DNA from: a virus
Taxonomy: Duplodnaviria; Heunggongvirae; Uroviricota; Caudoviricetes
Reading direction: 5' to 3' (one strand)
Length of the DNA: 15,479 bases
Virus record (IMG/VR): IMGVR_UViG_2695420487_000018
The notes under the pieces were generated by a model, which worked only from the letters and a program-made list of their open reading frames with translations, searched no databases and had not been told where the DNA came from. Within the stretch, counting starts at the first letter, position 1. The number at the start of each line of letters is the position of its first letter. The translations under genes and the position numbers were made by a program. Of this stretch, positions 1-15,479 are shown in pieces.

Positions 1-165
1 ATGGCAAAGCCGATCATCACGCTCAATGGCCTAAAAATCGTCATTATGTTGGGAATGCTGGTCATTATTCTCTGCGGTATCCGTTTTGCCGCCGAGATCA
101 TCGTGCCGTTTATTCTCGCATTATTTATTGCTGTTATATATAACTTATTTCACATAACACGTTGA
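1..165 (+). pseudogene. tqsA: Truncated 5' part of a host inner-membrane transporter gene (TqsA/YdgG-like); about 45 host-like codons, then 9 codons of AT-rich island DNA to a TGA
   Basis: ATG at 1; translation [45 protein letters not shown]... is a hydrophobic N-terminus I recognise from memory as E. coli-type TqsA (not searched). Composition switches abruptly to AT-rich at about 135-140. Confidence 0.45.
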
Positions 166-462
166 TTTAATTAAATAATTTTCACCACAAAAAGTGCCAA
201 AAATCGCAAAATGACTACACCAGTGACTACACCGTTCGGTGCACTGTATGAAACAACGTGGAACAAATAGACACAAGAAATATACAGGCGGATCATCTTT
301 CCAGGGGGAAGCGCACCAATTCATGAGGGGCGTTAATGTCGATATGGGGATCCCCACCTACCGGAATTTTTTTCCGGTTAAACGTTAATCAGGCTGGTGG
401 GCTTTACCTGTTCGGTAGGAGTTATGATTATCGTAATACCTTTCCCCCAATGGGGTAAAAGC

Positions 463-609
463 ATCAACCGTAACGAAAGTCGTTATGGTTGCCACTGATA
501 CCCCAAATTTGGGTATCACGAGTAAGACCCAAAATCTGGGTGTTACTCTTACTACCCAAACTACGGGTAGTTTCCGTAGTTTCATGGTCGAGTTGCAGAT
601 CTGCAACTC
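463..609. repeat. Array of dyad-symmetric sites: AACCGTAACG-N5-CGTTATGGTT (463-487), three ACCC-N7-GGGT sites centred at 507, 534 and 561 (27-bp spacing), and a perfect 20-bp palindrome GAGTTGCAGATCTGCAACTC (590-609)
   Basis: Read directly from the sequence; arms GATACCC/GGGTATC and CTACCC/GGGTAG are perfect reverse complements. Confidence 0.6.
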
Positions 610-902
610 CCCCATTAACCACAGGCGAATTTCCGCCTTCGGTCATTCCTTAATCATCTGCGTAATCATAATGATTATTCAGCAAGCGCAATTTTGCGCT
701 TTGCTTAAAGTTCAGCGAGTTACCGCGCCGACTTCCTCAAATTGAGGTTTCCGAAAATATCAGCGGGTTAGCGATTAAGCTGATCATTAATTAAACTGCG
801 AAAATTTCGTAGTTTGTGACTGTCTTTCAGGCAGCTTGTTAACAGTCCTCAGAAGCGAGGGATGTAGCCACCCATTTTTGGTCCGTCGGGAATATCAACC
901 AG

Positions 903-1184
903 TTACCGCCGCAACCGCTCCGGCTTCTTCCAGTGGTACGTTATTTTCTCCTTCTCCCGATACATCTCCACGCGGCGACGGTAGGCCAGCAACTCAAGAA
1001 CTCTGGTTCGTATGTTGCGCATATCCACGCCATTAAGTTCTATACCATCACGGCGCATCACCTCAGCAACAACACGCGCATAGTTTTCGGCTGTCACGCT
1101 GTCCGGCTGCGTGGCCTGTTCGTCAGCCTGCTGGCTGATTCCAGAGACGCGGCGGATTAATCGCAGTATTTCGGCTTCTGTCAT
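903..1184 (-). CDS. Hypothetical protein (93 aa), last gene of the packaging operon
   Basis: ORF starts 14 nt after the TerL stop, with GAGG about 9 nt upstream of the ATG; no family recognised. Confidence 0.5.
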   Translation of the reverse strand: MTEAEILRLIRRVSGISQQADEQATQPDSVTAENYARVVAEVMRRDGIELNGVDMRNIRTRVLELLAYRRRVEMYREKEKITYHWKKPERLRR

Positions 1185-1197
1185 GCTGCTGACCTCA

Positions 1198-2859
1198 TTA
1201 CACCCCGCTAAATTCTTCCAGTTTCTGGCGGTGGCTGTCGCTTATATCAAAAGCAAAATCCTCATGCTCTGCCTGGAATGTACCAAACGCCATCAGCGCC
1301 GCTACGCTCGGGTCTATCTTGTTCGGTGATTTTTTCTTGTTCGGCTTGATATTGGCGTTCGCGTCACTCTGCATCACGACGTTACTCATCGACCAGGACA
1401 ACACCGGATCGCCACGATGCACAATCACCCTGCGGTTAACAAAAACTTCGAACGATTTCGCCGCCGGACTGAATCTGAGGTAGGTTTGCGGGAACGGCTC
1501 CACCTCAAAACCTGCCCCCTGTAATTGCGTTCTGAGATGCGTGGCGTTCCACGTATCAAAGCCCACCAGCCTGATATTAAATTTCTCCGCGTCCTGCATG
1601 ATGTCATCTCTGATCCGGTCGTAATCAATGCAGTCGCCAGGTGTTGTGCGTATCCAGCCTGCTTTAGCCCACTGACGATAGACAGCGCGGTTTTTATTGG
1701 CGGGGTTCTGTAGCTGGAACTCCGGCAGATAATGACGGGAAACCAGCATAATGGTTTTACCTACCGGAAAGGCATAGCACACGCTGGAAATATCGCTTGT
1801 GGATGATAAATCCAGCCCCGCGTAACACTCCTGGCCGTGTAAATCTTCCTCCGTGAACGTTCCGGCACACTCAGCCCATGCGCCGTTACCCATCCACGGG
1901 GTAGTCCCCTGACACCAGATATTAAATCGCTTTGTCATCATCTCCACCCACTGCGACGGAATACCCCGCGCTTTCTGGATGGTTGAGGCCAGTTTTTCAC
2001 GATCCACGGAAACATCAATATTAGGGTTCGCCTTTATCCACATCGCCGGATCATCAACCTCGTTTTCGTCGTCCAGTTCGTAAATCAGTACAAAAATTGA
2101 ATCGTTAACCTCTTCGCCGTCCAGGATCTGGCAGCAATAATCATAGTGCTGCTTACAGGCTGAAACGACGTTGCTGCCTGATGTGGTAATGGCAAATAAC
2201 AGCCCTTCGGGACGTGCGCCCATCCCCAGCTCAAGCGCGGAATAAACGCCGTTATCGGGGTGCAAGTGGTATTCGTCCACGATGGAAAGGCTTGGGTTTG
2301 TGCCCTCGATGGTTGCCGCTTTTGCTGCCAGCGGCTTTAACAGGCTGTTGCTTTTCGGGTGTATCACCTTATGCGCCTGAATATTCACCCGCCTGCGTAA
2401 CGGTCGGGATAAAAGGCACATCTGACGCGCATCATCAAAGACGATCCGCGCCTGGTCACGGCTCACCGCTGCGGTGTAGATATCCTGCTGACCGTTCTCC
2501 ATAATCAGAAACCAGTTAGCCAGAATCGCGGCGGTCGTGGATTTCGCATTTTTGCGCGGCACTTCGATAAAGGCGCTCGTATATTTGCGCCGTCCGGTGG
2601 CCTTAACCTTAAAGCCGAGGATGCACGCAAAGGCGAACTGCTGCCACGGCTCCAGCTCAATGGGTCTGCCACGCATCGGTCCTTTTACGTGCGGGCACAC
2701 CCTGGAAAAGGCAATAAACCGCTCCACAACCTCACGATCGAACGTGTAAAGGGGGCTTTTAAGGTCCGAAAAGTACCGTTTAACAGCCTGTTTTAACCGT
2801 TTACAGGCCGGAATTTTGCCCGTTTTTACGTCTTCTGCGTACTTATTCCAGGCGGTCAA
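1198..2859 (-). CDS. terL: Terminase large subunit (HK97/Terminase_1-like)
   Basis: 553-aa ORF; N-terminal ATPase region with P-loop-like VPRKNAKST, C-terminal nuclease-like region; start overlaps the TerS 3' end by 17 nt. Confidence 0.9.
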   Translation of the reverse strand: MTAWNKYAEDVKTGKIPACKRLKQAVKRYFSDLKSPLYTFDREVVERFIAFSRVCPHVKGPMRGRPIELEPWQQFAFACILGFKVKATGRRKYTSAFIEVPRKNAKSTTAAILANWFLIMENGQQDIYTAAVSRDQARIVFDDARQMCLLSRPLRRRVNIQAHKVIHPKSNSLLKPLAAKAATIEGTNPSLSIVDEYHLHPDNGVYSALELGMGARPEGLLFAITTSGSNVVSACKQHYDYCCQILDGEEVNDSIFVLIYELDDENEVDDPAMWIKANPNIDVSVDREKLASTIQKARGIPSQWVEMMTKRFNIWCQGTTPWMGNGAWAECAGTFTEEDLHGQECYAGLDLSSTSDISSVCYAFPVGKTIMLVSRHYLPEFQLQNPANKNRAVYRQWAKAGWIRTTPGDCIDYDRIRDDIMQDAEKFNIRLVGFDTWNATHLRTQLQGAGFEVEPFPQTYLRFSPAAKSFEVFVNRRVIVHRGDPVLSWSMSNVVMQSDANANIKPNKKKSPNKIDPSVAALMAFGTFQAEHEDFAFDISDSHRQKLEEFSGV

Positions 2860-3199
2860 GCTCGTCCTCTTCTTCTGTTTCCGGTGGATTTTTACGGCGG
2901 CTTATCGGGTCAAAACCGAGCAAGGAGGCCATTTTTATCATCACTCTTTCCGCGTCGGATTTCGCGCTTAATGCGGGGTTTCTGCTCTCTCCGCCCTGAC
3001 TGTTAACAATGCTGAACCCGCGCGCCGCAAGGTCTGCGACGGCTTTCCGGTATATCGAGTAATTGACGCAATACAGTTCCAGATTACTCCAGTCGGCGGG
3101 AGTCAGGTCACCCCGTTCCGCAAGCGGCCGCGATTTTTCCCGCCACTGCTTCACGGCGATATCATCCAGGTAGGCGGGGGCTTTCGGTGGTCTTGCCAT
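2843..3199 (-). CDS. terS: Terminase small subunit (P27-family-like)
   Basis: 118-aa ORF directly upstream of and overlapping TerL; acidic C-terminal tail EEEDELDRLE; size and position typical of HK97-type TerS. Confidence 0.75.
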   Translation of the reverse strand: MARPPKAPAYLDDIAVKQWREKSRPLAERGDLTPADWSNLELYCVNYSIYRKAVADLAARGFSIVNSQGGESRNPALSAKSDAERVMIKMASLLGFDPISRRKNPPETEEEDELDRLE

Positions 3200-3322
3200 G
3201 CTTATTTTTTCGCCAGATTATTTTTCAAAAAATTCCCGTGCATAAAAATTTGAGGAGGCGTTCGGTGCCCGGCGGGGTCGGGTTTGTCCTGAAAACGCCC
3301 CCCACCCCGTCATACAGCCTCA

Positions 3323-3505
3323 TCAGCGATTGCGGAAACATTCCATAACCTCGCGGTCACGGTCGGTTAATCGCTTCGCTGTGATGCGTTCTGCGCGTCC
3401 TGACGCTTTATCTTTATGCCCTGTTTCCTGTGTCTTCCATGCGTCACGCTGCCTTATAAGTCCACGGATAAGGCGGTTTTGTTCCCGCTCATTCATCAGC
3501 GTCAT
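3323..3505 (-). CDS. Small basic hypothetical protein (about 57-60 aa) between HNH and TerS
   Basis: ATG at 3505 or 3496 lies just upstream of, and out of frame with, the HNH stop (3489-3491), suggesting coupling; translation M(TLM)NEREQNRLIRGLIRQRDAWKT... is Arg/Lys-rich. Only the 3' part of the longer 3323..3727 track ORF is used; weak SD. Confidence 0.3.
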   Translation of the reverse strand: MTLMNEREQNRLIRGLIRQRDAWKTQETGHKDKASGRAERITAKRLTDRDREVMECFRNR

Positions 3506-3929
3506 ACATCCAGTTATTGCGGTTAGCGGCCCGTTCTTCCTCTTCATGAAATCCACCTGCGGCACGCTTGCTTTTTGTTGCCGGATCAAGCCATTTCGTT
3601 TTCTGGTTATGACACGCCTGGCACAATGGTTGATGGTTCCATTCGGGCCAGAAGAGAACATCATCACCGCCATTAATCGGGATAATGTGATCCACCACCA
3701 CGGCGGGCGTATATATCCCCTTCTCAAGGCATCGCACGCATAACGGGTTTTTACTCAGATACATGGCGCGGTATTTGTCCCACTGTCTGGAGTACCCACG
3801 CGCGCGGCGGTGTCCTCGTCTGGCATCCTCTGCACGCCATGCCGCCCGCCTGTGCTCCTCACACTTGCCGGACTTCACGCGCCTGTTACAGCCTGGTTCT
3901 GTGCATCGTCTTAATGGTTGCCACGGCAT
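3489..3929 (-). CDS. HNH endonuclease (terminase-associated)
   Basis: 146-aa ORF with Cys pairs and the HNH core ...VVDHIIPINGGDD...NHQPLCQACHNQKT; start overlaps the upstream gene stop (TGATG). Confidence 0.85.
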   Translation of the reverse strand: MPWQPLRRCTEPGCNRRVKSGKCEEHRRAAWRAEDARRGHRRARGYSRQWDKYRAMYLSKNPLCVRCLEKGIYTPAVVVDHIIPINGGDDVLFWPEWNHQPLCQACHNQKTKWLDPATKSKRAAGGFHEEEERAANRNNWMYDADE

Positions 3930-4225
3930 CAGTACACCCCCACATCACGGTAAGCCGTCCAGAGCGCGCCAATCGTCATGGGTACGCGCGTTTTTGCGTT
4001 ATCCGCTACCAGCTGGCGATTCTCGTACAGGTGAGCGATAAACATCATGCAGCCAATCTTTATGGCTGGCGTGAACTCCAGCCCGTCATCAAAGCGCCTG
4101 CCTATATGTATCTGGCACGCCTCAAGCGATGCGGCAATGTATCCGCTGATTAACTGGTCTTCCTCGTCGCCATCGATGCGGCAATGGAGTTTCACTTCTT
4201 CCAGGGTGATAAGTTCTTCTGTCAT
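3929..4225 (-). CDS. Head-tail connector protein (gp6-like family)
   Basis: 98-aa ORF; N-terminal LITLEEVKLHCRIDGDEEDQLI resembles the gp6-like connector signature; ATGA overlap with the upstream gene. Confidence 0.65.
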   Translation of the reverse strand: MTEELITLEEVKLHCRIDGDEEDQLISGYIAASLEACQIHIGRRFDDGLEFTPAIKIGCMMFIAHLYENRQLVADNAKTRVPMTIGALWTAYRDVGVY

Positions 4226-4560
4226 TTTTCCGCGCCCTCACGACAAAGAATTTCAAGGCGTGTCCTGGCGGCATCCGGCAGCGGCTGCCCGATGATATTC
4301 AGTACACGCCCCGCCAGCGGCCCCGTATTGACCTTTATCCGGCTGGTGGCGTTGATGTCCTTCCTGTAGCGTATCCATATCCTTACCGTTCCAGTCGCCA
4401 GTTCTGCACCCGATGAAATGGCCTCCTTGCTGCTGATCATGTTCACGCTTGCCCAGAGTGTGTGACCGTCCACCCACGTTTCGAGTATTTCGCCGGTTAT
4501 ATCCCTGGTCTGTTTCAGGGTCTGAATCGTTACCCTGTCACGCAGTCGCCCTATGTTCAT
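4222..4560 (-). CDS. Head closure / head-tail joining protein (Phage_H_T_join-like)
   Basis: Track ORF 4222..4602; likely start is the ATG at 4560, overlapping the portal stop (ATGA). About 112 aa, MNIGRLRDRVTIQ...VRIWIRYR... resembles head-tail joining proteins. Confidence 0.6.
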   Translation of the reverse strand: MNIGRLRDRVTIQTLKQTRDITGEILETWVDGHTLWASVNMISSKEAISSGAELATGTVRIWIRYRKDINATSRIKVNTGPLAGRVLNIIGQPLPDAARTRLEILCREGAEK

Positions 4561-5768
4561 TCCGGTTTTTCTCCCTCGCTGATTTTTACTTCCTGTTTCC
4601 ATGCCTGGCTGAACTCATCACCACCATCACGCGGGGACAGCCCTTCACGTTCGCGGGCTTCGTTCGGGCACATAACGCCGGATTTGATGCCGCGTTCATA
4701 GGTGGCAAAGCGTTCGCCAGGTGTGGCCCGTAACAGGTCCGCGCTGTCAAACTCCACCTGATACCGGATACCAGGTACAGGTGAGGCCACCAGCAGGGCG
4801 TTTTTTATCTGCTGCTCAAAGTTCGCCAGCCACGGGCGCATCGTCATGGTGAGAAATGCGCGGCTTGCCTCGCTGAAATTGCTGTAGGTGCTGTTGCTGT
4901 ATTCCTGCAAAAAAATCGGCGAGACGTTGAACATTCGGGCGATGTCTTCAATGGTGAAGCGACGGGAGGCCAGCCATTCAGCATCCTGATTACTCATGCC
5001 CAGCTGCTGATAGCTCATACCCCCTTCAAGGATGGGCGTTTTTCCGGCGTTTCTGGCCCCTTTGTAGCGTTCCAGTGCGGCTAATGCCTGTTTGCCCTTC
5101 ACGCCGTCCAGCCATTCGCCTGACGTGATAACCCCTGCCGCCATCATGCCATCACGCATCACGCTCGCGCCGTGGCGTTGTTGGGCCAGCCCAAGCCCCA
5201 GCGATTCGCGGCAGATGGTTACAGGTGAGCGCCCCATAAAACCGTCATCTGTGGAGTAACGAAGGTGGAGAACCTCCCACGGTAAATAGTTGCGGGTGTT
5301 TCCGGTGTAGGCGTCAGTGATGCAGTAGCGCCAGTTATGCTCACCTGTCTGCTCCACGTTCACCGACTGCGGCGGGTAAGGATGTAAAGCCACCGGAAAA
5401 CCATCACGCCCCCACCGAATCACCGCATAAGCATTACCGTTTAACAGGCAGTGGCGGATCATCATTCGCTTAAACTGGTAGGGGGTTTGCCACGCGTTCG
5501 GGCGCTCGTTGAGGATGTGATCGACCGGATGAGAATCAAGCCACTCGCGGGCCTCCTTCCCCTTCTCATTGCGTACCAGGTACAGGTAACACGGCATGGT
5601 AGCCACCGCCTCAGAGATGACCGTCACGACGTTCATGACGGCGGGCAGTGATTCCGCTGTCCCCGATGATACGTACTCACCCGCCCCCGTGTTCGATGTG
5701 CCGGCCAGCGCCATAAACTCATCAAGCGTCATGCTGCGCTGCTCTTTTTTTCTTCTGAAAGGCCACAT
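4557..5768 (-). CDS. Portal protein (HK97 family)
   Basis: 403-aa ORF directly after the prohead protease gene; size and sequence character of HK97-type portals. Confidence 0.85.
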   Translation of the reverse strand: MWPFRRKKEQRSMTLDEFMALAGTSNTGAGEYVSSGTAESLPAVMNVVTVISEAVATMPCYLYLVRNEKGKEAREWLDSHPVDHILNERPNAWQTPYQFKRMMIRHCLLNGNAYAVIRWGRDGFPVALHPYPPQSVNVEQTGEHNWRYCITDAYTGNTRNYLPWEVLHLRYSTDDGFMGRSPVTICRESLGLGLAQQRHGASVMRDGMMAAGVITSGEWLDGVKGKQALAALERYKGARNAGKTPILEGGMSYQQLGMSNQDAEWLASRRFTIEDIARMFNVSPIFLQEYSNSTYSNFSEASRAFLTMTMRPWLANFEQQIKNALLVASPVPGIRYQVEFDSADLLRATPGERFATYERGIKSGVMCPNEAREREGLSPRDGGDEFSQAWKQEVKISEGEKPE

Positions 5769-5769
5769 A

Positions 5770-6327
5770 TCACACCCCCGCTAAATCCGCCCACCAGCGG
5801 CGATTATCCGCACGCGGCATTTTTTCGGGGTGCTGCTCGTACAGGGAGCGGCGGGCCAGCTCCACGCCGGAATCAGGGTAAGCCGGTACGGATGTAACGG
5901 TAATTTCGTACAGTTCCGCCACCAGCACGGTGCGCACGCATGGATCTGTTGTGGTATCCCATACATCCTTACGGGAGCGAAAGCCAAAGCTCATGCCGGA
6001 TATATCACCACGTTTAACCAGTTCGATAACGTCCCGCCCTGTGCTGGTATCCGGTGGGATCAGTTCAAAACGTAACCCTGTGTCATCCTCTTCCAGTCTC
6101 AGCGTACCGGAACGGGTGCGCCCCAGTAACATGCTGTGGTCATGCTCATACAGGCCGCGAACGTCATTACCCACCGCAAGCCATTCAGTAAACGCCCCCC
6201 GCTGGAATTTTTCGTAAAACTCCCCCCATAGCAGCTCTGAAAGGTTATCCCAGCGAACAACGTAGCCTGTAAGCGTGTTGCTGCCGCTGGTGGTGATTTC
6301 CGATGACCGGATTTCCATACTCATCAT
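5770..6327 (-). CDS. Prohead maturation protease (HK97 family, S78-like)
   Basis: 185-aa ORF between capsid and portal genes; N-terminal ...TLTGYVVRWDN... and internal EHD motif typical of HK97 prohead proteases. Confidence 0.8.
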   Translation of the reverse strand: MMSMEIRSSEITTSGSNTLTGYVVRWDNLSELLWGEFYEKFQRGAFTEWLAVGNDVRGLYEHDHSMLLGRTRSGTLRLEEDDTGLRFELIPPDTSTGRDVIELVKRGDISGMSFGFRSRKDVWDTTTDPCVRTVLVAELYEITVTSVPAYPDSGVELARRSLYEQHPEKMPRADNRRWWADLAGV

Positions 6328-6381
6328 AATTTTTTCACCTGTAAAACAGAGAAGGGGCTTTTTAGCCCCTTCGGTGTGCTG

Positions 6382-7539
6382 TTAATCGTCGTCCTGCGGC
6401 AGTTCCAGAATCTTTATAGCGTTCGAATCCACCACGCCACCGCCTAAATATTTCTGCGTGAAAATTTTGATAAAGCCCGGCTCTGTCAGGTTGTCCGGTC
6501 TGGTGCGCACGCCCGTTTCATGATCAACGATGTAATAACCGCGTTTGAAGTCACCCAGGGCGATAACGTTATCCGGCATAAATTCCAGATACTCCACCGG
6601 AAGCCCCAGCAACGTATCAGGATCACCCGCCTGTAAACGGTCGCGCCAGATGTAATCGCCGTTCGCGTTCTTCACCTTCTGAAGTTTTGCCGCCGTCGTG
6701 GAGTTAACCACCCAGACCGCGTTTTTGCGGTATTTTTTACGTAATGCAAATTTCAGGTCGATCAGCGGGTCCGCAGATGTCCACGCCAGAGATTCGGAAG
6801 GTTTAATTACCTGCAACGTACCAAAATCACGCTCTTTGTCGTTCTTCTCTGCACGGGGTACGGATAAAAAACCTTTTGCTTTTTTGTCACCGTCGCCCAC
6901 AACCAGATCGCTTTCTTCGGTTTCCGTGAAGGTGTCGCCAATCTCACCCGTCAGCCATGAAAGGATGTCCACATCGGAAAAATCCACGATTTCCTGTGTG
7001 GTGCGCGGGTACGCATAGACCGGATACAGCTTAATGCTCACCTCGTTAATCTGCGGGGTGCTGGTCTGTTCGCGTGCCTTACCCTCTTCACCGTGGTTAA
7101 CGGTCGCACCGCCAGCGGAAACAAGCTGCTTAAACTCGTTGCTGCTGATTTTCTTCACGGTACAGATGCGGCGCATGGTGGATTCATCCGCCAGCATTCG
7201 CATGATTTCGGTGTTCAGCTCGGGGATAACGGTATAACCACCATCAGCGGGAACGCCTGTACTTAATGCGCGGGTTTCACCTGTCAGGATGTAGTTGCGT
7301 AGTTCTGCGGGGTCAGTGGTCTGACTGCTTTTACCTGGCTTGCTGCGCTCTTCGTCTGCAATGGCTTCAAGGCGGGAAATGTCTTTATCGAGGGATTCAG
7401 CTTTAGCGCGTAATTCGTCAAATTTTGCGCCCTCAGCATCGTTAAGACTGCGGTTTTCTTTTTCCGCGTTCTCCAGCATGTCGCGCATCTGATTTTTAAT
7501 GGCGGTTTTCTGCTGGCGTAATTCGATTATTCTCGGCAT
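6382..7539 (-). CDS. Major capsid protein (HK97 fold) with N-terminal coiled-coil delta/scaffold domain
   Basis: 385-aa ORF; first ~100 aa are coiled-coil-like (IIELRQQKTAIKNQMRDMLENAEKENRSL...), followed by a capsid-like body. Confidence 0.85.
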   Translation of the reverse strand: MPRIIELRQQKTAIKNQMRDMLENAEKENRSLNDAEGAKFDELRAKAESLDKDISRLEAIADEERSKPGKSSQTTDPAELRNYILTGETRALSTGVPADGGYTVIPELNTEIMRMLADESTMRRICTVKKISSNEFKQLVSAGGATVNHGEEGKAREQTSTPQINEVSIKLYPVYAYPRTTQEIVDFSDVDILSWLTGEIGDTFTETEESDLVVGDGDKKAKGFLSVPRAEKNDKERDFGTLQVIKPSESLAWTSADPLIDLKFALRKKYRKNAVWVVNSTTAAKLQKVKNANGDYIWRDRLQAGDPDTLLGLPVEYLEFMPDNVIALGDFKRGYYIVDHETGVRTRPDNLTEPGFIKIFTQKYLGGGVVDSNAIKILELPQDDD

Positions 7540-7546
7540 AAAAAAA

Positions 7547-7576
7547 GTCCTGGGGTTAAGTAAGGAACTCCAGGAC
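7547..7576 (-). promoter_or_regulatory. Hairpin immediately upstream of the capsid gene start; its 3' arm contains the only SD-like AGGA and is followed by U7 then AUG
   Basis: Minus-strand RNA GUCCUGG-AGUU-CCUUACUU-AACC-CCAGGAC-UUUUUUU-AUG; 7-bp perfect stem plus 3 further pairs after one mismatch. Confidence 0.45.
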
Positions 7577-7629
7577 GCGGCAAAAACTCAACCGTTTTTC
7601 ATAAGGAAATCAGCAATCGCACCGTTCGT

Positions 7630-7677
7630 TTTCCCGCCTGGTAATGAATATTGGCGAGAACATTAACAGGCGGGAAA
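7630..7677 (-). other. Long imperfect hairpin in the capsid-operon leader (11-bp perfect stem TTTCCCGCCTG/CAGGCGGGAAA plus 5 inner pairs, 14-nt loop)
   Basis: Read directly from the sequence; no U-run follows on either strand. Confidence 0.5.
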
Positions 7678-7754
7678 GTGGCCCCAGCGTCCTGGCACCA
7701 CGGGCGAGAATAATCATGATTCAGTTCGGGTAAAATATGCCGATCCGCTCAGTG

Positions 7755-7779
7755 AACAACGTGGAACAACCACGAACAA
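7755..7779. promoter_or_regulatory. 25-bp dyad motif AACAACGTGGAACAACCACGAACAA (core CGTGG-AACAA-CCACG) upstream of the capsid operon; a second copy lies at 14170-14194 and a half-copy at 252-266
   Basis: Exact or near-exact matches found by eye (1 mismatch between the two full copies); both lie inside runs of 10-bp-phased ACAA/TGTT. Confidence 0.55.
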
Positions 7780-7796
7780 ATAATTTACAAAACATG

Positions 7797-7820
7797 ACAA
7801 AAAGCCGGATTGCTCCGGCT
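7797..7820 (-). terminator. Rho-independent terminator ending the replication/regulatory operon
   Basis: Minus-strand RNA AGCCGGA-GCAA-UCCGGCU followed by UUUUUGU, 7 nt after the stop of the 7827..8099 gene. Confidence 0.65.
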
Positions 7821-7826
7821 GTGTGA

Positions 7827-8099
7827 TTATCTGTCCTGGTAATTTCGCCATATTTCATCACCAGCACCATCCATACCCATTTCGGCATAAGTGCGATCGA
7901 CCGCCTTTTTCAGGTCTCCGTAATTATCCGGCGGCTCCGGTGGCCTCTGTGCCTTCCTGGAACATTCCAGCCGTCGCATCGTGATGTGATGCCGTTCCTT
8001 GTCTGTCTCCACCAGTTGCATGACTTCACCCCATCGCGCCGACGCTCTCCGGTAAAAGCCTTTCGCCTCCAGTTCTTCCGCTATGCGGTCATGTACCAT
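7827..8099 (-). CDS. Small hypothetical protein (about 90 aa); possibly a PerC/ANR-like regulator (uncertain)
   Basis: Track ORF 7827..8108 starts at GTG; the ATG at 8099 has GGGGTGGGGA upstream. Motif AEELEAKGFYRRASARWGEVM is reminiscent of PerC/ANR-type proteins, from memory only. Confidence 0.55.
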   Translation of the reverse strand: MVHDRIAEELEAKGFYRRASARWGEVMQLVETDKERHHITMRRLECSRKAQRPPEPPDNYGDLKKAVDRTYAEMGMDGAGDEIWRNYQDR

Positions 8100-8111
8100 C
8101 GTCCCCACCCC

Positions 8112-8522
8112 TCAGAACGGAATATCATCACCGTAAGGGTCATCGCCTTCCGCTGGTGGCTGATTACCCTGTGTGCCTGTGGTCTTGCGTCTGTTCCCGC
8201 CAGGACGTGCCGCACGGGCACTGATTACGCTGTCTGCAATAACCTGATACCCCCGCCGCGTTTCCCCGTTCTGTCCGGTCCACTGGCTTACCTGCATCGT
8301 GCCGGATACGCTGGCAACATCGCCTTTTTGATGTTTAGCCAGGAAATCGGCCTGTTTGCCAAATGCGATAACCGATAACCATAACGTCGCCTGTCCGTCA
8401 TGTGCCTGGCTGCATGGCAGCGATACCGCCATACGCGCCAGCGTCATCGGTGTTCCCTTGCTGGTCTGTTTTACCTGCGGGTCGTCCACCAGCCGCCCGT
8501 AAGCCGCTATCTGTGCTGTCAT
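8112..8522 (-). CDS. ssb: Single-stranded DNA-binding protein
   Basis: 136-aa ORF; OB-fold-like N-terminal region, Gly/Pro/Gln-rich linker, acidic C-terminal tail ending DDIPF (SSB signature); ATGA overlap with the upstream gene. Confidence 0.85.
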   Translation of the reverse strand: MTAQIAAYGRLVDDPQVKQTSKGTPMTLARMAVSLPCSQAHDGQATLWLSVIAFGKQADFLAKHQKGDVASVSGTMQVSQWTGQNGETRRGYQVIADSVISARAARPGGNRRKTTGTQGNQPPAEGDDPYGDDIPF

Positions 8523-8770
8523 GCTGTCTGCTCTCCGGTTTTAACGTTGATGGTTGTTACCTGTTCCGCTTCGGCAATCTCCCGTTCTGTCAACGTGGCA
8601 AAGTTTGCCGCTGCTGTGGTCATGAATGCGCTTATCAGGTCGGGATGTTCCTTCGCGTATCCTTCCCCTACATGTCGGTCTATCGTTCTGATTGCCACCT
8701 TTAAGGCCAGCTCTGTTATATCTAACGCTTTATATTTCGGCTCTGTTCTGTCTCTGCGTGTTCTGGTCAT
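8519..8770 (-). CDS. Hypothetical protein (about 83 aa) immediately downstream of the origin
   Basis: Track ORF 8519..8803; the ATG at 8770 has GAGGTGG upstream, and the earlier ATG lies in the AT-rich origin. Confidence 0.5.
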   Translation of the reverse strand: MTRTRRDRTEPKYKALDITELALKVAIRTIDRHVGEGYAKEHPDLISAFMTTAAANFATLTEREIAEAEQVTTINVKTGEQTA

Positions 8771-8803
8771 TTGCCACCTCAATTTATATATATATAGAAA
8801 CAT

Positions 8804-9120
8804 GTGCGGGTTATGCGGGTTATTGGGTTATCTTAGCGTGCTAACCATTTTTTATCCTTTTATATCAGCATGTTGCAAAACGCCCTGTTTATTATTTGCT
8901 CACCACATAACCCGCAAAACGCTCAAAATAACCCGCAAACGGGGTTTTTTCTGCGGGTTACGCATGACTGTCCGGTGTTACTTCAGTTATTCGCCTGCGG
9001 GTTATAATCGTGCTTTTGCGGGTTATAAATGCCCTTTTGCGGGTTACGTGCGGGTTATTGATTTCCTTTATATTCATGCGCTTAATACACTTATACACAG
9101 GATAACCCGCATAACCCGCA
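8804..9120. repeat. Iteron-type replication origin: about 12 copies of GCGGGTTA(T/C) (8 forward, 4 reverse) plus AT-rich tracts
   Basis: Forward copies at 8806, 8815, 8953, 8997, 9018, 9039, 9050 (and degenerate 8824); reverse ATAACCCGC at 8907, 8928, 9102, 9111; AT-rich 8780-8800 and 8840-8900; directly downstream of the rep gene. Confidence 0.8.
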
Positions 9121-9142
9121 ATTTTTTTCCTCACACAGGGGA

Positions 9143-11275
9143 TTAATCTTCATCATCAGGCTGGAACATCAGCACGTAAAAAACATGCTGCTTACCCCCA
9201 ATCTTGCCCAGCGCCTTTTTTTTGTATCGGCGATCGCTTCCCTTCTCCAGCATTCCGGCAGCATCCAGGGCACGCGCAAAATGCGCCGGATTAAATCCCT
9301 TCGCTATCTCACTCTCAAACACGTGCGGGAACGTGTAATAGCGCATCTCGTCATCTTCGTTGCGAATGCTCCCTTTTCTGTATCCGGCAAGCTCTTTAAT
9401 CGGTAAATCACGCTCATCTGTATTGGGGTACGGAAGGTAGCGGCTAAACCCAAACGACGACAAAAACGCCTCAGCCTGTTCAACCATCTGTTTAAATTCC
9501 CTGTTACCTGTGCCGAACTCCTTCACCCAGGCATTAAAGTTATGCTGTATCGCGTCGCGGCATTCCTGCACGACCCAGCCAGTTACATGACCGGAAAGCA
9601 CAAGCGCGGCCTCCAGTATGGCGAAACGTTCACCCACGCGGTGGACCTGCTCGCCGTAACTCTCCGGTATCAGGTTGCGCCACCGTTCGCGGCATTCCCT
9701 TACCGTGTCCTTTGCCTCCTGCTGGTGGCCTGCCAGCCATTTAACCCACTCACGACCCGCCGCCCCGTGATTTGCTGTCCAGGCATCCTTTAACGCGTCA
9801 GCATGTTCCTTACCGTTGCTGTATTCGTGAAATTTCGTGGCTTTTTCCATCGGAACGTTAAGCAGTCGGACAAGCTGCCCCGCCTTAACTTTTATCCCCT
9901 CACTTTTGAGGAATGTCTCAACGTCCATTTCTCCGGTGCTGATTGCCACCGTTCGCCAGTGTTTGATCTCCCTGTTGCCGCCATCCTTCGCCCCCTGCAA
10001 TTTCCCTGAACCGTTAAACAGCGTATAAGCAGACGTTGACACTTCCCGCGCATTTCCGGCCTGGCCTATCTCATCCAGTGGTAAAAGCCCGTCATTATGG
10101 GCCTCGGCCTCATTGGCAATACCTAACGCCGTGCCGTACCAGGTCAGCCGCTGCGCGTCCGGCTCTCCCCATAAACTTGATGCGATGTTCTGCGTGGTGG
10201 TCTTACCTGCCGATGACTGTTCGAAAAGATGCACCCCGAAGCCGTCAGCACCCACAAGGCCAATTAAAGGCGCTGCCAGTGACGTTGCCACACCCAGTAT
10301 CATTGAGGCATTACCGCCAGCCAGCCGCGCCACGCTGTCGCGCCAGCCATCCGCCGTGCCCGCCACGGAATAACCGTTAATCGCGGCGCTTTTTCCGGTA
10401 AACAGGATCGGTTTTTCAGATTCACCAATGATCGAACCGTCCGGCATGATGTACGCGCCAAAATGCCAGCCCGTTGTTGTGCTTAACTGCCATTCCTCAT
10501 GGCTTCCGCTTAACTGCATCCAGTCCGCCAGGATTGCCCTGTATTTGCCGTTGGTTGTCACGTTCAGCCCGTGATCTTTAAGTAACCGCCAGCCGTCACG
10601 GTCGCCGATACCACCACACGGGATCGCCATTGTGATGACTTTATGGTTTGCGGTTTTTTTCCAGCGCATCACGCGGTAATGCTCTTTACCGATCGTCCCC
10701 GTTCCCAGTAGTTCAAGCGGAGAACATAACCACGTCTCAGGCCGGATAATTTCGCCTGACTGCTTATCCACTTTGGGCGTTACCCAGAAAACACCATCGG
10801 CGCGACTTTCAACGCGTGGCTTTAATTCGTCATCGCTATGGCTTCCGGTATCTTTTTTCTTTACCGGAAACTCAATAACCAGACCATCAGAAAGATTCTG
10901 CCGCTCACGGGCCAGATATTCGCGCCAGTTCTCCACCTTCTGACCGTGCATTCCTTCGGGGTAAAAATTTGCGTCCTGAATATCTGCCGCCGCCAGCTTC
11001 TGACCAATCTTTTTGGTCTCCACCAAATCCAGTTCTCCGGCCTGGTACAGCCTTACGCGTTTTTTTCCATCCGGAACAATTTTCAGCGCATCAAGTTCGG
11101 CAAGCTGATTTGGCCCAAGCCACACAGGCGGAACATTATCGCCGGATGCGGGGCCATCCTGCTCCTGCCATTGTTTCGCGTGCGACCAGGCATCACTACC
11201 CGCGAAAATAATTACCTCTGTGTCTTTGTGTTTTATTCCGCGTGGCTGTTTTTTTACGTTCGGTGCCAGTTTCAT
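9143..11275 (-). CDS. Replication initiator, primase/helicase-type (P-loop NTPase; DUF927/D5-like family suspected)
   Basis: 710-aa ORF; Walker A-like FEQSSAGKTT; position immediately upstream of the iterons matches pri-rep genes of satellites. Confidence 0.8.
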   Translation of the reverse strand: MKLAPNVKKQPRGIKHKDTEVIIFAGSDAWSHAKQWQEQDGPASGDNVPPVWLGPNQLAELDALKIVPDGKKRVRLYQAGELDLVETKKIGQKLAAADIQDANFYPEGMHGQKVENWREYLARERQNLSDGLVIEFPVKKKDTGSHSDDELKPRVESRADGVFWVTPKVDKQSGEIIRPETWLCSPLELLGTGTIGKEHYRVMRWKKTANHKVITMAIPCGGIGDRDGWRLLKDHGLNVTTNGKYRAILADWMQLSGSHEEWQLSTTTGWHFGAYIMPDGSIIGESEKPILFTGKSAAINGYSVAGTADGWRDSVARLAGGNASMILGVATSLAAPLIGLVGADGFGVHLFEQSSAGKTTTQNIASSLWGEPDAQRLTWYGTALGIANEAEAHNDGLLPLDEIGQAGNAREVSTSAYTLFNGSGKLQGAKDGGNREIKHWRTVAISTGEMDVETFLKSEGIKVKAGQLVRLLNVPMEKATKFHEYSNGKEHADALKDAWTANHGAAGREWVKWLAGHQQEAKDTVRECRERWRNLIPESYGEQVHRVGERFAILEAALVLSGHVTGWVVQECRDAIQHNFNAWVKEFGTGNREFKQMVEQAEAFLSSFGFSRYLPYPNTDERDLPIKELAGYRKGSIRNEDDEMRYYTFPHVFESEIAKGFNPAHFARALDAAGMLEKGSDRRYKKKALGKIGGKQHVFYVLMFQPDDED

Positions 11276-11571
11276 TTCTTACCCCTGAATACGTTAAGCA
11301 TCTTTTTTATTTCCTGAATATTGGCGCGTGCTTTCTCCCTGCTGGTTGGTTTACTGCGGGGCGCTGCCTGTACCAGAGAAAAATCACGCCGGAACTGATA
11401 AACAGGCATCACGCAATCATATTCGTAGCCTTCACGATGGTAGGTTACGCGCCGTTCCTCCACGCCCTTAATCATTACCGTGCCGCCGTACTGGTCGCGG
11501 TAAATATCCCCGCGCATGAATTTAGTGCGAGTTTTGCCGCTGTCAGTTAAGCCAGGATATTTAAGTTTCAT
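11272..11571 (-). CDS. Hypothetical protein (99 aa)
   Basis: ORF ends overlapping the rep start; GGGGA upstream of the ATG. Confidence 0.55.
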   Translation of the reverse strand: MKLKYPGLTDSGKTRTKFMRGDIYRDQYGGTVMIKGVEERRVTYHREGYEYDCVMPVYQFRRDFSLVQAAPRSKPTSREKARANIQEIKKMLNVFRGKK

Positions 11572-11576
11572 TATTT

Positions 11577-11840
11577 TTATTCCCCGATAGCGTGACCTGA
11601 TAAGCCGTTAATCTTCTCTGATATGCTCTCTATTTTGCTGGTTGAACTATCCAGTAATTCAGAAACGGCTAATATTAATCTTGCAGTTGATTCATCGCGT
11701 TCATTATTCACCAGCGACTGAAGCCACATATTCATTACTTCGTTTGCTGCGTTGTTTAAAGATATTGCGCTGTTGGCAAGGCTTCTTAATTCACTGGTCG
11801 CCAGTTTATTATTTTTCATAGCGTTCGGCTCTCTCATCAA
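11577..11840 (-). CDS. Hypothetical small helical protein (80-87 aa), AT-rich gene
   Basis: ORF track; alternative start at 11819; local GC visibly lower than the island average. Confidence 0.5.
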   Translation of the reverse strand: MMREPNAMKNNKLATSELRSLANSAISLNNAANEVMNMWLQSLVNNERDESTARLILAVSELLDSSTSKIESISEKINGLSGHAIGE

Positions 11841-12000
11841 TTAACCACAGCGCAACACTTCCTGACAGTTTTGCCAGAAGGCCAGCTAATGCGGATATAT
11901 CACCATCATTTAATTTATCAGGGTATACCTCAAGAAGGCGGCAAATAATTTCTGTCTGGTGCGCACGTTCAGCGGCTTCGTGTAATGTAATTTCCTTCAT
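11809..12000 (-). CDS. Hypothetical small protein (63 aa), AT-rich gene
   Basis: ATG at 12000 overlaps the upstream gene stop (TAATG). Confidence 0.5.
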   Translation of the reverse strand: MKEITLHEAAERAHQTEIICRLLEVYPDKLNDGDISALAGLLAKLSGSVALWLIDERAERYEK

Positions 12001-12185
12001 TAATGCACCTCTTTTAATTCATACACTGCTGAAATAATGACTTGTGATAAGCCATATTCTGATGATTCGCTTCTCACCGCAGCAATAGCCGTCTGAACAT
12101 TAACAGCCTTCACATTCTGAGCGATACCAATTGTGTGGCCTAGTGGGTTAACAGCGCTGGCAAATACACGGAAGGTTTTAAGCAC
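12000..12185 (-). CDS. Hypothetical small protein (about 62 aa)
   Basis: Track ORF 12000..12215 begins at TTG; the GTG at 12185 has AGGGGG 7 nt upstream and overlaps the upstream stop. Confidence 0.4.
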   Translation of the reverse strand: MLKTFRVFASAVNPLGHTIGIAQNVKAVNVQTAIAAVRSESSEYGLSQVIISAVYELKEVH

Positions 12186-12642
12186 GGCACACCCCCTGAC
12201 GAATACGGGCGACAAAAATCAGATGTGCGTGCGGCAGCTGGGCGCGGGCTTCGCGTTCAGTGGCTGCGGTAACGGTGTAAATATCAATGCTGCTGTGGTG
12301 GCACTGCATAAAGCGCCAGACAAAGTAAGGGCGTGCGGATACAGCCATGTGAAAGGCTCCCAGATGAATTTTAAGGAGTCTCGCTACTACGCTGCTAAAC
12401 ATGGTGGCGAGACGTAACAGGGTTAGCAGACTGGTCATCTGGAAACCAGCGAGCACAAAGGCTCCCCCGTTACGCCCCGCCATAATGCGGGTATGGGTAG
12501 GTTTACGGACACAAAAAAACCGCTTATCGGATGTGGGCGGCTGTCCGCCAGATGTATTCAGGCTGCTAAACCCGGTCGCCATGTGGGCGACGGGGGAAGC
12601 ATACAGCCCCGTGATAATTTTTTGCAAGCGGTTTTTACGCAT
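12178..12642 (-). CDS. Hypothetical protein; C-terminal about 55 aa paralogous to the 12635..12907 product
   Basis: Track ORF 12178..12684; ATG at 12642. C-terminal motifs FVWRF, TEREAR, ARIRQG are shared with the upstream gene, with third-position differences (GTC/GTG, CGC/CGT). Confidence 0.45.
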   Translation of the reverse strand: MRKNRLQKIITGLYASPVAHMATGFSSLNTSGGQPPTSDKRFFCVRKPTHTRIMAGRNGGAFVLAGFQMTSLLTLLRLATMFSSVVARLLKIHLGAFHMAVSARPYFVWRFMQCHHSSIDIYTVTAATEREARAQLPHAHLIFVARIRQGVCRA

Positions 12643-12907
12643 GATGTGACCCCTGACGAATACGGGCGGCAAATACAGCAACACAACCTGACGGGCAACG
12701 GCTACGCGCTTCGCGTTCCGTCCAGGCGGTTACGTGGATGATTTGAGATTCTCCGGCACTCAGTGCCAGAAAACGCCACACAAAGGCCGTTTGTGTGTGT
12801 ACAAGGTGTGGTATATGATTTACAGCAACCATAACGGCTCCTAGTTTACGTTGTTGGTTAGAAGCCCTGCGAGTGGTAACGACACTTGCGGGGCTTTGTC
12901 TTTTCAT
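12635..12907 (-). CDS. Hypothetical small protein (65-90 aa), first gene of the leftward operon; paralog of the next gene's C-terminal domain
   Basis: ATG at 12907 (AAGG upstream) or 12832 (AGGAG 5 nt upstream); same conserved motifs as the downstream paralog. Confidence 0.5.
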   Translation of the reverse strand: MKRQSPASVVTTRRASNQQRKLGAVMVAVNHIPHLVHTQTAFVWRFLALSAGESQIIHVTAWTEREARSRCPSGCVAVFAARIRQGSHHA

Positions 12908-12923
12908 CGATTACCTTGATAAA

Positions 12924-13006
12924 GGTGTCAGCCACTATATTAGTAACGGGTGTCAGCCACGTCAATAGTGTTTTTCCGTTTTCTTGTGTGTATACTGTCA
13001 GCCACC
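12924..13006. promoter_or_regulatory. Divergent promoter/operator region: leftward promoter TTGACG-N17-TAATAT (minus strand), rightward -10 TATACT, and three direct repeats TGTCAGCCAC
   Basis: Minus-strand -35 is rc of 12960-12965 and -10 is rc of 12937-12942 with a 17-nt spacer. Repeats at 12926-12935, 12951-12960 and 12996-13005 overlap promoter elements on both strands. Confidence 0.6.
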
Positions 13007-13026
13007 TAATAACGAGGAAATCAGAT

Positions 13027-13206
13027 ATGGCAACAAAAGCAGTTAATGCAAAATCCAAAAAGCTTGAGGCTCGAGTACCACACGCAATAGCTGATGCTGT
13101 AGAAAATTTAAAGGAAGATGGCGAAAGTACAGGGCAATTTATCGTTTCGGCACTTGAAGGCGAGATCAAACGCCGCCAGCGCCGCAAGGCCAAAGAATCA
13201 GAATAA
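13027..13206 (+). CDS. Small DNA-binding protein, ribbon-helix-helix-like (59 aa); candidate regulator of the switch
   Basis: GAGGA 8 nt upstream of the ATG; pattern KKLEARVPHAIADAVENLKEDGESTGQFIVSALEGEI fits a beta-strand plus two helices; basic C-terminal tail. Confidence 0.55.
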   Translation: MATKAVNAKSKKLEARVPHAIADAVENLKEDGESTGQFIVSALEGEIKRRQRRKAKESE

Positions 13207-13248
13207 TCACTATCAGCGCCGTGGTGTGAGGTATTACGGCGCATTGCT

Positions 13249-13437
13249 ATGCAGGACAACACAATGACCGATAAAGAATTGACCAAAACATTATCACCGG
13301 CACGGAAAAGACGGCGCAGAAAGATAGAGCATGAATCAGAAAGATTCGCACCATGTGCTTTTGCCCTTGAGCAATTCCTTAAAGAGTACAGGGAAAAGCG
13401 CTCATTGCAGGTATGGCAACGAACTGAACCAGACTGA
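13249..13437 (+). CDS. Possible small basic protein (62 aa)
   Basis: ORF between the RHH-like gene and the plus-strand terminator; no convincing SD. Confidence 0.25.
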   Translation: MQDNTMTDKELTKTLSPARKRRRRKIEHESERFAPCAFALEQFLKEYREKRSLQVWQRTEPD

Positions 13438-13532
13438 TTGCATTGCCCACCAGCCTGATAGCGGCTATCATCCCCGTGCTTATGTTTGGGATCACACACA
13501 CAAACGGCGCAGCGGGTTATCTGTTCAGAAAG

Positions 13533-13560
13533 GCGGCTCCATTTCGGGGCCGCTTTTTTT
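13533..13560 (+). terminator. Rho-independent terminator of the rightward unit
   Basis: GCGGCTCC-ATTTC-GGGGCCGC (8-bp stem with one G-U) followed by TTTTTTT. Confidence 0.7.
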
Positions 13561-13706
13561 ATACCTGAAAAACCCCAATTTTGTTGTTTTTCAGTTTCAC
13601 CAGGGCGAACGAATCCCCGCCCACGTTCTGGCGTATATTCAATCTTCATGGTTATAGCTCTGTGTTCAGATGATTGATGTGTGGCGGCTGCGTGCCGCCA
13701 GCGTGA

Positions 13707-13895
13707 TTAATGAACTGCCTTGCAGCTATCCTTCCAGGCCAGAACCTCGGATAAAGACCAGCCAACGGAACGACCGCCAAGTTTACGACGTGATGGGAAT
13801 TGTCCGGCCTTTTCCAGGCGGTAGCGACACGTACGGCTAAGGCCGGTTAGTTTTTCGCATTCTTTTTCACGTATAAACCGATCAGTGCTTAACAC
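13707..13895 (-). CDS. alpA: AlpA-family transcriptional regulator (excisionase-like HTH)
   Basis: 62-aa ORF ...KECEKLTGLSRTCRYRLEKAGQFPSRRKLGGRSVGWSLSEVLAWK... matches the AlpA pattern; GTG start with AGGGGGG 6 nt upstream; sits next to int. Confidence 0.8.
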   Translation of the reverse strand: MLSTDRFIREKECEKLTGLSRTCRYRLEKAGQFPSRRKLGGRSVGWSLSEVLAWKDSCKAVH

Positions 13896-14047
13896 TATTG
13901 CCCCCCCTTTCGTTTCTTAAAGAGTCATCAGGTGTCTTATTGTGTCGTATTGTTCCCGCTAGAGTGATGAATGGCAAATATTGAGGATGTATGATTTACA
14001 GAAAATGAAACAGTAAGAATAAAATCTTTTAAATTCATGTTAATACA

Positions 14048-14094
14048 AAGGCATAAAATATTGTTTCATGCCTTTTTTCTCGCTCTTTAAAGAG
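14048..14094. other. Hairpin AAGGCAT-N13-ATGCCTT followed by TTTTCT on the plus strand, then a perfect 12-bp palindrome CTCTTTAAAGAG (14083-14094)
   Basis: Read directly from the sequence; lies between int and alpA; the strand on which it would terminate is ambiguous. Confidence 0.4.
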
Positions 14095-14169
14095 TGATTC
14101 GCTAGTGTATAAAAAACCAGTGACACATTAAAAATCAGCCACTTATAAATCTGTATGCTTTTTCGCCTC

Positions 14170-14220
14170 TTGTTCGTGGTTGTTCCACATTGTTGCTCAT
14201 TGTTGCACGTTGTATCTGTT
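14170..14220. promoter_or_regulatory. Second copy of the 25-bp dyad motif (rc AACAATGTGGAACAACCACGAACAA) within five 10-bp-phased TGTT units, upstream of alpA
   Basis: 14171-14220 reads tgttcgtggt/tgttccacat/tgttgctcat/tgttgcacgt/tgtatctgtt; one mismatch relative to the 7755-7779 copy. Confidence 0.55.
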
Positions 14221-14261
14221 CGCATATACAGTATGCGCATACTGAAAAAACACGAAAAAAA

Positions 14262-15479
14262 TTATTTTCTTCTGGCTACTGGTAGCGTGGTTACGTTTTC
14301 ATGTGTTCCCGCCAGTATCCCTAACCGCTCCGTCCACATATCCAGCGCATTGCGTTTAGCATCCAGATAACGGGAATGATTATAAACTCGCTGCATTCCT
14401 GGCATCTGGTGGCCTGTAAGCTGCTCCACGACATGCGGATCAACGCCTAAATCGTTCAGCATCGTTGTAAAGGTGCGCCGGATGTCATGCAGTGACCAGT
14501 GAGGATGATTAAGCCTCCTGTGCGCTAATCTTCCATACTGCGATACGCTGGCCTCCTGTTTCACTTCCCCCAGCAATAAGCCCGTGTGCCTGTTCTGCTC
14601 CACCAGCTGCGTGACGAACGGCAGGATCGCTTCCGGTATGGGCCGGAATATTGCGACCTTCGTTTTGCTGTGCTCCTTCGGAACGGTCCATAGCATTTCC
14701 GTAAAATCCCACTCTCCGATCTCCGATAACCTCAGTTCTACCGTTCTGGCTCCGAAGACAATCAGGAGGCGGATTAACGCGACGTAGTAAGGGGAGAATA
14801 TTTTTTTGTCCAGTGCCTGCAATAATTCGCCAAGTTCTTTGTTACTTAAGACACGTTCGCTTATATCCGGTTTTTTCCCAACGTCCGCCACGTTCAGATC
14901 GTCCAGAACGTTGCTGATTGCATAGCGCCGCCTACGGCAGAACTTAAGCGCCTGTTTGCACGCCTGTAGCACGAATCCGGCAGTAACAGGCGTTCGCTTT
15001 GCCACCTGGTCAAAACAGGCCAGCCAGTGCCGTAGCTCGCATTTATCCAGCGGCATAGCACCAATCTGCTGTATTACGTGATTATTAAGTCGCCTTTTCA
15101 GGGCGATATAATCCACGCGGTTTTCCTTTACGTAATACTCAAGCCAGTAGGTGAGCGCATCGCCAACCGTTACCGGCTTTAACGCTTCCTGTACGGTGTA
15201 ATTAAGCTCATGACGTGGATTTTTCCCCTCTGCCAGCCATGCGCGACACTGGGCGGCTTTTTCCCTGGCTGATTTCAGGCTCAGATCAGGATAACTTCCC
15301 AGCTTAATGCGTTCGGGTCGTGTCTCCCTTCCCGTTCCGGCCCTGTATGTGAAATACCAGGTCAATTTCCCTGATGTTAAATATTTCACGCTCAGGTTTC
15401 CGCCATCACTATAAAACGTGTTTTTCTCCGCTGGCTTACCATGAAGTTTCCTTAGCAAGGTATCGCTCAGTTTGTTCAT
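14262..15479 (-). CDS. int: Tyrosine site-specific integrase (P4-like, with N-terminal arm-binding domain)
   Basis: 405-aa ORF starting at the window edge; catalytic-domain motifs HDIRRTF and RVYNHSRY; N-terminus GNLSVKYLTSGKLTWYFTYR typical of arm-binding domains. Confidence 0.9.
   Translation of the reverse strand: MNKLSDTLLRKLHGKPAEKNTFYSDGGNLSVKYLTSGKLTWYFTYRAGTGRETRPERIKLGSYPDLSLKSAREKAAQCRAWLAEGKNPRHELNYTVQEALKPVTVGDALTYWLEYYVKENRVDYIALKRRLNNHVIQQIGAMPLDKCELRHWLACFDQVAKRTPVTAGFVLQACKQALKFCRRRRYAISNVLDDLNVADVGKKPDISERVLSNKELGELLQALDKKIFSPYYVALIRLLIVFGARTVELRLSEIGEWDFTEMLWTVPKEHSKTKVAIFRPIPEAILPFVTQLVEQNRHTGLLLGEVKQEASVSQYGRLAHRRLNHPHWSLHDIRRTFTTMLNDLGVDPHVVEQLTGHQMPGMQRVYNHSRYLDAKRNALDMWTERLGILAGTHENVTTLPVARRK

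Follow-up and report, generated by a model that had tools for sequence, protein, structure and literature searches.

A Probable Left Attachment Junction of a cf-PICI Satellite Inside the tqsA Gene

Background

Two PICIs, EcCI042 and EcCIK1516, have been listed with tqsA as their attachment gene and ATAACAGCA as their core, and the same list includes a ycfD-phoQ attachment site with the core GGACATATTT (Fillol-Salom et al. 2018, ISME J, PMC6092414 Table S1). The phoQ-roxA island of strain EDL933 is EcCIEDL933, the prototype cf-PICI, which helper phages induce via alpA and whose transfer uses small capsids of its own together with helper tails (Alqurainy et al., 10.1101/2022.09.08.507074). It lies between phoQ and roxA (ycfD) and interrupts no gene, and the core that we derive for it here, AAATATGTCC, has the published GGACATATTT as its reverse complement. 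The cf-PICIs have four of six attB sites in common with classical PICIs (10.1101/2022.09.08.507074).

The gene tqsA has also appeared in broader surveys. It is named among the core genes that prophages interrupt when they integrate (Bobay et al. 2013, PMC3603311), and elements of 11, 15, and 16 kb have been mapped in E. coli tqsA and proposed as a candidate for "regulated gene integrity" (Mageeney et al. 2020, NAR, PMC7192596). These TIGER islands (Eco282.16.tqsA, Eco557.15.tqsA, and Eco33.11.tqsA; 11-16 kb) are scored as disrupting a domain of tqsA without restoring it. They are software-catalogued candidates, with no satellite classification, and are most likely the same elements as the islands described below. 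The prophages at mlrA (yehV), wrbA, and yecE, as well as Listeria comK/phi10403S, likewise have integrases that target the inside of a conserved protein gene, which exact excision restores; these elements are, however, full prophages, and a reversible regulatory role has been shown for comK.

Here, we consider a stretch of viral DNA of 15,479 nucleotides (hereafter, the window), and in particular its first 165 positions, which we read as the attL of a cf-PICI placed by its own tyrosine integrase at a dedicated site inside tqsA (probability about 0.92). The island shares its host gene and its 9-bp core, TGCTGTTAT (of which ATAACAGCA is the reverse complement), with EcCI042 and EcCIK1516, but these are classical PICIs of ~11 kb without their own portal, protease, TerL, or connectors, whereas the window island is ~15 kb long and carries a capsid-forming module. 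E. coli 042 has an annotated protein, CBG34596.1, that is identical to the 405-aa Int of the window. In gene order and in its packaging, replication, and alpA modules, the window island resembles EcCIEDL933, with 96.5% nucleotide identity over window positions 156-15476. The match begins only at 156, and the two islands differ in their integrases, in ~30 bp of attP around the overlap, and in their arm repeats; the induction and transfer described above are those of EcCIEDL933.

The attachment site, the core, the gene disruption, and the island family are, therefore, all already in print, and what we report is a correct rediscovery that leaves the current understanding unchanged. The modest addition is a matched pair of integrase and attP alleles.

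The Island and Its Genes

The following features were recorded for the body of the island (window coordinates, strand, description).

138..15479, genes on the - strand: cf-PICI satellite body, int through TerL and a 93-aa ORF (Pfam/PHROG scans)
903..7539, -: packaging/capsid module (Pfam, PHROG)
903-1184, -: 93-aa ORF
1198-2859, -: TerL (Pfam)
2843-3199, -: TerS (Pfam)
3489-3929, -: HNH (Pfam)
3929-4225, -: gp6-like connector (Pfam)
4222-4602, -: head completion (Pfam)
4557-5768, -: portal (Pfam)
5770-6327, -: S78 prohead protease (Pfam)
6382-7539, -: major capsid (Pfam)
7827-8108: PerC (Pfam)
8112-8522: SSB (Pfam)
9143..11275, -: replication protein, DUF927 primase type (Pfam)
13707..13895, -: alpA (Pfam Phage_AlpA, E = 5e-17)
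14262..15479, -: tyrosine integrase, tqsA-specific allele (Pfam Arm-DNA-bind_3, Phage_int_M, Phage_integrase)

The capsid, protease, portal, head completion, connector, HNH, TerS, and TerL genes all score above the Pfam cut-offs (8/8), and Pfam also identifies Int, AlpA, and the replication modules (DUF927 primase and SSB). The island has no lysis genes and no complete tail module: neither tail nor lysis genes were found among the window ORFs with Pfam and PHROG, nor does PGAP annotate any in sister islands. The island portion of the window measures 15.3 kb, and the core-to-core length of eight related islands is 14.7-15.4 kb, both within the size expected of a cf-PICI (about 10-18 kb). Judged by every family criterion that sequence can address (listed in 10.1101/2025.02.11.637232), the window island is a cf-PICI. 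Its alpA gene corresponds to the regulator by whose activation helper phages induce Gram-negative PICIs (10.1101/2022.09.08.507074).

The integrase gene occupies the right end of the island and encodes the arm-binding, central, and catalytic domains. In the window, it starts at an internal ATG; the PGAP start lies 12 nt further on.

Two regions of the island vary among relatives. The replication module (9143-11275, -) is mosaic in comparison with loci L001 and L006-L011, whereas int, att, and the packaging genes are common to them; the DUF927 primase variant is that of the window and EDL933 islands. A 263-aa ORF (12858-13649, -) is identical to an EDL933 "hypothetical protein" over its first 147 residues and then diverges with gaps, and it has no Pfam, PHROG, or PADLOC match. 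Its richness in Cys, Ser, and Arg and the frame shift between it and the EDL933 version suggest that it may be a spurious or decaying frame rather than a genuine gene. In sister islands, this slot is annotated as a partial Icd-like protein, YlcI/YnfO, or a Rha regulator.

The Left Junction

Four features describe the left end of the window.

1..137, +: 5' fragment of tqsA (ydgG, AI-2 exporter), codons 1-45 plus 2 nt, with residues 1-46 unchanged
1..165, +: chimeric 54-aa ORF, 46 TqsA residues (H1 and the first half of H2), then YNLFHITR and TGA
129..137, +: attL core TGCTGTTAT, sole copy in the window, with the same 9 bp at attR beyond the window
138..161, +: island-side core-proximal segment, which together with the overlap makes up the ~30-bp attP stretch that differs from the phoQ-roxA sister island

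Positions 1-165 form an ORF of 54 codons, from ATG to TGA (163-165). The initial annotation had proposed that about 135 nt of it were host-like, from a tqsA-like gene, and that nine codons of island DNA then led to the stop. Alignment with K-12 tqsA (b1601, "autoinducer 2 exporter") bears this out, with identity at 137 of 137 nucleotides over window 1-137, the first mismatches at 138-140, and divergence at random level from 145 onward; the identity ends with the core (129-137). Residues 1-46 of the ORF are therefore TqsA. Codons 47-54 (YNLFHITR) and the TGA are AT-rich island DNA, and residue N48 matches TqsA by coincidence. The GC content of the first 300 nt of the window is 38.7%.

Pfam has no match for the 54-aa product but places AI-2E_transport at aa 14-328 of full TqsA. 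It is a gene fragment and not a member of the AI-2E transporter family, whose full domain has ~327 positions. As had been suspected, it is not the normal form of the gene: island-free genomes encode the full 344-aa TqsA. In carriers, PGAP labels the 5' piece "pheromone autoinducer 2 transporter, missing C-terminus."

One might ask whether the ORF nonetheless encodes a small membrane protein with a function of its own, perhaps as a dominant-negative peptide or in the service of the island, and is not debris. It still has the start of tqsA, the upstream host gene context in carriers is the same as in K-12, and it contains H1, the helix that makes the main pentamer contact (PMC9475539). Its sequence is also identical across many carriers, the exact peptide being present on at least 1000 public contigs in public protein sets, but this conservation follows from that of tqsA and attP themselves. 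The eight-residue tail is whatever the attP arm happens to encode and changes to YNLLHITR in the O26 and O103 islands, no Pfam family recognizes the 54-aa product, and carriers have no full-length TqsA on which it could act. We regard a functional peptide as scarcely credible and treat the ORF as the 5' remnant of an interrupted gene.

The Right Junction and the Restored Gene

The window ends at the int start codon, and attR lies outside it; attR was therefore read from near-identical islands in complete genomes, that is, from islands 99.3% identical to the window in genomes other than the window's own. In one of these, locus L002 of an O157:H7 strain (99.3% nucleotide identity to the window island, Int 100% identical), a second copy of TGCTGTTAT is found at 18171-18179, directly before the 3' part of tqsA. 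The near-identical islands of complete genomes show the remainder of tqsA resuming ~190 bp past int, behind this second core. Thus, int lies at the far end of the island, next to the tqsA 3' part, as the initial annotation had placed it, and the direct repeat that it had suggested looking for at both junctions is present at attL and, in the near-identical islands, at attR.

Both cores occupy the same positions in all eight carriers sampled, which come from different lineages (PCN033, O157:H7, O55:H7, O26, O103, two human isolates, and one swine isolate). When the flanks are joined in silico through one core, each of the eight yields a 1035-nt ORF with no internal stop that encodes an intact 344-aa TqsA, with 0-4 amino-acid differences from K-12. 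The joining also reproduces the K-12 attB (empty site ...TTTATTGCTGTTATTCTTAACCC...) in 8/8, so excision via the core would restore the gene exactly, and neither tqsA fragment has decayed in any of them (8/8). When the attR sequence is used as a query against genomes that have only tqsA, the match starts exactly at the T of TGCTGTTAT. Strand exchange must, on these junctions, take place within the 9-bp core.

Just past the end of the window, PGAP annotates a 60-aa "hypothetical protein," WP_001332680 (L002 17983-18165, +). Its ORF runs antisense to the start of int, crosses the arm-type repeats, and has its stop in the tqsA frame two codons before the core. We considered it as an island-borne replacement for, or fusion to, the TqsA N-terminus and rejected it, as it is hydrophilic, overlaps the arm repeats, and meets a TGA before the core. 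The annotation is probably an artefact of the attR arm.

Use of the Site Among E. coli Genomes

The tqsA sequence, including its 5' piece, is present in 5423 of 5426 complete E. coli genomes and uninterrupted at the site in 5169 of them. The int/arm/core/tqsA junction of attR occurs in 246 of the 5426, and the window attL with its left arm in 209. The site is split in ~254 genomes, ~97% of which (246/~254) have this int/attR. The islands at tqsA carry at least four replication modules (DUF927, "DNA primase family," DUF5906, and RepA helicase) behind a common int and att. Some O157:H7 strains have the island and some do not.

A different reading would be a one-off, off-target insertion, made by an integrase that is promiscuous or whose usual target lies elsewhere. 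It could draw on the loss of a core gene, an outcome that integrases tend to avoid, and on the fact that a closely related integrase (92% identical) uses a different, intergenic site. The junction, however, is the same to the base in 246 genomes of many lineages and is common to islands with four different replication modules, and the tqsA Int and attP form a distinct allele with 32 fixed differences and an overlap sequence of their own (see below). The genome counts refute an accident, to which we give next to no probability. With 5169 intact sites and 246 with the junction, tqsA is a dedicated attB, and it is used repeatedly.

ARAGORN found no tRNA or tmRNA, so this is not an attachment site of the tRNA type; the island lies, as first noted, inside the 5' part of a protein gene (codons 43-46 of 344). 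A search of genome contigs with Int returned a single locus, a phoQ-roxA-type island of Shigella flexneri, and thus gave no cross-species view of the tqsA site. In strain G1/2 (L006 5940-7695), a separate prophage with its own integrase splits ynfG, ~11 kb upstream of tqsA, which makes ynfG another protein-gene attachment site in the vicinity.

Attachment Site and Integrase Alleles

Between the tqsA and phoQ-roxA islands, we compared window 14262-15479 and 129-233 with L003 17031-18260, 2971-3080, and 18280-18441. The attP sequences are as follows (hyphens separate the segments).

tqsA type, reconstructed: ...AAAAAACACTAAATGATAAAA-TGCTGTT-ATATATA-ACTTATTTCACATAACACG-TTGATTTAATTAAA...
EDL933: ...AAAAAACACTAATTGATAAAA-TATGTCC-TTTTATC-ACCACAGCAAGGCAACCCA-TTGATTTAATTAAA...

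The EDL933 attP has 7 bp (TATGTCC) flanked by GATAAAA and TTTTATC, which make a perfect inverted repeat. Such an arrangement is the classic layout of core-binding sites flanking an overlap region. By analogy with this sister attP, we infer that the 7-bp overlap of the tqsA type would be TGCTGTT (129-135), although its right half-site, ATATATA, matches the EDL933 inverted repeat at only four of seven positions. From the overlap on, a stretch of ~30 bp of attP has been replaced at equal length between the two islands.

One further feature lies on the left arm.

212..233 (212-221 and 224-233), +: two direct arm-type repeats, TGACTACACC x2 (P' arm)

The same pair of TGACTACACC repeats is found on the int-side arm (L002 18022-18045), giving two repeats on each arm of attP; they are presumed to be binding sites for the N-terminal arm-binding domain of Int. 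In the sister island, their place is taken by TTAACTACACC, the difference lying in the bases before TACACC (GTGAC in the tqsA type vs TTAAC in the phoQ-roxA type). Integrase domains, core repeats, and arm repeats are thus all of the kind expected for site-specific integration by an arm-type, P4/lambda-like tyrosine integrase.

The integrases of the two types are 92% identical. Comparison of nine sequences from tqsA sites with two from phoQ sites gives 32 fixed differences, of which 19 are in residues 1-66 (the arm-binding domain), 12 in 119-259, and one after 260; the nine tqsA-site sequences are a single allele, with all 32 in common (9/9). Thus, the arm repeats, the ~30 core-proximal bp of attP, and the DNA-recognition parts of Int have changed in concert, in islands that otherwise differ little. 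To judge from this comparison, the two islands are a natural matched pair for a specificity switch, and with 31 of 32 Int changes falling before residue 260, the tqsA/phoQ-roxA pair could show how a tyrosine integrase is retargeted. Some O157:H7 records contain two places that match the island, a hint that a single genome may hold both alleles.

Consequence for TqsA

We propose the following course of events. The N-terminal domain of Int would bind the arm-type repeats (TGACTACACC x2 on each arm), and the protein would also bind core sites around the 7-bp overlap TGCTGTT; it would then exchange strands between attP and attB at tqsA codons 43-46, and TGCTGTTAT would be duplicated. In the split gene, the 5' piece reads eight island codons to a stop and the 3' piece lies behind int, and functional TqsA would be lacking for as long as the island stays in place. 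Upon activation of alpA by a helper phage, the island would excise and tqsA would be restored through the core.

The break at codons 43-46 of 344 falls within the single Pfam AI-2E_transport domain (aa 14-328). In the cryo-EM structure of TqsA (PDB 7NB6), H1 (Thr7-Phe29) provides the main pentamer contact on the cytoplasmic side and H2 runs from Ala31 to Trp57 (PMC9475539), so a break at residue 46 is in the middle of H2. Upstream, the stub keeps the original tqsA start. In the frame of the 3' piece, a TGA stands two codons ahead of the core, and no nearby start precedes GTG52/ATG55; a product truncated to begin at one of these two codons may be made. Scanning attR for promoters revealed no promoter-like site directed into the 3' fragment, which is weak evidence, and no replacement fragment for tqsA is present in the island. 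The initial annotation had suggested that the island may inactivate or re-route a quorum-signal exporter. The first half of this stands as a strong inference, in that the disrupted domain, the mid-H2 break, and the lack of a replacement all indicate that TqsA function would be lost while the island is resident; nothing supports the second half. Since mdtJI and tqsA are divergently transcribed, and tqsA and pntAB converge, polar effects of the island on these neighbours should not be expected.

As a result of this island, ~4.5% of complete E. coli genomes, including O157:H7, O55:H7, O26, and O103 strains, are without an intact AI-2 exporter, which should be kept in mind when quorum-sensing or biofilm phenotypes are compared between strains. 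For annotation, the two tqsA fragments should be treated as one interrupted gene.

It has been proposed that such insertions provide regulated gene integrity, or "active lysogeny," and tqsA is among 19 new candidates of this kind (Mageeney 2020, PMC7192596); reversible excision and re-integration would here switch AI-2 export off and on to the use of the host or the satellite, in the manner of phi10403S at Listeria comK. Several of our observations agree with it, namely an integrase allele dedicated to the site, a conserved domain that is disrupted and not restored by an attP-borne fragment, and tqsA fragments that are undecayed in 8/8 carriers, from which excision would be exact. Undecayed fragments fit recent acquisition equally well, however, given that only some O157:H7 strains have the island. 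Gene control is not a family trait, as intergenic sites are used by other members (PMC6092414). Induction of Gram-negative PICIs needs activation of alpA by a helper phage (10.1101/2022.09.08.507074) and normally ends in lysis, from which a restored tqsA would not benefit the cell. We therefore consider a host switch to be highly unlikely. Excision upon alpA activation by a helper phage is known for the sister island EcCIEDL933 (10.1101/2022.09.08.507074), and if excision is tied to this step, restoration of tqsA would be a by-product of satellite induction. A speculative and highly improbable variant is that the choice of tqsA is not neutral for the satellite, in that blocking AI-2 export during residence and restoring it upon excision could alter quorum sensing, biofilm formation, or prophage induction in ways that favour an encounter with a helper phage.

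Noncoding Elements of the Island

The noncoding left arm at window 440-625 (core element ~492-614) folds into four consecutive stem-loops, with RNA fold z-scores of -9.1 on the + strand and -9.8 on the - strand. The element has no Rfam match (a search of 1-1000 at E <= 1 found nothing), and the left arm at 138-900 has no match in the phage collection. Copies of its ~123-nt core, 73-94% identical, stand at the int-distal end of other E. coli PICIs, in every case immediately after an ORF of ~93 aa. Among these islands are classical PICIs at clpS, a cf-PICI at thiM, and an island embedded in a prophage. The EDL933 island lacks the core and matches this region at window 430-493 only. Some form of the region, unannotated, is present in 1132 of 5426 genomes. 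Covariation amounts to two compensated pairs, with several broken pairs in the most divergent copy, and the long invariant stretches suggest that a protein-binding or DNA-level role is as likely as one in RNA.

A C4 antisense RNA (RF01695) was identified in the early region at 12400-12487 (-), scoring 72.7 bits against a gathering score of 45, and is the sole Rfam match in the whole window at the gathering threshold. It adjoins ORFs that PGAP calls Icd-like in sister islands, and the combination resembles a P1/P7-type c4-icd immunity cassette inside a satellite.

Follow-up and report, generated by a model that had tools for sequence, protein, structure and literature searches.

The 15-mer AACAACGTGGAACAA at positions 252-266 of the window (the whole stretch of 15,479 nucleotides analyzed here) covers two consecutive ACAA units of an array of direct repeats, which are arranged head-to-tail and follow each other at one helical turn. 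Judged from the sequence, this copy near the left end probably binds the same protein as the copies between int and alpA and upstream of the capsid operon. On balance, we favor AlpA as this protein. With its excisionase fold, AlpA would bind the ACAA arrays both as an excision factor and as an activator, and the 15-mer would represent AlpA operator units in the int-distal arm of attP.

The window DNA is a capsid-forming PICI (cf-PICI) of the EcCIEDL933 type. It is 96.5% identical to EcCIEDL933, the prototype cf-PICI (cf-PICI paper), across positions 156-15476 and 99.3% identical to islands in other E. coli. cf-PICIs are defined by int, alpA and pri-rep together with their own capsid, protease, portal, connectors, HNH, TerS and TerL, by the absence of tail and lysis genes and by a size of ~15 kb (cf-PICI paper). 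According to the annotation of near-identical records, this gene set is present in the window (int, alpA, a DUF927 primase-replicase gene, a PerC-family gene, capsid, protease, portal, connectors, HNH, TerS and TerL), and the minus strand carries all island genes. The insertion point is the 5' part of tqsA, which is annotated as split in related records. Window positions 1-137 are the start of tqsA, and the tqsA/island boundary lies at 137/138. A right-hand copy of the 9-bp core TGCTGTTAT is located at 16671-16679 of the near-identical island L001, where tqsA resumes in frame; the complete int (409 aa) is also present in L001. The left junction and the genes relevant here are as follows.

129..137, no strand assigned: att core and left junction TGCTGTTAT, with the tqsA 5' fragment to the left and island DNA to the right.
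7827..8108, minus strand: PerC-family activator gene (E=3e-43).
13707..13895, minus strand: alpA (62 aa), encoding the candidate array-binding protein (Pfam PF05930, Phage_AlpA).
14262..15479, minus strand: int, a tyrosine integrase gene cut by the window end (Pfam Arm-DNA-bind_3 and Phage_integrase).

Three further elements of the island were recognized. A 263-aa ORF without Pfam match (12858-13649, minus strand) is located between alpA and the Icd-like genes. L001, otherwise 99.3% identical, carries this ORF as a truncated pseudogene, which explains ~500 bp of length difference. A C4 antisense RNA (Rfam RF01695, 72.7 bits, E=7e-13) is found at 12400-12487 on the minus strand, in the zone from alpA to the replication genes. 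Direct and inverted copies of TGCGGGTTAT at 8798-9127, just downstream of the DUF927 primase-replicase gene, resemble origin iterons. Replication iterons were considered as the identity of the arrays and rejected, since these ori repeats are unrelated to ACAA.

As the core TGCTGTTAT occupies 129-137, the 15-mer begins 115 bp inside the tqsA/island junction, which agrees with the distance of about 110 bp given in a preliminary description of this DNA. The identity to the left half of the motif at 7755-7779 described there is confirmed as well: the 15-mer is an exact copy of 7755-7769, i.e. of the left 15 bases of the 25-mer AACAACGTGGAACAACCACGAACAA, which reappears reverse-complemented at 14170-14194 with 24 of 25 positions matching. 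Also the proposed 10-bp phasing of ACAA is evident. As in the tandem repeats of an RDF operator array, the units at 252, 262 and 272 are spaced by exactly 10 bp, and a weaker one follows at 282.

242..286, plus strand: distal-arm array in 10-bp register, with CACTG at 242 (degenerate), AACAA at 252, AACAA at 262, CACAA at 272 and ATACA at 282 (weak).

Allowing three mismatches, the 15-mer has seven matches in the window (0.57 expected; seven reached in 0/200 shuffles), and AACAA-N5-AACAA with at most one mismatch has nine (1.57 expected; 0/200 shuffles). The matches to both patterns are confined to three non-coding stretches, 252-276, 7755-7799 and 13940-14214. The latter two comprise the following elements.

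7755..7799, plus strand: capsid-operon upstream array, AACAA three times, then TACAA and GACAA.
13940..13954, minus strand: AACAA-N5-CACAA, a pair of extra units that precede the alpA start by 45-60 bp.
14170..14214, minus strand: int-alpA intergenic array of five units on the alpA-sense strand, TACAA and AACAA four times.

The 15-mer had been regarded as a half-copy of a dyad motif. The CGTGG/CCACG dyad, however, is lineage-specific. It is present only in EDL933-like arrays and was found neither in the alpA-upstream arrays of EcCICFT073, L005 and L136 nor in the arms of classes B and C described below, and inverted-repeat symmetry is not conserved among the homologous sites. Since ACAA is invariant as direct repeats, the term half-copy of a dyad is wrong. 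The earlier idea that a shared protein binds at the att arm is partly supported: the motif belongs to the att arm and binding of the shared protein is probable, but the motif is not a half-site of a dyad operator.

In the left arm the 15-mer is part of a ~60-bp module composed of a doubled 11-mer and the array. A putative IHF site precedes this module.

155..167, minus strand: AATCAACGTGTTA, a putative IHF site matching the consensus, with the core on one side and the distal doubled 11-mer on the other.
211..233, plus strand: doubled 11-mer ATGACTACACC-A-GTGACTACACC, the putative Int arm-type sites of the distal arm, also found in the int-proximal arm.

In both arms the array follows the doubled 11-mer by 8-18 bp and is hence placed next to putative Int arm-type sites, a location within the att arm as for an RDF operator array. 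The int-proximal arm was read in L001, where it extends from the int start to the right junction and lies 37-100 bp beyond the right end of the window. There, the doubled 11-mer is followed by CACAA-N5-TACAA-N5-AACAA-N5-AACAA, so that the order is doubled 11-mer, 8 bp, four ACAA units and core. Both arms are co-oriented and align without gaps over ~60 bp; in the distal arm the array is on the far side of the doubled 11-mer relative to the core. The distances from the core to the distal doubled 11-mer (72-75 bp) and from the proximal doubled 11-mer to the core (125-128 bp) are constant in four att specificities, with the arm-to-core distance at tqsA measured by hand, and the att cores comprise 9-11 bp across the sites compared. 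The exact IHF consensus WATCAANNNNTTR has only two matches in the window, one of them at 155-167, and the TTGATT core of this site with YAA-N4 before it is kept in L002, L003 and L004. An arm-binding domain in Int, repeated sites in two arms, fixed spacing, a short core and an IHF consensus are all found together. As far as sequence features can tell, this layout is that of the attP of a heterobivalent tyrosine integrase.

The left non-coding region contains a further repeat. An 18-nt perfect inverted repeat connects positions 388-405 with 1558-1575 inside terL, for which our own arithmetic gives ~0.003 pairs expected by chance. Classical PICIs without terL, including EcCICFT073, likewise conserve the left copy, ATCAGGCTGGTGGGCTTT.

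For the conservation of the array, islands at the tqsA, phoQ/roxA, smrA/abgR, clpS/cspD and yifB sites were compared together with arms from viral contigs and further arms from six other genera. The phoQ/roxA islands included EcCIEDL933, a classical PICI and EcCICFT073 itself. A scan of homologous islands had been suggested for the motif, and the motif is indeed conserved at this position in all related islands examined, in E. coli at six integration sites. Counted over the distinct PICI-type arms among the 21 arms listed, an ACAA register of +9/+19/+29/+39 after the doubled 11-mer is common to every arm of this PICI clade; the 15-mer corresponds to units +19 and +29 of the distal arm, counted from the end of the doubled 11-mer, and represents the best-conserved part of the array. 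Among 40 units ACAA is invariant with a single exception at the last A, whereas the five spacer positions vary with a weak preference for CG(T/A)G(G/A). The int-proximal arms of Kosakonia and Phytobacter (Int ~54%, AlpA ~65% identical) have the units at +19 and +29, and those of Enterobacter and Buttiauxella (Int 53-55%, AlpA ~65% identical) keep only the +29 unit.

Three classes of distal arms were distinguished, class A being the type found in the window. In class C the spacer TGCGG replaces CGTGG, and homology to the window stops exactly after the array. Class B arms have other spacers, flanks and distance, but carry AACAA/AACAA/AACAA/AACAC in unchanged register. These classes bear on the question of whether the left-end copy has any function. 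It might be no more than a leftover of an arm-module duplication, with which the alignment of both arms as a ~60-bp direct repeat is consistent, or a chance match, since an exact 15-mer pair is only mildly unlikely in a 15-kb window (~0.2 expected by our own arithmetic). Both variants of this explanation are very improbable, because the two 15-mer units are identical at 10/10 positions when classes A and B are compared, as against 16/33 (48%) of the other positions. Moreover, the units are perfect and in the same register in class B arms with wholly different spacers and flanks, and in L005 the homology to the window ends precisely at the end of the array.

The doubled 11-mers are likely the arm-type sites of Int. 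They occur as variants of the GTGAC or the TTAAC type, which track the type of the N-terminal arm domain of Int in both arms: along with the Int type, GTGACTACACC is switched to TTAACTACACC in both arms. The two Int types are ~80% identical in the N-terminal arm domain as compared to 88-92% over the whole protein. Across this switch AlpA is 90-100% identical and the arrays are unchanged. Because the 11-mer variant follows the Int arm domain while AlpA and the arrays remain constant, we assign the doubled 11-mers to Int.

Alternatively, the Arm-DNA-bind_3 domain of Int might recognize the ACAA arrays as a further kind of arm-type site, and Int could then modulate promoters through the copies at alpA and the capsid operon. 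Consecutive Int arm sites are known from lambda (P'1-P'2-P'3). The arrays always accompany this Int clade in a fixed register beside the doubled 11-mer, they persist in the arms of lineages without an array at alpA, and they disappear where Int identity drops to 40-47%. Nevertheless, we consider this assignment unlikely, since it is the doubled 11-mer and not the array that co-varies with the Int arm domain. Four units of the doubled motif suit an Int tetramer, so that seven to eight extra sites would be excessive, and there is no doubled 11-mer near the arrays at alpA or the capsid operon. In addition, the array-bearing PalpA region responds to AlpA alone (PMC6092414).

The distribution of the arrays was analyzed with a strict definition: an array had to contain three or more units at a spacing of exactly 10 bp, each of them with the central C and no more than one mismatch, and two or more of them perfect. 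By this definition, 59.4 kb of PICI DNA contain 14 arrays. None is present in 137.7 kb of flanking DNA, which comprises 92.7 kb of chromosome and, as a negative control, a 45-kb lambdoid prophage region from CFT073. The strict arrays are restricted to four kinds of sites, namely the distal and the proximal arm, the intergenic region of int and alpA and, only in cf-PICIs, the region upstream of the capsid operon.

It is conceivable that the arrays require no protein of the island, if phased AA curvature or binding of a host nucleoid protein or response regulator supplied the bends of the intasome and the promoters. The phasing of A-rich units at exactly 10 bp would fit such a role, and the nearby IHF consensus may be taken as a sign that host factors are used in the arm. 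However, the invariant part of the units is ACAA with a fixed C rather than an A-tract, such arrays are absent from the 138 kb of neighboring host and prophage DNA, and sister PICI clades that also need bent arms do without them. The PhoP box has a period of 11 bp, in contrast to the 10 bp of the arrays. Consequently, we regard an explanation without an island protein as quite improbable. The PhoP box was also considered as a specific candidate, since the EDL933 island adjoins phoQ, but was rejected because of its period and because arrays occur at all integration sites. PerC was rejected as the array binder, since arrays are present in islands without perC (L004, L005).

The int-alpA intergenic arrays comprise five to six units, with six in EcCICFT073. 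In L002-L005, L136 and EcCICFT073 the units of this array are conserved and the spacers variable. At the position equivalent to the two extra units at 13940..13954, TTGTG/TTGTT pairs are found in L005, L136 and L141. The capsid-operon array is placed between the perC terminator (7803-7820) and the start of the capsid gene (7539). It is kept in the cf-PICIs L136 and L137 despite unrelated surrounding intergenic DNA and is absent upstream of capsid genes in the classical PICIs compared. Relative to the downstream gene, the orientation of the array at alpA is opposite to that at the capsid operon. Scans for sigma-70 promoters and terminators in the surroundings of the three arrays yielded only the perC terminator above the level of shuffles, so that promoter positions are guesses. 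An Rfam search of the window gave no match at the arrays.

The surroundings of both arrays contain potential RNA structures. A hairpin AAAGGCAT...ATGCCTTT with T-rich sequence behind it is located at 14050-14080, between alpA and its upstream array. EcCICFT073 and L136 preserve this stem in a different sequence, and relatives from other genera have a GC-rich hairpin and a T-run directly before alpA. The hairpin upstream of alpA may be an attenuator or terminator controlling alpA. The capsid-operon leader contains an inverted repeat with a 17-bp stem (94% complementary) at 7630-7677, which separates the array from the start codon of the capsid gene. The perC gene runs into the terminator at 7803-7820, directly upstream of the capsid array.

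Besides Int, AlpA is the sole DNA-binding protein common to these islands. It matches PF05930 with E=5e-17 and 61.8 bits (curated cut-off 21), and its match to PDB entry 8c3t, the GIsul2 excisionase, has E=2e-6. The same structure is the best match of the AlphaFold model of AlpA (pLDDT 86) with a TM score of 0.83-0.90; RdfS, Pukovnik Xis and TorI are further structural matches. With a profile score above the cut-off and an excisionase fold, AlpA is thus a Phage_AlpA winged-helix protein of the excisionase type. For EcCICFT073 it has been described that AlpA activates its own promoter without Int, while a Pint fusion was unaffected, and that overexpression of AlpA without helper leads to int-dependent excision and replication (PMC6092414). 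Furthermore, an alpA mutant of EcCIEDL933 shows no induction (published). In general, the binding sites of RDFs are direct repeats that follow each other in tandem at a spacing of one turn, both at att and at promoters (PMC7498355). Our literature search found no published operator for PICI AlpA. Among the observations that count against AlpA as the array-binding protein are the opposite orientation of the arrays at alpA and the capsid operon, and the missing effect on Pint, although the proximal array is located just upstream of int.

A second, distant AlpA-like ORF (33-35% identical) is present at the int-far end of many related satellites (among them L116 at 8308-8460, L148, L171, L174 and L204). 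It resembles alpA_1 of EcCIMP1, which supports helper-phage excision (PMC11773190).

The comparison of more distant lineages gives a mixed picture. Where AlpA is 65-68% and Int 54-76% identical, the arrays of the arms are kept and none is found upstream of alpA. The E. coli alpA alleles with ~70% DNA identity (L138, L139) likewise keep the arm arrays and lack the alpA-upstream array. Because the 65-68% AlpA lineages have no array upstream of alpA, the link to AlpA rests on the EcCICFT073/EDL933 lineage. For the AlpA relatives from other genera, in which Int and AlpA have both diverged, the comparison covers the int-proximal arms, the distal arms lying beyond the 10-kb flank. Arrays are lost where both AlpA and Int have diverged to less than ~58% identity, i.e. 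in L137 and in arms of the helper-embedded (HE) PICI type. The latter carry TGTATTGC-N4-TGTATTGC and no ACAA arrays, and both AlpA (50-58%) and Int (40-45%) differ from the window proteins. Since both proteins have diverged wherever arrays are lost, covariation is unable to separate AlpA from Int.

L137 (NZ_CP136018.1, relevant stretches 9005-9050, 1690-1730 and 17090-17130) is an hpt-type cf-PICI (hpt-gcd island), whose AlpA-like protein has 94 aa and is 47% identical. Its arms contain doubled GAGTGATACACC and no ACAA arrays. The capsid-upstream array is retained in L137, with the first unit alone degraded to AACAG, and substitutions between L137 and L136 concentrate in this first unit. Retention of the capsid-upstream array in L137 is not readily explained by binding of AlpA.

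If AlpA is the array-binding protein, the following sequence of events would be plausible. A helper phage would turn alpA on, and AlpA would bind the ACAA arrays head-to-tail and cooperatively. Bound in this way, it would bend the arms beside Int, which presumably occupies the doubled 11-mers, and thereby promote excision by recombination of attL and attR. Through the int-alpA array it would boost its own transcription, and in cf-PICIs it would turn on the capsid operon. From these three actions we propose that one small protein couples excision, induction and packaging. A more far-reaching version, which we put forward tentatively and consider rather doubtful, is that a bifunctional AlpA forms filaments on both att arms in register with Int and that its operator was copied to the alpA promoter and, upon acquisition of the capsid module by cf-PICIs, to the front of this module, making a 62-aa protein the single timer of excision, self-amplification and capsid production. 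RDF sites on both arms are, to our knowledge, unusual, which speaks against AlpA, and we know of no description of such a two-arm RDF architecture for lambda, P2/186 or P4.

In Gram-negative PICIs, among them the capsid-making cf-PICIs, AlpA acts as the master switch, and the phased ACAA units at four defined places are a concrete and conserved candidate for its operator. If true, this operator would account for the coupling of excision with induction by a single protein and, in cf-PICIs, with the expression of capsid genes as well. For annotation, a doubled 11-mer and a phased array at a fixed distance from the core provide a signature by which the boundaries attL and attR can be recognized in this PICI clade.

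In lambda, the Xis sites X1-X1.5-X2 adjoin the Int arm site P2 and are located between P2 and the core. The int-proximal arrays, likewise between doubled 11-mer and core, resemble these sites, at which Xis binds as head-to-tail monomers one turn apart (PMC7498355). In the distal arm of the island, in contrast, the array lies beyond the arm sites as seen from the core. Furthermore, the Xis sites are confined to a single arm and are not known to serve in promoter activation.

A likeness also exists to 186 Apl and P2 Cox, which are both excisionases and promoter regulators. Their operators consist of five to seven direct repeats with 10-11 bp spacing, to which the proteins bind cooperatively with bending and with weak specificity for the single site (PMC7498355). 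The island arrays comparably comprise three to six ACAA units spaced by 10 bp in the att arms and two presumed promoter regions. Apl and Cox, however, repress lysogenic and lytic promoters, while PICI AlpA is an activator (PMC6092414), and their sites have been described on one arm instead of both. The protein families also differ: the island AlpA belongs to PF05930, and it is a candidate for binding the arrays.

P4 Vis, RdfS of ICEMlSymR7A and the GIsul2 excisionase (8c3t) share both fold and family with the island AlpA. Vis is the excisionase of P4 and a relative of PICI AlpA (PMC6092414). RdfS binds attP beside a putative Int arm site as well as its own promoter (PMC11963761). It represses this promoter and has no recognizable consensus motif, in contrast to the clear candidate repeat unit of the islands. 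The AlpA antiterminator of P. aeruginosa shares only the name and the role of a positive regulator with PICI AlpA. Its helix-turn-helix involves residues 128-142, and it binds a GGGACG element located between -35 and -10 and reaches into the RNA exit channel (PMC9371919). As a model for the 62-aa PICI AlpA it was rejected, since it is far larger and its GGGACG site is a single one (PMC9371919).

Binding of RDFs to direct repeats spaced by one turn at att sites and promoters is already well known from P2 Cox, 186 Apl, P4 Vis and RdfS. Therefore, the island case is an extension of this principle and not a new mechanism. The attP of helper-embedded PICIs contains the doubled motif tgTGTATTGCa in two co-oriented copies on opposite sides, 81 and 132 bp from the center (PMC10111431, Mageeney and Williams 2023), which was proposed to bind either the arm domains of Int or AlpA (PMC10111431). 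The doubled GTGACTACACC of the islands, at 72-75 and 125-128 bp from the core, is similar in arrangement but differs in motif sequence, and the HE-PICI arms have no phased array next to their doubled motif. This adjacent phased array is what the present islands add to the doubled attP motif of HE-PICIs.

Follow-up and report, generated by a model that had tools for sequence, protein, structure and literature searches.

The three regularly spaced dyads near the left end of the window, by which we mean the whole 15,479-nt stretch of DNA analysed here, lie within a conserved non-coding module of about 120 bp (positions 492-614, CCACYGATACCC ... GCAACTC plus 1-5 nt), which holds the whole array. 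Its conservation and distribution indicate that this module is a real, discrete, selectively maintained, and widespread satellite-specific element. Among the readings that the first-pass annotation had offered for the array, namely packaging recognition, a centromere-like site, an excisive-recombination architecture, or a structured RNA, the structured RNA remains the best supported. We tentatively propose, as one possibility rather than as the probable answer, that the module is an operon-end RNA element, i.e. a putatively transcribed 3′ tail of the late mRNA in which four hairpins would fix or protect the mRNA end.

The island and its dyad array

The window contains an E. coli island inserted in tqsA. 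It is a capsid-forming PICI (cf-PICI) resembling EcCIEDL933, the prototype of this family (bioRxiv 10.1101/2022.09.08.507074), and its left end is 99.7% identical to the left end in the O157:H7 strain PV15-279. All island genes are located on the - strand and encode an integrase, an AlpA-type regulator, a replicase, an SSB, an HK97-type capsid, a protease, a portal, and connectors, in addition to HNH, a P27-type TerS, TerL, and a 93-aa ORF. The latter (orf93, assigned to phrog_1561 with E = 1e-56; 903-1184, - strand) encodes a PICI-specific small protein and is the last gene of the late/packaging operon. The origin is unmistakable as an iteron field at 8800-9125, where at least 11 exact copies of the GCGGGTTA iteron, facing both ways, surround AT-rich DNA and adjoin the DUF927/HTH_56 replicase gene. 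For the cos of the window, the better candidate is a GC-rich and then AT-rich stretch just upstream of terS, at 3200-3322. The att core TGCTGTTAT is found at 129-137 and two copies of the Int arm-type repeat GACTACACC at 213-232, both more than 250 bp from the module. A C4 RNA at 12400-12487 is the sole match to Rfam 15 at the gathering threshold in the window.

No gene had been predicted in the array region, and the RefSeq annotation likewise contains none. Three dyads of the form ACCC-N7-GGGT, with centres at 507, 534, and 561 and thus an exact 27-bp phasing, had been noticed here; a pattern match with ACCCNNNNNNNGGGT bears them out at 500-514, 527-541, and 554-568. Five matches to this pattern occur in the whole window against 0.20 expected, a number reached in none of 200 shuffles. 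All three dyads have the same half-sites at an 11-bp half-site spacing. Their arms extend to GATACCC-N7-GGGTATC in hairpin 1 (497-517), to GAGTAAGACCC-N7-GGGTGTTACTC with one G.G mismatch in hairpin 2 (520-548), and to ACTACCC-N7-GGGTAGT in hairpin 3 (551-571), the last of which overlaps an alternative 9-bp hairpin pairing 558-566 with 574-582. A 9-bp direct repeat, GTAGTTTC(C) GTAGTTTC, occupies 567-583 and is followed by hairpin 4 (584-615). The latter consists of a 20-bp palindrome at 590-609 (GAGTTGCAGATCTGCAACTC), which is perfect and has the central AGATCT as first described, and of an outer helix of ATGG (584-587) with CCAT (612-615).

Aligned in register, the three 27-mers show 19, 15, and 14 identities of 27. 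The sum of 48 compares with a window-wide mean of 21.3 (sd 4.3) and is equalled only at starts around 482-503. The array is a degenerate tandem triplication of a dyad-containing 27-bp unit; a 27-bp repeat was not reported by TRF. The 10-bp inverted repeat that had been placed at 463-487 needs correction, as it is really an imperfect hairpin (466-490) of AACCGTAACG (466-475) with CGTTATGGTT (481-490), which are complementary at 9 of 10 positions. This hairpin lies outside the module and is part of an att-proximal block (441-493) that is also found in tqsA-inserted islands without the array or the module.

Distribution, flanks, and divergence of the module

In BLAST searches of complete E. coli genomes, the window segment 492-614 was found to be conserved on its own at 92-94% identity across unrelated flanks, with sharp edges at 492/493 and 609-614. 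Of 5,426 complete E. coli genomes, 706 (about 13%) carry the module, at one to six places per genome (median 1). Loci from IMG/VR, metagenomes, and genomes together provided 186 full-length copies with 48 unique variants, which fall into only two clades, the main clade (at least 93% identity) and the L237 clade (about 76-82%). Pattern scans of IMG/VR and metagenomes returned the same two clades and no further ones, and an nhmmer search for the module near TerL relatives in 80 other species found no copy. Deposited phage genomes had no similarity to window positions 150-900, G4-type priming signals included, and the only three plasmid records with the module are all PICI-like.

All module contexts inspected turned out to be PICI-type satellites, whether cf-PICI, Rpp-type, TerS-type, or helper-embedded, and among the related loci searched the module is found only in E. 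coli PICI satellites. Its carriers comprise cf-PICIs at several att sites, Rpp/DUF1441-type PICIs, including a 10.8-kb circular record resembling an excised island, PICIs with a Nu1-like TerS and capsid and decoration genes, and satellites embedded within prophage late genes. A MITE or mobile repeat was also considered and rejected, since the module has no terminal inverted repeats and is found only inside PICIs.

The module is flanked by four left and seven right sequence classes in 12 combinations, which indicates that recombination has repeatedly cut at its edges. Breakpoints recur at these same edges and not internally, except in L119, whose second copy is truncated. Chi lies directly next to the module in 81 of 183 copies, and the region 490-900 is a mosaic in which short hairpin modules meet at recurring junction motifs. 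In some islands, duplicated module copies flank a foreign half-origin with GCGGGTTA iterons; in one of these, L193, the iterons between the copies do not match the island's own replicase.

In 79 of 84 IMG/VR loci, the module has a homologue of orf93 at a distance of 49-530 bp, with side and orientation unchanged, and in about half of the loci the module starts only 49-52 nt past the orf93 stop codon. Four of the five exceptions are truncated contigs, and the real ones are L291 and L002 (DUF3892 gene instead). On the far side of the module, only 200-600 bp remain to the island end, followed by genes of the host or prophage flank. In the cf-PICI literature, this part of the island is called a variable region that follows the packaging genes (bioRxiv 10.1101/2025.02.11.637232). 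The module is situated just before the att-proximal end of the integrated island and just before attP and int in the excised circle. Islands that lack the module and have TerS/TerL/HNH 98-99% identical to those of the window carry a different cassette in its slot. The L003-type replacement cassette resembles a small RNA gene with a + strand terminator and contains four TGTCAC repeats. Klebsiella and Pluralibacter relatives have a canonical rho-independent terminator in the slot after the orf93-like gene.

The orf93 product has no Pfam or NCBIfam family, and its PHROG carries a function-less annotation. Its AlphaFold model is of moderate confidence when built from an alignment (pLDDT 73) and poor if the alignment is omitted, and Foldseek searches of PDB and BFVD gave no match better than E = 0.2. 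The conserved C-terminal part of about 60 residues is predicted to form two long helices and a basic tail, and its counterpart is a 62-aa protein in Klebsiella and Enterobacter islands. orf93 is virtually absent from deposited phage genomes. No other island protein was found to co-occur or correlate with the module.

Conservation across related islands, which the first-pass annotation had named as a check of its proposal, was indeed found, and the region is more conserved than the neighbouring gene. With the divergence of the module and of the orf93 DNA both measured against the window copy, the module is 0-2% divergent where orf93 differs by 1-12%, about 6% divergent where orf93 differs by about 19%, and about 18% divergent where orf93 differs by about 32%. 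At the nucleotide level, the module hence diverges about threefold more slowly than orf93, and the two co-diverge. This slower rate, together with the co-divergence, indicates purifying selection and long linkage to orf93; a neutral hitch-hiker, or recent spread alone, would be hard to reconcile with it.

Folding and sequence variation

As a single strand, the segment 485-620 is predicted to fold far more stably than shuffled sequences in either direction, with z = -7.8 for the + strand and -7.0 for the - strand (-58 and -61 kcal/mol, respectively), and strong folding of both strands is also seen in relatives (z from -7 to -8.6 overall). The stem cells are 93% paired in 34 variants, compared to 30-46% with slid partners. 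In hairpin 1, the first three spacer/loop bases are hypervariable while the arms are kept, and one pair is fully compensated from A-T to C-G (L118, L456), with uncompensated intermediates also in existence. The eight inner pairs of the palindrome are 100% paired across variants, and the outer helix of hairpin 4 (H4) is kept by five different flank sequences. Only two pairs changed on both sides and covariation is not significant, a test that is underpowered because there are only two sequence clades.

These changes give mixed signals about which strand would be transcribed, as one-sided changes favour the + strand in some stems and the - strand in others. In the outer helix of H4, column 96 and its flank partner, read on the - strand, pass from G-C via G.U (36 of 183 copies) to A-U. 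Since the + strand would have an A.C mismatch at the intermediate stage, this intermediate is a legal pair only on the - strand, which is the operon sense. Wobble-type changes in other stems, such as T33.G55 and the G.T pairs of the L237 clade, fit the + strand.

Sequence conservation extends beyond the stems. The most invariant stretch of the module is TTACTACCCAAACTAC, and the stems show no more invariance than loops 2 and 3 and the linkers. Hairpin 2 has a perfect ACCC only in the O157-type variant and CCCC in most copies, and one unit of the GTAGTTTC direct repeat is missing in L147-type variants and in the L237 clade. The L237 clade has dyads of the form ACCA..AGGT, CCCC..GTGT, and ACCC..CTGT; all three ACCC-N7-GGGT motifs are therefore broken, which implies that this motif is not the conserved determinant. 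Hairpins 2 and 3 are decayed in this clade, and hairpin 1 and the palindrome are retained, the latter in a longer form of about 30 bp with AAATTT instead of AGATCT at its centre. This change of the centre is symmetric and falls at would-be RNA tetraloop positions. Together with the invariant loops and linkers, it keeps a sequence-specific partner, either a protein or an RNA, in play.

A relaxed Rfam search of 150-900 (E <= 10) returned chance-level matches only (E > 2), and no tRNA or tmRNA was found. A scan for rho-independent terminators produced one marginal + strand match, at dyad 2, and a count not above that of shuffles. On the operon-sense strand, none of the four hairpins is followed by the T run of a canonical terminator, and a census of terminators failed to distinguish module-bearing islands from those without the module. 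The conserved block contains no promoter-like sequence, and its upstream flanks are unrelated between classes. A ToxI-like arrangement was likewise not found, as on neither strand does an ORF follow the repeats before the att end or the orf93 antisense.

Possible roles of the module

In the operon-end reading that we tentatively favour, RNA polymerase on the late operon (- strand) would pass orf93 and transcribe the module as a 3′ untranslated tail, which would fold into four consecutive hairpins, H4 with its 8-bp stem and outer helix and then the three with 27-nt spacing. By analogy with REP/BIME and other 3′ stabilisers, the folded tail might define the 3′ end of the late mRNA or protect it against 3′-exonucleases, and the module may also insulate attP/int or the host flank from the late operon. 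Of 183 copies, 116 belong to the commonest flank class, where a GC-rich hairpin whose tail is rich in T lies beyond the module in the operon direction, so that the module would sit inside the 3′ UTR. The strong folding, the paired stems, the outer helix of H4 kept by different flanks, and the canonical terminator that Klebsiella and Pluralibacter relatives have in this slot also favour the reading. Several observations speak against such an RNA tail. A simple exonuclease barrier leaves the invariance of loops 2 and 3 and of the linkers unexplained, and the symmetric change from AGATCT to AAATTT hints at symmetry at the DNA level. The four hairpins lack a U-tract, the terminator census did not discriminate, covariation is not significant, the GC hairpin in the window's own flank class is on the opposite side of the module and in the opposite orientation, and the strand signals are mixed. 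Furthermore, many functional-looking cf-PICIs do without the module.

By comparison with known systems, the module appears most like extragenic 3′ hairpin clusters, yet it is not a REP/BIME. Like REP/BIME and the 'positive retroregulator' of Bacillus thuringiensis cry, it would be a stable cluster of hairpins without U-tracts after the last gene of an operon, and as in REP/BIME-type clusters its palindromes stand in a row with a fixed orientation to the upstream gene. Such stabilisers are thought to block 3′-exonucleases and can also bind proteins. The position of the module 49-530 nt past the last stop codon fits the 3′-UTR placement of REP/BIME elements. In contrast, REPs are about 35-40 bp long, have a GC-rich consensus, and occur in hundreds of chromosomal copies, whereas the module is about 120 bp long, unrelated in sequence, limited to 1-6 copies per genome, and confined to PICIs, with loops conserved as well as stems. 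The module also recalls lambda sib, the element of retroregulation in which an RNA structure across attP controls int mRNA, in being a structured non-coding site near attP whose linkage to int differs between the integrated and excised states. However, sib is an RNase III site that follows int, whereas the module follows the late operon and precedes int in the circle; the two have no sequence similarity.

The main rival to the RNA tail, which we regard as rather unlikely, is a double-stranded DNA site, where the dyads and the 20-30-bp palindrome would be cooperatively bound by a dimeric protein to form a roadblock or architectural complex at the island end. Candidates for the binder are the phrog_1561 product and a host or helper protein such as a nucleoid protein, gyrase, or a repressor. 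Identical half-sites at 11-bp spacing, the exact 27-bp phasing, a primary sequence that is very well kept even within the spacers of dyads 2 and 3, and the symmetrically changed palindrome centre would all be expected of such a site; the compensated change in dyad 1 preserves DNA symmetry too, and orf93, to which the module is tightly linked and with which it co-diverges, encodes a small, basic, helical, PICI-specific protein. The lambdoid operators OR1-3 and plasmid centromeres (sopC, parS/parC) offer a likeness in their three dyads at a spacing of about 2.5 turns beside a small gene, as is usual where dimers bind cooperatively, but unlike these, the module has no flanking promoters, repressor gene, or partition ATPase, and its dyads are lost in the divergent clade. 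No ACCC-N7-GGGT survives there and no common new half-site has taken its place, and the middle site is already imperfect in most copies. In addition, neither the dyad nor the palindrome motif recurs in the rest of the island, such as at a promoter, the orf93 product could be assigned to no DNA-binding fold or family, and the module occurs without orf93 in L002 and L291, with no other island protein co-occurring. We consider it improbable that the module gives rise to a trans-acting small RNA, released from the late-operon 3′ UTR or made from its own + strand promoter and acting on helper or host transcripts. Its discrete gene-like size and fixed ends, the single-stranded loops 2 and 3 and the TTTCATGG linker, which are as invariant as the stems, and the resemblance of the L003-type replacement cassette to a small RNA gene would suit this idea, but it fits poorly with the absence of an Rfam family even at E <= 10, of promoter-like sequence in the conserved block given unrelated upstream flanks, and of a terminal hairpin with a U-tract on either strand. 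Similarly improbable is a functionless remnant of the 27-bp repeat that hitch-hikes on the 3′ end of orf93, its role being at most that of a homology patch for recombination between islands, often near Chi. The mosaic of 490-900 with its recurring junctions, the many flank combinations, the frequent Chi neighbours, the duplicated copies around a foreign half-origin, and the optional presence of the module among otherwise near-identical cf-PICIs are compatible with a patch of this kind. Neutral DNA, however, should diverge faster than a coding neighbour, whereas the module co-diverges with orf93 about threefold more slowly, its stems stay paired, and its breakpoints, L119 excepted, fall at the edges and not inside.

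The remaining proposals concern sites for the island's own packaging, integration, partition, or replication machinery. A cos/cosB-like packaging site or an att/excision architecture might be suspected because the module shares the non-coding end region with the att arm and follows the terminase genes, but both are very unlikely, as its distribution is independent of TerS/TerL/HNH and of integrase type. The packaging recognition first suggested fails on cf-PICIs that have TerS/TerL/HNH 98-99% identical and no module (L003, L088, L091, L096, and others), and the module occurs with three unrelated packaging modules, including the Rpp/DUF1441 type and the Nu1-like TerS type. Published PICI cos sites are defined by a lambda-like cosQ/cosN (PMC6092414, PMC6739421). 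L236, a PICI of the Rpp type, has a lambda-like cosN (GGGCGGCGAGCT) at 8469, which is 1.8 kb away from its module; the window contains no lambda cosN-like 12-mer with up to two mismatches, and its module is downstream of terL and not upstream of terS as expected of a cosN. The excisive-recombination architecture is contradicted by at least four integrase types among the carriers and by islands in which integrase and att site are the same but the module is missing. Module-bearing islands are inserted in tqsA, on the thiM, phoQ, and clpA sides, and in prophage late genes, and their AlpA-like proteins are 40-100% identical. A centromere finds no partner either, as neither the RefSeq annotation nor Pfam scans of unassigned ORFs revealed a ParA/ParM/ParB-like gene.

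Replication is an equally remote prospect. Phage P4 has a distant crr built from two repeats of about 120 bp, and a second cis-acting replication region of this kind, or a part of the origin, could be envisaged from the P4-alpha or DUF927 type of the island replicases, from the half-origin with GCGGGTTA iterons between the copies in two-copy islands, and from the four TGTCAC repeats of the L003-type cassette. As in P4 crr and the iteron origins of SaPIs and PICIs, the module is a non-coding unit of about 120 bp far from the replicase gene, but unlike them, it contains no GCGGGTTA or TGTTCACC iterons within 492-614 and does not co-vary with replicase type. The origin of the window lies at 8800-9125, the identical module accompanies the DUF927/HTH_56 replicase in the window and a P4-alpha-like primase with TGTTCACC iterons in L001, and the iterons between the copies in L193 mismatch that island's own replicase. 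The O157 relative with the same left end as the window has a P4-alpha-like primase and TGTTCACC iterons instead. Judged from these co-occurrence patterns, terminase, replicase, and integrase of the island do not have their recognition site in the module.

PICIs and cf-PICIs belong to the most intensively studied mobile elements; their origins, cos and att sites, and regulators have already been mapped, and the module is absent from the PICI and cf-PICI literature searched, where a sequence-string search also found no description of it. Being common to satellites that differ in integrase, replicase, and packaging, it marks a function of the satellite life style, and its sharp edges and neighbouring Chi sites make it a useful marker for module exchange among satellites. 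More speculatively, phrog_1561 and the module might work together as a dedicated unit of protein and nucleic acid, be it an RNP on the late-transcript tail or a DNA nucleoprotein complex, that is common to all E. coli PICI lineages irrespective of how they package and is needed for efficient transfer, although we regard this as distinctly doubtful. If true, such a unit could time or boost late expression or mark satellite DNA or RNA for the packaging machinery, and it would represent a satellite-specific cis/trans unit without a counterpart in the deposited phage genomes searched.

Island ends, probable packaging region and immunity RNA

The att core TGCTGTTAT (window 129-137) lies inside tqsA and is followed by two tandem copies of the Int arm-type repeat GACTACACC (213-232), a repeat that recurs beside int at the opposite island end, as observed in the O157 relative L001. 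Between a 60-aa ORF and terS, a GC-rich segment (GGGGTGGGGGGCG ... CCGACCCCGCCGGGCACCG) gives way to an AT-rich stretch (3200-3322). This interval is likely the cos region of the capsid-forming PICI (cf-PICI), for which we found no published mapping in the literature. On the minus strand, positions 12400-12487 encode a C4 antisense RNA (Rfam RF01695, 72.7 bits, E = 7e-13), which is a P1/P7/P4-type immunity RNA within a cf-PICI; an Icd-like ORF lies downstream of it.

A circular record among the compared satellite loci, L236 (NZ_CP148328.1, 10,790 bp), was deposited as a small non-mobilisable plasmid. Its genes (int, alpA, icd-like, DUF4222, primase, ClpP-capsid fusion, DUF1441, and orf93) make up the set of a complete Rpp-type PICI, a satellite with another packaging strategy, and the record is most likely a satellite in its excised, circular state.

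Surroundings of the conserved non-coding module

The interval between the PICI-specific gene orf93 and the conserved non-coding module (492-614) is assembled as a mosaic from short hairpin modules (CCTCAAATTGAGG, AAGCGCAA..TTGCGCTT, and GGCGAATTTCCGCC; window 615-910), pieces of which are found in rearranged order in other islands. Between these hairpins, the motif TCARCNRGTTAS recurs at 712, 760, and 895 and takes in the orf93 stop-codon region; 0.04 occurrences would be expected, although the motif was derived post hoc.

Chi sites (GCTGGTGG) average approximately one per 4.5 kb in E. coli, and their density in the window is several-fold higher, with 12 sites in 15.5 kb, for example at 393-400 (five on the plus and seven on the minus strand in total). 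Among 183 copies of the module in other islands, 81 have a Chi site on the gene-sense strand directly at their right edge, where it forms part of the outer helix of hairpin 4, the 20-bp palindrome. One Chi site in the window lies ~100 bp left of the module.

In cf-PICIs that lack the module, window 494-717 is replaced by a different cassette (L003 6146-6380). It contains the palindromes GGTCATTATGACC and ATGACGTTGGCCACGTCAT, the repeat TGTCAC in four copies, and a hairpin resembling a terminator, AACGGTTAAACCGTCTTTTT, encoded on the strand opposite to that of the late operon. The cassette may encode a small RNA, or it may serve as a terminator of read-in transcription.

Replication origin and its variability

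The replication origin of the island is a field at window 8800-9125, directly downstream of the replicase gene (DUF927 + HTH_56, 9143-11275), in which AT-rich tracts are flanked by GCGGGTTA (TGCGGGTTAT) iterons, with at least 11 exact copies that occur in both orientations. The replication module has been swapped between islands: in a near-identical O157 island, a P4-alpha-like primase and iterons of P4 type I, TGTTCACC, take the place of the replicase and iterons of the window.

Some cf-PICIs (L263 (943-1496), L117, L193, and L194) carry two module copies ~435 bp apart, separated by a half-origin composed of an AT-rich tract and 3+3 GCGGGTTA iterons. Even L193 has this GCGGGTTA half-origin, although the replicase that it encodes is of the alpha type and goes with TGTTCACC iterons. 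The inter-copy half-origin may be left over from recombination, or it may act as a decoy for a replicase.

Follow-up and report, generated by a model that had tools for sequence, protein, structure and literature searches.

A 15.5-kb element in Escherichia coli tqsA that is very probably a capsid-forming PICI of the EcCIEDL933 lineage

What kind of element encodes a complete HK97-type head and terminase module next to its own integrase and replication origin, with no tail or lysis genes? The question is raised by IMGVR_UViG_2695420487_000018, a DNA of 15,479 nt (the whole stretch analysed, hereafter the window) in which this module occupies positions 903-7539 of the minus strand. The initial annotation read it as a capsid-forming PICI (cf-PICI), and our analysis arrives at the same place: the window is almost certainly nearly all of a 15.5-kb cf-PICI of the EcCIEDL933 lineage, inserted in E. 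coli tqsA. EcCIEDL933, from E. coli O157:H7 EDL933, is the prototype cf-PICI (Alqurainy et al. 2022, bioRxiv 10.1101/2022.09.08.507074; He et al. 2025, bioRxiv 10.1101/2025.02.11.637232). Its small capsids are made by the island itself, and its transfer needs each of the packaging genes, AlpA, which is needed for induction, and helper tail genes, the tails being supplied by helper phage HK106.

The island and its integration site

In a locus that is 100% identical to the window (L008), the island measures 15,538 bp between 9-bp att direct repeats, TGCTGTTAT, which agrees with the size of about 15 kb first given and lies within the range of ~10–18 kb, att-bounded, used for cf-PICIs. One copy of the att core marks the terL-side junction (129..137) and the second lies 188 bp past the window end, at extended coordinate 15667-15675 of L008. 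Positions 1..137 (plus strand) are the 5′ fragment of tqsA, a chromosomal AI-2 transporter gene split by the island and annotated as such in a 99%-identical locus (L001), and the 3′ part of tqsA is found beyond the integrase in L008. Housekeeping genes flank the island on both sides, the tqsA halves being followed by mdtJI on the terL side (read in L001) and by pntBA-ydgH on the int side. The tyrosine integrase (14262..15479, minus strand; Arm-DNA-bind_3 and Phage_integrase) is the terminal gene at one island end; its first 4 codons are cut off by the window end, and the annotated 409-aa protein (L001 and L006) starts 12 nt beyond. Tandem TGACTACACC repeats occupy 212..234, and the 23-mer recurs beyond int in both L001 and L008. 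These repeats are likely integrase arm-type binding sites, and EcCIEDL933 is flanked by a similar pair.

At least 80% of the window is carried by 102 complete E. coli genomes, and contig ERR134528_247 (Logan) is 100% identical to positions 2178-15479. E. coli Z1323HEC0393 (NZ_CP148357) has a tqsA cf-PICI that is 98.9–99.9% identical to the window and uses the same att site.

Head and packaging genes

Gene families were assigned by Pfam and NCBIfam scans of the ORFs, which recovered every family named in the initial annotation; all its head and terminase genes are intact on the minus strand. The major capsid protein (MCP; 6382..7539, Phage_capsid 2e-61), with an HK97 fold and an N-terminal delta domain, shares 383 of 385 residues with that of EcCIEDL933 and matches PDB 9gyi, the solved structure of the EcCIEDL933 capsid (T=4, 47.5 nm, built from 240 copies of the MCP, with cleavage at residue 93), at E 1.4e-255 in a PDB sequence search. 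The STGVPAD maturation motif is found at residue 93, the published cleavage point. Next come an HK97-family prohead serine protease (5770..6327, Peptidase_S78 6e-47; 96.8% identical to EcCIEDL933) and the portal protein (4557..5768, Phage_portal 4e-90; 99.0%, 399/403), and all three ORFs are full length relative to EcCIEDL933. The 112-aa head closure or head-tail adaptor protein (4222..4560; Phage_HCP 1e-23, TIGR01563) matches PDB 2kz4, a 'putative head-tail adaptor', at 6e-68; it is 93.8% identical to its EcCIEDL933 counterpart, with 7 substitutions and a dN/dS of 0.19. It is followed by a gp6-like head-tail connector (3929..4225, Phage_connect_1 2e-11; 99%). Across MCP, portal, TerL, connector and closure, dN/dS against EcCIEDL933 is 0.02–0.19, a sign of strong purifying selection. 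Related copies can decay, as seen in Shigella flexneri, where the MCP gene of one copy has a premature stop.

The terminase block comprises an HNH endonuclease, a packaging cofactor (3489..3929, PF01844 2e-8; 98.6% identical to EcCIEDL933), a P27-family small terminase, TerS (2843..3199; Terminase_4 7e-23, TIGR01558; 99.2%), and the large terminase TerL (1198..2859, TTG start; TerL_ATPase 1e-25, TerL_nuclease 2e-50; 98.7%, 546/553). Between HNH and terS the first gene list, otherwise correct, had missed a 60-aa gene (phrog_3173; 3323..3505, minus strand), annotated in L001 and L002, whose product is 100% identical to the EcCIEDL933 copy. It is probably gene 1792 of that island, on an inferred numbering, because MCP is gene 1786 and this gene lies six genes further on; mutation of gene 1792 severely lowers transfer of EcCIEDL933.

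Is this one tightly coupled operon, as had been proposed? The four start/stop overlaps are real (ATGA at portal/closure and closure/connector, TGATG at connector/HNH, 17 nt at TerS/TerL), and a fifth, of 17 nt, joins HNH to the 60-aa ORF. The coupling is only partial, however, being interrupted by a 54-nt gap that separates the MCP gene from that of the protease and by one of 123 nt ahead of terS. The former contains a GC-rich hairpin (6351..6372, minus strand), terminator-like in the scan, that could possibly act as an attenuator. The latter (3200..3322), GC-rich and then AT-rich, is a candidate cos site on the model of cos phages that depend on HNH. For the related element vB_KppS-Ant (16.5 kb), the linear record begins and ends in the homologous gap; this is weak evidence for cos, since deposited sequences are often rotated so that terS comes first.

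The last gene of the island encodes a 93-aa protein (phrog_1561; 903..1184, minus strand), 88% identical to the EcCIEDL933 copy with a dN/dS of 0.27. It had no match in Pfam, NCBIfam, PADLOC or PDB, its family is narrow (37 representative clusters) and its structure model is three-helix (pLDDT 68), with no fold match. The idea that it is a specificity or adaptor factor did not hold up, and it is probably not a tail-specificity factor: experiments on EcCIEDL933, whose capsids are released tail-less, assign tail specificity to the adaptor and connector genes, and a PICI-like island without a recognisable HK97-type head module has a homolog of the 93-aa gene as its last gene.

Replication, regulation and the C4 RNA cassette

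The other half of the island accounts for the remaining genes named at the outset (int, alpA, pri-rep and an iteron origin), all of them recovered. A terminator-like hairpin (7803..7820, minus strand) divides the packaging operon from the gene for a PerC-family regulator (7827..8099, PF06069 3e-43; 86.7% identical to the EcCIEDL933 copy), which is followed by a single-strand DNA-binding protein (8112..8522, PF00436 1e-16). The origin (8805..9120) contains the iteron TAACCCGCA in 11 exact copies of either orientation, all of them inside this interval and against an expectation of 0.16, beside an AT-rich tract at 8779-8800. Adjacent to it is a DUF927-family primase-replicase (9143..11275, PF06048 1e-48; 96.9% identical to EcCIEDL933), and further on AlpA (13707..13895, Phage_AlpA 5e-17) is 100% identical to that of EcCIEDL933; all these genes are on the minus strand. 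The stretches without assignment (138-902, 7540-7826, 12908-13706 and 13896-14261) are each shorter than 0.8 kb.

The statement that no cI-type repressor is present is right for proteins only, since a C4, or P4-CI-type, antisense immunity RNA lies at 12400..12487 (minus strand; Rfam RF01695, 72.7 bits where the gathering score is 45). An a1/b1-type target element of this RNA (12555..12604, minus strand; RF03163) scores 45.5 bits (E 1e-9), slightly below the gathering score of 46.7. Both are part of a 434-nt cassette (12217-12649), which also takes in a second Icd-like ORF (12178..12402, minus strand; NF033153 9e-15). The first Icd-like ORF (12635..12832, minus strand; NF033153 6e-18) is common to EcCIEDL933, whereas the cassette is missing from EcCIEDL933, L001 and L002, and scans of L001 and L002 with RF01695 gave no match. 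The 154-aa ORF that the cassette contains has exact matches in 75 indexed blocks of the assembly collection. Among 24 contigs read, all six places displayed have it within a tqsA-integrated cf-PICI. The tqsA copy of Z1323HEC0393 is without the C4/Icd cassette, which in that strain is carried by another cf-PICI, inserted at phoQ/roxA.

Relatives, rival explanations and proposed life cycle

A close relative of the island is EcCIEDL933. Gene set and order are identical from int to the 93-aa gene, the size class is the same (15.5 kb), the head and packaging proteins are 94–100% identical, and DNA identity is 96.9–97.0% over window positions 891-12216 (96.9% over 891-7825, the packaging module). 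EcCIEDL933 lies between phoQ and roxA and not in tqsA, the two integrases being 92% identical, and it has ~300 bp between the PerC and MCP genes that are missing from the window island. Compared with EcCIEDL933, the latter has a truncated gene downstream of alpA and, on the opposite strand, a YlcI/YnfO-like ORF; the terminal non-coding region 138-890 aligns only partly. More distant cf-PICIs have been deposited as 'phages', namely Escherichia phage vB_KppS-Ant (LR881103) and Pasteurella phage Pmp8 (OR544139, 15.3 kb). They share the architecture (int, regulator, primase, MCP, protease, portal, two connectors, HNH, small ORF, TerS, TerL) at ~66–70% DNA identity over about half of the module. 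The 93-aa protein gave no tblastn match in either at E 1e-3, and in vB_KppS-Ant the gene after terL is a different one, a 765-aa ORF annotated as tape measure protein.

With HK97 the island has protein families in common (Phage_capsid, Peptidase_S78, Phage_portal, gp6-like connector and HNH-dependent terminase). In PDB searches its portal matches, at 8e-31, the 424-aa portal chains 8cez/8fql, which we take to be HK97 gp3, and HK97 gp5 fell short of E 0.001 with the window MCP as query. A published overlay of the EcCIEDL933 MCP on HK97 has an RMSD of ~1 Å. Unlike HK97, the island is without tail, lysis and immunity genes, its order is MCP-protease-portal-closure-connector instead of portal-protease-MCP-connector-closure, and the capsid, as solved for EcCIEDL933, is T=4 and not T=7.

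cf-PICIs have been defined by 11 core components plus a set of forbidden ones (PMC10085698). All 11 are present in the island and no forbidden one is: a terminal integrase, AlpA and a primase-replicase with adjacent origin; its own MCP, protease and portal; adaptor and connector; and HNH, TerS and TerL. The minus-strand order, capsid-protease-portal-connectors and then hnh-terS-terL, is that of proteobacterial cf-PICIs. Tail, baseplate, holin and endolysin families were matched by no ORF in any scan of the window, as had been stated at first, and a complete HK97-like prophage does not fit, there being no tail, lysis or protein-repressor modules in the 15.5-kb att-bounded element or its flanks.

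Could the head genes instead be functionless leftovers of an HK97-like prophage that has lost tail, lysis and immunity? The HK97-type families of the head and terminase genes and the interrupted Shigella flexneri MCP gene would suit such decay, but the ten packaging ORFs are without exception intact and show strong purifying selection, the att repeats are exact, and the same size of ~15.5 kb recurs in many genomes at two or more att sites. Besides, the regulation and replication half (AlpA, DUF927 primase-replicase, iterons) is of PICI type and not of prophage type, and the EcCIEDL933 prototype is experimentally functional. Only a handful of 50,697 phage records match at the DNA level, those of whole-genome size being ~15–16.5 kb and one match lying in a 106-kb Klebsiella record. 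We regard this decay as very improbable.

A domesticated, GTA-like head module that packs random host DNA rather than itself is hardly credible, even though the Rhodobacter capsulatus GTA capsids (6tb9/6tba, 1e-46) were the only solved capsids matched besides the EcCIEDL933 entry, and the portal matches the RcGTA portal too. GTAs encode tails and are without int and rep; the island has integrase, att sites, origin, replicase and a dedicated TerS and HNH, and no tail genes, and EcCIEDL933 packages exclusively its own unit-length DNA. We give equally little credit to a classical PICI (EcCICFT073 type) or P4-like satellite that makes no capsid and remodels that of its helper. The int, alpA, pri-rep, PerC and Icd-like genes are indeed common to classical E. 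coli PICIs, and the C4-type RNA recalls P4, but the classical model excludes portal, head-tail connector/adaptor and TerL (PMC10085698), all of them encoded here, and P4 sid, psu and delta-type families were unmatched in every scan.

As a cf-PICI, the window copy would build its own small heads and borrow only helper tails, and nothing in the sequence speaks against this. The steps of such a life cycle come from experiments on EcCIEDL933 and are carried over by homology. An HK106/HK446-type helper phage would activate AlpA, the island would be excised by its own integrase, and its primase-replicase and SSB would replicate it from the iteron origin. Once the packaging operon is switched on, the 385-aa capsid protein would assemble on the portal and lose its N-terminal 92 residues to the S78 protease, yielding a small T=4 head, while TerS, TerL and HNH, aided by the 60-aa protein, would cut and package island DNA only (cos-type, unit length). 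The head-closure/adaptor and gp6-like connector proteins would complete the neck, and the DNA-filled, tail-less heads would join helper-made tails, the tail determining which bacteria are injected.

The element is already known and not new, being ~97% identical to the published and experimentally dissected EcCIEDL933; the cf-PICI family and its prototype have been in the literature since 2022.

Kinship with EcCIEDL933

The element carried in the window is a capsid-forming phage-inducible chromosomal island (cf-PICI) of the EcCIEDL933 kind, a well-characterised and already known type. The initial annotation had proposed a capsid-forming satellite, and both the architecture and the family were right: the entire head and packaging module lies in 891-7825, a stretch with 96.9% DNA identity to EcCIEDL933, the element of E. 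coli O157:H7 EDL933 published as the prototype of capsid-forming PICIs (Alqurainy et al. 2022; He et al. 2025). When 5,426 complete E. coli genomes were searched by megablast, at least 80% of the window was covered in 102 genomes, and EDL933 matched at 96.5% identity across 92% of the window. At the protein level, identical residues amount to 383/385 for the major capsid protein (MCP), 399/403 for the portal, 179/185 for the protease, 105/112 for the closure/adaptor protein, 97/98 for the connector, 144/146 for the HNH endonuclease, 117/118 for the small terminase (TerS) and 546/553 (98.7%) for the large terminase (TerL), while a 60-aa protein and AlpA are the same throughout (60/60 and 62/62). 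The dN/dS values against EcCIEDL933 lie between 0.02 and 0.19 for the MCP, portal, TerL, connector and closure genes.

The two islands also differ in several respects. The att site of EcCIEDL933 is the phoQ/roxA intergenic region, whereas the window island lies in tqsA, the integrases being 92% identical. A 434-nt C4/Icd cassette found here is missing from EcCIEDL933, as it is from the complete genome that matches best, and around 300 bp that EcCIEDL933 has between its PerC and MCP genes are missing from the window. Unlike in EcCIEDL933, the variable gene downstream of alpA (12905-13706) is truncated, so that of the 247 aa encoded in EDL933 only about 150 N-terminal codons are left, the rest being replaced by a segment with a YlcI/YnfO-family ORF on the opposite, plus strand (13027-13206). 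These differences are ordinary family mosaicism.

The head and packaging module

Profile searches with Pfam and NCBIfam recovered all the genes that had been named from the sequence, at the positions given for them, and every substantial gene of the window is on the minus strand. The module comprises an HK97-family capsid protein (6382-7539), a Peptidase_S78 prohead protease (5770-6327), a portal (4557-5768), a head closure/completion protein (4222-4560), a gp6-like connector (3929-4225), HNH (3489-3929), TerS (2843-3199; Terminase_4, TIGR01558 P27 family) and TerL (1198-2859; TerL_ATPase and TerL_nuclease), all on that strand. The four start/stop overlaps claimed earlier are present, but the description of the operon as tightly coupled has to be relaxed at two places, namely between the MCP and protease genes, which lie 54 nt apart with a GC-rich hairpin in the gap, and ahead of terS, where 123 nt intervene. 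By analogy with HNH-dependent cos phages, this second gap (3200-3322) is suggested as a candidate cos site. The linear record of the related element vB_KppS-Ant (16.5 kb) starts and ends in the homologous gap, which is weak evidence for cos, since the record may simply have been rotated so as to begin at terS.

The MCP matches PDB entry 9gyi (E 1.4e-255), in which a single 385-aa ‘major head protein’ is present as four chains, a content that fits the T=4 asymmetric unit published for EcCIEDL933. A STGVPAD motif at MCP residue 93 coincides with the published maturation cleavage point, and the NMR structure 2kz4 was a match for the closure/adaptor protein. If the EcCIEDL933 capsid entry is left aside, the only solved capsid proteins matching the MCP by sequence are those of the Rhodobacter capsulatus GTA (RcGTA; 6tb9/6tba, E 1e-46), and the window portal also matches the RcGTA portal. 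In the same PDB sequence search, HK97 gp5 did not reach E 0.001 against the MCP.

Could these genes be what is left of a decayed prophage? As the initial annotation had noted, tail, baseplate, holin and endolysin genes are missing: no ORF matched such families in Pfam, PHROGs or NCBIfam, and the unassigned stretches, each below 0.8 kb, leave no room for a tail module. Tail or lysis genes adjoining the element, which had been held incompatible with a satellite, occur in neither flank, as seen in the window's own genome and in the 99%-identical tqsA locus of E. coli Z1323HEC0393 (NZ_CP148357). A decayed prophage is excluded because the genes are intact and under selection, the att ends are exact, the 15.5-kb size recurs at several att sites, the regulatory and replication half is of PICI type, and function has been published. 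The standing of RcGTA as the only other source of solved capsid proteins matching the MCP would favour a GTA-like element, but the presence of int, rep, ori and att and the absence of tail genes exclude it. A classical PICI or P4-like satellite is in turn excluded by the portal, adaptor, connector and TerL genes, and the element is a cf-PICI.

Two small genes of this arm deserve separate comment. The 60-aa gene (3323-3505, minus strand), omitted from the initial annotation, lies between HNH and terS and overlaps the HNH gene by 17 nt; annotations of related genomes include it, and its protein falls in phrog_3173 and in no other known family. Since the MCP gene is gene 1786, counting along the operon puts this ORF at ‘gene 1792’ of EcCIEDL933, and we infer from this count that they are the same gene. 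Mutation of the hypothetical gene 1792 severely lowers EcCIEDL933 transfer.

The 93-aa gene (903-1184) is real, as judged from a dN/dS of 0.27 and a conserved length. Its protein, 88% identical to the EDL933 copy, is the least conserved in 903-7539, next to a TerL at 98.7%. Searches of Pfam, NCBIfam, PADLOC and PDB sequences were all blank, and PHROGs gave only the unknown-function family phrog_1561. An exhaustive search of 1.8 billion proteins returned a narrow family of 37 representative clusters, mostly fragments and essentially all highly identical to the E. coli query. The AlphaFold model (12-sequence alignment) is mediocre, with three helices and a pLDDT of 68, and Foldseek against the PDB found nothing better than E 2. 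By tblastn against 50,697 phage records a single weak match was obtained, with none in the related cf-PICIs vB_KppS-Ant and Pasteurella phage Pmp8 (OR544139), while a scan of species-representative genomes found one locus, in Shigella flexneri.

Another PICI-like island (Logan contig SRR1522090_107, 1-8261; also loci L012 and L014), in which an HK97-type head module was not recognisable, has as its terminal gene a homolog with 45% identity. This island encodes DUF4222, an AAA_25 helicase (RepA-type), ProQ, PerC, a weak TerS-like protein and four proteins that fall in PHROGs of unknown function, among them one of 678 aa with transglycosylase/tape-measure-like similarity. The earlier suggestion that the 93-aa gene is a specificity or adaptor factor is thus unsupported, though not disproved. 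Such a role is unlikely, because the homolog occurs in an island without a recognisable HK97-type head module and because published work maps tail fit in cf-PICIs to the adaptor and connector genes. The gene lies where cf-PICIs hold variable accessory genes, and, on a less likely reading, its product could serve island-end functions such as cos or att handling, or the interplay with the helper.

Island ends, replication arm and C4 cassette

A public Logan contig (ERR134528_247) matches window 2178-15479 at 100% identity and runs on past it. The 9-bp core TGCTGTTAT occurs at 129-137 and again, in this contig, 188 bp past the window end; the two copies define an island of 15,538 bp inserted in tqsA. 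Inside both ends lie tandem TGACTACACC repeats, which probably serve the integrase as arm sites. Beyond the integrase gene, the window's own genome continues with the remainder of tqsA and then pntBA, ydgH and ydgI; on the terL side, the window holds a tqsA 5′ fragment, followed by mdtJI in the Z1323HEC0393 locus. The 765 bp from the att core to the last gene (138-902) are without a convincing ORF: the two mechanical ORFs had no family match, and no Rfam match was found even at E 1. This segment can be aligned to EcCIEDL933 only partly (156-493, at 89%), and short inverted repeats of the CCCAAA/TGGGT type lie around 500-560.

Upstream of the head module are encoded a PerC-family regulator, SSB, a DUF927 primase-replicase, a DUF4222 protein, AlpA (13707-13895, minus strand, by profile search) and a tyrosine integrase. 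The iteron origin reported earlier is real, as the 9-mer TAACCCGCA occurs 11 times, all within 8805-9120, against 0.16 expected by chance. The PerC-family gene (7827-8099, minus strand) is directly upstream of the packaging operon, with a terminator-like hairpin (7803-7820) in between, and its product is 86.7% identical to the EDL933 copy. According to the statement in PMC11773190 that cites Porter 2005, the PerC-like protein of EcCIEDL933 leaves LEE1 unaffected. Consensus promoters turned up in the whole window no more often than in shuffled sequence (10 against 15.3 expected), so no promoters were placed.

The initial annotation had listed no cI-type repressor, which holds for proteins but not for RNA. 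Upstream of the replication genes, the cassette (12217-12649) carries a C4/P4-CI-type antisense RNA (12400-12487; Rfam, 72.7 bits against a gathering score of 45), an a1/b1-type target element (12555-12604, slightly under the Rfam threshold) and a second Icd-like ORF (12178-12402). In PICIs of Gram-negative bacteria, the C4 and isrK Rfam models are known to pick up RNAs related to the CI immunity RNA of P4 (PMC10111431). The 153-aa ‘Icd-like’ ORF that PGAP draws across the C4 RNA is probably an over-call. A further 116 E. coli genomes have the cassette, one instance being the second cf-PICI of Z1323HEC0393. It is a long shot, in our estimate, that the 60-aa and 93-aa genes are satellite-specific factors and, separately, that the cassette confers, through its RNA, immunity or incompatibility among cf-PICIs resident in one cell.

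Z1323HEC0393 holds one cf-PICI at tqsA and another at phoQ/roxA. The two share identical portal, closure, connector and HNH proteins, down to the WP accessions, and have different MCP, TerS and TerL alleles and different replication proteins (a DUF927 protein in one, a RepA-type helicase in the other). The Shigella flexneri SFBU1023 copy of this cf-PICI (CP182556; locus L004, 2744-3898) has a premature stop in its MCP gene (W to stop in RKNAV*VVNS), and its TerS can be aligned only from residue 8; whereas the window is intact, this copy appears to be in decay. LR881103.1 (‘Escherichia phage vB_KppS-Ant’, 16,548 bp) is filed as a phage and has cf-PICI architecture; its 765-aa ORF after terL goes under the name ‘tail length tape measure protein’ and is probably either mis-annotated or an accessory gene.

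Proposed life cycle and significance

By inference from the prototype, induction of this island would depend on a helper and act through AlpA, which EcCIEDL933 needs for helper-dependent induction. The island-encoded MCP, cleaved at residue 93, would then build a small T=4 head. The EcCIEDL933 capsid is T=4, measures 47.5 nm, has 240 processed MCP copies, and is sized for 15.5 kb, the 41.5-kb helper genome being too large for it. Mutation of each packaging gene abolished EcCIEDL933 transfer and left replication and the helper unaffected; helper capsid mutants had no effect on transfer, whereas helper tail mutants abolished it. Since cf-PICIs release tail-less, DNA-filled heads able to join tails of different phages, the heads of the window island would likewise take helper tails, with adaptor and connector deciding the fit.

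The window is therefore one more allele of the prototype, and its fresh points are minor: the C4-type RNA cassette, the tqsA site and the 93-aa and 60-aa genes. It serves as a positive control, architecture and family having been recovered from raw sequence alone. The importance of cf-PICIs lies in their carrying DNA, virulence-associated genes included, across strains and even genera by means of tail-less heads that accept various phage tails.

Follow-up and report, generated by a model that had tools for sequence, protein, structure and literature searches.

A probable cos site and a small, probably linked packaging gene in a capsid-forming phage satellite of Escherichia coli

A satellite with its own packaging genes

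The DNA considered here, the whole of which is called the window, is a stretch of viral sequence 15,479 nucleotides (15.5 kb) in length. At positions 3200-3505, a small open reading frame and a noncoding spacer separate the gene encoding an HNH endonuclease from the gene encoding TerS. The packaging genes lie on the minus strand in the order capsid, prohead protease, portal, head closure, connector, HNH, small ORF, TerS, and TerL. Every named packaging gene has a match in Pfam, and the order is that of capsid-forming PICIs (cf-PICIs). The features at this end of the window, with the capsid gene for reference, are as follows.

6382-7539, minus strand: capsid gene (Pfam match)
3489-3929, minus strand: HNH endonuclease, third component of terminases of the HK97 type (PF01844, E = 1.7e-8; phrog_144, E = 1e-44; RefSeq WP_001145905.1)
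3323-3505, minus strand: small basic gene (phrog_3173, E = 7e-37; RefSeq WP_000174068.1)
3200-3322: spacer of 123 nt between the small ORF and TerS
2843-3199, minus strand: TerS of the P27 family, 118 aa (PF05119, E = 6.5e-23; phrog_83)
1198-2859, minus strand: TerL, with ATPase and nuclease domains (PF03354 and PF20441)

The HNH gene, which ends in a TGA codon at 3491-3489, adjoins terS-terL, with PF01844, PF05119, and PF03354 plus PF20441 found in consecutive genes, and the combination of HNH with a P27-family TerS is typical of cos phages. The TerS of the island aligns only with positions 80-196 of the 246-position phrog_83 profile and may for that reason be regarded as a short version of the family. 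The idea that the small ORF is the split-off N-terminal domain of this TerS was considered and rejected, as the ORF has no match to phrog_83.

Judged by its genes, the window as a whole is a cf-PICI, a phage satellite of E. coli, of the type represented by EcCIEDL933. The cf-PICIs are recognized by an integrase and a replication module, by their own genes for capsid, protease, portal, head closure, and connector, followed by hnh-terS-terL, and by a size of 10-18 kb. EcCIEDL933, the prototype, is 15.4 kb long (Alqurainy et al., bioRxiv 10.1101/2022.09.08.507074; He et al., bioRxiv 10.1101/2025.02.11.637232), and the window, which is almost identical to it, agrees with it in gene content, gene order, size, and, through relatives in O157:H7, insertion site. 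The 500 bp around the region of interest are matched in 489 of 5,426 complete E. coli genomes, the closest of them O157:H7 strains at 99.6% identity (2 of 501 bases differ). In the O157:H7 copies, the element is inserted in tqsA and has an integrase and a primase, and RefSeq annotates no tail or lysis gene within it. Induction by a helper phage and the use of the satellite's own small capsids with tails of the helper have been shown experimentally for EcCIEDL933. Cohesive ends have been reported for cf-PICI DNA, and concatemers form through them. Taking all the evidence together, we consider it likely that the window is a cf-PICI of the EcCIEDL933 type and that positions 3200-3505 hold its cos site along with a small packaging gene functionally linked to that site.

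A previous, sequence-only reading of this DNA had described a gap of about 290 bp, with G/C-rich tracts, between HNH and TerS. The genes and the tracts lie where that reading placed them, but the gap is not all noncoding, as it consists of a 183-nt ORF and the 123-nt spacer. The ORF encodes 60 aa if translation begins with the ATG at 3505 and 57 aa if it begins with the ATG at 3496. Its product, with 12 Arg, 4 Lys, and a pI of 10.7, agrees well with the Arg/Lys-rich protein of about 57 aa that had been proposed. The suggestion that its translation might be coupled to that of HNH also gains support: the ATG at 3496 overlaps the HNH stop codon as ATGAATGA, and the identical overlap is found in relatives from Klebsiella. 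The other E. coli clade has ATGACTGA at this overlap. The ORF is not, however, unannotated, as had been supposed. It appears as hypothetical protein WP_000174068.1 in the E. coli RefSeq records inspected, and it belongs to phrog_3173, matching that profile from position 1 to 57 of 57 (E = 7.1e-37; E = 2e-27 for the Klebsiella orthologue).

The spacer upstream of terS as a probable cos site

Two considerations support the view that the 123-nt spacer is the cos site: it is part of a module conserved across genera, and assemblies of the packaged form of related elements break within the same interval. Read toward terS, the spacer contains a G-run, an imperfect dyad, a C-rich segment of 10 nt, and an A/T-rich block. 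Positions relative to the predicted left end are given with a sign.

3298-3308, minus strand: G-run GGGGTGGGGGG, at -54 to -44, beginning 16 nt (in some variants 13 nt) past the stop codon of the small ORF; candidate termination-side (cosQ-like) element
3279-3295, minus strand: TTTTCAGGACAAACCCG, left arm of the imperfect inverted repeat I1 that flanks the predicted cut
3255-3264: putative 10-nt cohesive end, CGAACGCCTC on the minus strand and GAGGCGTTCG on the plus strand, placed by homology to contig IMGVR_UViG_3300022664_000095
3217-3254, minus strand: CTCAAATTTTTATGCACGGGAATTTTTTGAAAAATAAT, A/T-rich, the most conserved noncoding block, at +1 to +38 and adjoining TerS; candidate TerS-binding (cosB-like) site, by analogy

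The module, about 100 nt long, lies upstream of TerS in elements of E. coli, Klebsiella, Xenorhabdus, and Pasteurellaceae, and the two E. coli clades differ little in the spacer. Its A/T-rich block, which ends some 20 nt before the TerS start codon and contains GGG and a T-tract at +18 to +28, is approximately 90% identical between E. coli and Pasteurella Pmp8, even though the TerS proteins of the two are only 65% identical. Pmp8, a cf-PICI that carries the name of a Pasteurella 'phage', was found by way of its TerS protein rather than by a DNA motif. The spacer between its HNH and TerS genes has no small ORF but shows the same layout: GGTGGGGGGG, about 45 nt, ACCGCCCCCCC..TC, AAATTTTTACGCAAGGCAATTTTTTAGAAAATAAGG, and then the start of TerS. 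A degenerate pattern made from the A/T-rich block gave 12 genome matches in other genera, 10 of which adjoin a P27-family TerS; apart from one chance match, the genera were Avibacterium, Pasteurella, Lonepinella, Haemophilus, Necropsobacter, Bisgaard taxon 46, and Xenorhabdus. Three Pasteurellaceae loci at first appeared to have the module without TerS, but in the one that was checked, TerS is present some 100 nt beyond, on the far side of an inserted hairpin.

In the larger sets, the conservation from +4 to +27 is in part a matter of construction, since the loci were fetched with that pattern. Outside the search pattern, conservation among 189 unique modules is 0.9-1.0 at the G-run, at GTTTT, at ACC (-12 to -10), at CCGCC (-7 to -3), and at C/CTC (-1 to +3). 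A match to the G-run turned up in 49 of 200 shuffles of the window, so its presence is not improbable by itself; what lends it significance is its conservation, 0.89-1.0 at each position within the same 189 modules, and it is found in Pasteurellaceae and Xenorhabdus as well. The inverted repeat I1 is 17 nt long and 71% complementary, with arms at 3222-3238 and 3279-3295 and a center 1 nt from the middle of the predicted overhang. Over the 189 modules, the symmetry of the outer arms peaks 1-1.5 nt from the center of the overhang (by a test devised after I1 had been seen), while a test for two-fold symmetry over the whole range did not single out the center of the predicted cut.

Other functions for the spacer were also considered. 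A search for promoters and terminators within it gave nothing above the expectation from shuffled sequences. An RNA element was rejected (no match in Rfam, fold z-score of -1.8), as was a G/C-rich inverted repeat, I2, viewed as an RNA element, which is missing in the other E. coli clade.

Three assemblies of relatives, none of them the element in the window itself, break between hnh and terS. The first, LR881103 ('vB_KppS-Ant'), came from an induced lysate. It is a cf-PICI of 16.5 kb that starts 22 nt before TerS and ends just past GTTTTCAGGAC, and compared with integrated copies whose flanks are identical, it is 68 nt short. In the second, PQ569648, the cf-PICI part runs from codon 1 of TerS to the last codons of the small ORF. 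The third, IMGVR_UViG_3300022664_000095, is a metagenomic contig of 15,518 nt representing a cf-PICI of the Klebsiella type. All the genes of an island are present on the same strand, running from TerS, TerL, int, primase, and capsid through to HNH and the small ORF, and are hence permuted with respect to the integrated form. The contig starts with CTCAAATTTTTACGC (first letters CTCAAATTTTT) and ends with GCAAGGCAC (...GGCAC). In every one of the 20 integrated relatives with sequence across the site, ...GGCAC is followed by 10 nt (e.g., CACCCGCCCC) and then by CTCAAATTTTT, and it is exactly those 10 nt that are absent from the contig, a single one from a metagenomic library of unspecified method. 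A loss of just this kind is what the end repair of 10-nt 3' overhangs would give. By alignment, the matching 10-mer in the window is found at 3264-3255 on the minus strand, and the nicks would then fall between 3265 and 3264 and between 3255 and 3254, leaving a 3' overhang. One of the three records deserves a separate remark: PQ569648.1 ('Klebsiella phage P12620-1') is 106.5 kb long, and only its last 16 kb or so is the cf-PICI, joined to unrelated sequence at codon 1 of TerS, so that it looks like a chimeric assembly.

The predicted anatomy can be laid beside that of HK97, whose cos has a 10-nt 3' overhang. The TerS of HK97 binds at +15 to +29 (CTAACCCGATTTTTT), and the corresponding positions in the window, +15 to +29 (CACGGGAATTTTTTG), show the same combination of a GC triplet and a T-tract. 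HK97 also has a run of nine G's at about -51 to -43, as against -54 to -44 in the window. The proteins that would make the contacts are different, however. HK97 TerS (gp1) belongs to phrog_5601 and has no Pfam match, the TerS of the island belongs to the P27 family and phrog_83, and BLASTP finds no similarity between them, so that the homology of TerS which would mark packaging as HK97-type is lacking in the island. Since the two sequences are unrelated, the analogy to cosB is one of layout only and is not evidence of shared contacts between TerS and DNA. By this analogy, the system would work like that of HK97 (gp74 as HNH, gp1 as TerS, gp2 as TerL), with a P27-family TerS in the place of gp1.

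Perhaps cos is in the spacer but the nicks, or the overhang, differ from those predicted, the 10-nt gap being an artefact of assembly or of the library. The gap is seen in one contig (one metagenome scan and two viral scans brought up no further contigs ending at cos, of the E. coli type or any other), the library chemistry of sample 3300022664 is unspecified, and the 68 nt missing from LR881103 show that losses at the ends of assemblies vary. On the other hand, the gap equals the HK97 overhang in length, amounts to exactly 10 nt in comparison with each of the 20 integrated relatives, lies within 1.5 nt of the center of the outer dyad arms, and puts the G-run and the GC-plus-T-tract at distances like those in HK97. 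An artefact seems unlikely, though the nick positions, resting as they do on one contig, could be off by a few bases.

That a cos region should lie between HNH and TerS had been proposed by the sequence-only reading, and it is borne out by the breaks in the packaged forms of relatives, by the conserved module, and by the HK97-like layout. The proposal went astray in one respect, placing the site at the G/C tracts of 3265-3310. Those tracts (on the plus strand, GGTGCCCGGCGGGGTCGGG at 3265-3283 and GCCCCCCACCCCG at 3297-3309) are on the side that would be packaged last, and the predicted cohesive end, 3255-3264, is just outside them. The same reading had allowed that the ends might instead be in the array of hairpins at 463-609, but initiation there, or headful packaging, is hardly credible in spite of the several palindromes in the array: the breaks in the three independent assemblies of packaged forms fall between the small ORF and TerS and not at the equivalent of the array, cf-PICI DNA forms concatemers through cohesive ends, and an HNH with a P27-family TerS is the architecture of cos phages.

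The small gene beside the probable cos site

An AlphaFold2 model of the small protein (pLDDT 77) has a long helix at residues 5-33, a disordered linker at 34-46, and a short, conserved helix at 47-57. A Pfam search of the protein found no family at E <= 0.01, and Foldseek found no match to the model in the PDB. Within a phage database of 50,697 records, the protein has three matches, all of them derived from cf-PICIs, and a profile search of 1.8 billion representative proteins gave 10 matches, all of the same family. By these searches, the gene is confined to cf-PICIs and has no counterpart among true phages. Its reading frame is unbroken in 185 of 211 unique enterobacterial modules, and the distance from its stop codon to the G-run is 16 nt, or 13 nt in some variants. 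The cf-PICIs of Pasteurellaceae and some variants of the Klebsiella type lack the gene, while those of Pasteurellaceae keep the cos-terS arrangement.

Natural variants that have lost the gene take three forms. Several contigs of the E. coli type share a premature stop before the C-terminal helix (L345, L376, L400), some islands of the Klebsiella type have a deletion that leaves about 12 codons (L126, L175, L212), and there is one frameshift (L327).

The gene very probably has a phenotype already. The capsid protein of EcCIEDL933 is the product of gene 1786 (He et al., bioRxiv 10.1101/2025.02.11.637232). If one counts from there, the protease is 1787, the portal 1788, head closure 1789, the connector 1790, HNH 1791, and the small ORF 1792. 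By this counting of genes, rather than by a table of locus tags (neither a literature search nor look-ups of protein clusters yielded an EDL933 locus tag for the ORF), the small ORF is very likely the 'hypothetical gene 1792' of EcCIEDL933. Every gene of the packaging module has been mutated, 'hypothetical gene 1792' among them, and in the 1792 mutant, transfer of EcCIEDL933 was severely reduced, replication was unaffected, and complementation restored the titres (Alqurainy et al., bioRxiv 10.1101/2022.09.08.507074). The EcCIEDL933 papers give no mechanism for the gene, so that, if the identification is right, there is a phenotype in want of one.

Most likely, the small gene encodes a satellite-specific accessory of the terminase reaction at cos, and the reduced transfer of the 1792 mutant fits a packaging accessory. 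An essential subunit the protein is not, since its loss reduces transfer without abolishing it and since the Pasteurellaceae elements and some of the Klebsiella type do without the gene. One may picture its action as follows. In concatemers, TerS would bind the A/T-rich block beside its own gene, and TerL together with HNH would make staggered nicks some 15-25 nt upstream, leaving a 10-nt 3' overhang at about 3255-3264, to judge from the packaged-form contig of a relative and from HK97. Packaging would then proceed from terS through int, the replication genes, and the capsid genes to hnh, the small gene, and the G-run. If packaging runs in this direction, from terS to HNH, then the capsid takes up the small gene and the G-run last. 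The basic helix-linker-helix protein, presumably made in coupling with the translation of HNH, may stimulate or position cleavage by HNH and TerL, or it may aid termination at the adjacent G-run side; in either case it would improve the terminase reaction while being dispensable for it.

A more specific version, which we put forward tentatively and regard as rather less likely than not to be correct as stated, is that the phrog_3173 protein is a new kind of terminase accessory, found only in satellites, that binds the last-packaged side of cos, at the G-run, and either licenses cleavage by HNH and TerL or causes the terminase of the island to discriminate between its own cos and that of the helper. 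If true, this would help to explain why packaging by cf-PICI and packaging by helper are mutually exclusive.

Alternatively, the small protein might be a regulator, for example of terS-terL expression or of the island's late transcription. In favor of this are its small size and basic character; its C-terminal LTDRDREVMECF, which on a reading of the sequence by eye bears a loose resemblance to the opening helix of LuxR or sigma region-4 motifs; the lack of an obvious Shine-Dalgarno sequence for TerS of the E. coli type; and the phenotype of reduced transfer, with which lower expression of terminase would also be consistent. Nevertheless, a regulatory role seems improbable. Neither Pfam (E <= 0.01) nor a Foldseek search of the PDB with the AlphaFold2 fold places the protein among the helix-turn-helix proteins, of the LuxR or sigma region-4 kind or any other, and the model consists of two helices joined by a disordered linker. 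The constant distance of 13-16 nt from the gene to the G-run and the coupling to HNH also tell against it, as does the lack of the gene in Pasteurellaceae cf-PICIs that have the same cos-terS arrangement.

Whichever role the protein has, the small ORF is a genuine gene and evolves under purifying selection. Over 74 distinct copies of the segment from HNH to TerS, pN/pS is 0.38 in the annotated frame, while the two alternative frames give 0.80 and 1.84 (HNH and TerS in the same copies give 0.17 and 0.13). Thirteen variants, down to 75% identity, have indels only in frame, and the C-terminus, TAKRLTDRDREVMECFRNR, is invariant. The codons of the N-terminal helix in the two E. coli clades (CGC CTT ATC ... 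CTT and AGG CTG ATA ... CTG) differ only synonymously. The Klebsiella orthologue keeps ERDRE..ECFRNR by way of synonymous changes (CGC/CGG, TGT/TGC, AAT/AAC), and distant orthologues retain RDRE..EC(F/M)RNR. The sequence-only reading had left room for a spurious frame and had suggested conservation across homologs as the check; the frame is indeed kept, and the selection data and the in-frame indels go against its being spurious.

One could still suppose that the conservation belongs to elements of cos at the level of DNA, perhaps a cosQ-like site, that happen to lie inside an untranslated frame. The ORF adjoins cos, some copies have premature stops or deletions, and in the last 21 codons of the E. 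coli-type copies pS is 0.075, as against 0.2-0.3 elsewhere, a figure that by itself could suggest constraint on the DNA. Such an account would have to accommodate, however, a pN/pS ratio that is low in one frame, indels in multiples of three, and synonymous differences between E. coli and Klebsiella within the conserved C-terminal motif itself. It would also have to explain the retention of cos in Pasteurellaceae elements that have no small-ORF sequence and, if the numbering holds, the complementation of the 1792 mutant. It is very improbable.

Relation to other packaging systems

In bacteriophage lambda, cos is tripartite (cosQ-cosN-cosB), and its use is aided by the accessory factors IHF and gpFI. 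Its overhang is 12 nt long and 5', HNH is missing, and TerS is of another family. Lambda and the island would nevertheless share the tripartite plan, with an element on the termination side, a site where the nicks are made, and, toward the terminase genes, a part bound by TerS, and in both, accessory proteins that are not essential would raise efficiency. A homologue of the small protein was sought in lambda and not found, and HK97 likewise has no phrog_3173 gene. HK97 does have an ORF of 83 aa, not annotated, that overlaps the end of its HNH gene and so has a relative placement like that of the small ORF (39346-39597 of NC_002167; 647-898 of our locus L010); it has no Pfam match and no resemblance to phrog_3173.

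A different comparison is offered by Rpp, a protein of classical PICIs of Gram-negative bacteria that is reported to bind the TerS of the helper phage (Fillol-Salom et al. 2019, PMC6739421). It is the helper's TerS that Rpp targets because the classical PICIs have no terminase of their own. Rpp and the small protein are alike in being small and encoded by satellites, and Rpp acts on the specificity of packaging at cos sites, but the cf-PICI island, in contrast to PICIs of the Rpp type, encodes its own TerS, TerL, and HNH.

The element and the logic of its packaging were already known; what is new is the cos anatomy proposed here for cf-PICIs and, if the 1792 numbering holds, the recognition of gene 1792 as a member of a satellite-only family set directly against the last-packaged end. 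Neither the position nor the sequence of a cf-PICI cos was found in the literature searched, the EcCIEDL933 papers cited above included. The picture of HK97-type packaging is unchanged, and for the most part detail is added to a known system. Still, cf-PICIs move from one species to another by way of capsids of their own into which they package themselves, and the cos site would be the minimal element required in cis to mobilize DNA with their machinery. The proposed signature, a 10-nt end (3255-3264 in the window) with the 38-nt block by terS and the G-run, may serve as a simple way to find cf-PICIs, and the location of cos would explain where assemblies derived from virions break. Of all the genes in the packaging module, the small gene alone has yet to be given a role, and its confinement to satellites makes it a defined target for studying how satellite packaging is separated from that of the helper.

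A few other features of these islands may be noted. In LR881103.1, a cf-PICI of Klebsiella, a gene of 765 aa directly after terL (positions 2036-4333) is annotated as 'tail length tape measure protein', an odd label given that the class is defined by the absence of tail genes; it may be a misnamed accessory or defence gene. In the window, the place downstream of terL (903-1184) is occupied by a conserved gene of 93 aa, phrog_1561, to which no function has been assigned, and a contig of the Klebsiella type has in the same place an ORF that resembles it weakly (39% identity over 56 aa). Downstream of the 93-aa gene comes the run of short palindromes, perfect or nearly so, at 463-609, GATACCCCAAATTTGGGTATC, GACCCAAAATCTGGGT, CTACCCAAACTACGGGTAG, and GTTGCAGATCTGCAAC. 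Hairpins of the CCCAAATTTGGG type, similar to these palindromes, adjoin the cos module in cf-PICIs of Pasteurellaceae (L094, L096, L099). Finally, directly downstream of the primase gene (9143-11275, minus strand), at 8805-9120, there are iteron-like repeats, TGCGGGTTATAAACGCCCTTT in 2.4 copies, TGCGGGTTA in 3 copies, and an inverted ATAACCCGC, which presumably constitute the replication origin of the island.

Follow-up and report, generated by a model that had tools for sequence, protein, structure and literature searches.

The unusual head-gene order of a packaging operon is already described as the conserved organisation of a known type of phage satellite

The closest described system to the locus considered here is EcCIEDL933, the prototype capsid-forming PICI (cf-PICI) of E. 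coli O157:H7 EDL933, which is ~15.4 kb long and is organised as int-alpA-rep-...-capsid-protease-portal-connectors-hnh-(1792)-terS-terL. Mutations in EcCIEDL933 demonstrated that each of nine genes is required for transfer, and published experiments on it also showed that the small capsids are island-encoded and that the tails come from HK106 (10.1101/2022.09.08.507074). Mutation of gene 1792 severely reduced transfer (10.1101/2022.09.08.507074). Alqurainy et al. reported that proteobacterial cf-PICIs conserve capsid-protease-portal-connectors followed by hnh-terS-terL, unlike the helper HK106 (10.1101/2022.09.08.507074). Two Firmicutes cf-PICI lineages share the minimal set of functions for building and filling a head, as well as the habit of tail stealing; they are of independent origin and use other orders, one beginning with portal-protease-capsid and the other with HNH-TerS-TerL (10.1101/2022.09.08.507074). 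Classical Gram-negative PICIs (EcCICFT073, EcCIED1a, EcCIMP1) resemble the present island in their integrase-AlpA-replicase left arm and PerC-like gene, but have no genes for a capsid, portal, connectors or TerL and redirect helper packaging instead. HK97 and HK97-like siphophages (the helper HK106, the Pseudomonas phages VW-6S and D14E) encode homologues of the island's head and packaging proteins: an MCP of the HK97 fold that includes a delta domain, an S78 protease, a portal, Ad1 and Hc1, and a cos terminase that depends on HNH. They also have in common with the island a post-MCP hairpin and an HNH gene beside TerS-TerL across cos. Unlike the island, they are ordered TerS-TerL-portal-protease-MCP-Ad1-Hc1 with tail genes behind, build T=7 capsids and possess full tail and lysis modules.

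The window, which is the whole stretch of DNA that was analysed (15,479 bp), was satellite-sized (~15 kb), and we conclude with high confidence that it is an EcCIEDL933-type cf-PICI inserted in tqsA, the genes of interest being the packaging operon of this island. Matches were obtained for the complete PICI backbone, all on the minus strand: a tyrosine integrase (14262..15479; PF13356, PF00589), at whose start codon the window ends; an AlpA regulator, the PICI induction activator (13707..13895; PF05930, 5.4e-17); and a DUF927 primase/helicase-type replication protein (9143..11275; PF06048, 1.4e-48). Downstream of the DUF927 gene, TGCGGGTTAT iterons at 8798-9127 (repeats D4 and I1-I4) form the probable ori. 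Integration was site-specific. The att core TGCTGTTAT (129..137) lies at the junction with a 5' fragment of host tqsA (window positions 1-~137), and in genome locus L001 the same 9-nt core bounds the island, identical at both junctions, where a split tqsA is annotated. Across 97% of its length, the window was 99.3% identical in DNA to O157:H7 islands split across tqsA. The 29 ORFs of the window that were scanned against Pfam and PHROGs matched no family of tail, tape-measure, holin or endolysin proteins, and the ORFs without any match (145-357, 385-615 and 14040-14240) are too small for a tail module. Tail and holin genes are forbidden components of the SatelliteFinder cfPICI model, and the window has neither.

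The packaging operon comprised eight genes, all on the minus strand and all confirmed by HMM searches of Pfam and PHROGs, so that the island encodes its own capsid morphogenesis set (MCP, prohead protease, portal, head-tail adaptor and connector/closure) and its own HNH, TerS and TerL. The first gene encodes an MCP of the HK97 fold (6382..7539; PF05065, 1.6e-61; phrog_10). It is followed by a prohead (head maturation) serine protease of the S78 family (5770..6327; PF04586, 6e-47; phrog_80) and by the portal (4557..5768; PF04860, 4e-90; phrog_12), which starts 1 nt past the protease stop. The head closure/completion protein Hc1, of the SPP1 gp16 / HK97 gp7 type (4222..4560; PF05521, 1e-23; phrog_25; TIGR01563 gp16_SPP1), probably starts at the ATG at 4560, overlapping the portal stop; the longest ORF reaches 4602, and the RefSeq start in L001 supports the shorter form. 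The head-tail adaptor Ad1, which is HK97 gp6-like (3929..4225; PF05135, 2e-11; phrog_40, 5e-36; TIGR01560), overlaps Hc1 by 4 nt. The HNH endonuclease (3489..3929; PF01844, 1.7e-8; phrog_144, 1e-44) is of a kind that acts as a packaging accessory protein in HK97-type cos systems. Its 3' end is overlapped by 17 nt by a RefSeq-annotated 60-aa ORF (3323..3505, minus strand; phrog_3173, 7.5e-37), which was detected in 55/80 related loci and which, from its position, we take as the counterpart of gene 1792 in EcCIEDL933, with numbering from 1786 as the capsid. The terminase genes encode a TerS, the small subunit, of the P27 / Terminase_4 family (2843..3199; PF05119, 6.5e-23; phrog_83) and a TerL, the large subunit, with ATPase and nuclease domains (1198..2859; PF03354, PF20441; phrog_9, 1.7e-179), which overlap by 17 nt. 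Directly 3' of terL is a conserved 93-aa ORF without an assigned function (903..1184, minus strand; phrog_1561, 1.3e-56), found in 21/80 IMG/VR loci (39-97% identity) and in genome loci L001 and L005.

The MCP was identical to the EcCIEDL933 capsid (PDB 9GYI) at 383/385 residues; gene content and order are those of the prototype, but the sequence is not identical, with two substitutions in this protein. Its N-terminal ~92 aa form the delta/scaffold domain and the mature protein begins at S93, where STGVPAD, as we read the sequence, fits the SxGxxAD cleavage motif, in agreement with the published description. The second-best match among solved structures was the Rhodobacter GTA capsid (6TB9, E 9e-47), and MCPs of the nearest phages were at most 40% identical. 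Immediately 3' of the MCP stop codon, a GC-rich hairpin with a short T-run behind it (6351..6372, minus strand; terminator scan, fold z-score -3.5) looks like a leaky terminator or an mRNA stabiliser. A corresponding hairpin, built on another stem sequence, was present in ~48/53 distinct MCP-protease spacers of related elements, and four spacers had none. The hairpin is ancestral: it also occurs in VW-6S and D14E, and a putative terminator is annotated after HK97 gp5. Upstream of the operon, repeat, terminator and promoter scans of the control region (7540..7826, minus strand) identified three elements: downstream of perC, a hairpin that resembles a terminator (7803-7820); a near-palindrome of operator type (7755-7789); and a hairpin with 17-nt arms (7630-7677). 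They yielded no sigma70-like promoter on the operon strand within 7540..7826. The gene immediately upstream encodes a PerC-family regulator (7827..8108, minus strand; PF06069, 3e-43), and PerC-like genes are reported to be common in Gram-negative PICIs, EcCIEDL933 included.

The intergenic region between gene 1792 and terS (3200..3322) was conserved at the nucleotide level and probably contains cos, the terminase recognition region. Blocks GGGGTGGGGG, CCTCAAATTTTTAYGCACGG and ATTTTTTTGAAAATAA were kept among elements whose proteins were only 65-80% identical, the layout HNH | cos | TerS is that of HK97, and the break in the linear, virion-derived record LR881103.1 falls inside this spacer, although that record lacks ~75 nt of it and its ends therefore do not define the cut site. 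With cos between HNH/gene 1792 and terS, the packaged genome would start with terS-terL and end with HNH, like HK97.

The initial annotation had given the transcription order as MCP, protease, portal, closure, gp6-like connector, HNH, TerS and TerL, which proved exact, including the single strand, and the families it proposed for the small connectors, MCP and portal were upheld by HMM (PF05521/TIGR01563, PF05135/TIGR01560, PF05065 and PF04860). Its span of 3929-7539 covers MCP through Ad1 but leaves out HNH, TerS and TerL, which lie at 1198-3929. It had also described three internally reversed blocks; this holds for MCP/protease/portal and for Hc1/Ad1, but HNH-TerS-TerL retains the canonical internal order. 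Relative to HK97-like phages, the head genes of the island stand ahead of the HNH/cos/terminase cassette, the run of MCP, protease and portal is reversed and Hc1 and Ad1 are swapped, while the HNH|cos|TerS-TerL junction stays canonical.

The suggestion that this order departs from a canonical HK97-like one was borne out by a comparison with phages and other satellites. All 80 IMG/VR loci with an MCP 64-100% identical to that of the window had the order MCP>protease>portal>(Hc1)>Ad1>HNH>TerS>TerL, as did five genome relatives (Shigella, Citrobacter, Erwinia and Gilliamella loci and vB_KppS-Ant), matching the published cf-PICI order. In the outgroup of 80 phage loci, where each comparison counts only loci with both genes detected, the portal preceded MCP in 77/77, the protease preceded MCP in 78/78 and TerL preceded the portal in 71/71. 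In the HK97 record the genes run TerS-TerL-portal-protease-MCP-Ad1-Hc1 and HNH lies at the right end, and VW-6S and D14E, the nearest true-phage MCP homologues, have the same gene order as HK97. The cf-PICI order recurs in >85 loci across genera at 53-81% protein identity and is a fixed clade trait rather than noise, derived and common to the whole proteobacterial cf-PICI lineage. It is real but already published. KpCIDSM30104, EcCIGN02175, vB_KppS-Ant (LR881103.1) and Pasteurella Pmp8 (OR544139.1) contained both the operon order and the conserved gene 1792-terS spacer. These proteobacterial cf-PICIs had proteins 53-83% identical to those of the window and different accessory genes after terL; their adaptor and closure genes varied most (Hc1, 32-53%), and a subset had no detectable Hc1.

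Helper induction, small island-encoded capsids of T=4 geometry and reliance on helper tails are carried over, by way of the near-identical MCP, from a prototype that differs slightly, and the following scheme, shown for that prototype, would apply. A helper siphophage would induce the island via AlpA, and excision would be followed by replication through the DUF927 replicase and the iteron ori. The minus-strand operon would be transcribed as a single unit, and MCP, from which the S78 protease cleaves the delta domain, would form small procapsids (T=4) on the portal. The island's cos would then be recognised and cleaved by HNH, TerS and TerL, which would also package the genome of ~15 kb, after which Hc1 and Ad1 would close the portal and offer a docking surface for helper-made tails. 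The operon itself consists of three units: MCP with the ancestral hairpin, a coupled run from the protease to gene 1792, in which the coordinates indicate tight overlaps or translational coupling, and TerS-TerL beyond the cos spacer.

Whether the order is itself adaptive is a separate matter, and we regard this as possible but rather unlikely. MCP placed first, before the ancestral hairpin, would create an expression ladder of MCP >> protease/portal/connectors >= terminase without a phage late antiterminator, and the HNH-cos-TerS-TerL cassette would remain intact and exchangeable at the att-proximal end; if so, this arrangement would set the ratios of capsid to portal/connector to terminase expression. 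The retention of a hairpin and T-run despite different stems is consistent with this, as are the tight overlaps or coupling downstream of it and a T=4 stoichiometry of ~235 MCP per 12 portal subunits (our own arithmetic from T=4). The head and packaging sub-modules also diverge discordantly in L030 (dS ~0.5 vs. 1.3-2.2), and a second cf-PICI lineage, in Firmicutes, likewise has head genes before hnh-terS-terL (10.1101/2022.09.08.507074). However, the hairpin is no innovation, as HK97, VW-6S and D14E carry it with the canonical order, and the four spacers without a hairpin do not fit. The Lactococcus/Enterococcus cf-PICI lineage functions with HNH-TerS-TerL first (10.1101/2022.09.08.507074), and a Bartonella element with tails has another scrambled order on one strand, so shuffling is possible without such logic. 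A frozen founder rearrangement fits the data equally well. In the cf-PICI literature examined, there was no mention of terminators or stoichiometry, nor any discussion of such an adaptive reading.

A defective HK97-like prophage, its tail and lysis genes deleted and the remainder scrambled by decay into a functionally meaningless order, is very improbable and effectively refuted as an account of the locus. The proteins do have homologues in the head and packaging machinery of HK97-type phages, RefSeq labels the genes simply as phage genes, and some relatives are degraded: Rosenbergiella L006 carries a portal::TerL deletion, and 12/72 loci had a truncated or interrupted gene, the seven core genes being all intact in the other 60. 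In the window, however, all genes were intact, and all eight operon genes were under purifying selection (dN/dS 0.01-0.30), which excludes a decaying prophage. The initial annotation had argued from gene order against simple descent from a defective prophage; its conclusion was right, but the grounds are mainly others, namely the PICI integrase, AlpA and DUF927 replicase, the lack of tail and holin genes, near-identity to a functional and mobilisable EcCIEDL933, conservation of the module and its order across genera, and purifying selection. The low MCP identity to the nearest phages also speaks against such a remnant. That the island is instead an autonomous miniature phage or a GTA-like particle producer is scarcely credible, for although related ~15-16.5 kb GenBank entries are named phages (LR881103.1 vB_KppS-Ant, OR544139.1 Pmp8) and the MCP matches the Rhodobacter GTA capsid, the window has no tail or lysis families, the 'tape measure' annotation of LR881103.1 is without Pfam support, the prototype requires helper tails, and the element carries integrase, AlpA and replicase genes and a conserved cos-like site of its own, whereas a GTA packages random host DNA.

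As candidate classes for the element, an HK97-like (pro)phage, intact or defective, was rejected on the permuted and reversed order and the absent tail genes, and an RcGTA-like gene transfer agent on the presence of the integrase, AlpA, replicase and conserved cos-like spacer and the absence of tails, with only the MCP resembling that of RcGTA. The cf-PICI head and packaging module was present at >=80% coverage in 361/5426 complete E. coli genomes. In DNA, the module of the window was ~97% identical to that of typical O157:H7 copies, against 99.1-99.3% for a minority of strains that have the island in tqsA. Some relatives with an identical MCP carried different integrase or replicase modules.

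All substantial genes of the window are carried on the minus strand, and the order of the packaging operon was read from HMM-supported gene coordinates. In the direction of transcription, it encodes the major capsid protein (MCP) of the HK97 family (6382–7539; PF05065, 1.6e-61), the S78 prohead protease (5770–6327; 6e-47), the portal (4557–5768; 4e-90), the head closure protein Hc1 (4222–4560; PF05521, TIGR01563 gp16_SPP1), the gp6-like head-tail adaptor Ad1 (3929–4225; PF05135, TIGR01560), an HNH endonuclease (3489–3929), TerS (2843–3199; Terminase_4), and TerL (1198–2859), all on the minus strand. On the same strand, a 60-aa ORF, g1792 (3323–3505; phrog_3173), lies between HNH and terS, and a 93-aa ORF, p1561 (903–1184; phrog_1561), directly follows terL. 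HMM searches, the check that the initial annotation had named as able to refute it, upheld every family call at these coordinates, so the gene order it gave is an exact match. The range it attached to that order, 3929–7539, spans MCP through Ad1 and leaves HNH, TerS, and TerL outside.

The identity of the element was established from several comparisons. The window is 99.3% identical over 97% of its length to islands from STEC, E. coli O157:H7 included, its MCP is identical at 383 of 385 positions to PDB 9GYI, a cryo-EM capsid model that the depositing paper assigns to EcCIEDL933, and the mature N-terminus motif SxGxxAD described in the T=4 capsid follow-up preprint is present at S93–D99. It is therefore a capsid-forming phage-inducible chromosomal island (cf-PICI) of the EcCIEDL933 type, a near-copy of that prototype. 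The island has 11 of 11 SatelliteFinder core components and zero forbidden components, and Pfam and PHROGs scans of the window matched no ORF to tail, tape-measure, holin, or endolysin families. The head and packaging module was found at a coverage of at least 80% in 361 of 5426 complete E. coli genomes. Positions 1–137 are the 5′ end of the host gene tqsA, which in the closest complete genome is split by the island with a 9-nt att core at each junction.

In the direction of transcription, the part of the island upstream of the operon carries, on the minus strand, a tyrosine integrase (14262–15479), AlpA (13707–13895; PF05930, 5e-17), two Icd-like genes in tandem (12178–12378 and 12635–12835; both match NF033153), and a DUF927 replicase (9143–11275). 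Several small PHROG families without known function come after the Icd-like genes and before the replicase in this order. The Icd-like cell-division-inhibitor paralogues have diverged (51% identical over 45 aa), and the closest genome, H2, has only one annotated, followed by a partial pseudogene. Just downstream of the replicase gene, TGCGGGTTAT iterons in direct and inverted orientation are densely arrayed (8798–9127) and probably form the replication origin. The SSB gene (8112–8522), upstream of the operon, is intact in the window; in the 99.3%-identical O157:H7 island (12073–12483 of that locus) it has an internal stop and is annotated as a pseudogene. A PerC-family regulator (7827–8108, minus strand) with its own terminator-like hairpin (7803–7820) directly precedes the packaging operon; PerC-like genes are reported to be common PICI cargo, and LEE1 is reportedly not activated by the EcCIEDL933 copy.

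Gene order separated the satellite loci from the outgroup phage loci in every case compared. Using tblastn with the window proteins, the order MCP, protease, portal, (Hc1), Ad1, HNH, (g1792), TerS, TerL was found without exception in the best 80 IMG/VR loci by MCP alignment (MCP identity 64–100%), and it was identical in Shigella, Citrobacter, Erwinia, and Gilliamella genome loci and in the 16.5-kb "phage" vB_KppS-Ant. The HK97 record instead runs TerS-TerL-portal-protease-MCP-Ad1-Hc1-tail genes, HNH being placed at the right-hand end of the genome, and the Pseudomonas phages VW-6S and D14E, the closest true-phage MCP homologues (37% and 40% identity), run (HNH-)TerS-TerL-portal-protease-MCP-connector-joining-tail. 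In the outgroup control, the best 80 IMG/VR loci nearest the VW-6S MCP, portal preceded MCP in 77/77, protease preceded MCP in 78/78, TerL preceded portal in 71/71, and Ad1 preceded Hc1 in 4/4. The head module had been called non-canonical relative to HK97-like phages; this holds, and the cf-PICI arrangement is derived and is fixed in this clade.

The accompanying claim that three blocks are internally reversed applies to two of them: MCP/protease/portal and Hc1/Ad1 are reversed, whereas HNH-TerS-TerL is canonical internally. What is truly non-canonical is, first, that the head genes stand upstream of the HNH/cos/terminase cassette and, second, that they are in reversed sequence with the strand unchanged. 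By simple reasoning, a single inversion is insufficient to give this order, and at least three transposition-like events are required. No intermediates, either tailed phages with MCP, protease, portal in that order or elements with 40–60% MCP identity, were present among the 12 genome-contig loci scanned. MCP identity in the phage collection dropped from 58% (satellite-like records) to 40% (true phages), and the 40–60% band fell outside both IMG/VR scans, each of which covered the best 80 loci. A subgroup comprising 16 of the best 80 IMG/VR loci (L029–L037, L049, L051, L055, L064, L067, L086, L093) and Erwinia psidii (L008) is Hc1-less: Ad1 directly follows the portal with no room for Hc1, and tblastn over the rest of each locus gave no trace of it.

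Between g1792 and terS, a 123-nt spacer (3200–3322) probably contains a cos or terminase site, judging from its nucleotide-level conservation among elements whose proteins are only 65–80% identical. It has three conserved blocks, GGGGTGGGGG, CCTCAAATTTTTAYGCACGG, and ATTTTTTTGAAAATAA. In LR881103.1, the linear, induced-particle-derived record of vB_KppS-Ant, the sequence begins 22 nt ahead of terS and stops shortly past the g1792 homologue, so that the break falls within the spacer. These ends were rejected as exact cos ends because about 75 nt of conserved spacer are absent from the record, which thus marks only the region and not the cut site. If the cos is correctly placed, the packaged genome would start with terS-terL and end with HNH, as in HK97, and the integrase, regulation, and replication modules would part the head genes from terL in the virion map. 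The cos position was not mapped in the published EcCIEDL933 accounts (Alqurainy et al.; follow-up preprint). Across diverged cf-PICIs, the nucleotides of 3200–3322 are more conserved than the flanking genes.

The operon is laid out in three units: MCP with a 54-nt spacer holding a GC-rich hairpin and short T-run (6351–6372); protease to g1792, with genes overlapping or abutting; and TerS-TerL-(p1561), beyond the cos-like spacer. The post-MCP hairpin was found in about 48 of 53 distinct spacers, with differing stem sequences. Hairpins after MCP also occur in HK97 (annotated as a putative terminator), VW-6S, and D14E, so the feature is ancestral, which rules it out as a cf-PICI innovation explaining the order. 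In the satellite operon, every other gene stands behind this hairpin; that it creates a simple expression ladder fitting T=4 stoichiometry is a hypothesis that we consider rather unlikely, and neither terminators nor stoichiometry are discussed in the published EcCIEDL933 accounts (Alqurainy et al.; follow-up preprint). A scan of the coding strand ahead of MCP found no sigma70-like promoter, a result that would fit an activator-dependent one. At 7755–7789, about 220 nt before MCP starts, there is a near-palindromic motif, TTGTTCGTGGTTGTTCCACGTTGTT, with an inverted 96% copy in the int-alpA spacer (14170–14194) and a 77% copy near the att end (252–286). Its 16-nt core is found twice where 0.17 occurrences would be expected, the upstream copy is kept in 13/13 loci with at least 99% MCP identity, and the motif may be a shared operator.

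Simple descent from a defective prophage, against which the initial annotation had argued, does not fit the state of the genes. All eight packaging-operon genes are intact in the window, pairwise dN/dS was 0.01–0.30 for every one of the eight against relatives at four divergence levels (plus-oriented loci only), and in 60 of the 72 loci where the full set of seven core genes was detected, a single stop-free HSP covered at least 90% of each gene. The island is not a decaying prophage. Relative to the window, the HNH, TerS, and TerL proteins of locus L030 are 88–92% identical (dS ~0.5), whereas MCP, protease, portal, and Ad1 are only 57–81% identical (dS 1.3–2.2). Such discordance points to head and packaging sub-modules that recombine separately. 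In another locus, L023, HNH is 87% identical amid neighbours at 96–99%. A degraded cf-PICI in Rosenbergiella sp. YN46 (5923–6926 of its locus) has portal residues 1–251 fused to TerL residues 471–553, the connector, HNH, and TerS genes between them being deleted.

Alqurainy et al. (bioRxiv 10.1101/2022.09.08.507074) drew attention to EcCIEDL933 because of its "unusual genetic organisation", with a packaging module unlike that of its helper phage HK106 in organisation and sequence. They described the proteobacterial cf-PICI organisation as capsid-protease-portal-connectors, then hnh-terS-terL, with other orders in two Firmicutes lineages; capsid and TerL trees pointed to three independent origins, well apart from phages. 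The small capsids are island-encoded, the helper supplies tails only, and mutating each of genes 1786–1794 (nine) abolished transfer, except for 1792, where it was severely reduced (10.1101/2022.09.08.507074). The follow-up preprint presents the structure of the T=4 capsid and finds that tail compatibility is set by adaptor and connector. The observation and its main inference are already published, as are the element itself, its order of genes, and what each gene does; the feature is a hallmark of a known satellite family rather than new biology. The observation is real and robust, and its interpretation largely right save for the reversal of all three blocks. Our additions are the two-block correction, the probable cos spacer, the ancestral hairpin, and the evidence for sub-module recombination.

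Since gene order alone parted ingroup from outgroup without exception (80/80 vs. 77/77, best 80 loci each), it is a cheap, reliable annotation diagnostic; recognised from raw sequence, it sets cf-PICIs apart from defective prophages. Several cf-PICIs carry phage labels in GenBank (LR881103.1, OR544139.1, PQ569648.1), and RefSeq calls these genes simply phage genes. In vB_KppS-Ant, a 765-aa ORF after terL (2036–4333) is annotated as "tail length tape measure protein" with zero Pfam matches. In the 106-kb record of Klebsiella phage P12620-1, the terminal part (102–105 kb) encodes a cf-PICI-like MCP and portal.

Other elements were met in the survey. Two uncultured Bartonella MAGs (L013, 7651–18327, and L015) carry an integrase-linked HK97-type module, thoroughly scrambled on one strand: portal, tail chaperone, protease::MCP fusion, HNH, major tail, Ad1, Neck1, tail terminator, Hc1, TerS, TerL, tape measure, distal tail. 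Their portal, MCP, HNH, TerS, TerL sequence was rejected as another capsid-forming satellite layout, as PHROGs shows interspersed tail genes, and assignment to BaGTA failed on TerL and portal sizes and gene order. In Nitrosospira multiformis Nl7 (3904–13424 of its locus), an integrase-bearing island has a lone MCP homologue (33% identity) with no portal or terminase detected nearby; the MCP is followed by a 438-aa protein without Pfam match and then by a retropepsin-like aspartyl protease (PF13650/PF13975).

Follow-up and report, generated by a model that had tools for sequence, protein, structure and literature searches.

The question raised by this locus is what a stable hairpin does when it stands, together with a run of uridines, directly before the start codon of a satellite capsid gene. 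In the window, the whole 15,479-nucleotide stretch of DNA analyzed here, the minus strand reads 5'-GCG GUCCUGG AGUUCCUUACUUAACC CCAGGAC UUUUUUU AUG on the 5' side of the capsid gene. A sequence-only reading of the site had offered two mechanisms, an intrinsic terminator or attenuator that needs antitermination and a translational lock, either of which would tie capsid production to an inducing signal. Both mechanisms fit the anatomy of the site and both find partial support in what follows.

The Satellite and Its Packaging Operon

Capsid-forming PICIs assemble heads of their own and obtain only the tails from helper phages. By its gene content, the window is a satellite of this capsid-forming PICI type (cf-PICI) from E. 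coli: Pfam and PHROG scans detect an integrase, AlpA, a primase, and its own capsid-to-terminase set, and no tail genes. The genes run in the order integrase, AlpA (PF05930), C4 antisense RNA, DUF927 primase, SSB, PerC, and then the packaging operon, with everything from alpA through terL on one strand. The gene set is as described for EcCIEDL933 (10.1101/2022.09.08.507074). The packaging operon consists of capsid, protease (prohead), portal, head completion, connector, HNH, TerS, and TerL. Its first gene (6382-7539, minus strand) encodes a 385-aa HK97-type major capsid protein assigned to Pfam Phage_capsid. The capsid AUG at 7539-7537 is the first start codon past the preceding in-frame stop, and residues M1 and E6-K11 are invariant across capsid homologues.

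Over 501 nt spanning the leader, the window has 100% identity to an E. coli O157:H7 chromosome, and the capsid-leader region is matched in 836 of 5426 complete E. coli genomes, with at least 80% of it covered in 360. The window is also identical to the island L001 (NZ_CP038300.1) around the capsid leader, while the coordinates at the integrase end differ. The window integrase ORF (14262-15479) maps outside the annotated integrase of L001, and the window is therefore a related island with a different integration module. E. coli Sakai 2.215-2.262 Mb was considered as a site of the element and rejected, as that region is prophage Sp12.

A Hairpin and a Uridine Tract at the Capsid Start

The hairpin, termed P3 (7547-7576, minus strand), is a candidate sequestor of the ribosome-binding site (RBS) with a stem like that of an intrinsic terminator. 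Positions 7576-7570 pair with 7553-7547 to give 7 bp, of which five are G-C, and RNAfold extends the structure by a 1x1 internal loop, a further 3 bp, and an 8-nt loop, with an energy of -12.7 kcal/mol for the 30-mer. The earlier claim that the only Shine-Dalgarno (SD)-like AGGA of the gene lies in the 3' arm of a hairpin is borne out by both the minus-strand sequence and the predicted fold. The AGGA (7548-7551, minus strand) occupies positions -12 to -9, is the sole SD-like motif within 20 nt of the capsid start, and is separated from the AUG by 8 nt counted from its 3' end. The U7 tract (7540-7546, minus strand) abuts the stem on its 5' side and the AUG on its 3' side, running straight into the start codon just as had been stated.

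These positions place the SD-like motif within a stable helix adjoining the start codon. Opening the segment from -15 to +4 at the capsid start is predicted to cost 10.2 kcal/mol, rank 2 among the 13 genes of the window; the portal gene has a higher RBS-opening cost, and the metric is noisy in relatives. For the 71-nt local fold around P3, the z-score is only -1.9, so that the stability of the hairpin by itself is unremarkable.

The same element has the anatomy of a terminator, namely a G+C-rich stem followed without a gap by U7. Intrinsic terminators have compact loops, usually of 3-8 nt. The loop of P3 measures 16 nt when only the perfect stem is counted and 8 nt if the internal loop and the 3-bp inner stem form, and a strict consensus terminator scan makes no call at P3 because it limits loops to 3-8 nt. 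A relaxed scan (perfect stem of at least 7 bp, loop of at most 20 nt, T-run of at least six within 1 nt) over both strands of the window returns exactly one site, which is P3 with its U7. By chance, the relaxed scan finds a mean of 0.035 sites per dinucleotide shuffle, and 3.5% of shuffles contain at least one. The element is one-directional, as no T-run follows the hairpin on the plus strand; a terminator for a plus-strand gene was rejected on this ground and for want of a credible converging gene.

A Three-Helix Leader Before the Capsid Gene

Sequence and folding indicate that P3 is the last of three helices, P1, P2, and P3, in a structured RNA leader of ∼160 nt before the capsid gene. The sequence-only reading had included neither the P1/P2 part of this leader, nor the complementarity between the apex of P1 and the 5' arm of P3, nor a terminator-like hairpin after perC. 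P1 (7678-7701, minus strand; GUGGUGCCAG-GACG-CUGGGGCCAC) is a hairpin of -15.6 kcal/mol at the predicted 5' end of the transcript. P2 (7630-7677, minus strand) is a long hairpin whose outer helix pairs UUUCCCGCCUG (7677-7667) with CAGGCGGGAAA (7640-7630), and it probably acts as a clamp that draws P1 and P3 together. The linker from P2 to P3 (7579-7629, minus strand) is lineage-specific, with relatives carrying a short pyrimidine-rich linker such as CCUCCCCUCCAAGCGC. Folded as a whole, the leader has a minimum-energy structure made up of exactly P1, P2, and P3, at -62 to -65 kcal/mol.

Genomes of Citrobacter, Erwinia, and Rosenbergiella carry the same leader, and so do IMG/VR contigs. Homologues share a layout in which a box, TTTTGTAAAT(T/A)AT, is followed by a weak promoter-like motif (CATG-N2-TATCTT or TATTCT), by P1 six nucleotides later, by P2 with its linker, and by P3. 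Among the 80 closest IMG/VR capsid relatives, 49 carry the P1-P2-P3 leader, 12 carry the window type, and 19 have a short or other leader.

The strongest variation lies in the sequence of P2, which forms 42 different outer helices in 82 distinct leaders, each 9-13 bp long and starting 0-3 nt past P1. Examples from relatives are GGCCGUUUAAUC/GGUUAAACGGCC, UGUCCACCUGG/CCAGGUGGACA, and GAUCCCCCGG/CCGGGGGAUC, and G-U pairs are seen within the helices. RNAalifold applied to a MAFFT alignment recovered P1 only, because P2 is misaligned there; P2 was then examined by folding each sequence separately. In P1 of the relatives, pairing stands at 99.7% and three pairs have changed at both of their positions, and its invariance among 120 IMG/VR loci is imposed by the search pattern. 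Sense folding is more stable than antisense folding in 52 of the 82 leaders, a weak asymmetry with a mean of -1.1 kcal/mol.

A covariance model built from relatives gives no match in the window under default filters. With the filters off, it gives a weak match of 16 bits in which P1 is aligned exactly at 7701 and P3 is skipped. The case for homology between the window leader and that of the relatives rests on synteny, the promoter box, P1, and the shared architecture. Covariation in P2 and P1, together with retention of the P3 design, provides evidence that the structure of the leader is selected.

The Region Upstream of the Leader

The perC stop codon lies at 7829-7827, leaving an intergenic region of 287 nt up to the capsid gene. 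Directly past this stop is a terminator-like hairpin with a U-run (7799-7820, minus strand; AGCCGGAGCAAUCCGGCU), with seven pairs and a loop of four, which would close the upstream transcription unit of replication genes and perC. Since perC has its own terminator-like hairpin (7820-7803 in the strict consensus scan), P3 is a second, separate element ∼250 nt downstream.

Two elements stand between this hairpin and the predicted promoter. The first is a conserved box, TTTTGTAAATTAT (7780-7792, minus strand), which recurs at loci of E. coli, Citrobacter, Erwinia, and Rosenbergiella and is shared by most IMG/VR relatives, among them the ones whose leader is short. The second is a set of three TTGTTC direct repeats (7754-7779, minus strand) that start at 7779, 7769, and 7759 in an exact 10-bp phase, contain a palindrome CGTGG-N5-CCACG, and are common to relatives of the L003 and L189 types. 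The repeats and palindrome are a candidate regulator-binding site, and box and repeats together probably serve to bind a regulator of the capsid promoter.

The promoter itself is a putative weak sigma-70 promoter (7707-7734, minus strand) with a -35 element TTTACC (7734-7729), a 16-nt spacer, and a -10 element TATTCT (7712-7707); a strict consensus scan makes no call at this site. P1 starts 6 nt past the -10 hexamer, and the motif CATG-N2-TAT(C/T)(T/C)T keeps a constant distance from P1 in all leader types. One group of A+T-rich contigs (L203, L204, L206, L208, L209, L214, L215, L217, L220, L221, and L223) keeps the upstream box and has an extended -10-like TGTTAAAT upstream of position 1501, followed by an A-rich leader of ∼35 nt with no SD and no P1-P3. 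As some relatives that bear the box are without P1-P3, the structured leader is optional across the wider family.

The region also varies in gene content among relatives. In many O157 relatives, the terminator AGCCGGAG(C/A)AAUCCGGC with its U-run is present in two copies, one on either side of a phrog_1957 gene (74 aa, of uncharacterised function); in L002, the copies lie at about 1585-1610 and about 1940-1965. The window has a single copy and is missing a 354-bp segment that a deletion between the two repeats has apparently removed. In an E. coli relative of the L003 type, the leader is immediately preceded by a phrog_1957 gene, confirmed by PHROG. The upstream ORFs of Rosenbergiella and Gilliamella-like loci have a C-terminal sequence that resembles that of the phrog_1957 gene. 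The closest E. coli relatives with the other leader type carry a ProQ/FinO-family RNA-chaperone gene (L003 697-1239) in the place of perC; the encoded protein, absent from the window, is a possible RNA-binding partner of the structured leaders.

A Helix That Competes with P3

The element CCAGGACGC (7687-7695, minus strand), in the 5' arm and loop of P1, is a perfect complement of positions 7578-7570. Pairing of CCAGGACGC (7695-7687) with GCGUCCUGG (7578-7570) gives 9 bp and a duplex of -17.1 kcal/mol, and a complement of this length between P1 and P3 has a shuffle p of about 0.003. Its first seven nucleotides, CCAGGAC, are identical to the 3' arm of P3. Since GCGUCCUGG spans the whole 5' arm of P3 and CCAGGAC is the P3 3' arm sequence, the two folds are mutually exclusive. 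The alternative helix thus takes one arm of the terminator and excludes it, as in an attenuator, and in predicted structures the apex of P1 looks like an antiterminator or anti-sequestor. Control by CsrA through the two CAGGAC motifs was rejected as a general explanation, the motif being absent from P1 of other lineages.

Relatives conserve this alternative helix with compensatory change. Three lineages show complementarity between the P1 apex and the 5' side of P3, through AGACGUGA:UCACGUCU (8 nt) in the common type, GACGGGA:UCCCGUC (7 nt) in the L235 type, and the 9-bp pairing of the window. At one pivot position, the common type has U-A, the L235 type G-C, and the window C-G. As an unbiased check, sequences were selected by nothing but a base other than A at the P3 pivot; each of the six true leaders so obtained had the matching change in P1, one of them (L272) as a G-U pair. 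The P1:P3 covariation represents only two independent lineage events. In the unrelated leader types L211 and L218/219, a 5' element likewise pairs with the region just before the AUG.

The fold with P1, P2, and P3 has an energy of -64.9 kcal/mol, against -54.6 kcal/mol when the P1:P3 helix is forced. The alternative helix is ∼10 kcal/mol less stable, and the predicted default state is therefore the one in which P3 is formed.

Conserved Design and Lineage-Specific Sequence in P3

The P3 hairpins of relatives comprise 42 distinct sequences with a mean energy of -11 kcal/mol and a helix that ends 3-5 nt before the AUG. Their design is that of the window, with 7 bp, an interruption, and 3 bp, and an SD-like GGAA or GAGAAA lies in the 3' arm. 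An SD-bearing P3 is thus kept in homologous leaders despite sequence change. The stem of the window P3 is alike in design and energy and unrelated in sequence, although the short stretches CGUCCUG and CUUAACC are homologous between the window P3 and the nearest E. coli relatives. By these comparisons, P3 is rebuilt in the window lineage.

The U-run has a narrower distribution. A run of at least five T before the AUG is present in none of the 82 other leaders, while all 40 loci of the window type, from E. coli and Shigella, have a T-run, of seven in 32 and of eight in eight. The 0/82 among relatives implies that termination is not the conserved function and that the RBS-proximal sequestering hairpin is; the terminator anatomy looks like a lineage-specific addition. 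Of the two mechanisms first suggested for the site, the terminator therefore has the right anatomy, but only in the E. coli/Shigella lineage. The translational lock is the better supported of the two, since relatives with unrelated P3 sequences keep an SD-bearing hairpin.

Within the window type, P3 is identical in 32 of the 40 loci, and four loci have a G-U wobble at the top pair. Other variants are loss of the top pair, a loop change, a stem bulge, and a mid-stem mismatch that destroys the AGGA; the stem is clearly weakened in L171 and L172, and the top pair is lost in L176. No compensatory double change in P3 is seen among these 40 loci, a sample of shallow depth.

A Proposed Default-Off Switch and Its Alternatives

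Sequence comparison and folding models lead us to propose that the leader is a default-off switch that blocks translation of the capsid gene and, in the E. coli/Shigella lineage, probably its transcription as well, a proposal to which we give even chances. A transcript starting at P1 would fold by default into P1, P2, and P3, the OFF state, in which P3 would bury the sole SD-like sequence. In the E. coli/Shigella lineage, P3 with U7-8 would probably also terminate a large fraction of transcripts at the AUG, so that little RNA would enter the capsid gene and what did enter would be poorly translated. In the ON state, the P1 apex CCAGGACGC would capture GCGUCCUGG with the P3 5' arm while P2 keeps both segments close; terminator and sequestor would be gone, and the AGGA and its U-rich spacer would become single-stranded. 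A factor produced upon induction, by opening P1 or binding to it, would throw the switch. We infer the transcription start at P1, termination, translational repression, and the occurrence of switching from the sequence and from modeled structures, and a link of capsid production to an inducing signal or helper phage is plausible.

No trans-acting factor emerged from the window. Pfam and PHROG scans of the island ORFs reveal no antiterminator-like protein (Q, N, or other), complements to P1 or P3 elsewhere in the window are at chance level only, and no leader ORF common to the lineages is apparent on reading of the sequences. A broader and more tentative proposal, which we consider somewhat less probable than its opposite, is that these leaders form a new family of cis-regulatory RNA switches in cf-satellites. 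In such a family, the near-invariant P1 would be the receiver of a protein or RNA factor from helper or satellite, the hypervariable P2 would be a clamp, and P3 would be an interchangeable platform, serving as sequestor in most Enterobacterales lineages and as terminator plus sequestor in E. coli O157/Shigella. If so, satellite capsid production would be coupled to helper infection at the leader.

The alternative that survives best keeps only translation: P3 would sequester the RBS and possibly also affect mRNA stability, and U7 would be an A/U-rich spacer or an S1-binding enhancer with no significant termination. This account fits the relatives best, with their conserved SD-bearing hairpin next to the AUG and their lack of a U-run (0/82), and it agrees with a loop that is long for a terminator and with the high RBS-opening cost of 10.2 kcal/mol. 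Set against these points, U7-8 directly after a 7-bp stem with five G-C pairs is canonical terminator anatomy and is present in 40/40 lineage loci, at a site expected 0.035 times per window by chance. We regard a purely translational role as possible and rather unlikely.

A still less likely arrangement is a fixed terminator with no RNA switch, which would yield a short leader RNA, with capsid expression depending on a processive antiterminator from helper or satellite or on upstream read-through, and with the P1 complement incidental or otherwise used. The order of promoter, ∼160-nt leader, terminator, and late genes is indeed that of lambda PR'-tR' and of Stx phages (PMC7547250), a second terminator-like hairpin lies past perC, and alpA-terL are on one strand. 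However, no Q-, N-, or other antiterminator-like protein is present among the scanned island ORFs, the PICI AlpA is a 62-aa PF05930 protein and not the 21Q-like antiterminator of P. aeruginosa (PMC9371919), and a fixed terminator leaves both the covarying P1:P3 complement and the relatives without a U-run unexplained.

The pairing itself could be read at the level of DNA, with P1 and the 5' side of P3 as inverted operators, a regulator looping the ∼110 bp between them, and a functionless RNA hairpin. P1 is an imperfect palindrome of nearly invariant sequence over the predicted start site, and inverted binding sites for a protein would show the same covariation as paired RNA. Yet P2 pairing is kept through 42 sequences, which no sequence-specific protein explains, and P3 is replaced wholesale by a hairpin of the same design and energy. 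The G-U pairs in P1:P3 (L272), in P3, and in P2 and the same 5'-3' pairing logic in unrelated leader types also speak against operators, and we regard this reading as very improbable.

That the hairpin merely lies by chance beside a homopolymer and has no regulatory role is the least credible reading: the local z-score of only -1.9 and the hairpin changes in eight of 40 lineage loci (weaker stems in L171 and L172, loss of the top pair in L176) would allow it, against an expectation of 0.035 per window, a position exactly at the RBS, equivalent hairpins in relatives, and the P1 complement of nine nucleotides with its p of about 0.003.

Comparison with Known Regulatory Systems

We class the element, from its sequence and predicted folds, as a cis-regulatory leader/attenuator in which the principle is known and the specific leader is not. 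Control of a terminator or an SD by alternative helices is a well-known principle. In the default-off switch proposed here, P1 would correspond to an anti-antiterminator, the P1 apex with the P3 5' arm to an antiterminator, and P3 with the U-tract to a terminator, as in attenuators and riboswitch platforms. As in many riboswitch classes, the 3' helix appears as a terminator in one lineage and as an SD sequestor in others. Unlike attenuators and riboswitches, the leader is without a leader peptide, T-box or tRNA features, a recognisable ligand pocket, or an Rfam match, and unlike riboswitches it has a P1 that is only a 24-nt hairpin and a P2 that is hypervariable. It is like the SD-sequestering hairpins of 5' UTRs in having SD-like bases in the 3' arm of a ∼-12 kcal/mol hairpin near the AUG. 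A typical RNA thermometer differs from it, as P3 is too stable and G-C-rich, a long-range element competes with it, and one lineage has a U-tract.

Among phage systems, the closest parallel is the lambda PR'-tR' (6S RNA)/StxS arrangement, in which a leader of ∼160-260 nt precedes a late or structural operon and ends in an intrinsic terminator (PMC7547250). Default termination, induction-coupled read-through, and a short leader RNA are likewise predicted here, from sequence only. The Q protein of lambda loads at a DNA site in the promoter, whereas no Q-like gene or site is found here; a Q encoded by the helper phage is conceivable. Further differences from lambda are a terminator that lies against the AUG and contains the SD, a complementary element within the leader, and relatives without the U-run. 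For E. coli O157/Shigella, the prediction is an abundant ∼160-nt leader RNA whose 3' end is that of a terminator; in Stx phages, a by-product of this kind became the regulatory sRNA StxS. IsrK of Gifsy-1 is described as a short RNA from an antitermination-controlled phage promoter that affects translation of the read-through transcript (PMC7547250); unlike the leader, IsrK acts in trans, and no sequence relationship between the two is found.

The AlpA/tB system of P. aeruginosa offers another parallel, with an intrinsic terminator just upstream of the first gene of a lysis/phage-like operon that is bypassed on induction (PMC7969949, PMC9371919). AlpA is also reported as needed for cf-PICI induction (10.1101/2022.09.08.507074). 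The AlpA of the island was nevertheless rejected as an antiterminator: it is a 62-aa PF05930 helix-turn-helix protein (13707-13895, minus strand) with no match to P. aeruginosa AlpA in a phmmer search of the PDB. Pseudomonas AlpA has a 21Q-like eight-helix fold (PMC9371919), and only the name is common to the two. The shared name makes for an easy wrong inference when terminators turn up in PICIs.

Searches for the leader itself give no match in Rfam 15 at the gathering or a permissive threshold, the sole real match in the window being the C4 RNA, and no blastn match among 50,697 phage records. The identity of the leader with PasB, EcOnc, AgvB, AsxR, Esr41, or StxS was rejected, as blastn and Rfam give no match and the literature places those sRNAs in lambdoid prophages. 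Promoters and terminators go unmentioned in the cf-PICI preprint (10.1101/2022.09.08.507074), and no description of the leader was found in the satellite and EHEC sRNA literature examined. Nor was a description found of how the cf-PICI packaging operon is silenced or activated, and the leader offers a mutable element for its study. The leader would also be useful as an annotation marker for cf-satellites, and its interest would widen should P1 prove to be a receiver of helper-specific signals.

Other Features of the Island

The C4 antisense RNA (12400-12487, minus strand) matches Rfam RF01695 at 72.7 bits against a gathering score of 45, and the RefSeq annotation of the closely related island L001 includes an Icd-like gene. 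The C4 match points to RNA-based immunity of the P1/P7/P4 style inside a capsid-forming PICI. The C4 RNA (12487-12400) shares CUGGUUUC with P3 of relatives; it was rejected as a trans partner of the leader, with the C4 gene present in one of 10 long relative loci and no convincing complement to the window leader. An ORF of 263 aa next to alpA (12858-13649, minus strand) has no Pfam or PHROG match, and at about this position RefSeq annotates a truncated hypothetical pseudogene in L001. A terminator-like hairpin (6351-6372, minus strand) with 9 bp, six of them G-C, a loop of four, and a T-rich tail lies directly past the capsid stop and before the protease gene. It may act as a partial terminator and so set the ratio of capsid to protease.

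Follow-up and report, generated by a model that had tools for sequence, protein, structure and literature searches.

The 25-bp element at 7755-7779 of the DNA stretch analyzed here (15,479 nt, referred to as the window) is not a dyad; it is a row of TTGTT units placed one DNA turn apart, and rows of the same kind occupy four positions—one in each att arm, one in the int-alpA spacer and one upstream of the capsid operon. We consider it very probable that these rows are functional protein-binding arrays common to the att arms and the capsid promoter. Our main reading, to which we assign a probability of roughly 55%, is that the island's own AlpA protein binds the arrays and activates the capsid operon. 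The arrays themselves belong to a known kind, i.e., excisionase arrays; an extra array copy at the promoter of a satellite's structural genes, covarying with the att arms, appears to be previously undescribed.

The window represents a capsid-forming PICI (cf-PICI) of the EcCIEDL933 type inserted in tqsA, the 5' part of which makes up its first 137 bases. Over ~15 kb, and with all genes on the minus strand, it displays the gene content by which cf-PICIs are recognized: int, alpA and a primase/replicase gene together with its own HK97-type capsid, protease, portal, connector, HNH, TerS and TerL genes, and neither tail nor lysis genes (Table 1). At least 80% of the island is present in 102 complete E. 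coli genomes, and its int-alpA spacer matches the strain 042 sequence with 100% identity. For the attL arm, which lies outside the window, we used L001, a near-identical island copy containing both junctions. An Rfam scan returned a C4 antisense RNA elsewhere in the window as its sole match.

Table 1. Coordinates of genes, arrays and regulatory features in the window, ordered from int towards the tqsA junction (the attL-arm array is given in L001 coordinates).
Feature	Position	Strand	Basis or remark
attL-arm array	L001 16561-16585		just outside the window, between att core and int start
Tyrosine integrase gene (int), N-terminal arm-DNA-binding domain	14262..15479	-	Pfam PF13356 + PF00589
int-alpA spacer array, five units (TTGTT x4 + TTGTA)	14170..14214	+	AACAA on the gene strand
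Candidate alpA promoter TTGCCA-17-AACAAT (13977-13949)	13935..13977	-	prediction only
alpA, 62 aa, winged-helix excisionase-type regulator	13707..13895	-	Pfam PF05930; proposed array binder
Small ORFs and DUF927 primase gene (primase 11275-9143)	between alpA and SSB	-	
SSB gene	in the gene list between DUF927 primase and PerC-family gene	-	
PerC-family gene	8108-7827	-	
Intrinsic terminator after the PerC-family gene	7803..7820	-	
Near-invariant element TTTTGTAAATTAT	7780..7792	-	directly upstream of the capsid array
Capsid-upstream array, three TTGTTC units (7779-7774, 7769-7764, 7759-7754), 10-bp period	7755..7779	-	co-directional with the capsid operon
Putative capsid core promoter, -35 TTTACC (7734-7729), 16-nt spacer, -10 TATTCT (7712-7707)	7707..7734	-	phylogenetic footprint
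HK97-type major capsid protein gene, first gene of the head/packaging operon	6382..7539	-	
Head/packaging operon: capsid, protease, portal, head closure, adaptor, HNH, TerS, TerL	down to 1198	-	
attR-arm array (TTGTT, TTGTT, TTGTG on the gene strand)	252..276	-	119-143 bp from att core
Doubled motif TGACTACACC x2, 12-bp period, probable integrase arm-type site	212..233	+	
att core TGCTGTTAT, host gene/island junction inside tqsA	129..137	undefined	

The repeat was originally noticed in a sequence-only reading, in which the 25-mer AACAACGTGGAACAACCACGAACAA (7755-7779, plus strand) was reported to recur at 14170-14194 as its reverse complement with one mismatch (AACAATGTGG...). Our analysis bears this out: a search allowing up to three mismatches returned two matches in the window against 0.00 expected in 200 shuffles, and the two sites, both non-coding in the RefSeq annotation, agree at 24 of 25 nt, spacers included. 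The same reading had counted two sites only, one ahead of alpA and one ahead of the capsid operon; both do hold the same kind of element, but a third copy is found at 252-276 and a fourth in the other att arm. Within the window, the pattern AACAA-N5-AACAA occurs six times (0.06 expected) and is confined to 252-266, 7755-7779 and 14170-14204. The conserved unit is TTGTT(C)/(G)AACAA, arranged head-to-tail every 10 bp, with a consensus over 200 units of approximately cGwGGAACAAc. Taking at least three units at 10-11 bp as the definition of an excisionase array, the four arrays hold three, five, three and three units at an exact 10-bp period. Read on the gene strand, the attL, capsid-upstream and attR arrays are written TTGTT, and the int-alpA array is inverted.

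The core of the 25-mer had instead been taken to be the inverted repeat CGTGG-N5-CCACG, recognized at both sites by a dimeric regulator. This dyad has no mismatch at 7760-7774 and one at 14175-14189, but it is not significant on its own—two matches at up to one mismatch against 0.66 expected, a count reached in 25 of 200 shuffles—and it is absent from the att-arm arrays. In related islands, e.g., those of the L071/L006 type with CGTGGTTGTTCCAGG upstream of the capsid gene, and in the alpA-upstream arrays of L006, L008 and L009, the dyad is lost, whereas the TTGTT(C) cores are kept in their 10-bp phase and the spacers vary. We consider recognition of a dyad most improbable.

The att arms give the repeat its context. 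The TGACTACACC doublet of the attR arm is found in identical form in the attL arm (L001 16521-16542), and in each arm the doublet is followed, 17-20 bp further, by a three-unit array. The distance from the doublet to the core TGCTGTTAT is ~80-100 bp in one arm and ~130-150 bp in the other. In both arms the arrays are distinct from the 12-bp-period doublets, and the same holds, with other sequences, for other lineages; the attR-arm array was seen in every related island whose end was captured. A comparison with L002 is instructive in this regard. Its AlpA is identical to that of the window, its integrase is 90% identical and its insertion site is different; its doublet reads TTAACTACACC in place of TGACTACACC, and its arrays are unchanged. 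Because the doublet changes between the window and L002 with AlpA and the arrays constant, we infer that the doublets serve the integrase and the arrays an accessory protein. The doublets of both arms add up to 2 + 2 half-sites, a number that fits an integrase tetramer. This partner element, rather than the 25-mer, matches the co-oriented, 12-bp-period doubled motif tgTGTATTGCantgTGTATTGCa that, according to Williams and colleagues, is unique to HE-PICIs and may be bound by the four integrase arm domains (PMC10111431). The architecture is the same, with doublets ~80-100 bp and ~130-150 bp from the att center; their paper describes only that doublet, without TTGTT arrays or a capsid-promoter copy. 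We also scanned IMG/VR for TTGTTC-N4-TTGTTC-N4-TTGTTC, which yielded PICI att arms, some of them with arrays directly abutting GGTGTAGTTAAT doublets, along with many unrelated tandem repeats; arrays of this form are common in IMG/VR, and the scan is no measure of enrichment. The sequence-only reading had missed this link to site-specific recombination, on which the identification of the element as an excisionase-type array is based.

The best candidate for the array binder is the island's own AlpA, encoded 366 nt downstream of the gene for the tyrosine integrase with its arm-binding domain, and on the same strand. AlpA matches PF05930 with an E-value of 5e-17 and 61.8 bits (cut-off, 21), and PDB entry 8c3t, an AlpA-family protein, with a sequence E-value of 2e-6. 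A single-sequence structure model (pLDDT 86) has 8c3t, the GIsul2 excisionase, as its best PDB match (TM 0.79/0.85, 39% identity), followed by RdfS (8dgl, TM 0.68) and Pukovnik Xis (4j2n, TM 0.61). Both the sequence family and the predicted model identify AlpA as a winged-helix excisionase-type protein. The literature on related elements is consistent with such a role. The EcCIEDL933 island carries the int and alpA genes of EcCICFT073 (bioRxiv 10.1101/2022.09.08.507074), and in E. coli PICIs with this gene pair AlpA is induced by the helper, acts as activator of its own promoter and is required for both induction and transfer (PMC6092414; bioRxiv 10.1101/2022.09.08.507074). Overexpression of AlpA alone leads to excision and replication of EcCICFT073, with helper phages acting through the induction of alpA transcription (PMC6092414), and an alpA mutation abolishes cf-PICI induction (bioRxiv 10.1101/2022.09.08.507074). 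In addition, the AlpA proteins of PICMI (PMC10803314) and GIsul2 (PMC9376610) act as excisionases, their overexpression leading to excision of the respective element.

Several observations count against AlpA. In PICMI, transcription is not changed by AlpA (PMC10803314), and Fillol-Salom et al. found AlpA to be without effect on Pint (PMC6092414); if EcCICFT073 has an attL arrangement like that of L001, an array would be located between its core and int. With regard to autoregulation, the int-alpA array, located 47 nt past the int stop and 274 nt ahead of the alpA start, has the inverse orientation and is separated by 228-272 nt from the best candidate alpA promoter. Moreover, the capsid array is found alongside other alpA alleles whose att arms contain no clear arrays, and in non-cf PICIs that carry the same AlpA the late genes are not preceded by an internal array. 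At the candidate alpA promoter itself, two degenerate units (AACAA at 13954-13950 and ACACAA at 13945-13940) overlap the -10 element and the start (predicted at ~13942), and islands of the L006 type have four phased AC(A/C)CAA units at this position.

Among characterized systems, the closest parallel is TorI of the KplE1/CPS-53 prophage, a small winged-helix excisionase that binds five cooperative sites (I1-I5) on attL. Three of these, whose cores are GTTCG, GATCG and GTCCG, are spaced by 2 nt and adjoin the -35 element of PintS, a promoter that TorI represses; the arm-type sites of IntS constitute a different motif (PMC2951348). The TorI site sequence in K-12 is cAGTTCGtcatgGTTCGcttcaGATCGTTGACA, with a 10-bp period and a core much like TTGTTC(G): three head-to-tail sites, GTTCG in TorI against TTGTTC, often TTGTTCG, in the window. 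As in the attL arm of the island, the sites are located between the core and the int start, and the integrase arm sites are separate; the TorI sites also lie next to a promoter that they regulate, as we propose for arrays of the island. TorI differs in that it shares 29% identity over 42 aa with the AlpA of the window and is not a PF05930 match; its sites occur on one arm only, it represses intS, and no copy is known before structural genes. P2 Cox offers a parallel of another kind, one excisionase for recombination and transcription: it binds phased direct-repeat arrays, takes part in excision and early-promoter control, and activates the PLL promoter of satellite P4. Both P2 Cox and P4 Vis are filament-forming winged-helix excisionases that regulate promoters. 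Cox is a helper protein that acts on a satellite, and its repeats are unrelated; in our reading, by contrast, the satellite would control its capsid operon through a protein of its own. Filament formation by Cox is cited in PMC11963761, where RdfS of ICEMlSymR7A is reported to bind attP and its own promoter. RdfS, lambda and Pukovnik Xis, and BldC likewise are winged-helix proteins forming head-to-tail oligomers at about one DNA turn per subunit; they differ in having no known site at a capsid operon, and RdfS has no clear consensus motif, unlike the sharply defined core in the window.

The capsid-upstream region was examined by phylogenetic footprinting of 16 capsid-upstream regions, one per lineage (E. 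coli, Citrobacter, Erwinia, Rosenbergiella and uncultured), anchored on TTTTGTAAATTAT. Nearly all of the cf-PICI capsid modules that we examined (E. coli, Citrobacter, Erwinia and Rosenbergiella) contain this element, and Gilliamella has a variant of it. The order of elements is the stop codon and terminator of the upstream gene, TTTTGTAAATTAT, three 10-bp units, a 17-19-nt gap, the -35 hexamer (TTTACA, or TTTACC in the window), a 16-nt spacer, the -10 hexamer, 5 nt and a leader hairpin. The distance from TTTTGTAAATTAT to the hairpin is 87-89 nt, i.e., a variation of 2 nt, in 15 of the 16 lineages, and the -10 element has the form TATnnT in the 15 lineages that stay in register. The terminator behind the PerC-family gene implies that the capsid operon needs its own promoter, and a terminator search between the array and the capsid gene in the window found none. 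The sequence-only reading had proposed TTGTTC-N16-TATTTT as this promoter. That site does not hold up: it scores 7/12 and is missed by the promoter scan, its -35 is the third repeat unit, and it is not conserved, the -10 TATTTT (7737-7732) having no counterpart in the sister capsid-upstream type. The conserved promoter is located ~25 bp further downstream. At 8/12, TTTACC-16-TATTCT also falls below the threshold of the scan, which at 9/12 found no promoter-like site upstream of the capsid gene.

The sister type, represented by L006 and L071, is strongly diverged: it has only a 55-bp block in common with the window type, containing TTGTTCGTGGTTGTTCCAGGTTGTTC without the dyad, and the two are otherwise unlike over ~290 bp. 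Its promoter would read TTTACA-16-TATGTT, as compared with TTTACC-16-TATTCT in the window. Array and -35 hexamer are separated by 17 nt in the L071 type and by 19 nt in the window. As predicted from conservation, capsid transcription would begin at ~7700, where the base of the conserved leader hairpin lies, which would place the array at about -79 to -54—a position suited to an upstream activator or an architectural protein. The terminator behind the PerC-family gene, the conserved core promoter and the 87-89-nt spacing all fit the capsid promoter as a target of an upstream activator.

The frequency of the arrays was assessed in 69 IMG/VR loci with an AlpA at least 87% identical to that of the window. 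In this sample, the array is present upstream of alpA in 64 of 66 loci, in the attL arm in 17 of 17 and upstream of the capsid gene in 24 of the 25 cf-PICI loci with the AlpA allele of the window. In the same sample, PICIs with this AlpA that have no HK97 head module contained no internal array other than that of attR. The int-alpA arrays of six diverged islands (AlpA 90-100% and Int 84-100% identical) keep (A)ACAA in the exact 10-bp register with different spacers and no dyad. More distant islands still have TTGTTC att arrays, with AlpA identities of 61-63% and integrase identities of 68-76% to those of the window (L137 and L120); in L120 (AlpA 63%, Int 68%), TTGTT arrays are found in both att arms and upstream of the capsid gene.

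The strongest evidence for a common binder comes from lineages in which the unit itself is different. In Erwinia (L014), TTTTGTAAATTAT is followed by the units GTACCC, TTACCC and TTACCC; its 21 kb contain five phased TACYY pairs, against 0.6 expected, and each of them lies on the gene strand, two in the attL arm, two upstream of the capsid gene and one in the attR arm beside a GGTATCCTATAGGTATCCT doublet. In Citrobacter (L013), four of five phased TACYY pairs are at attL and upstream of the capsid gene. A third lineage uses TTACC: the only phased TTACC pair of L121 adjoins the att doublet, with a capsid-upstream copy differing at one unit, and L115, of the same lineage, has its only such pair upstream of the capsid gene. 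The capsid-promoter unit thus follows that of the island's own att arms, which points to one island-encoded, lineage-specific protein for both. Since the unit covaries with lineage at the same places, a factor common to the recombination sites and the capsid promoter would be encoded by the island. The suggestion that one regulator controls alpA and the head genes survives in this form, with AlpA the most likely regulator; its variant in which a helper-phage late activator does so is unlikely, given that the arrays sit in both att arms beside the probable integrase arm sites and that their unit changes with the island lineage. A fuller version of our reading—AlpA as both recombination directionality factor and direct activator of the capsid/packaging operon, the capsid promoter having acquired an att-arm array that co-evolves with the arms as TTGTT in E. 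coli, TACYY in Erwinia and Citrobacter, and TTACC in the third lineage—is more tentative, and we place it slightly short of even odds.

Covariation alone does not separate AlpA from the integrase: int and alpA were co-inherited in every locus recovered, with 60-100% conservation across the TTGTT-array families, and as the two never separate, the pattern fits both alike. The arrays might then be extra arm-type sites for the N-terminal domain of the integrase, with the copies behind int and before the capsid gene acting as integrase-dependent regulatory sites or sinks. The integrase does possess an Arm-DNA-bind_3 domain, the arrays adjoin the doubled motif in both arms, and the two kinds of unit have flanks in common (GGTTGTTCCAC against GGTGTAGTCAC), the third attL unit being GTTGTAG as compared with GGTGTAG; furthermore, IntS of KplE1 controls its own promoter through arm sites (PMC2951348). 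We nevertheless consider this unlikely. The doublets already provide four half-sites, arrays of 5-6 units far from the core or before capsid genes have no integrase precedent, the documented activator is AlpA and not Int (PMC6092414), and the unit and its spacing match TorI-type excisionase sites. Distinctly less probable is a protein of the helper phage (a late activator, Xis or a CII-like protein) or of the host that binds the arrays or TTTTGTAAATTAT and times capsid expression to helper infection. The spacing TTGT-N6-TTGT does resemble that of lambda CII half-sites, TTTTGTAAATTAT is invariant across genera whatever the array unit, and the capsid array persists with other alpA alleles. Also in its favor, alpA transcription is itself helper-induced (PMC6092414), and crosstalk between PICI and helper excisionases is documented (PMC11773190). 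On the other hand, the arrays belong to the att arms, and relative to the conserved promoter the array lies clear of the -35 element, which CII sites straddle; a search of phages, suggested by the sequence-only reading for candidate helpers, offers nothing either, as a BLAST of the 71-bp block against 50,697 INPHARED records gave two chance-level matches only, i.e., the element in no phage record. The array unit also differs between E. coli and Citrobacter/Erwinia islands, whereas the global regulators of these hosts are probably almost the same from genus to genus, which speaks against a host protein.

An intact capsid array (TTGTTC x3) also accompanies quite different alpA alleles, namely in the HE-PICI L004 type (~14 loci), L093, L094 and L127. 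The att arms of the L004 and L007 types hold at most one TTGTTCGT unit and no clear array; more broadly, HE-PICI and hpt-type islands show one TTGTTCGT unit or degenerate rows only. Recent exchange of head modules may explain this combination, as these capsid-upstream regions are almost identical to that of L006; alternatively, the binder is not allele-specific. Such cases lend some weight to the idea that the array before the capsid operon is a sequence relic or arose by recombination between array copies, and that it is carried along with the head module without being used by the att-arm protein. Other observations in the same direction are the likeness of the spacers at both window sites (24 of 25 nt), suggestive of copying over selection on the cores alone, the degenerate middle unit in L077 and L096, and the decayed array in L007, L113, L114 and L129. 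The retention of the 55-bp block by two otherwise unlike capsid-upstream types, the 2-nt variation in the distance from TTTTGTAAATTAT to the promoter and hairpin, and the presence of their own att-type unit at the capsid-upstream position in distant lineages make a relic decidedly improbable. As for the adjacent PerC-family gene, whose family is annotated as transcriptional activators, we give very little credence to its product as the activator bound to the capsid-upstream array: cf-PICIs without PerC (L004 and L007) keep the array, non-cf PICIs with PerC have no internal array, and the att-arm copies would be left unexplained.

Under the reading that we favor, binding by AlpA, the 25-mer would be a single instance of an excisionase-type operator in which (G)AACAA/TTGTT(C) units follow each other head-to-tail, one unit per DNA turn. 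AlpA would occupy such rows cooperatively, forming a short filament and bending the DNA. In the att arms, where the arrays adjoin the probable integrase arm sites, it would promote excision; in the int-alpA spacer, it could mediate the known positive autoregulation of alpA; and at the capsid promoter, from about -79 to -54, it would activate a head/packaging operon otherwise isolated by the terminator. One helper-induced protein could in this way link excision to its own amplification and to the making of capsids. In Gram-negative PICIs, AlpA is the master switch, and our full-text literature search (AlpA with PICI, binding sites and cf-PICI promoters) found neither an AlpA operator or other DNA target, including for the AlpA of EcCICFT073 and EcCIEDL933, nor control of the capsid operon described. 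If our reading is correct, the arrays define this long-missing operator; their four mapped positions offer an entry point into how cf-PICI capsid genes are switched on. The 10-bp-phased unit could further serve as a signature for AlpA-controlled promoters and att arms in other satellites, with the lineage-specific units as natural specificity-swap controls. An integrase or helper factor as the binder would likewise change the picture of satellite induction.

Two further candidates were considered and rejected. The AlpA/Q-like antiterminator of Pseudomonas aeruginosa with its ABE has only the name in common with the protein of the island: it is larger and Q-like, with helices H1-H8 and DNA contacts at residues 128-142 (PMC9371919, PMC7969949), as opposed to 62 aa and an excisionase fold, and its system relies on a single GGGACG element between -35 and -10 and on a downstream terminator, which has no equivalent between the array and the capsid gene in the window. 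Replication-origin iterons were dismissed on the grounds that the arrays are unchanged in islands with a DUF927 primase, a DNA primase family protein or a RepA helicase, and that iterons would be found at one locus instead of four. Finally, the alignment of alpA-upstream regions (A1) displays several conserved blocks and no single clear alpA promoter; these blocks include a possible plus-strand promoter, TTTAAA-16-TATAAA at 14086-14113, and a plus-strand terminator.

The candidate promoters of the capsid operon and of alpA, the excisionase-type gene, are each preceded by a version of the same element (see table), and the core TTCTGTAAA of the alpA-side copy is kept in five of the six alpA-upstream variants, though this copy, taken alone as a second match to TTTTGTAAATTAT, is not significant (0.57 expected). 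In four distant capsid-forming PICIs (cf-PICIs; L012, L013, L014 and L118), the capsid-upstream -35 is replaced by the hairpin and T run of an intrinsic terminator, placed after the three-unit array and before the -10, whereas in the E. coli cf-PICI types the terminator stands 5' of TTTTGTAAATTAT.

Features of the window and of related islands, with positions in nucleotides
Feature	Position	Strand	Remark
Doubled motif TGACTACACC, 12-bp period	window 212-233; L001 (near-identical island) 16521-16542	+ (window)	in both att arms
Capsid leader, structured 5' leader of ~150 nt	window 7701-7540	-	conserved in cf-PICIs
TTTTGTAAATTAT	window 7780-7792	-	near-invariant, 5' of cf-PICI capsid promoters
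C4 antisense RNA	window 12400-12487	-	Rfam RF01695, 72.7 bits
TTCTGTAAATCAT, two-mismatch copy of TTTTGTAAATTAT	window 13991-14003	-	directly 5' of candidate alpA promoter
Hairpin AAAGGCAT...ATGCCTTT, then T run	window 14047-14078	+	antisense to alpA
Promoter candidate TTTAAA-16-TATAAA	window 14086-14113	+	faces array and int 3' end
AGTACT(T) repeats	L014 4680-4760; L110, 5' of its excisionase gene		islands with HTH_17-type excisionase

The structure of the capsid-operon leader is kept in cf-PICIs of several genera. Its 5' hairpin, GTGGC...GCCAC, has three pairs altered on both sides in the window, and its 3' helix (TGGTTTCACG/CGGAAACCA) lies immediately 5' of the capsid start codon. In the window's variant, CCAGGACGC is paired with GCGTCCTGG; a comparison of the leader with Rfam gave no match at the gathering score. 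Changes on both sides of a stem were likewise observed between alpA and int, where the plus-strand hairpin reads GGCGTAAA/TTTACGCC in the L006 type, a diverged relative of the island. This hairpin is probably a terminator of plus-strand transcription arriving from the ylcI side, and the neighboring TTTAAA-16-TATAAA is a possible plus-strand promoter.

The C4 antisense RNA occupies a divergent region, with the Icd-like operon on one side and the YlcI/YnfO gene on the other. Copies of GTTTAGCAGC occur at about 12571-12561 and 12401-12391 (minus strand), and the RNA segment TCTGCTAACC is complementary to GGTTTAGCAGC sequences flanking the RNA—an arrangement that looks like an immunity RNA of the P4 CI/P1 C4 type.

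Turning to the island ends, the doublet in the att arms shares the geometry of the 'doubled motif' of helper-embedded PICIs (HE-PICIs), which has been described as unique to that group (PMC10111431); variants were found in other PICI clades (TTAACTACACC, TGTGCAGTCAG, TGTGTGGTCAG, GTGTAGTCAA, GGTATATCACT and GGTATCCTATA). Exact TTGTTC-N4 arrays of three units are common in unrelated viral contigs from IMG/VR (L153-L268; 13 contigs share TTGTTCCCAGTTGTTCCGAGTTGTTC, for instance), many of them with an inverted GGAACAA alongside, and in two of these contigs (L167 and L180) an array of this type adjoins a GGTGTAGTTAAT doublet without a gap. The AGTACT(T) repeats—four to five copies of a palindromic core with a period of ~20 bp, 5' of the HTH_17-type excisionase gene—differ in arrangement from the 10-bp arrays that the same islands, L014 and L110, carry at the att arms and capsid promoter. 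Between TerL and attR, the window holds three ACCCAAA(N)GGGT-like palindromic units (about 490-590), and related islands (L004, L006, L007) carry extra repeats there (GCGGGTTA and TAACCCGC, three copies each); these repeats are possibly cos or terminase-binding sites.

L004 (NZ_OZ282453.1) is both a cf-PICI and a helper-embedded PICI: its insertion site lies within a resident prophage, in the gene for the terminase large subunit. In L004 a ProQ/FinO gene takes the place of PerC, and two genes of the AlpA family stand in tandem.

Follow-up and report, generated by a model that had tools for sequence, protein, structure and literature searches.

The window, i.e., the whole stretch of 15,479 nucleotides that was analysed (IMG/VR virus record IMGVR_UViG_2695420487_000018), is an EcCIEDL933-type capsid-forming phage-inducible chromosomal island (cf-PICI), a phage satellite, of E. 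coli O157:H7. Pfam matches and RefSeq annotation give the gene order int, alpA, icd-like, DUF4222, rep, ssb, perC, capsid, protease, portal, HNH, terS and terL. This agrees with the features of cf-PICIs, namely a size of about 10-18 kb, int, alpA, a replication module, an own capsid/packaging module and no tail or lysis genes. The EDL933 element has the same length as the present island, 15.5 kb (PMC6092414 supplement), and EcCIEDL933 replicates upon helper induction (10.1101/2022.09.08.507074). The putative origin (ori) is contained in an intergenic block of 372 bp (8771-9142) between rep and the 83-aa gene. The block and its surroundings comprise the following features, listed from the rep side:

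9143..11275, minus strand: rep, predicted 710-aa initiator-helicase (family matches; iteron class tracks its C-terminal domain)
10826-11275, minus strand: Rep N-terminal domain, residues 1-150
9962-10765, minus strand: Rep DUF927 AAA+ core, residues 171-438, with GKT Walker A at 357-359 and LLPLDE at 397-402
9146-9475, minus strand: predicted Rep C-terminal specificity domain, residues 601-710, which tracks iteron class
9120..9142, no strand: rep-proximal flank with a conserved CCTGTGTGAGG-like motif and an A7TT tract, 61% AT
9102..9119, minus strand: outer set of module R, two contiguous iterons, both exact GCGGGTTAT
9059..9101, no strand: R spacer, 43 bp, 67% AT, candidate unwinding site (low stability, DnaA box)
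8997..9058, plus strand: inner set of module R, four iterons at 8997, 9018, 9039 and 9050 (spacings 21, 21, 11)
8953..8961, plus strand: single central iteron GCGGGTTAC, adjoining the pseudo-dyad centre (about 8962-8996)
8907..8936, minus strand: inner set of module L, two iterons 21 bp apart, position and spacing conserved across classes
8833..8906, no strand: L spacer, 74 bp, 64% AT, second candidate unwinding site (low stability, IHF-like site)
8806..8831, plus strand: outer set of module L, three contiguous iterons, the third (8823-8831) degenerate here
8780..8805, no strand: class-independent motif GTTTTGTATATATA(TA)C in minus-strand reading, with (TA)6 at 8785-8796
8519..8770, minus strand: 83-aa conserved protein of unknown function, first gene past the ori, RBS GAGGTG
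8112..8522, minus strand: ssb, intact 136-aa single-strand DNA-binding protein with a DDIPF tip
8400..9146, plus strand: spurious ORF of 248 aa that crosses the iterons and is antisense to the 83-aa gene and ssb

Allowing for one mismatch, the window contains 18 copies of the 9-mer GCGGGTTAT, of which 11 are located within 8806-9119. For the whole 15.5 kb 4.3 copies (sd 2.0) are expected, and none of 200 dinucleotide-preserving shuffles reached 18. Within the array the plus-strand copies start at 8806, 8815, 8953, 8997, 9018, 9039 and 9050, and the minus-strand copies are located at 8907, 8928, 9102 and 9111. Together with a degenerate twelfth copy, TTGGGTTAT (two mismatches), which is intact in relatives, the array comprises 12 sites in both orientations with start-to-start spacings of 9, 9, 83, 21, 25, 44, 21, 21, 11, 52 and 9. 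As all 12 copies are preceded by a T, the repeat unit is T-GCGGGTTAY. The first iteron lies 23 nt past the rep stop codon (9143-9145). The sequence-only reading had described about 12 copies of a 9-bp iteron in both orientations, placed immediately downstream of the 710-aa gene and accompanied by AT-rich tracts, and number, position and tracts were all confirmed.

The 12 sites form a pseudo-palindrome of two putative half-origins, R and L. Read from the rep side, module R (8997-9119) consists of two contiguous sites, the 43-bp spacer and four sites in opposite orientation at 11, 21 and 21 bp. Past the central site, module L (8780-8936) continues with two sites 21 bp apart, the 74-bp spacer, three contiguous sites and the (TA)n tract. 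The pattern of opposed iteron sets around an AT-rich region occurs twice (2-43 bp-4 and 2-74 bp-3), and the inverted-repeat arms I1-I3 are centred at about 8963-8977. The 21-bp spacing would set the inner sites on one helix face.

The iterons interleave with three AT-rich tracts, 8771-8805 (74% AT), 8833-8906 (64%) and 9059-9101 (67%), compared to a window average of 49%. Each tract is among the least stable 30-mers of the window; the weakest duplex of the ori extends over 8764-8815 (dG -30.3), and low duplex stability was also found at 8837-8880 in the L spacer and at 9055-9098 in the R spacer. The R spacer contains a perfect match to the DnaA-box consensus, TTATACACA, at 9091-9099. Among the distinct loci of the GCGGGTTA class, 25 of 32 have a DnaA box at this place, and none of 37 loci of other classes carries one there. 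In the L spacer an IHF-like sequence, TATCAGCATGTTG, is located at 8863-8875, one mismatch from WATCAANNNNTTR; the perfect IHF consensus occurs in 14 of 69 distinct relatives, compared to 1.8 expected from shuffles, and is mostly located at the L-spacer position. The DnaA box and the IHF-like site suggest that host accessory factors act in this lineage.

The initiator itself matches DUF927 (Pfam, E 1.4e-48) and HTH_56 (E 6.7e-4). In comparisons with PDB sequences it matched 8tch_A ('Pathogenicity island protein', E 2.4e-12, core only) and Cch 5dgk (E 2.5e-3), and in NCBIfam SCCmec Cch1 (E 3e-10). By sequence family, the 710-aa protein groups with SaPI Rep and SCCmec Cch as a DUF927 helicase-initiator, and it is predicted to be a self-loading hexameric helicase of this kind. 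It also matches PHROG 1139 ('DNA primase', E 1e-185), but this profile aligned only from position 170 on, and neither Pfam nor NCBIfam revealed a primase domain in the 710-aa protein. Longer Rep relatives (894-952 aa) bear an N-terminus of Zn-ribbon and Toprim primase, to which the short N-domain showed no similarity in hhalign. By eye, and with no tool-derived alignment behind the match, an invariant FAG motif is present in Rep where the long-form Toprim has SEG. The gene had been read from the letters as of primase/helicase type; the helicase half stands (DUF927, GKT, LLPLDE), while no primase could be demonstrated, and the 'primase' label of the 710-aa protein is likely an annotation error. 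Likewise, the claim of a largely self-sufficient replication module holds for initiation (Rep helicase, ori and intact SSB) and not beyond, since there is no polymerase and no demonstrable primase.

The island's own SSB gene, which was correctly recognized in the first reading, is intact on the minus strand (8112-8522), and its product matches Pfam SSB (E 1.3e-16) and TIGR00621 (55.1 bits, cut-off 53.95). In strain SS TX 754-1 codon W80 of ssb is a stop. The 83-aa protein matches PHROG 1231 (E 2.5e-51) and has the start annotated in NZ_CP038300.

We compared the locus to 80 IMG/VR loci encoding relatives of Rep, of which 69 distinct loci were used in several counts. In all 80 an iteron array directly follows the rep stop codon, and the arrays fall into six iteron classes: GCGGGTTA (39 loci), TGAACCAAC (28), TGGGACAAC (7), GTGGGTTA (4), TGGGATAAG (1) and TGAACCACG (1). 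When one representative per class was compared, six in all, the 12-site layout (~310 bp with two AT-rich spacers), the orientations and the spacings of 9, 11 and 21 bp were constant. Every representative has the contiguous pair 22-29 nt past the rep stop, the R inner set in opposite orientation with its 11/21/21 spacing, one central copy at the equivalent position and the L outer triplet of three contiguous copies, the latter also in L modules found elsewhere. The CCTGTGTGAGG-like motif with the A/T run past the rep stop is alike in the representatives of all six classes. The GTTTTGTATATATA(TA)C motif is kept in all six classes as well as in detached L modules; the RBS of the next gene follows it directly, ~15 nt past (TA)n. 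In 32 distinct R modules the iteron columns are 95.8% conserved and the spacer columns 76.9% (Mann-Whitney p 1.5e-6).

Only the final ~110 residues of Rep co-vary with the iteron class; the helicase core, the Rep N-domain, DUF4222, the 83-aa protein and SSB do not. The TGGGACAAC loci are 83-98% identical in the core and just 37-40% in the C-terminal domain, whereas in GCGGGTTA loci this domain is 86-100% identical even where the N-domain is at 40%. In natural swaps of the C-terminal domain, with helicase cores up to 98% identical, all 12 sites change together. In addition, similar C-terminal wings are paired with similar iterons, namely RRYKKKALGK with G(C/T)GGGTTA, GRGWQIRTPRLKH with TGGGA(C/T)AA and GRGYQQKSPR with TGAACCA. 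Each class having its own type of C-terminal domain, the iteron sequence appears to be specific to the cognate Rep allele, and that the class follows this domain alone gives strong indirect support to a reading of the iterons by the C-terminal domain. As the domain is encoded adjacent to the ori, the two could in part be inherited together because they share a recombination block, and not for functional reasons. HTH_56 (the HTH of Cch) matches six of 14 C-terminal domains, with a best E of 3.6e-5 and 24.2 bits, which is under the 26.2 cut-off, and a profile of the 14 domains gave no meaningful match to PDB sequences. The AlphaFold model of the domain shows a helix-helix-hairpin pattern at 651-686 at low confidence (pLDDT 45), too poor for a fold search. 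A winged-helix assignment is thus weak.

Since the array follows rep in 80 of 80 loci, its layout is constant in the six class representatives, its class co-varies with the Rep C-terminus, and the sister island EcCICFT073 has an experimentally validated ori in the same slot, an origin served by the adjacent rep, as proposed in the sequence-only reading, is strongly supported. The comparative evidence speaks strongly for an origin that is cognate to Rep and of the established SaPI/PICI type, and 8771-9142 is very probably the vegetative origin of the EcCIEDL933-type cf-PICI and the cognate site at which the adjacent DUF927 Rep binds and loads. By analogy to SaPI Rep and SCCmec Cch, helper-phage induction would lead Rep hexamers to bind the iterons via their C-terminal winged-helix-like domain, to melt the AT-rich spacers and to load themselves as replicative helicase. 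Probably one hexamer would act per half-origin, facing outward, from which bidirectional replication would follow. The SSB of the island would coat the opened strands and its DDIPF tip would recruit replisome proteins of the host, and priming and synthesis would be left to the host or perhaps to the helper phage.

The two modules might differ in their role. If only R (8997-9119) were the Rep-bound origin, L (8780-8936) would be a separable cis element that is adjacent here by happenstance and serves as a second site like P4 crr, as a half-origin usable in trans or as an iteron decoy. We regard this as unlikely, although R alone follows rep in many islands (e.g., L003, L006 and L123). Among complete E. 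coli genomes L was found in 300, R in 252 and either of them in 301; both occur together in about 251 genomes but are contiguous in only 141, and about 49 carry only L. The L modules of E. coli that are not contiguous with R number roughly 160. In about 110 genomes only R is next to rep, so adjacency of L is not needed. In L006 the L module is ~11 kb away from R at the island end, and in L007, L183 and L184 (the latter from strain 700481), islands whose initiators are unrelated (RepA-type or CFT073-type), an orphan L with intact GCGGGTTA sites occupies the distal end. No homologue of the Rep C-terminal domain was detected in the examined stretches of these orphan-L islands. However, each of the six class representatives has L directly joined to R, and the sites of L show the same class-specific sequence as those of R, which argues that the same binder reads both halves. 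R and L are also imperfect inverted copies of one another, and orphan L modules are explicable as remnants of rep-cassette exchange between conserved flanks.

L may nevertheless have, or have acquired, a role independent of the present Rep. There is a small chance that it is a separable mobile cis element. The islands with an orphan L, which have unrelated initiators and, in the examined stretches, no cognate Rep domain, might then be replicated by the Rep of another, competing island (co-resident or incoming) or might titrate that Rep, and in split islands L might instead be a crr-like second site needed in cis. If this were true, orphan L modules would represent hitchhiking of one satellite on another or an iteron-based incompatibility. 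Integrase arm sites were rejected as an explanation for L, since L-bearing islands occupy different chromosomal integration sites.

It is very unlikely that the repeats are no origin but operators of a transcription factor controlling the downstream operon (83-aa gene, ssb, perC and capsid genes). The array is indeed directly upstream of this operon, with the conserved (TA)n motif close ahead of the RBS, and a lone further exact GCGGGTTAT is present outside the array at 13512, downstream of alpA. However, a promoter scan of 8500-9400 revealed no sigma-70-like promoter, and the two terminator-like hairpins found in the same interval are no excess over shuffles. Neighbouring regulators and small proteins do not co-vary with the iteron class, as the Rep C-terminal domain alone does; the first gene after R-only arrays is a different one (ssb), and detached L modules have no downstream gene. 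The site at 13512 was dropped as meaningful, as one extra 9-mer in 15.5 kb is compatible with chance (p about 0.1).

A packaging recognition site (cos/pac, bound by the small terminase) is hardly credible. The lambda-type cosB, in which inverted R sites surround an IHF bend, is superficially alike (PMC9026076), the L spacer contains an IHF-like site and detached L modules are found near island ends. However, the same arrays follow rep in L006 and L007, where no terminase gene is annotated in the examined stretches, the specificity class goes with the Rep C-terminal domain, and terS of the present island is 6 kb distant. The idea that a detached L lies beside a cos site was also dropped: lambda cosN is present in EcCICFT073 and absent from L006, L007 and the window. 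The probability is negligible that the 248-aa plus-strand ORF is a true gene whose repetitive protein product accounts for the repeats. Although the frame is open in the window and, in one genome, a comparable antisense ORF across a detached L was annotated by PGAP, NCBIfam and PHROGs give no family match, half of the ORF is antisense to two well-supported genes, and stops interrupt every antisense frame across the ori in 64 of 69 distinct relatives, the five with an open frame all being close relatives, so that the ORF was rightly called spurious from the start.

The preferred reading, a Rep-cognate origin, can be compared to several known systems. In the DUF927 family of SaPI Rep and Cch the C-terminal domain binds iterons directly downstream of its gene (PMC9371898, PMC7581432). 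For SaPIs autonomous replication of rep-ori as well as binding and melting of the ori by Rep in vitro were described (PMC9371898); for Rep and ori of SaPIbov1 and SaPI1, PMC9371898 and PMC7581432 summarise the studies of Ubeda et al. (2007 and 2012). The present system shares with them an ori immediately downstream of rep, short opposed iterons around an AT-rich region (SaPI-type 6-12), allele-specific origin specificity and a Rep of the DUF927 type, to which SaPIbov1 Rep and Cch also belong, SaPI Rep being a self-loading hexameric helicase-initiator. In contrast to SaPIs the host is Gram-negative, the iterons have 9-10 bp instead of 5-6 bp, and 12 sites form a two-module pseudo-palindrome with two AT-rich spacers where SaPI has one. 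Moreover, the N-terminal domain is no AEP primase and a separate pri gene is absent, an SSB gene follows the ori, and the identity to the solved island Rep (8tch_A) is low.

The rep-ori of EcCICFT073, the experimentally validated origin of a Gram-negative PICI, drove a thermosensitive plasmid at restrictive temperature, and replication was lost without rep and significantly reduced without ori (PMC6092414). This island belongs to the same family and has DUF4222, rep, ori, an 83-85-aa gene, ssb and perC in the same slot; the N-terminal ~140 residues of Rep are 75% identical, SSB 97% and the small protein 82%, and iterons in both orientations surround an AT-rich stretch. However, its initiator core is a 584-aa 'DNA primase family protein' of the P4 family and not DUF927, its iterons are CTGTCTACC / GGTAGAYAG, and its site layout is unlike the present one and is without the (TA)n motif. 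The two oris are analogous cassettes in one scaffold and not homologous. As the 83-aa protein is that similar despite different iterons, it is not the specificity determinant.

Another likeness concerns satellite phage P4, as the ori and crr of the latter resemble R and the distant L of split islands such as L006. P4 alpha combines C-terminal origin recognition and helicase in one protein, as is predicted for the present Rep, and the octamer-type repeats at ori and crr can be kilobases apart. The crr is required in cis. The Zn-ribbon and Toprim N-terminus of the 894-952-aa Rep relatives is also found in P4 alpha. In difference to the DUF927 helicase here, P4 alpha has a P4-type SF3 helicase; furthermore, the 710-aa form has no demonstrable primase, and the two modules are contiguous here.

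Iteron plasmids (pSC101, R6K, RK2, P1, F) use 17-22-bp direct repeats bound by winged-helix Rep monomers without helicase and depend on host DnaB/DnaC. Common to both are repeated initiator sites beside an AT-rich unwinding element and possible DnaA and IHF sites, and iteron-based incompatibility logic could account for orphan L modules. Nevertheless, an origin of the RepA/pi/TrfA type was ruled out by the 9-10-bp sites in both orientations, the DUF927 ATPase as initiator and predicted helicase reader, and the lack of any PLSDB plasmid match. The comparison with SV40 large T and papillomavirus E1, where two hexamers assemble at short inverted repeats, was drawn in PMC7581432. It is a functional analogy only, i.e., inverted repeats next to elements that are AT-rich or melt easily, as the proteins are unrelated, carry their DNA-binding domain N-terminally and act in eukaryotic hosts.

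The ori region is 97.8% identical to the ori of EDL933 and was found in 301 of 5426 E. coli genomes. PLSDB plasmids gave no match and the phage collection one short match of 67 bp; the region is specific to chromosomal islands. A search with the 17-mer GCGGGTTATGCGGGTTA across genome contigs (596 Gb) was discarded, as its 93 matches in unrelated phyla correspond to about the chance number and include no ori-like cluster. In two bioRxiv cf-PICI preprints the ori of the prototype lineage is not mapped, and literature text searches on the iteron sequence and PDB 8TCH returned nothing relevant. Figure 2a of PMC6092414 presents iteron sequences of several E. coli PICIs, among which the present iteron may already figure.

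The principle that iterons lie downstream of rep in PICIs is already established, and the present ori is a detailed mapping of the expected kind. It places the putative origin of the prototype cf-PICI lineage with exact coordinates and sets right two probable misannotations, namely the 248-aa antisense ORF and the label 'primase'. Six iteron sequences on a fixed 12-site scaffold, each with a Rep cassette of ~110 residues, would provide a ready recognition code, which may be useful to understand how self-loading helicases of the SaPI/Cch type read their origins and to design orthogonal rep-ori pairs in engineered PICIs.

The window belongs to the capsid-forming type of phage-inducible chromosomal island (PICI), and its genes are arranged as follows.

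Gene content of the island
minus strand: integrase, AlpA, Icd-like/C4 region, DUF4222
minus strand: 710-aa protein, 83-aa protein, SSB, PerC
minus strand: HK97-type capsid, protease, portal, connectors, HNH, TerS, TerL

In E. coli O157:H7 strains, near-identical copies are found within tqsA, and the origin region of EDL933 is 97.8% identical to that of the window. EcCIEDL933, described as the prototype of capsid-forming PICIs (cf-PICIs), replicates upon helper induction (10.1101/2022.09.08.507074), and the 15.5-kb element of EDL933 was already among the PICI candidates listed in 2018 (PMC6092414). Neither of the two cf-PICI papers mentions an origin or iterons. A C4 antisense RNA (Rfam RF01695; 72.7 bits, gathering score 45) lies at 12400-12487 on the minus strand and adjoins Icd-like genes, a c4/icd module of the type known from P1, P7 and P4. 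A diverged tandem duplication (12176-12274 and 12633-12734, period about 457-460 bp) yields a pair of ORFs whose C-termini are similar (...ARIRQG...), in the region where a near-identical island has an Icd-like gene annotated. Coverage of the window by the best-matching genomes is only 97%.

Between the stop of the 710-aa ORF (Rep; 9143-11275, minus strand) and the ATG of the next minus-strand gene (8770) lie 372 bp of non-coding DNA. At no more than one mismatch, GCGGGTTAT occurs 18 times in the window, with 11 copies inside 8806-9119; 4.3 are expected over the whole window, and 18 were reached in none of 200 shuffles. A twelfth copy at 8823-8831 is degenerate (TTGGGTTAT) and intact in relatives. 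Since the base 5' of the iteron is T in all twelve copies, the repeat unit is T-GCGGGTTAY. Seven iterons and the degenerate copy are on the plus strand and four on the minus strand, and the site map has pseudo-dyad symmetry with inverted arms I1-I3. The region contains two AT-rich spacers plus a (TA)n tract; 8771-8805, 8833-8906 and 9059-9101 have 64-74% AT versus 49% overall, and all three belong to the 30-mers of lowest duplex stability in the window. The iterons in both orientations and the AT-rich tracts had thus been described accurately in the sequence-only reading. One more exact GCGGGTTAT, at 13512-13520, is compatible with chance (about 0.1 expected); it lies downstream of the minus-strand gene alpA (13707-13895), shortly before a terminator-like hairpin. 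The 248-aa ORF across this region, earlier called spurious, has no family match in NCBIfam or PHROG and overlaps two supported genes in antisense, and in 64 of 69 distinct relatives stop codons close it, in support of that call.

A scan of IMG/VR with the Rep protein returned 80 loci, and in every one of them an iteron array follows the rep stop codon, as had been noted for the window. The arrays fall into six classes that each share one iteron sequence.

Iteron classes
GCGGGTTA (class of the window): 39 loci
TGGGACAAC: 7 loci
GTGGGTTA: 4 loci
TGAACCAAC: 28 loci
TGGGATAAG: 1 locus
TGAACCACG: 1 locus

The layout was mapped in one representative per class (n=6) and was common to all six.

Common layout, from the rep stop outward
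1: two contiguous sites, about 22-29 nt past the rep stop
2: AT-rich spacer, 43-66 bp
3: four sites in opposite orientation, spacing 11/21/21 bp
4: one further site
5: two sites in the first orientation, 21 bp apart
6: second AT-rich spacer, 44-83 bp
7: three contiguous sites
8: class-independent motif GTTTTGTATATATA(TA)C, immediately ahead of the next gene

Thus all twelve sites switch together from class to class at constant positions. Within the GCGGGTTA class the iteron columns are conserved at 95.8% versus 76.9% for the rest (p 1.5e-6).

The iteron class tracks only the last ~110 residues of Rep. In six TGGGACAAC loci (L116-118, L139, L141, L142) the helicase core is 91-99% identical to that of the window, but the C-terminal domain only 37-40%; in L145, of the same class, the core is more diverged (80-91%). 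Conversely, GCGGGTTA is kept in loci whose N-terminal domain is only 40-45% identical and whose C-terminal domain is 86-90% identical. Related iterons pair with related C-terminal 'wing' sequences, and no class tracking was found for the DUF4222 protein upstream, for the 83-aa protein and SSB downstream, or for the Rep N-domain. The DNA coding for the C-terminal domain adjoins the origin, so that a single recombination block carries both. However, the exchanged block starts within rep at the domain boundary and replaces all twelve sites, which is what a functional cassette predicts.

Pfam assigns Rep residues 171-438 to DUF927 (E 1.4e-48) and gives a weak hit to the Cch helix-turn-helix domain at the C-terminus; the NCBIfam match is Cch1. 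Among solved structures the closest are 8tch_A, titled 'Pathogenicity island protein' (E 2.4e-12), and Cch, the helicase of SCCmec. SaPIbov1 Rep and Cch belong to DUF927; they are replicative helicases that load themselves and that recognise, with the C-terminal domain, iterons lying directly 3' of their gene around an AT-rich stretch, probably as two hexamers (PMC9371898; PMC7581432). The helicase part of the proposed 'primase/helicase-type' gene fits this family, but no primase domain is demonstrable in the 710-aa protein. Its 894-952-aa relatives have a clear Zn-ribbon plus Toprim N-terminus; by eye, though unconfirmed by an alignment tool, an invariant FAG motif stands at the place of the Toprim SEG of the long form. 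Because the same N-domain occurs joined to three initiator cores that are unrelated (DUF927, P4-family and RepA-type helicase), its role is probably general rather than catalytic priming. The replication module, previously considered largely self-sufficient, is therefore self-sufficient for initiation only. The island does carry its own SSB, as claimed, with an intact gene and a C-terminal DDIPF. In strain SS TX 754-1 the corresponding ssb (window 8112-8522; 9413-9823 in the related locus L001) has W80 changed to a stop and is a PGAP pseudogene, so the island SSB may be dispensable.

The sister island EcCICFT073 has the same scaffold with a different initiator core, a 584-aa P4-family 'DNA primase family protein', and its own iterons (CTGTCTACC / GGTAGAYAG). 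Before its origin lie DUF4222 and an N-domain 75% identical; past it, a small protein (82%) and SSB (97%). Its rep-ori segment allowed a thermosensitive plasmid to replicate at the restrictive temperature; lack of rep abolished this, and lack of ori reduced it significantly (PMC6092414). The array of the window occupies exactly this ori slot. Together with the constant position 3' of rep and the link between class and C-terminal domain, this supports the iteron-type origin proposed before, and we consider it very likely that the array is the replication origin.

By analogy with the SaPI/Cch family, Rep would bind the iterons via its C-terminal domain, melt the spacers and then load itself. One hexamer per half-origin is plausible and would give bidirectional replication, while SSB could stabilise the opened DNA and provide a link to host replisome proteins. 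The rep-proximal spacer holds a perfect DnaA-box consensus (TTATACACA, 9091-9099); as TTATACACA, TTATCCACA or TTATGCACA, which vary at the free position, the box occurs in 25 of 32 distinct GCGGGTTA-class loci and, at the same position, in none of 37 loci of other classes. An IHF-like site lies at 8863-8875, and perfect IHF sites, mostly at this position, occur in 14 of 69 distinct relatives (1.8 expected). As host-factor motifs both are suggestive only.

The origin is a Gram-negative, DUF927 version of the known SaPI/PICI Rep-iteron kind. The 9-10-bp sites, the conserved 12-site, two-spacer pseudo-palindrome and the six specificity classes swapped as C-terminal domain plus ori cassettes may be new. 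The iteron sequence had no relevant match in the text of the papers searched, though it may be among the iterons that Figure 2a of PMC6092414 shows for a number of E. coli PICIs. The region was in none of the plasmids searched, and a phage collection gave a single short match of 67 bp.

The origin is composite. Its rep-proximal half, module R (8997-9119), stands alone 3' of rep in many islands. In E. coli, 300 genomes contain the distal half, module L (8780-8936), 252 contain R and 301 contain at least one of the two. Both are thus present in about 251, but contiguous in only 141, and about 49 have L without R. Detached L modules were located in four other islands.

Detached L modules
L006: 16533-16676
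L007: 741-901
L183: 14001-14154
L184: 14001-14155

In L006 the module is about 11 kb away from R, at the distal end of the island. L007 (RepA-type initiator, own TCCTCACTTTT iterons) and L183 and L184 (CFT073-type initiators; L184 is a cf-PICI) carry distal-end L modules with intact GCGGGTTA sites, and the examined stretches of these three encode nothing homologous to the Rep C-terminal domain. The TCCTCACTTTT iterons of L007 (5286-5763) flank a very AT-rich stretch in both orientations directly 3' of the initiator gene, another case of the rule that the origin follows its initiator gene. At the distal end of the window, 184-900 (~700 bp) has no gene annotated in the near-identical island; its first ~170 bp are common to the ends of other PICIs (L184, EcCICFT073), and the rest is unlike L184, which has its detached L module there.

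Detached L modules consist of TATATATATA, a contiguous set of 3-4 GCGGGTTA sites, an AT-rich spacer that holds an IHF-like site, and 3 GCGGGTTA sites. Most simply, an exchange of rep cassettes between conserved flanks would have left the distal L behind. However, the iterons are invariant among L copies only 68-94% identical overall, so that a role as a crr-like or trans-acting element or as a decoy is conceivable. Of the leads, these orphan half-origins most deserve to be followed up.

Follow-up and report, generated by a model that had tools for sequence, protein, structure and literature searches.

The stretch between an Icd-like gene and the gene of a DUF4222 protein is a cassette slot of the early operon of a family of satellite islands, and in the window studied here (the whole 15,479-nt stretch of DNA that was analysed) this slot is filled by three small minus-strand genes, which we designated A, B, and C. 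Judged by their family matches and substitution patterns, A, B, and C are genuine protein-coding genes under purifying selection. The three genes do not form a single evolutionary unit: A and B behave like an optional pair that stays linked, and C like a near-core companion of the block made up of DUF4222 and Rep. As for function, we tentatively propose, with a probability of roughly 0.45, that the three proteins are early, stoichiometric, protein-binding modulators made from the cassette slot of the satellite's early operon.

Three overlapping coding genes exactly fill an AT-rich interval

Positions 11577-12185 are fully occupied by the three overlapping genes, with an exact fit at both ends (Table 1), and the coordinates and sizes of the three small ORFs in the original prediction were borne out. 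Its remark on low GC also held: the GC content of the trio is 0.419 vs. 0.511 for the whole window, and GC3 is likewise low (0.33-0.40 vs. 0.53-0.66 in the flanking genes). Only 3.2% of all 609-nt segments of the window are equally AT-rich, and these correspond to the trio itself and the spacer between alpA and int. The trio had also been placed upstream of pri-rep; a fourth small gene between the two, DUF4222/RgdR (gene D), had been omitted.

Table 1. Features of the operon and of its immunity region in the window
Feature	Position	Strand	Basis and properties
pri-rep, 710-aa DUF927 replication protein	9143-11275	-	Pfam DUF927, E 1e-48; phrog_1139 'DNA primase'
Gene D, DUF4222 protein, RgdR type (ECs1581 of O157 Sakai)	11272-11571	-	Pfam PF13973, E 2e-23
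Gene C	11577-11819	-	ORF, ATG start, 80 aa, pI 5.1
Gene B	11809-12000	-	ORF, ATG start, 63 aa, pI 5.0
Gene A	12000-12185	-	ORF, GTG start, 61 aa, pI 8.2
Icd-like ORF 2, about 57 aa	12178-12351	-	NCBIfam NF033153, 55 bits (cut-off 25)
C4-type antisense RNA (P1/P7 immI, P4 CI RNA clan)	12400-12487	-	Rfam RF01695, 72.7 bits (gathering 45), E 7e-13
a1/b1-type C4 target, candidate	12555-12604	-	Rfam RF03163, 45.5 bits, below gathering 46.7
Icd-like ORF 1	12635-12907	-	NCBIfam NF033153, 63.8 bits; 90 aa as longest ORF

The stop of Icd-like ORF 2 and the start of gene A overlap by 8 nt (GTGCTTAA), A and B meet at a TAATG junction, and B and C overlap by 11 nt (ATGAAAAATAA). Gene C ends 5 nt ahead of the start of gene D, and its last codons (..GGGGAATAA) hold the ribosome-binding site of D, which in turn overlaps the start of pri-rep (ATGA), the final gene of the string. 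The start of gene A, which is GTG in the window and ATG in most relatives, is backed by its overlap with the Icd-like stop, which is conserved as ATGCTTAA/GTGCTTAA. In related loci, start/stop overlaps are kept at all junctions regardless of the cassette present. These junctions suggest that the string, in the order Icd-like ORF, A, B, C, DUF4222 (RgdR), and pri-rep, is probably translationally coupled. Consensus scans detected no minus-strand terminator in 11577-12185 and six promoter-like sites, compared with 4.5 ± 2.2 expected from shuffled sequence; one weak promoter-like site lies inside gene B.

All three proteins have full-length HMM matches to PHROG families that are labelled 'unknown function' (A, phrog_3672, E 9e-46; B, phrog_1478, E 8e-35; C, phrog_5796, E 8e-53), C has a second match to phrog_2196 (E 6e-11), and identical islands in RefSeq carry these three CDS as annotated genes. 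Relative to an 86%-identical island, substitutions are found mainly at third codon positions, with 15/8/26 at the first, second, and third positions of gene A and 13/12/33 in gene C. The dN/dS ratio is approximately 0.25 for C, 0.30 for B, and 0.48 for A (from three pairs only); that of the neighbouring gene D, whose homologue RgdR has been functionally characterised, is 0.27. A, B, and C are thus real genes, on the evidence of the PHROG matches, the purifying selection (dN/dS 0.25-0.5), and the conserved start/stop overlaps.

The window is a mosaic capsid-forming PICI

By gene content and sequence identity, the window is a capsid-forming PICI (cf-PICI) of the EcCIEDL933/CP-933C lineage. It carries AlpA (Pfam, E 5e-17), the DUF927 pri-rep, and, at the int position, a 405-aa ORF reaching the window end; the gene matching this ORF is an annotated tyrosine recombinase in loci L001 (frameshifted) and L003. 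Positions 891-12216 are approximately 97% identical to the island type of EcCIEDL933 (CP-933C, O-island 51 of E. coli O157:H7), the prototype cf-PICI, and an island whose annotation includes the complete head and terminase set matches this interval at 97% identity. A cf-PICI is defined by int, alpA, and pri-rep within about 15 kb, alongside capsid, protease, portal, connector, and terminase genes of its own; this combination is present, with the 405-aa ORF as the probable int. In the EcCIEDL933-type island, the trio is 100% identical, the same genes are annotated as hypothetical proteins, and rgdR lies directly downstream.

Unlike EcCIEDL933, the window has a left arm from another lineage (12191-15479, comprising the C4 RNA, the second Icd-like ORF, YlcI, AlpA, and int), which shares approximately 92% identity with L003 (the GPEC874 island, integrated in tqsA). 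The recombination breakpoint of this mosaic falls exactly at the Icd-to-A junction, i.e., at the start of gene A. Relatives of Icd-like ORF 1 (the proteins of L004 and L006) start at the internal MVAVNH and are about 65 aa long.

Gene D encodes a basic protein of 99 aa (pI 10.1) with an RGD motif; RgdR of OI-51/CP-933C is likewise 99 aa long, with a pI of 10.09 (PMC3378721; also PMC10877973). DNA matches containing gene D were found in 1273 of 5426 E. coli genomes.

The cassette slot varies between related islands

We surveyed about 130 related loci; the counts given below per 82 loci refer to those with a resolvable slot between the Icd-like gene and DUF4222. The loci were picked by similarity to D or A, are mostly from E. 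coli isolates, and include redundant sequences, and the slot genes were called with our own tiling heuristic. In the 82 loci, the interval measures 6 to 1861 bp. Across the whole survey, it contains zero to five small genes that belong to at least seven mutually unrelated families in a constant relative order, and the ATG or GTG start of every cassette overlaps the preceding stop codon. Identical cassette sets were found with three replication-protein types, which ruled out the possibility that slot content is tied to the type of replication protein.

One could argue that such ORFs are a mere translational relay that keeps ribosomes on the mRNA from icd to pri-rep and prevents Rho termination, the peptide sequence being irrelevant. 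In P1 immI and P4 immunity, termination depends on leader translation, and a relay of this kind would agree with overlaps that are conserved at each junction whichever cassette occupies the slot and with a freely variable number of cassettes. Nevertheless, we consider it highly improbable: the dN/dS ratios of the trio are in the same range as that of gene D, each cassette family retains conserved residues over about 30-50% sequence divergence, and B is still 50% identical in Klebsiella phages.

Genes A and B are found in about 10 and about 23 of the 82 loci, respectively. When loci were collected by similarity to A, B followed A in every one of the 48, and the order was Icd-A-B-C-D-rep in 47; among those collected by similarity to D, B followed A in nine of the 10 that carry A. 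Some contigs are common to both collections. In 14 loci, B is present but A is not, and in two a frameshift has fused A to B. This asymmetric co-occurrence would suit selfish or abortive-infection cargo made up of a toxin-antitoxin-like pair, or of an inhibitor and its partner, as would the near neutral to basic A beside the acidic B and the TAATG junction common to both genes. There is little likelihood of such a pair, though, since neither protein matches a toxin, antitoxin, or defence family (Pfam, NCBIfam, PADLOC), consensus scans gave neither gene a promoter of its own and both are embedded in the probably coupled operon, a persisting A-B fusion would be odd for a toxin-antitoxin, and the Klebsiella-phage homologues of B have another upstream neighbour. 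The hallmarks of a type II toxin-antitoxin, namely a characteristic domain and an autonomous, autoregulated bicistron, were likewise missing (Pfam, NCBIfam, PADLOC, and promoter scan).

The C family is present in 76 of the 82 loci, where it is always the last in the slot and directly upstream of DUF4222, and C is thus close to a core gene; it is absent from six loci, and some slots are empty. The C subtypes cross-match the same PHROGs and are only about 30% identical to one another, vs. 80-100% for D in these loci, which were retrieved by similarity to D. The three replication-protein types have in common a conserved N-terminal domain of about 125 aa (57-80% identity), and because this domain is conserved in all three, C, D, and the domain travel as a block.

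Such a block raises an alternative, in which C, perhaps along with the rest of the string, serves island replication or copy number as an accessory like P4 Cnr and acts on the DUF4222 protein or on the N-terminal domain of Rep. The near-constant position of C immediately upstream of DUF4222 and rep, the acidic C next to a strongly basic D, and P4 cnr, which lies directly upstream of alpha, all fit this alternative. We regard it as unlikely, in that C and D have no match to P4 Cnr (DUF5375), which itself scores 211 bits; in addition, some loci lack C or have an empty slot, the divergence of the C subtypes compared to D is unexpected for a tightly co-adapted partner, adjacency alone would explain the linkage equally well, and A and B are clearly optional. 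Conserved core components with known replication roles, which the original prediction had named as evidence against an accessory function, were not found; C is near-core without a known replication role.

Homologues and predicted structures of the trio

Searches of Pfam, NCBIfam, and PADLOC revealed no toxin, antitoxin, defence, or replication domain in A, B, or C. In PADLOC-DB 2.0, no family reached E ≤ 1 with A, B, C, D, or either Icd-like protein, a PDB sequence search with the gene A profile had no match, and A, B, C, and D contain no Ant, KilA, or Bro domain (Pfam, NCBIfam, and PHROG). The original description of the ORFs as having no recognisable motifs is consistent with these searches, whereas nothing in Pfam, NCBIfam, or PADLOC spoke for the toxin/antitoxin-like function that it suggested, or for a defence identity. 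Our literature search returned no phenotypes of the trio genes.

Gene A is an optional cassette that forms only 11 protein clusters in 5.8 billion sequences; its range is Escherichia/Shigella only, and it is assigned to Escherichia wherever the source names the organism. Gene B, also an optional cassette, forms 44 clusters (Escherichia, Shigella, and E. albertii). Klebsiella temperate phages carry homologues of B with 50% identity in their early-left operon, adjacent to the repressor; in these phages the upstream neighbour of B is a different gene from that in the island, and the two overlap by 8 nt. Neither A nor C matched any of 50,697 phage records, and a nucleotide search of the whole region against the phage collection had no match. 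When 1.84 billion cluster representatives were searched exhaustively with HMMER and the gene C profile, the only matches were the cluster of C itself and two long proteins (985 and 1137 aa), each with several short matched stretches; we regard these two as spurious. A scan of species-representative genomes detected gene D in Shigella and E. albertii only. As far as these database matches go, the host range of the families is narrow (Escherichia/Shigella), with the exception of B.

AlphaFold modelled gene C with a pLDDT of 80.4 and helices at residues 2-37 and 43-79, and C is accordingly predicted to be an antiparallel two-helix hairpin. The model of gene A (pLDDT 57.6) was unusable, and the sequence pattern of gene B apparently corresponds to two helices that flank a YPDKLNDGD loop. 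A fold search with the C model against PDB and BFVD yielded generic helical hairpins only, none at E ≤ 0.001. A Rop-like RNA-binding reading of C was considered because of the antisense RNA in the window; the fold search gave it no support. Gene A was ruled out as a diverged paralogue of the Icd-like proteins, whose hydrophobic pattern is similar (hhalign probability 0.1%), and so was the idea that all slot cassettes derive from a single helical domain (pairwise hhalign probabilities for A, B, C, E, F, and Icd, all ≤ 2.5%).

The trio had been described as a moron-like insert, and in some respects this description is apt: the region is variable and, as with lambdoid morons, it has a deviant base composition and genes (A and B) that are present or absent between conserved neighbours. 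Unlike lambdoid morons, the three genes are not set apart by intergenic space, by a promoter, or by a terminator (consensus scan) and are probably translationally fused into the operon, and C is near-core. By the same token, we find it improbable that the trio is autonomous moron cargo (defence, anti-defence, or virulence) that the integrated island expresses to the host's advantage, since promoter-like sites are at background, no minus-strand terminator is present, and the PADLOC search had no match. The neighbouring RgdR does affect host virulence gene expression, which would speak for such cargo, but deletion mapping of OI-51 assigned the activation of type III secretion to rgdR alone (PMC3378721). 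In addition, the published accessory and immune regions of PICIs are at the 5′ end, at the 3′ end, and downstream of pri (PMC11364771), i.e., elsewhere than the slot between Icd and DUF4222.

An immunity region of the P1/P4 type precedes the slot

In the window, the gene string is headed by the C4-type RNA, and Icd-like ORF 2 follows immediately downstream. The leader, 69 nt long as far as the icd2 start, gave a better pairing with the C4 RNA than all 500 of 500 shuffled sequences. The score of the candidate a1/b1-type target is 1.2 bits short of the Rfam gathering threshold (the homologous site in L003 scores 46.8 bits), and a crude duplex test did not separate this site from shuffled sequences. 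Downstream of this candidate site is a terminator-like hairpin with a T run, within an isrK-like match (12513-12591; RF01394, 36.8 bits, below gathering). The EcCIEDL933-type island and most of the scanned trio-bearing loci lack the C4 RNA; C4 gating would be a trait of the mosaic window rather than of the trio generally.

The P1/P7 immI operon consists of c4 RNA, icd, and ant1/ant2. The window resembles it in having a C4 RNA and an Icd-like ORF, together with a sub-threshold match to an a1b1-type target, and the genes that follow start before icd ends, an arrangement expected from P1, where translational coupling passes on C4 repression. It differs in that an Ant homologue is absent, the downstream genes being A, B, C, RgdR, and pri-rep, and in that the C4 module is missing from many islands with the same trio.

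The left (alpha) operon of P4 consists of CI RNA, an Icd-like ORF, epsilon, orf151, cnr, and the alpha primase. The island has the same order of an AlpA/Vis-type regulator, an antisense RNA of the C4/CI clan, an Icd-like ORF, small genes, and a replication protein. In P4, epsilon is preceded by an Icd-like ORF (76 bits), which overlaps the GTG of epsilon by the 8-nt GTGCNTAA; the overlap of the Icd-like stop with the GTG is thus 8 nt in both P4 (GTGCGTAA) and the window (GTGCTTAA). Gene A has the position of epsilon, the first after the Icd-like ORF in an antisense-RNA-controlled operon that leads to a primase. P4 epsilon is an anti-repressor that binds and inactivates the repressor of the helper prophage.

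The slot matches epsilon/orf151 of P4 by position, and sequence homology is absent. The epsilon family PF25738 had no match to A, B, or C at E ≤ 1 (P4 epsilon itself, 170 bits), and the family HMMs of A, B, C, E, and F found nothing significant among the P4 proteins. Pairings of the trio with epsilon, orf151, or cnr, and of D with orf151, were rejected as noise-level matches, and orf151 contains no DUF4222 (Pfam). Further differences from P4 are that the gene before the replication protein is DUF4222 instead of cnr, that the replication protein is DUF927 instead of alpha, and that the island encodes its own capsids. Like the early-left operons of temperate phages, the slot is an array of short overlapping ORFs adjoining an immunity region; unlike those arrays, it leads into a satellite replication gene. 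The trio occupies the site where P4 has the anti-repressor epsilon and P1 has the antirepressor Ant.

A tentative role for the cassettes

The proposal that A, B, and C are early protein-binding modulators is based on their small size (61-80 aa), the acidity of B and C, the predicted hairpin of C, and the purifying selection. Under this proposal, the trio would be made only once the antisense-RNA immunity is lifted at island induction, and ribosomes would pass by translational coupling from icd to A, B, C, and D and on to pri-rep, as the overlaps suggest. The proteins would act not as enzymes, defence systems, or toxins but by binding proteins of the helper phage or the host, or the island's own D/Rep block, and the hairpin predicted for C could pair into a four-helix bundle.

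A bolder version of the modulator proposal, which we regard as quite doubtful, is that the slot is a fourth, hitherto undescribed variable region of Gram-negative PICIs, with interchangeable specificity cassettes that act on the helper prophage, e.g., as anti-repressors functionally equivalent to P4 epsilon or P1 Ant. If this were the case, a PICI that enters a lysogen, or one already resident there, could rouse or reprogramme its helper, beyond awaiting induction, and each cassette family or allele would fit a different helper repressor or early protein.

In published PICI biology, helpers induce PICIs via AlpA, and not the reverse (PMC6092414; bioRxiv 2022.09.08.507074). Such AlpA-based induction by helpers counts against the modulator proposal, as do the empty or merely generic outcomes of the Pfam, NCBIfam, PADLOC, and fold searches, the purely positional nature of the P4 analogy, and the lack of a C4 RNA in most trio-bearing loci scanned.

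PICIs and cf-PICIs are major gene-transfer vehicles in Enterobacteria. Published cloning and deletion work on PICIs dealt with the genes after ori and with the packaging module, and the literature that we searched contained no characterisation of the genes between alpA and the replication gene. This stretch is an ordered, recombining cassette array that is under purifying selection and wired into the immunity and replication operon of the island, which makes the A, B, and C families, along with E, F, and G, candidates for a part in the early exchanges among satellite, helper, and host. Should the proteins prove to be island housekeeping, the result would be an ordinary one. The sequences of the trio are already in databases as hypothetical proteins, and the full trio is present in 153 of 5426 complete E. 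coli genomes.

Three small AT-rich genes are densely packed upstream of D

The original prediction described three overlapping small ORFs of low GC content, which it read as moron-like inserts. These ORFs, designated A, B, and C, fill nucleotides 11577–12185 exactly. All three match PHROG families of unknown function over their full length (E about 1e-35 to 1e-53), and the same three CDS are present in the RefSeq annotation. When the window was compared with an 86%-identical island, third codon positions took most of the substitutions; dN/dS among related loci (Nei-Gojobori) was 0.25 for C, 0.30 for B, and ~0.5 for A (three pairs only), and 0.27 for the neighboring gene D, whose homologue RgdR has been functionally characterized. 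At the sequence level, the full-length PHROG matches, RefSeq CDS, third-position bias, and dN/dS show that A, B, and C are real genes. Their low GC was also confirmed (0.419 vs 0.511 for the window; GC3 0.33–0.40 vs 0.53–0.66 in flanking genes). Low GC is typical of genes in the same interval of other islands, with the C family the lowest (mean 0.39).

Features of the window and its small-gene interval
Feature	Position (nt)	Strand	Remarks
Integrase	14262–15479		
AlpA	13707–13895		
ORF of 263 aa	12858–13649	-	overlaps YlcI/YnfO gene
YlcI/YnfO-family gene	~13027–13206	+	59 aa
Two Icd-like ORFs	between AlpA and the four small genes		
Long "Icd-like" ORF	12178–12684	-	168 aa
C4/a1b1/isrK-like module	12400–12604	-	between the two Icd-like ORFs
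a1b1-type C4 target	12555–12604	-	
C4 antisense RNA	12400–12487	-	
A	12000–12185	-	GTG start, 61 aa
B	11809–12000	-	ATG start, 63 aa
C	11577–11819	-	ATG start, 80 aa
D, DUF4222 protein	11272–11571	-	separates trio from pri-rep
pri-rep, DUF927	9143–11275		710 aa
Head and packaging module	after pri-rep		large terminase last

Across 5.8 billion proteins, only 11 clusters are close to protein A (pI 8.2), all organism-named ones from Escherichia coli, and its structure model was unusable (pLDDT 57.6). Protein B (pI 5.0) is represented by 44 clusters from Escherichia, Shigella, and E. albertii, and homologues 50% identical to it occur in Klebsiella temperate phages, in a small-gene string beside a repressor and again with an overlap, of 8 nt, with the upstream neighbor. 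One such homologue lies at 4501–4689 of phage ST340-VIM1phi10.1 (50% identity), in the early operon beside a LexA-family repressor; these temperate phages are 36–40 kb. Neither A nor C turned up outside Escherichia/Shigella satellites. The model of protein C (pI 5.1), at pLDDT 80.4, is a hairpin of two antiparallel helices; only generic hairpins came back from fold searches with it, and an exhaustive HMMER search over 1.84 billion representatives recovered essentially its own cluster only.

The trio is part of an overlapping gene chain in a mosaic island

Nearly all genes of this phage satellite lie on the minus strand. Window positions 891–12216 share ~97% identity with an E. coli island that lies between phoQ and roxA. 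Its annotated capsid, protease, portal, connector, and terminase genes place this part with the EcCIEDL933/CP-933C type of capsid-forming PICI (bioRxiv 10.1101/2022.09.08.507074). The left arm (12191–15479) is ~92% identical to the tqsA-inserted island of strain GPEC874 (L003); by these alignments, the window is a mosaic of two island lineages. The breakpoint between them (12191–12216) coincides exactly with the Icd-to-A junction, whose sequence is conserved; the overlapping junctions may thus be the sites at which recombination swaps cassettes.

The Icd-like stop and the A start overlap in GTGCTTAA, A and B in TAATG, B and C in ATGAAAAATAA, and D and pri-rep in ATGA; the ribosome-binding site of D lies within the last codons of C. 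Consensus scans found no minus-strand terminator inside the trio, and promoter-like sites there were no commoner than background. With no intergenic space, the trio leaves no place for expression signals of its own. The moron-like status originally proposed was not supported, the three genes being links of an apparently coupled chain, and autonomous cargo is an unlikely description of them. The same overlaps would suit a pure translational relay; for genes with the coding signatures reported here, we hold that reading to be very improbable.

The Icd-to-DUF4222 interval is an ordered cassette array

We compared 91 loci with a DUF4222 homologue (80 from IMG/VR, nine E. coli RefSeq, one Shigella, and one E. 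albertii) and an extra 48 loci retrieved with A, some contigs being common to both sets. Counts for the interval, or slot, between the Icd-like and DUF4222 genes refer to the 82 loci having an Icd-like gene upstream; the survey is biased to E. coli isolates, includes redundant sequences, and uses gene calls from our own ORF-tiling heuristic. The distance from Icd-like stop to DUF4222 start varied between 6 and 1861 bp and peaked at ~226, 446, 610–690, 890, and 1030 bp. ORF tiling and clustering gave at least seven families in the slot: C (76/82 loci, always last), E (42), F (26), B (20, plus three fused forms), G5/G7 (15), A (eight, plus two A-B fusions), and H (two). The 40 distinct C-family sequences form three to four subtypes ~30% identical, joined by single-linkage clustering and backed by reciprocal PHROG matches. 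No relatedness among the families was detectable, and none received a Pfam or functional PHROG assignment. Their order is invariant, [A, G7 or H]-[B]-[E]-[G5]-[F]-[C], and start/stop overlaps (ATGnnTAA, ATGnnnAATAA, ATGCGTGA, TAATG) occur at almost every junction, whichever cassettes meet. The slot is a variable, ordered cassette array with a near-core C family and an optional, linked A-B pair, and the accessory interpretation was partly supported.

B follows A in all but one A-bearing locus (48/48 retrieved with A and 9/10 in the D-retrieved set), and the order Icd-A-B-C-D-rep is kept in 47/48 loci retrieved with A; another 14 loci have B but lack A. Single-base frameshifts at the overlaps have merged neighboring cassettes (E-F in 15 loci, 10 distinct sequences; A-B in two; B-E in one; e.g., L005 4532–4996 and L002 9538–9915), a hint that the products of neighboring genes may cooperate. 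The A-B linkage could be that of a toxin-antitoxin-like pair; we consider this improbable. Of 5426 complete E. coli genomes, 153 carried the full trio, ~130 more had A and B with a different C allele, and 1273 had the D region.

D is a DUF4222 protein of the RgdR type (99 aa, pI 10.1, RGD motif); RgdR has been reported to activate LEE type III secretion in O157:H7 (PMC3378721). The D region sits just upstream of the satellite replication gene in every locus inspected. An N-terminal domain of ~125 aa (window ~10900–11275; 57–80% identity) is common to three replication proteins with unrelated C-terminal parts (DUF927, 710 aa; P4-type primase, 582–584 aa; RepA helicase, 466 aa; also in L003, L005, and L006) and travels with the DUF4222 and C-family genes as a conserved block. 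Identical slot contents are paired with all three replication proteins. C might be a replication accessory, a possibility we rate as rather low.

Over the replication-accessory, toxin-antitoxin-like, autonomous-cargo, and pure-relay readings, we prefer one in which the products would be small protein-binding modulators acting early on the helper, on the host, or on the D/Rep block of the island itself. Trio expression would follow island induction only and pass along the gene string by translational coupling. The literature searched reports no phenotype of A, B, or C: deletion mapping of O-island 51 assigned type III secretion activation to rgdR alone (PMC3378721), the genes cloned in the EcCICFT073 interference screen all lay after the ori (PMC6739421), and accessory regions in PICIs have been recognized at the 5' end, at the 3' end, and downstream of pri (PMC11364771). 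The trio is already catalogued as hypothetical proteins, and small genes of this kind are familiar from the early operons of phages and satellites. Mildly new is the picture of a cassette slot with fixed gene order between Icd and DUF4222, which corresponds by position to the epsilon slot of P4.

The trio occupies the position of P4 epsilon and P1 ant

A C4 antisense RNA (Rfam 72.7 bits vs gathering 45) lies directly upstream of the Icd-like ORF preceding A, with an a1b1-type C4 target (45.5 bits, just below gathering 46.7) and an isrK-like terminator hairpin farther upstream. Pairing of C4 with the Icd-like ORF leader beat 500/500 shuffles. The immI operon of P1 (c4, icd, ant) has the same layout of C4 RNA, Icd-like ORF, and downstream genes. 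In P4, the annotated "cI" ORF stop overlaps the epsilon GTG start by the same 8 nt (GTGCGTAA) as in the window, and epsilon is followed by orf151, cnr, and alpha primase. The C-terminal 65 residues of this 137-aa "cI gene product" (P4 8168–8584) are an Icd-like domain (NCBIfam NF033153, 76 bits), so that not only the RNA but also the protein ties P4 immunity to the icd family of P1. These features show a putative P1/P4-type immunity architecture in the window; the literature searched holds no description of C4/CI-type RNA control in PICIs. Given this order and the shared 8-nt junction, the trio corresponds to epsilon/orf151 of P4 and ant of P1, by position only; no similarity of A, B, or C to epsilon (PF25738), orf151, cnr (DUF5375), or antirepressor families was found. 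The C4 module is present in the window, L003, L008, L009, L011, L015, and L038 and absent from the EcCIEDL933-type island and most trio-bearing loci scanned; the trio is not regularly accompanied by it.

The long "Icd-like" ORF passes straight through the C4 RNA gene and has probably been called too long, the true Icd-like start lying most likely near 12351 (MAVSARPYF...). The same long ORF in L003 (10199–10660) is 153 aa per the RefSeq annotation. Between alpA and the Icd-like genes lies the YlcI/YnfO-family gene (NCBIfam 58.5 bits), and the Cys/Ser/Arg-rich ORF that overlaps it looks spurious.

Follow-up and report, generated by a model that had tools for sequence, protein, structure and literature searches.

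The window, by which we mean the whole 15,479-nt stretch of DNA analysed here, encodes an integrase, AlpA, a YlcI/YnfO-family protein, a C4/Icd module, a DUF4222 protein, a DUF927 helicase and an SSB, together with packaging and capsid functions (capsid, protease, portal, head-completion protein, HNH, TerS and TerL; all by Pfam). The gene set of a capsid-forming PICI is present in about 15 kb, and from these genes the element appears to be an EcCIEDL933-type phage satellite that forms capsids (cf-PICI). The minus strand encodes every gene of the region, including two adjacent open reading frames (ORFs) at 12635-12907 (90 aa) and 12178-12684 (168 aa). Listed in minus-strand order, the features are as follows.

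12635..12832, minus strand: icd-like gene 1, 65 aa from ATG 12832, with Shine-Dalgarno AGGAG at 12842-12838; NF033153
12650..12668, unstranded: 19-nt exact repeat, copy 1, with ARIRQG codons plus a ribosome site that serves the overlapping start of the next gene
12178..12642, minus strand: long eta-like open frame, 154 aa from its first ATG, starting within the icd-like 1 stop region (ATGCGTAA) and ending as icd-like 2
12598..12627, minus strand: putative internal constitutive promoter, with -35 TTGCAA at 12627-12622, an 18-nt spacer and -10 TATGCT at 12603-12598
12555..12604, minus strand: leader structure with the a1 site (c4-a1b1 motif, Rfam RF03163), a1 core UUUAGCAG at 12570-12563, aligned with P1 a1
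12548..12555, minus strand: b1 target site, ACAUCUGG, complementary to the C4 loop (repeats D15, I2)
12513..12548, minus strand: hairpins and U7 tract (terminator-like), between b1 and C4
12400..12487, minus strand: C4 antisense RNA gene (Rfam RF01695), with b' loop UUUCCAGAUGA and a' single strand CUGCUAA
12392..12399, minus strand: a2 target site, UUUAGCAG, complementary to C4 a' (repeats I10, D4), aligned with the annotated P1 a2
12357..12367, minus strand: b2 target site, UCAUCUGGGAG, covering the Shine-Dalgarno GGGAG (12361-12357) of icd-like 2 (repeat I6)
12178..12348, minus strand: icd-like gene 2, short form, 56 aa, with its ATG aligned with the P1 icd ATG; NF033153
12193..12211, unstranded: 19-nt exact repeat, copy 2, the other end of 457 bp absent from O157:H7 islands
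12000..12185, minus strand: first downstream gene, 61 aa, with a GTG start that overlaps the icd-like 2 stop (GTGCTTAA); phrog_3672, E=9e-46

The C-terminal ~50 aa of the two ORFs are homologous (47% identity over 51 aa, E=3e-12, BLASTP), as a sequence-only reading of this DNA had recognised in describing two adjacent genes that end in related domains of about 55 aa. That reading had suggested a profile search, and both ORFs match NCBIfam NF033153 (phage_ICD_like, “host cell division inhibitor Icd-like protein”) at 64.7 bits for copy 1 and 55.2 bits for copy 2, above the curated cut-off of 25 bits. The family, which it had left unnamed, is that of P1 Icd (52.6 bits) and of P4 Kil, the C-terminal part of P4 ORF137 (73.9 bits); P4 Kil and icd-like 2 gave no BLASTP alignment, and their kinship is visible only via the NF033153 profile. 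The true start of icd-like 1 is likely ATG 12832, which has AGGAG upstream and which is the start annotated in its 198-nt RefSeq homologues. At both gene ends the next ORF begins 8 nt before the stop, in another frame, with the stop/start overlaps ATGCGTAA at 12642-12635 and GTGCTTAA at 12185-12178. The second of these joins the icd-like 2 stop to the GTG of the first downstream gene, so that this gene, whose RefSeq homologue is annotated as 186 nt, is probably translationally coupled to icd-like 2. Replication genes follow (DUF4222 gene at 11272-11571 and DUF927 helicase gene at 9143-11275, Pfam).

The sequence-only reading had also held that the DNA of the two copies differs mainly at third codon positions, which is not the case: identity at codon positions 1, 2 and 3 is 32/57, 37/57 and 29/57. 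Selection on the protein, which it had read from that pattern, is nonetheless supported for the ~55-aa Icd-like domains, since icd-like 2 orthologues from 30 satellite cassettes have 21, 16 and 34 variable columns at the three codon positions (p=0.024; a smaller set was also analysed). For the N-terminal extension, the 98 codons that precede the icd ATG (the first ATG being at 12642), it is not supported: codon periodicity is absent in the same 30 cassettes, with 37, 39 and 37 variable columns (p=0.95), and the amino acids appear not to be under selection.

The extension of about 100 aa, reported earlier as part of the second protein, does exist as an open frame of 98 codons, but what it holds is a C4 RNA gene with its targets and not a protein domain. 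The C4 gene matches Rfam RF01695 over its full length (1-87) at 72.7 bits, against a gathering score of 45, and is the only Rfam match at gathering score in the whole window; across 14 sequences, compensatory changes occur in 15 of the 26 predicted C4 pairs. A permissive Rfam search places the c4-a1b1 motif (RF03163) at 45.5 bits (E=4.7e-10), just below its gathering score of 46.7, and returns a sub-threshold isrK-type match (36.8 bits) that spans the hairpin and U7 tract. This terminator-like hairpin and U-run (12513-12548) is kept in all relatives. The Shine-Dalgarno GGGAG of icd-like 2 sits inside b2, and icd-like 2 is the first translated gene after the C4-family RNA. The same does not apply to icd-like 1 in this window, in which a single C4 match leaves it with no C4 gene upstream; its ribosome site was considered as a C4 target and rejected. 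The arrangement suggests that C4 regulates icd-like 2, which would correspond to kil of P4, and the second gene would then be, at minimum, a 56-aa icd homologue under predicted C4 control.

The pairing of C4 with its targets is conserved while its sequence changes. The b' loop, which is the loop of C4 hairpin 2, varies in step with b1 and b2 across 11 aligned loci from E. coli and P1/P7, giving nine specificities, of which the following are examples; the remaining loci obey the same rule.

Window: b1 CAUCUGG; b' loop CCAGAUG; b2 CAUCUGGGAG
L001: b1 UUUGG; b' loop CCAAAG; b2 CUUUGGGAG
L003 and L011: b1 UACAG; b' loop CUGUAG; b2 CUACAGGAG
P1: b1 UAGUG; b' loop CACUAA; b2 UUAGUGAGG
P7: b1 UUGUG; b' loop CACAAU; b2 AUUGUGAGG

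A scan of IMG/VR added further loop variants with a matching b2 in each, for a total of ~19 variants that co-vary with both b sites (13 in satellites and 6 in P1-like phages). The matrix of loop-target duplex energies is diagonal: for the window, the cognate b2 duplex reaches -14.5 kcal/mol against -8.1 or weaker for non-cognate pairs, and the cognate b1 duplex -10.6 kcal/mol against -5.6 or weaker. Pairing of the a2-b2 region with accessible C4 (-29.0 kcal/mol) was reached by none of 300 shuffled sequences, and that of the a1-b1 region (-27.2 kcal/mol) by one of 300. By these comparative criteria the C4 RNA and its targets are probably functional.

Between the eta-like ATG and a1 lies the putative internal promoter, whose -10 falls on TATAGT, the -10 of P1c4/P51b, a promoter annotated in P1; it matches the consensus at 8 of 12 positions and was not called by a consensus promoter scan. 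Further upstream, a promoter-like site at 12965-12937 is a single match where 0.9 are expected by chance. An 11-nt inverted repeat (12626-12636 and 12515-12525), considered as a possible antiterminator, is kept in the tandem-type cassettes and shows no compensatory change.

The module is colinear with the record of phage P1, which annotates a1, b1, c4, a2, b2, icd and ant. The order a1, b1, c4, a2, b2, icd is that of the immI regions of P1 and P7, which have been characterised by experiment, and BLAST against phages matches 12390-12579 to the c4 region of P1, of P7 and of their relatives with 75-79% identity at the DNA level. Window and phages share one RNA family and one fold, b2 lies over the icd ribosome site in both, the a sites of P7 are identical to those of the window, and icd overlaps the start of the next gene in the phages as well (icd/ant1 in P1). 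The differences lie in the b'/b1/b2 specificity (CCAGAUG / CAUCUGG in the window), in the downstream operon, which consists of satellite replication genes here and of the antirepressor Ant in P1/P7, in the extra upstream icd-like gene, present here and missing from the phages, and in the long frame, which runs open through the RNA gene in the window but in P1/P7 meets a TAG that interrupts it between a2 and b2. A disrupted frame in homologues had been named in the earlier reading as an outcome that would favour a conserved DNA or RNA element. For the extension, interrupted in this way and devoid of periodicity, an RNA element is indeed favoured; the Icd domain, by comparison, keeps both its frame and its periodicity.

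The layout of the long ORF is closer to that of P4. P4 ORF137, still labelled “cI gene product” in its record, embeds the CI RNA (Rfam C4, 74.9 bits, 8420-8507) and has Kil as its C-terminal part; it shares 8 nt (GTGCGTAA) with the gene that follows, as in the window, and its gene end (GGAGGTGTCCCGTGCGTAA) likewise places a ribosome site before the overlapping start. P4 has a constitutive promoter inside the long ORF, as the window may have, and P4 too is a satellite, in which the switch controls the replication operon, the layout that we propose for the window. In its passages on P4, a 2023 survey (PMC10111431, summarising Forti et al. 1999, J Bacteriol 181:5225) describes immunity through the CI RNA with seqA/seqC and the nested genes eta and kil. 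According to the same passages, translation of full-length Eta requires transcripts from an upstream promoter and is coupled to the preceding gene (PMC10111431), and it prevents termination (PMC10111431). The two systems differ in that the window RNA is of the P1 c4 subtype with an a1b1-type leader and the P4 RNA has an isrK/seqA-type leader, and in that the long ORF is coupled to an icd-like gene in the window but to an alpA homologue in P4. Transcription termination is the main read-out in P4; for the window we only infer it.

We conclude that the region very probably heads and regulates the early (replication) operon of a cf-PICI, as an antisense-RNA switch of the P1 immI / P4 immunity type. 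On the minus strand its modules run from icd-like 1 through the putative promoter, a1/b1, the terminator-like hairpin, C4, a2/b2 and icd-like 2 into the coupled genes that lead to the DUF927 helicase gene. By analogy with P1, C4 would be processed from the leader transcript in the quiescent island and pair with a2/b2; the pairing would block translation of icd-like 2, and polarity would silence the replication genes. On the precedent of P4 eta/kil, transcripts from an upstream, induction-dependent promoter would give translation of icd-like 1, after which ribosomes may re-initiate at the overlapping ATG 12642 and read through the RNA gene and its targets, making expression insensitive to C4. 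If read-through translation overrides C4 in this manner, selection would keep the frame open and leave its amino acids unconstrained.

The frame itself, which traverses a1/b1, C4 and a2/b2, can be read in other ways. It runs open from ATG 12642, 30 of 31 satellite cassettes (IMG/VR and E. coli loci) keep it open, and in relatives RefSeq calls a 153-175-aa “Icd-like protein” across the RNA gene, all of which would suit a pair of paralogous protein genes, the second with a functional N-terminal protein domain of ~100 aa. We consider this highly improbable, given the high-scoring C4 gene and targets within the extension and the even spread of its variable columns over codon positions. The extension (12349-12642) has no protein-family match in Pfam (E up to 10), NCBIfam or PHROGs, and the sequence upstream of a1 is unrelated between tandem-type cassettes and those of the L007 type; in P1/P7, moreover, the interrupted frame is followed by an icd that starts at the aligned ATG. 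It is also unlikely, in our view, that the long frame is never translated and owes its openness to chance or simply to conservation of the RNA; the 56-aa icd-like 2 would then be the sole product, exactly as in P1, and the long RefSeq coding sequence an artefact. Such a reading would agree with the lack of codon periodicity, with P1 and P7, which work without such a frame, and with one locus (L012) that has a +1 frameshift in the extension, right after C4; the satellite cassettes are related, so their 30 open frames are non-independent observations, and openness could stem in part from RNA-level conservation and shared ancestry. Against it, the 268 nt before the icd ATG contain no in-phase stop in any of 23 distinct IMG/VR satellite-type cassettes, whereas the other two frames of the same 268 nt have 5-9 and 1-7 stops, and the frame stays open across cassettes down to ~75% identity with 13 different loops. 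In P1-like phage cassettes it is open in only 2 of ~50. In the window and in L007, +1 and -1 indels occur in pairs, so that the frame is regained, and the first ATG always lies 98 codons upstream, in an ATGNNTAA where it overlaps the icd-like gene before it (one subtype has no icd gene upstream, and there the distance is 118 codons). P4 supplies an experimental precedent with the same layout. The open satellite frame would seem to fit a translated-through ORF such as P4 eta rather than a functional protein domain. The long frame may work like eta, but its N-terminal part is no sequence homologue of Eta: similarity to Pfam Phage_ASH (PF10554), at which P4 ORF137 scores 59.7 bits, is absent from the extension even at E up to 10.

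The 15-bp repeat that the earlier reading had placed at the 3′ end of each copy is real, and the next gene does start there in another frame. TGACGAATACGGGCG is found at both ends, the exact match extends to 19 nt (CCCCTGACGAATACGGGCG), a length reached by none of 200 shuffles, and it is embedded in a longer repeat of 41 nt, whose copies are 78% identical and spaced 457 nt apart. An exact 19 nt amid ~55% DNA identity, located precisely at the junctions of a 457-bp difference from O157:H7 islands, might indicate a nucleic-acid site that functions in its own right, as a C4 target or as a site of protein binding or recombination. We judge this improbable. Duplex energies of the repeat with C4 are no better than those of shuffled sequence, and it was rejected as a C4 target; in other loci the two gene ends diverge at synonymous sites, with a longest common word of 10-15 nt. 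Its content is explained by ARIRQG codons and a GGGG/GGAGG site 6-7 nt before the overlapping start. Every icd-like gene, those of P4 (GGAGGTGTCCCGTGCGTAA) and P1 (icd/ant1 junction) included, ends with a G-rich ribosome site, which the overlapping next start follows after a few bases, and in the satellite islands ARIR(Q/R) codons directly precede that site. In view of this shared gene-end design, the repeat is the conserved junction for translational coupling. It is in addition a recombination point, but not an independent element.

As a recombination point, the 19-nt repeat acts as a homology patch for the loss or gain of C4-icd cassettes. Islands of E. coli O157:H7 are 99.8% identical to the window, minus exactly the 457 bp between the repeat copies, which comprise the putative promoter, a1/b1, C4, a2/b2 and the greater part of icd-like 2. 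These islands, of the EcCIEDL933 type, retain one hybrid icd-like gene and no C4; EcCIEDL933 itself has flanks 99.8% identical to those of the window and shares its integrase, alpA, DUF927 and capsid/packaging genes. At the other end, L003 is longer than the window by ~300-360 bp; this insert lies between duplicate copies of a 58-nt 5′ part of icd and contains an isrK/seqA-type leader and a second C4. Among 12 tandem-type IMG/VR loci, six have two C4 genes ~478 nt apart and six have one, like the window, and copy 1 has its own C4 in L003, in L009 and in those six IMG/VR loci. Each of the tandem icd-like genes is thus the protein-coding component of one immunity module in a stack, and here the first module is represented only by its protein gene.

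Taken together, these observations allow a broader proposal, which we put forward tentatively as a possibility: satellites have placed a P1-type c4 cassette in a P4-style translated-through frame that is ATGNNTAA-coupled to an extra icd-like gene. Its openness would be selected and its amino acids would not, ribosomes from an induction-dependent promoter would override the RNA, and icd-like genes would offer their conserved ends, 5′ as well as 3′, as recombination patches at which cassettes are stacked, swapped or deleted, leaving islands with 0, 1 or 2 C4 genes and at least 13 satellite loop specificities. If so, stacking, swapping and deletion of cassettes would diversify immunity between satellites.

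EcCIEDL933 is a capsid-forming PICI of E. coli O157:H7 whose induction needs AlpA (bioRxiv 10.1101/2022.09.08.507074). Islands of its type are inducible and transferable, and the same report makes no mention of icd or of an antisense RNA (bioRxiv 10.1101/2022.09.08.507074). Since these islands lack the cassette and yet are induced and transferred, the module is dispensable for the satellite life cycle. Some cf-PICIs, then, have an antisense-RNA immunity layer of the P1/P4 type that the studied prototype EcCIEDL933 is without, and such a layer may affect satellite induction or exclusion between related satellites. We used E. coli genomes and IMG/VR for comparison: at least 80% of the cassette is found in 119 of 5,426 complete E. 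coli genomes, and an Icd-alignment scan of species-representative genomes, too narrow a set for this purpose, returned one locus, on an island of Shigella flexneri that has just one icd-like gene. In its part on such profiles, the 2023 survey reports that C4 and isrK profiles match several Gram-negative PICIs (PMC10111431).

The feature is a member of the known C4/Icd class (P1 immI and P4 CI-eta/kil), already covered by Rfam and NCBIfam, and the general picture of these systems is unchanged; what the sequence-only reading had observed is confirmed in part, and its interpretation partly supported. Beyond earlier descriptions, our analysis makes three modest additions: the open, unselected frame of the satellites as compared with P1-like phages, the coupling of this frame to an extra upstream icd-like gene, and the gain and loss of cassettes at icd gene ends, including their absence from the prototype cf-PICI. 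A frame kept open with no selection on its amino acids provides a clean signature for regulatory, translated-through ORFs of the eta type. As for annotation, the labels “Ash family protein” and “transcriptional repressor” on related ORFs derive from the old P4 “cI protein” ORF.

Comparison of six relative loci (L001, L003, L007 and L011-L013) with window 9143-11275 showed that the replication gene 3′ of the conserved icd/C4 head varies among them, being a DUF927 helicase, a member of the DNA primase family, a RepA-family helicase or a toprim protein, and that the small genes between the head and the replication gene also vary. Therefore, the icd/C4 regulatory head is common to satellites that are otherwise mosaic. 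The EcCIEDL933-type islands (L002, E. coli O157:H7) are 99.8% identical to the window, but at the place of window 12193-12668 they are without the 457-bp C4-icd cassette, and the gene following icd begins with ATG (ATGCTTAA) in these islands and with GTG in the window.

Protein annotations have been placed on open reading frames (ORFs) that traverse a C4/CI RNA gene: the Pfam label Phage_ASH (PF10554), the RefSeq pseudogenes named "ash family protein" and, likewise, the PHROG label "transcriptional repressor". ORFs carrying such labels are:

8168-8584 in L014 (phage P4)
3673-3921 in L003, a relative locus
796-1347 in L009, a relative locus

These labels derive from the old P4 ORF described as "cI gene product (AA 1-137)", and the Phage_ASH, ash and repressor annotations are thus in part a description of a translated RNA gene.

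The head and its upstream flank contain the following features:

12515-12525 and 12626-12636, arms of a perfect 11-nt inverted repeat
12861-12897, plus strand, strong terminator-like hairpin of 15 pairs followed by a T-run
12925-13006, intergenic stretch separating the icd operon from the YlcI/YnfO-family gene
12965-12937, minus strand, consensus promoter-like site TTGACG-17-TAATAT, the sole such site of the region
12858-13649, minus strand, 263-aa ORF overlapping the YlcI/YnfO-family gene
13028-13206, plus strand, YlcI/YnfO-family gene

In RNA, the inverted-repeat arm at 12626-12636 (AAAAACCGCUU) adjoins the eta-like start, and the one at 12515-12525 (AAGCGGUUUUU) makes up the 3′ side of the terminator-like hairpin preceding C4. 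The repeat is kept at 10-11 of 11 positions across all tandem-type loci, with no compensatory change seen, and is absent from the non-tandem type and from P1-like phages. Because the upstream arm AAAAACCGCUU would be expected solely on transcripts of the upstream promoter, it could act as an antiterminator.

The sequence (G/C)TGTCAGCCAC occurs three times in direct orientation (at 12925, 12950 and 12996). The promoter-like site is situated among these copies, which could be operators of the upstream promoter for AlpA or another regulator. The plus-strand hairpin overlaps the start region in front of icd-like 1, and its palindrome, when read from the minus strand, falls within the 5′ leader of that gene.

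Annotation of these two overlapping reading frames differs among RefSeq records: in L001, the long minus-strand counterpart of the 263-aa ORF is annotated as a hypothetical protein, whereas other records annotate the plus-strand YlcI/YnfO gene and carry the minus-strand ORF as a partial pseudogene.
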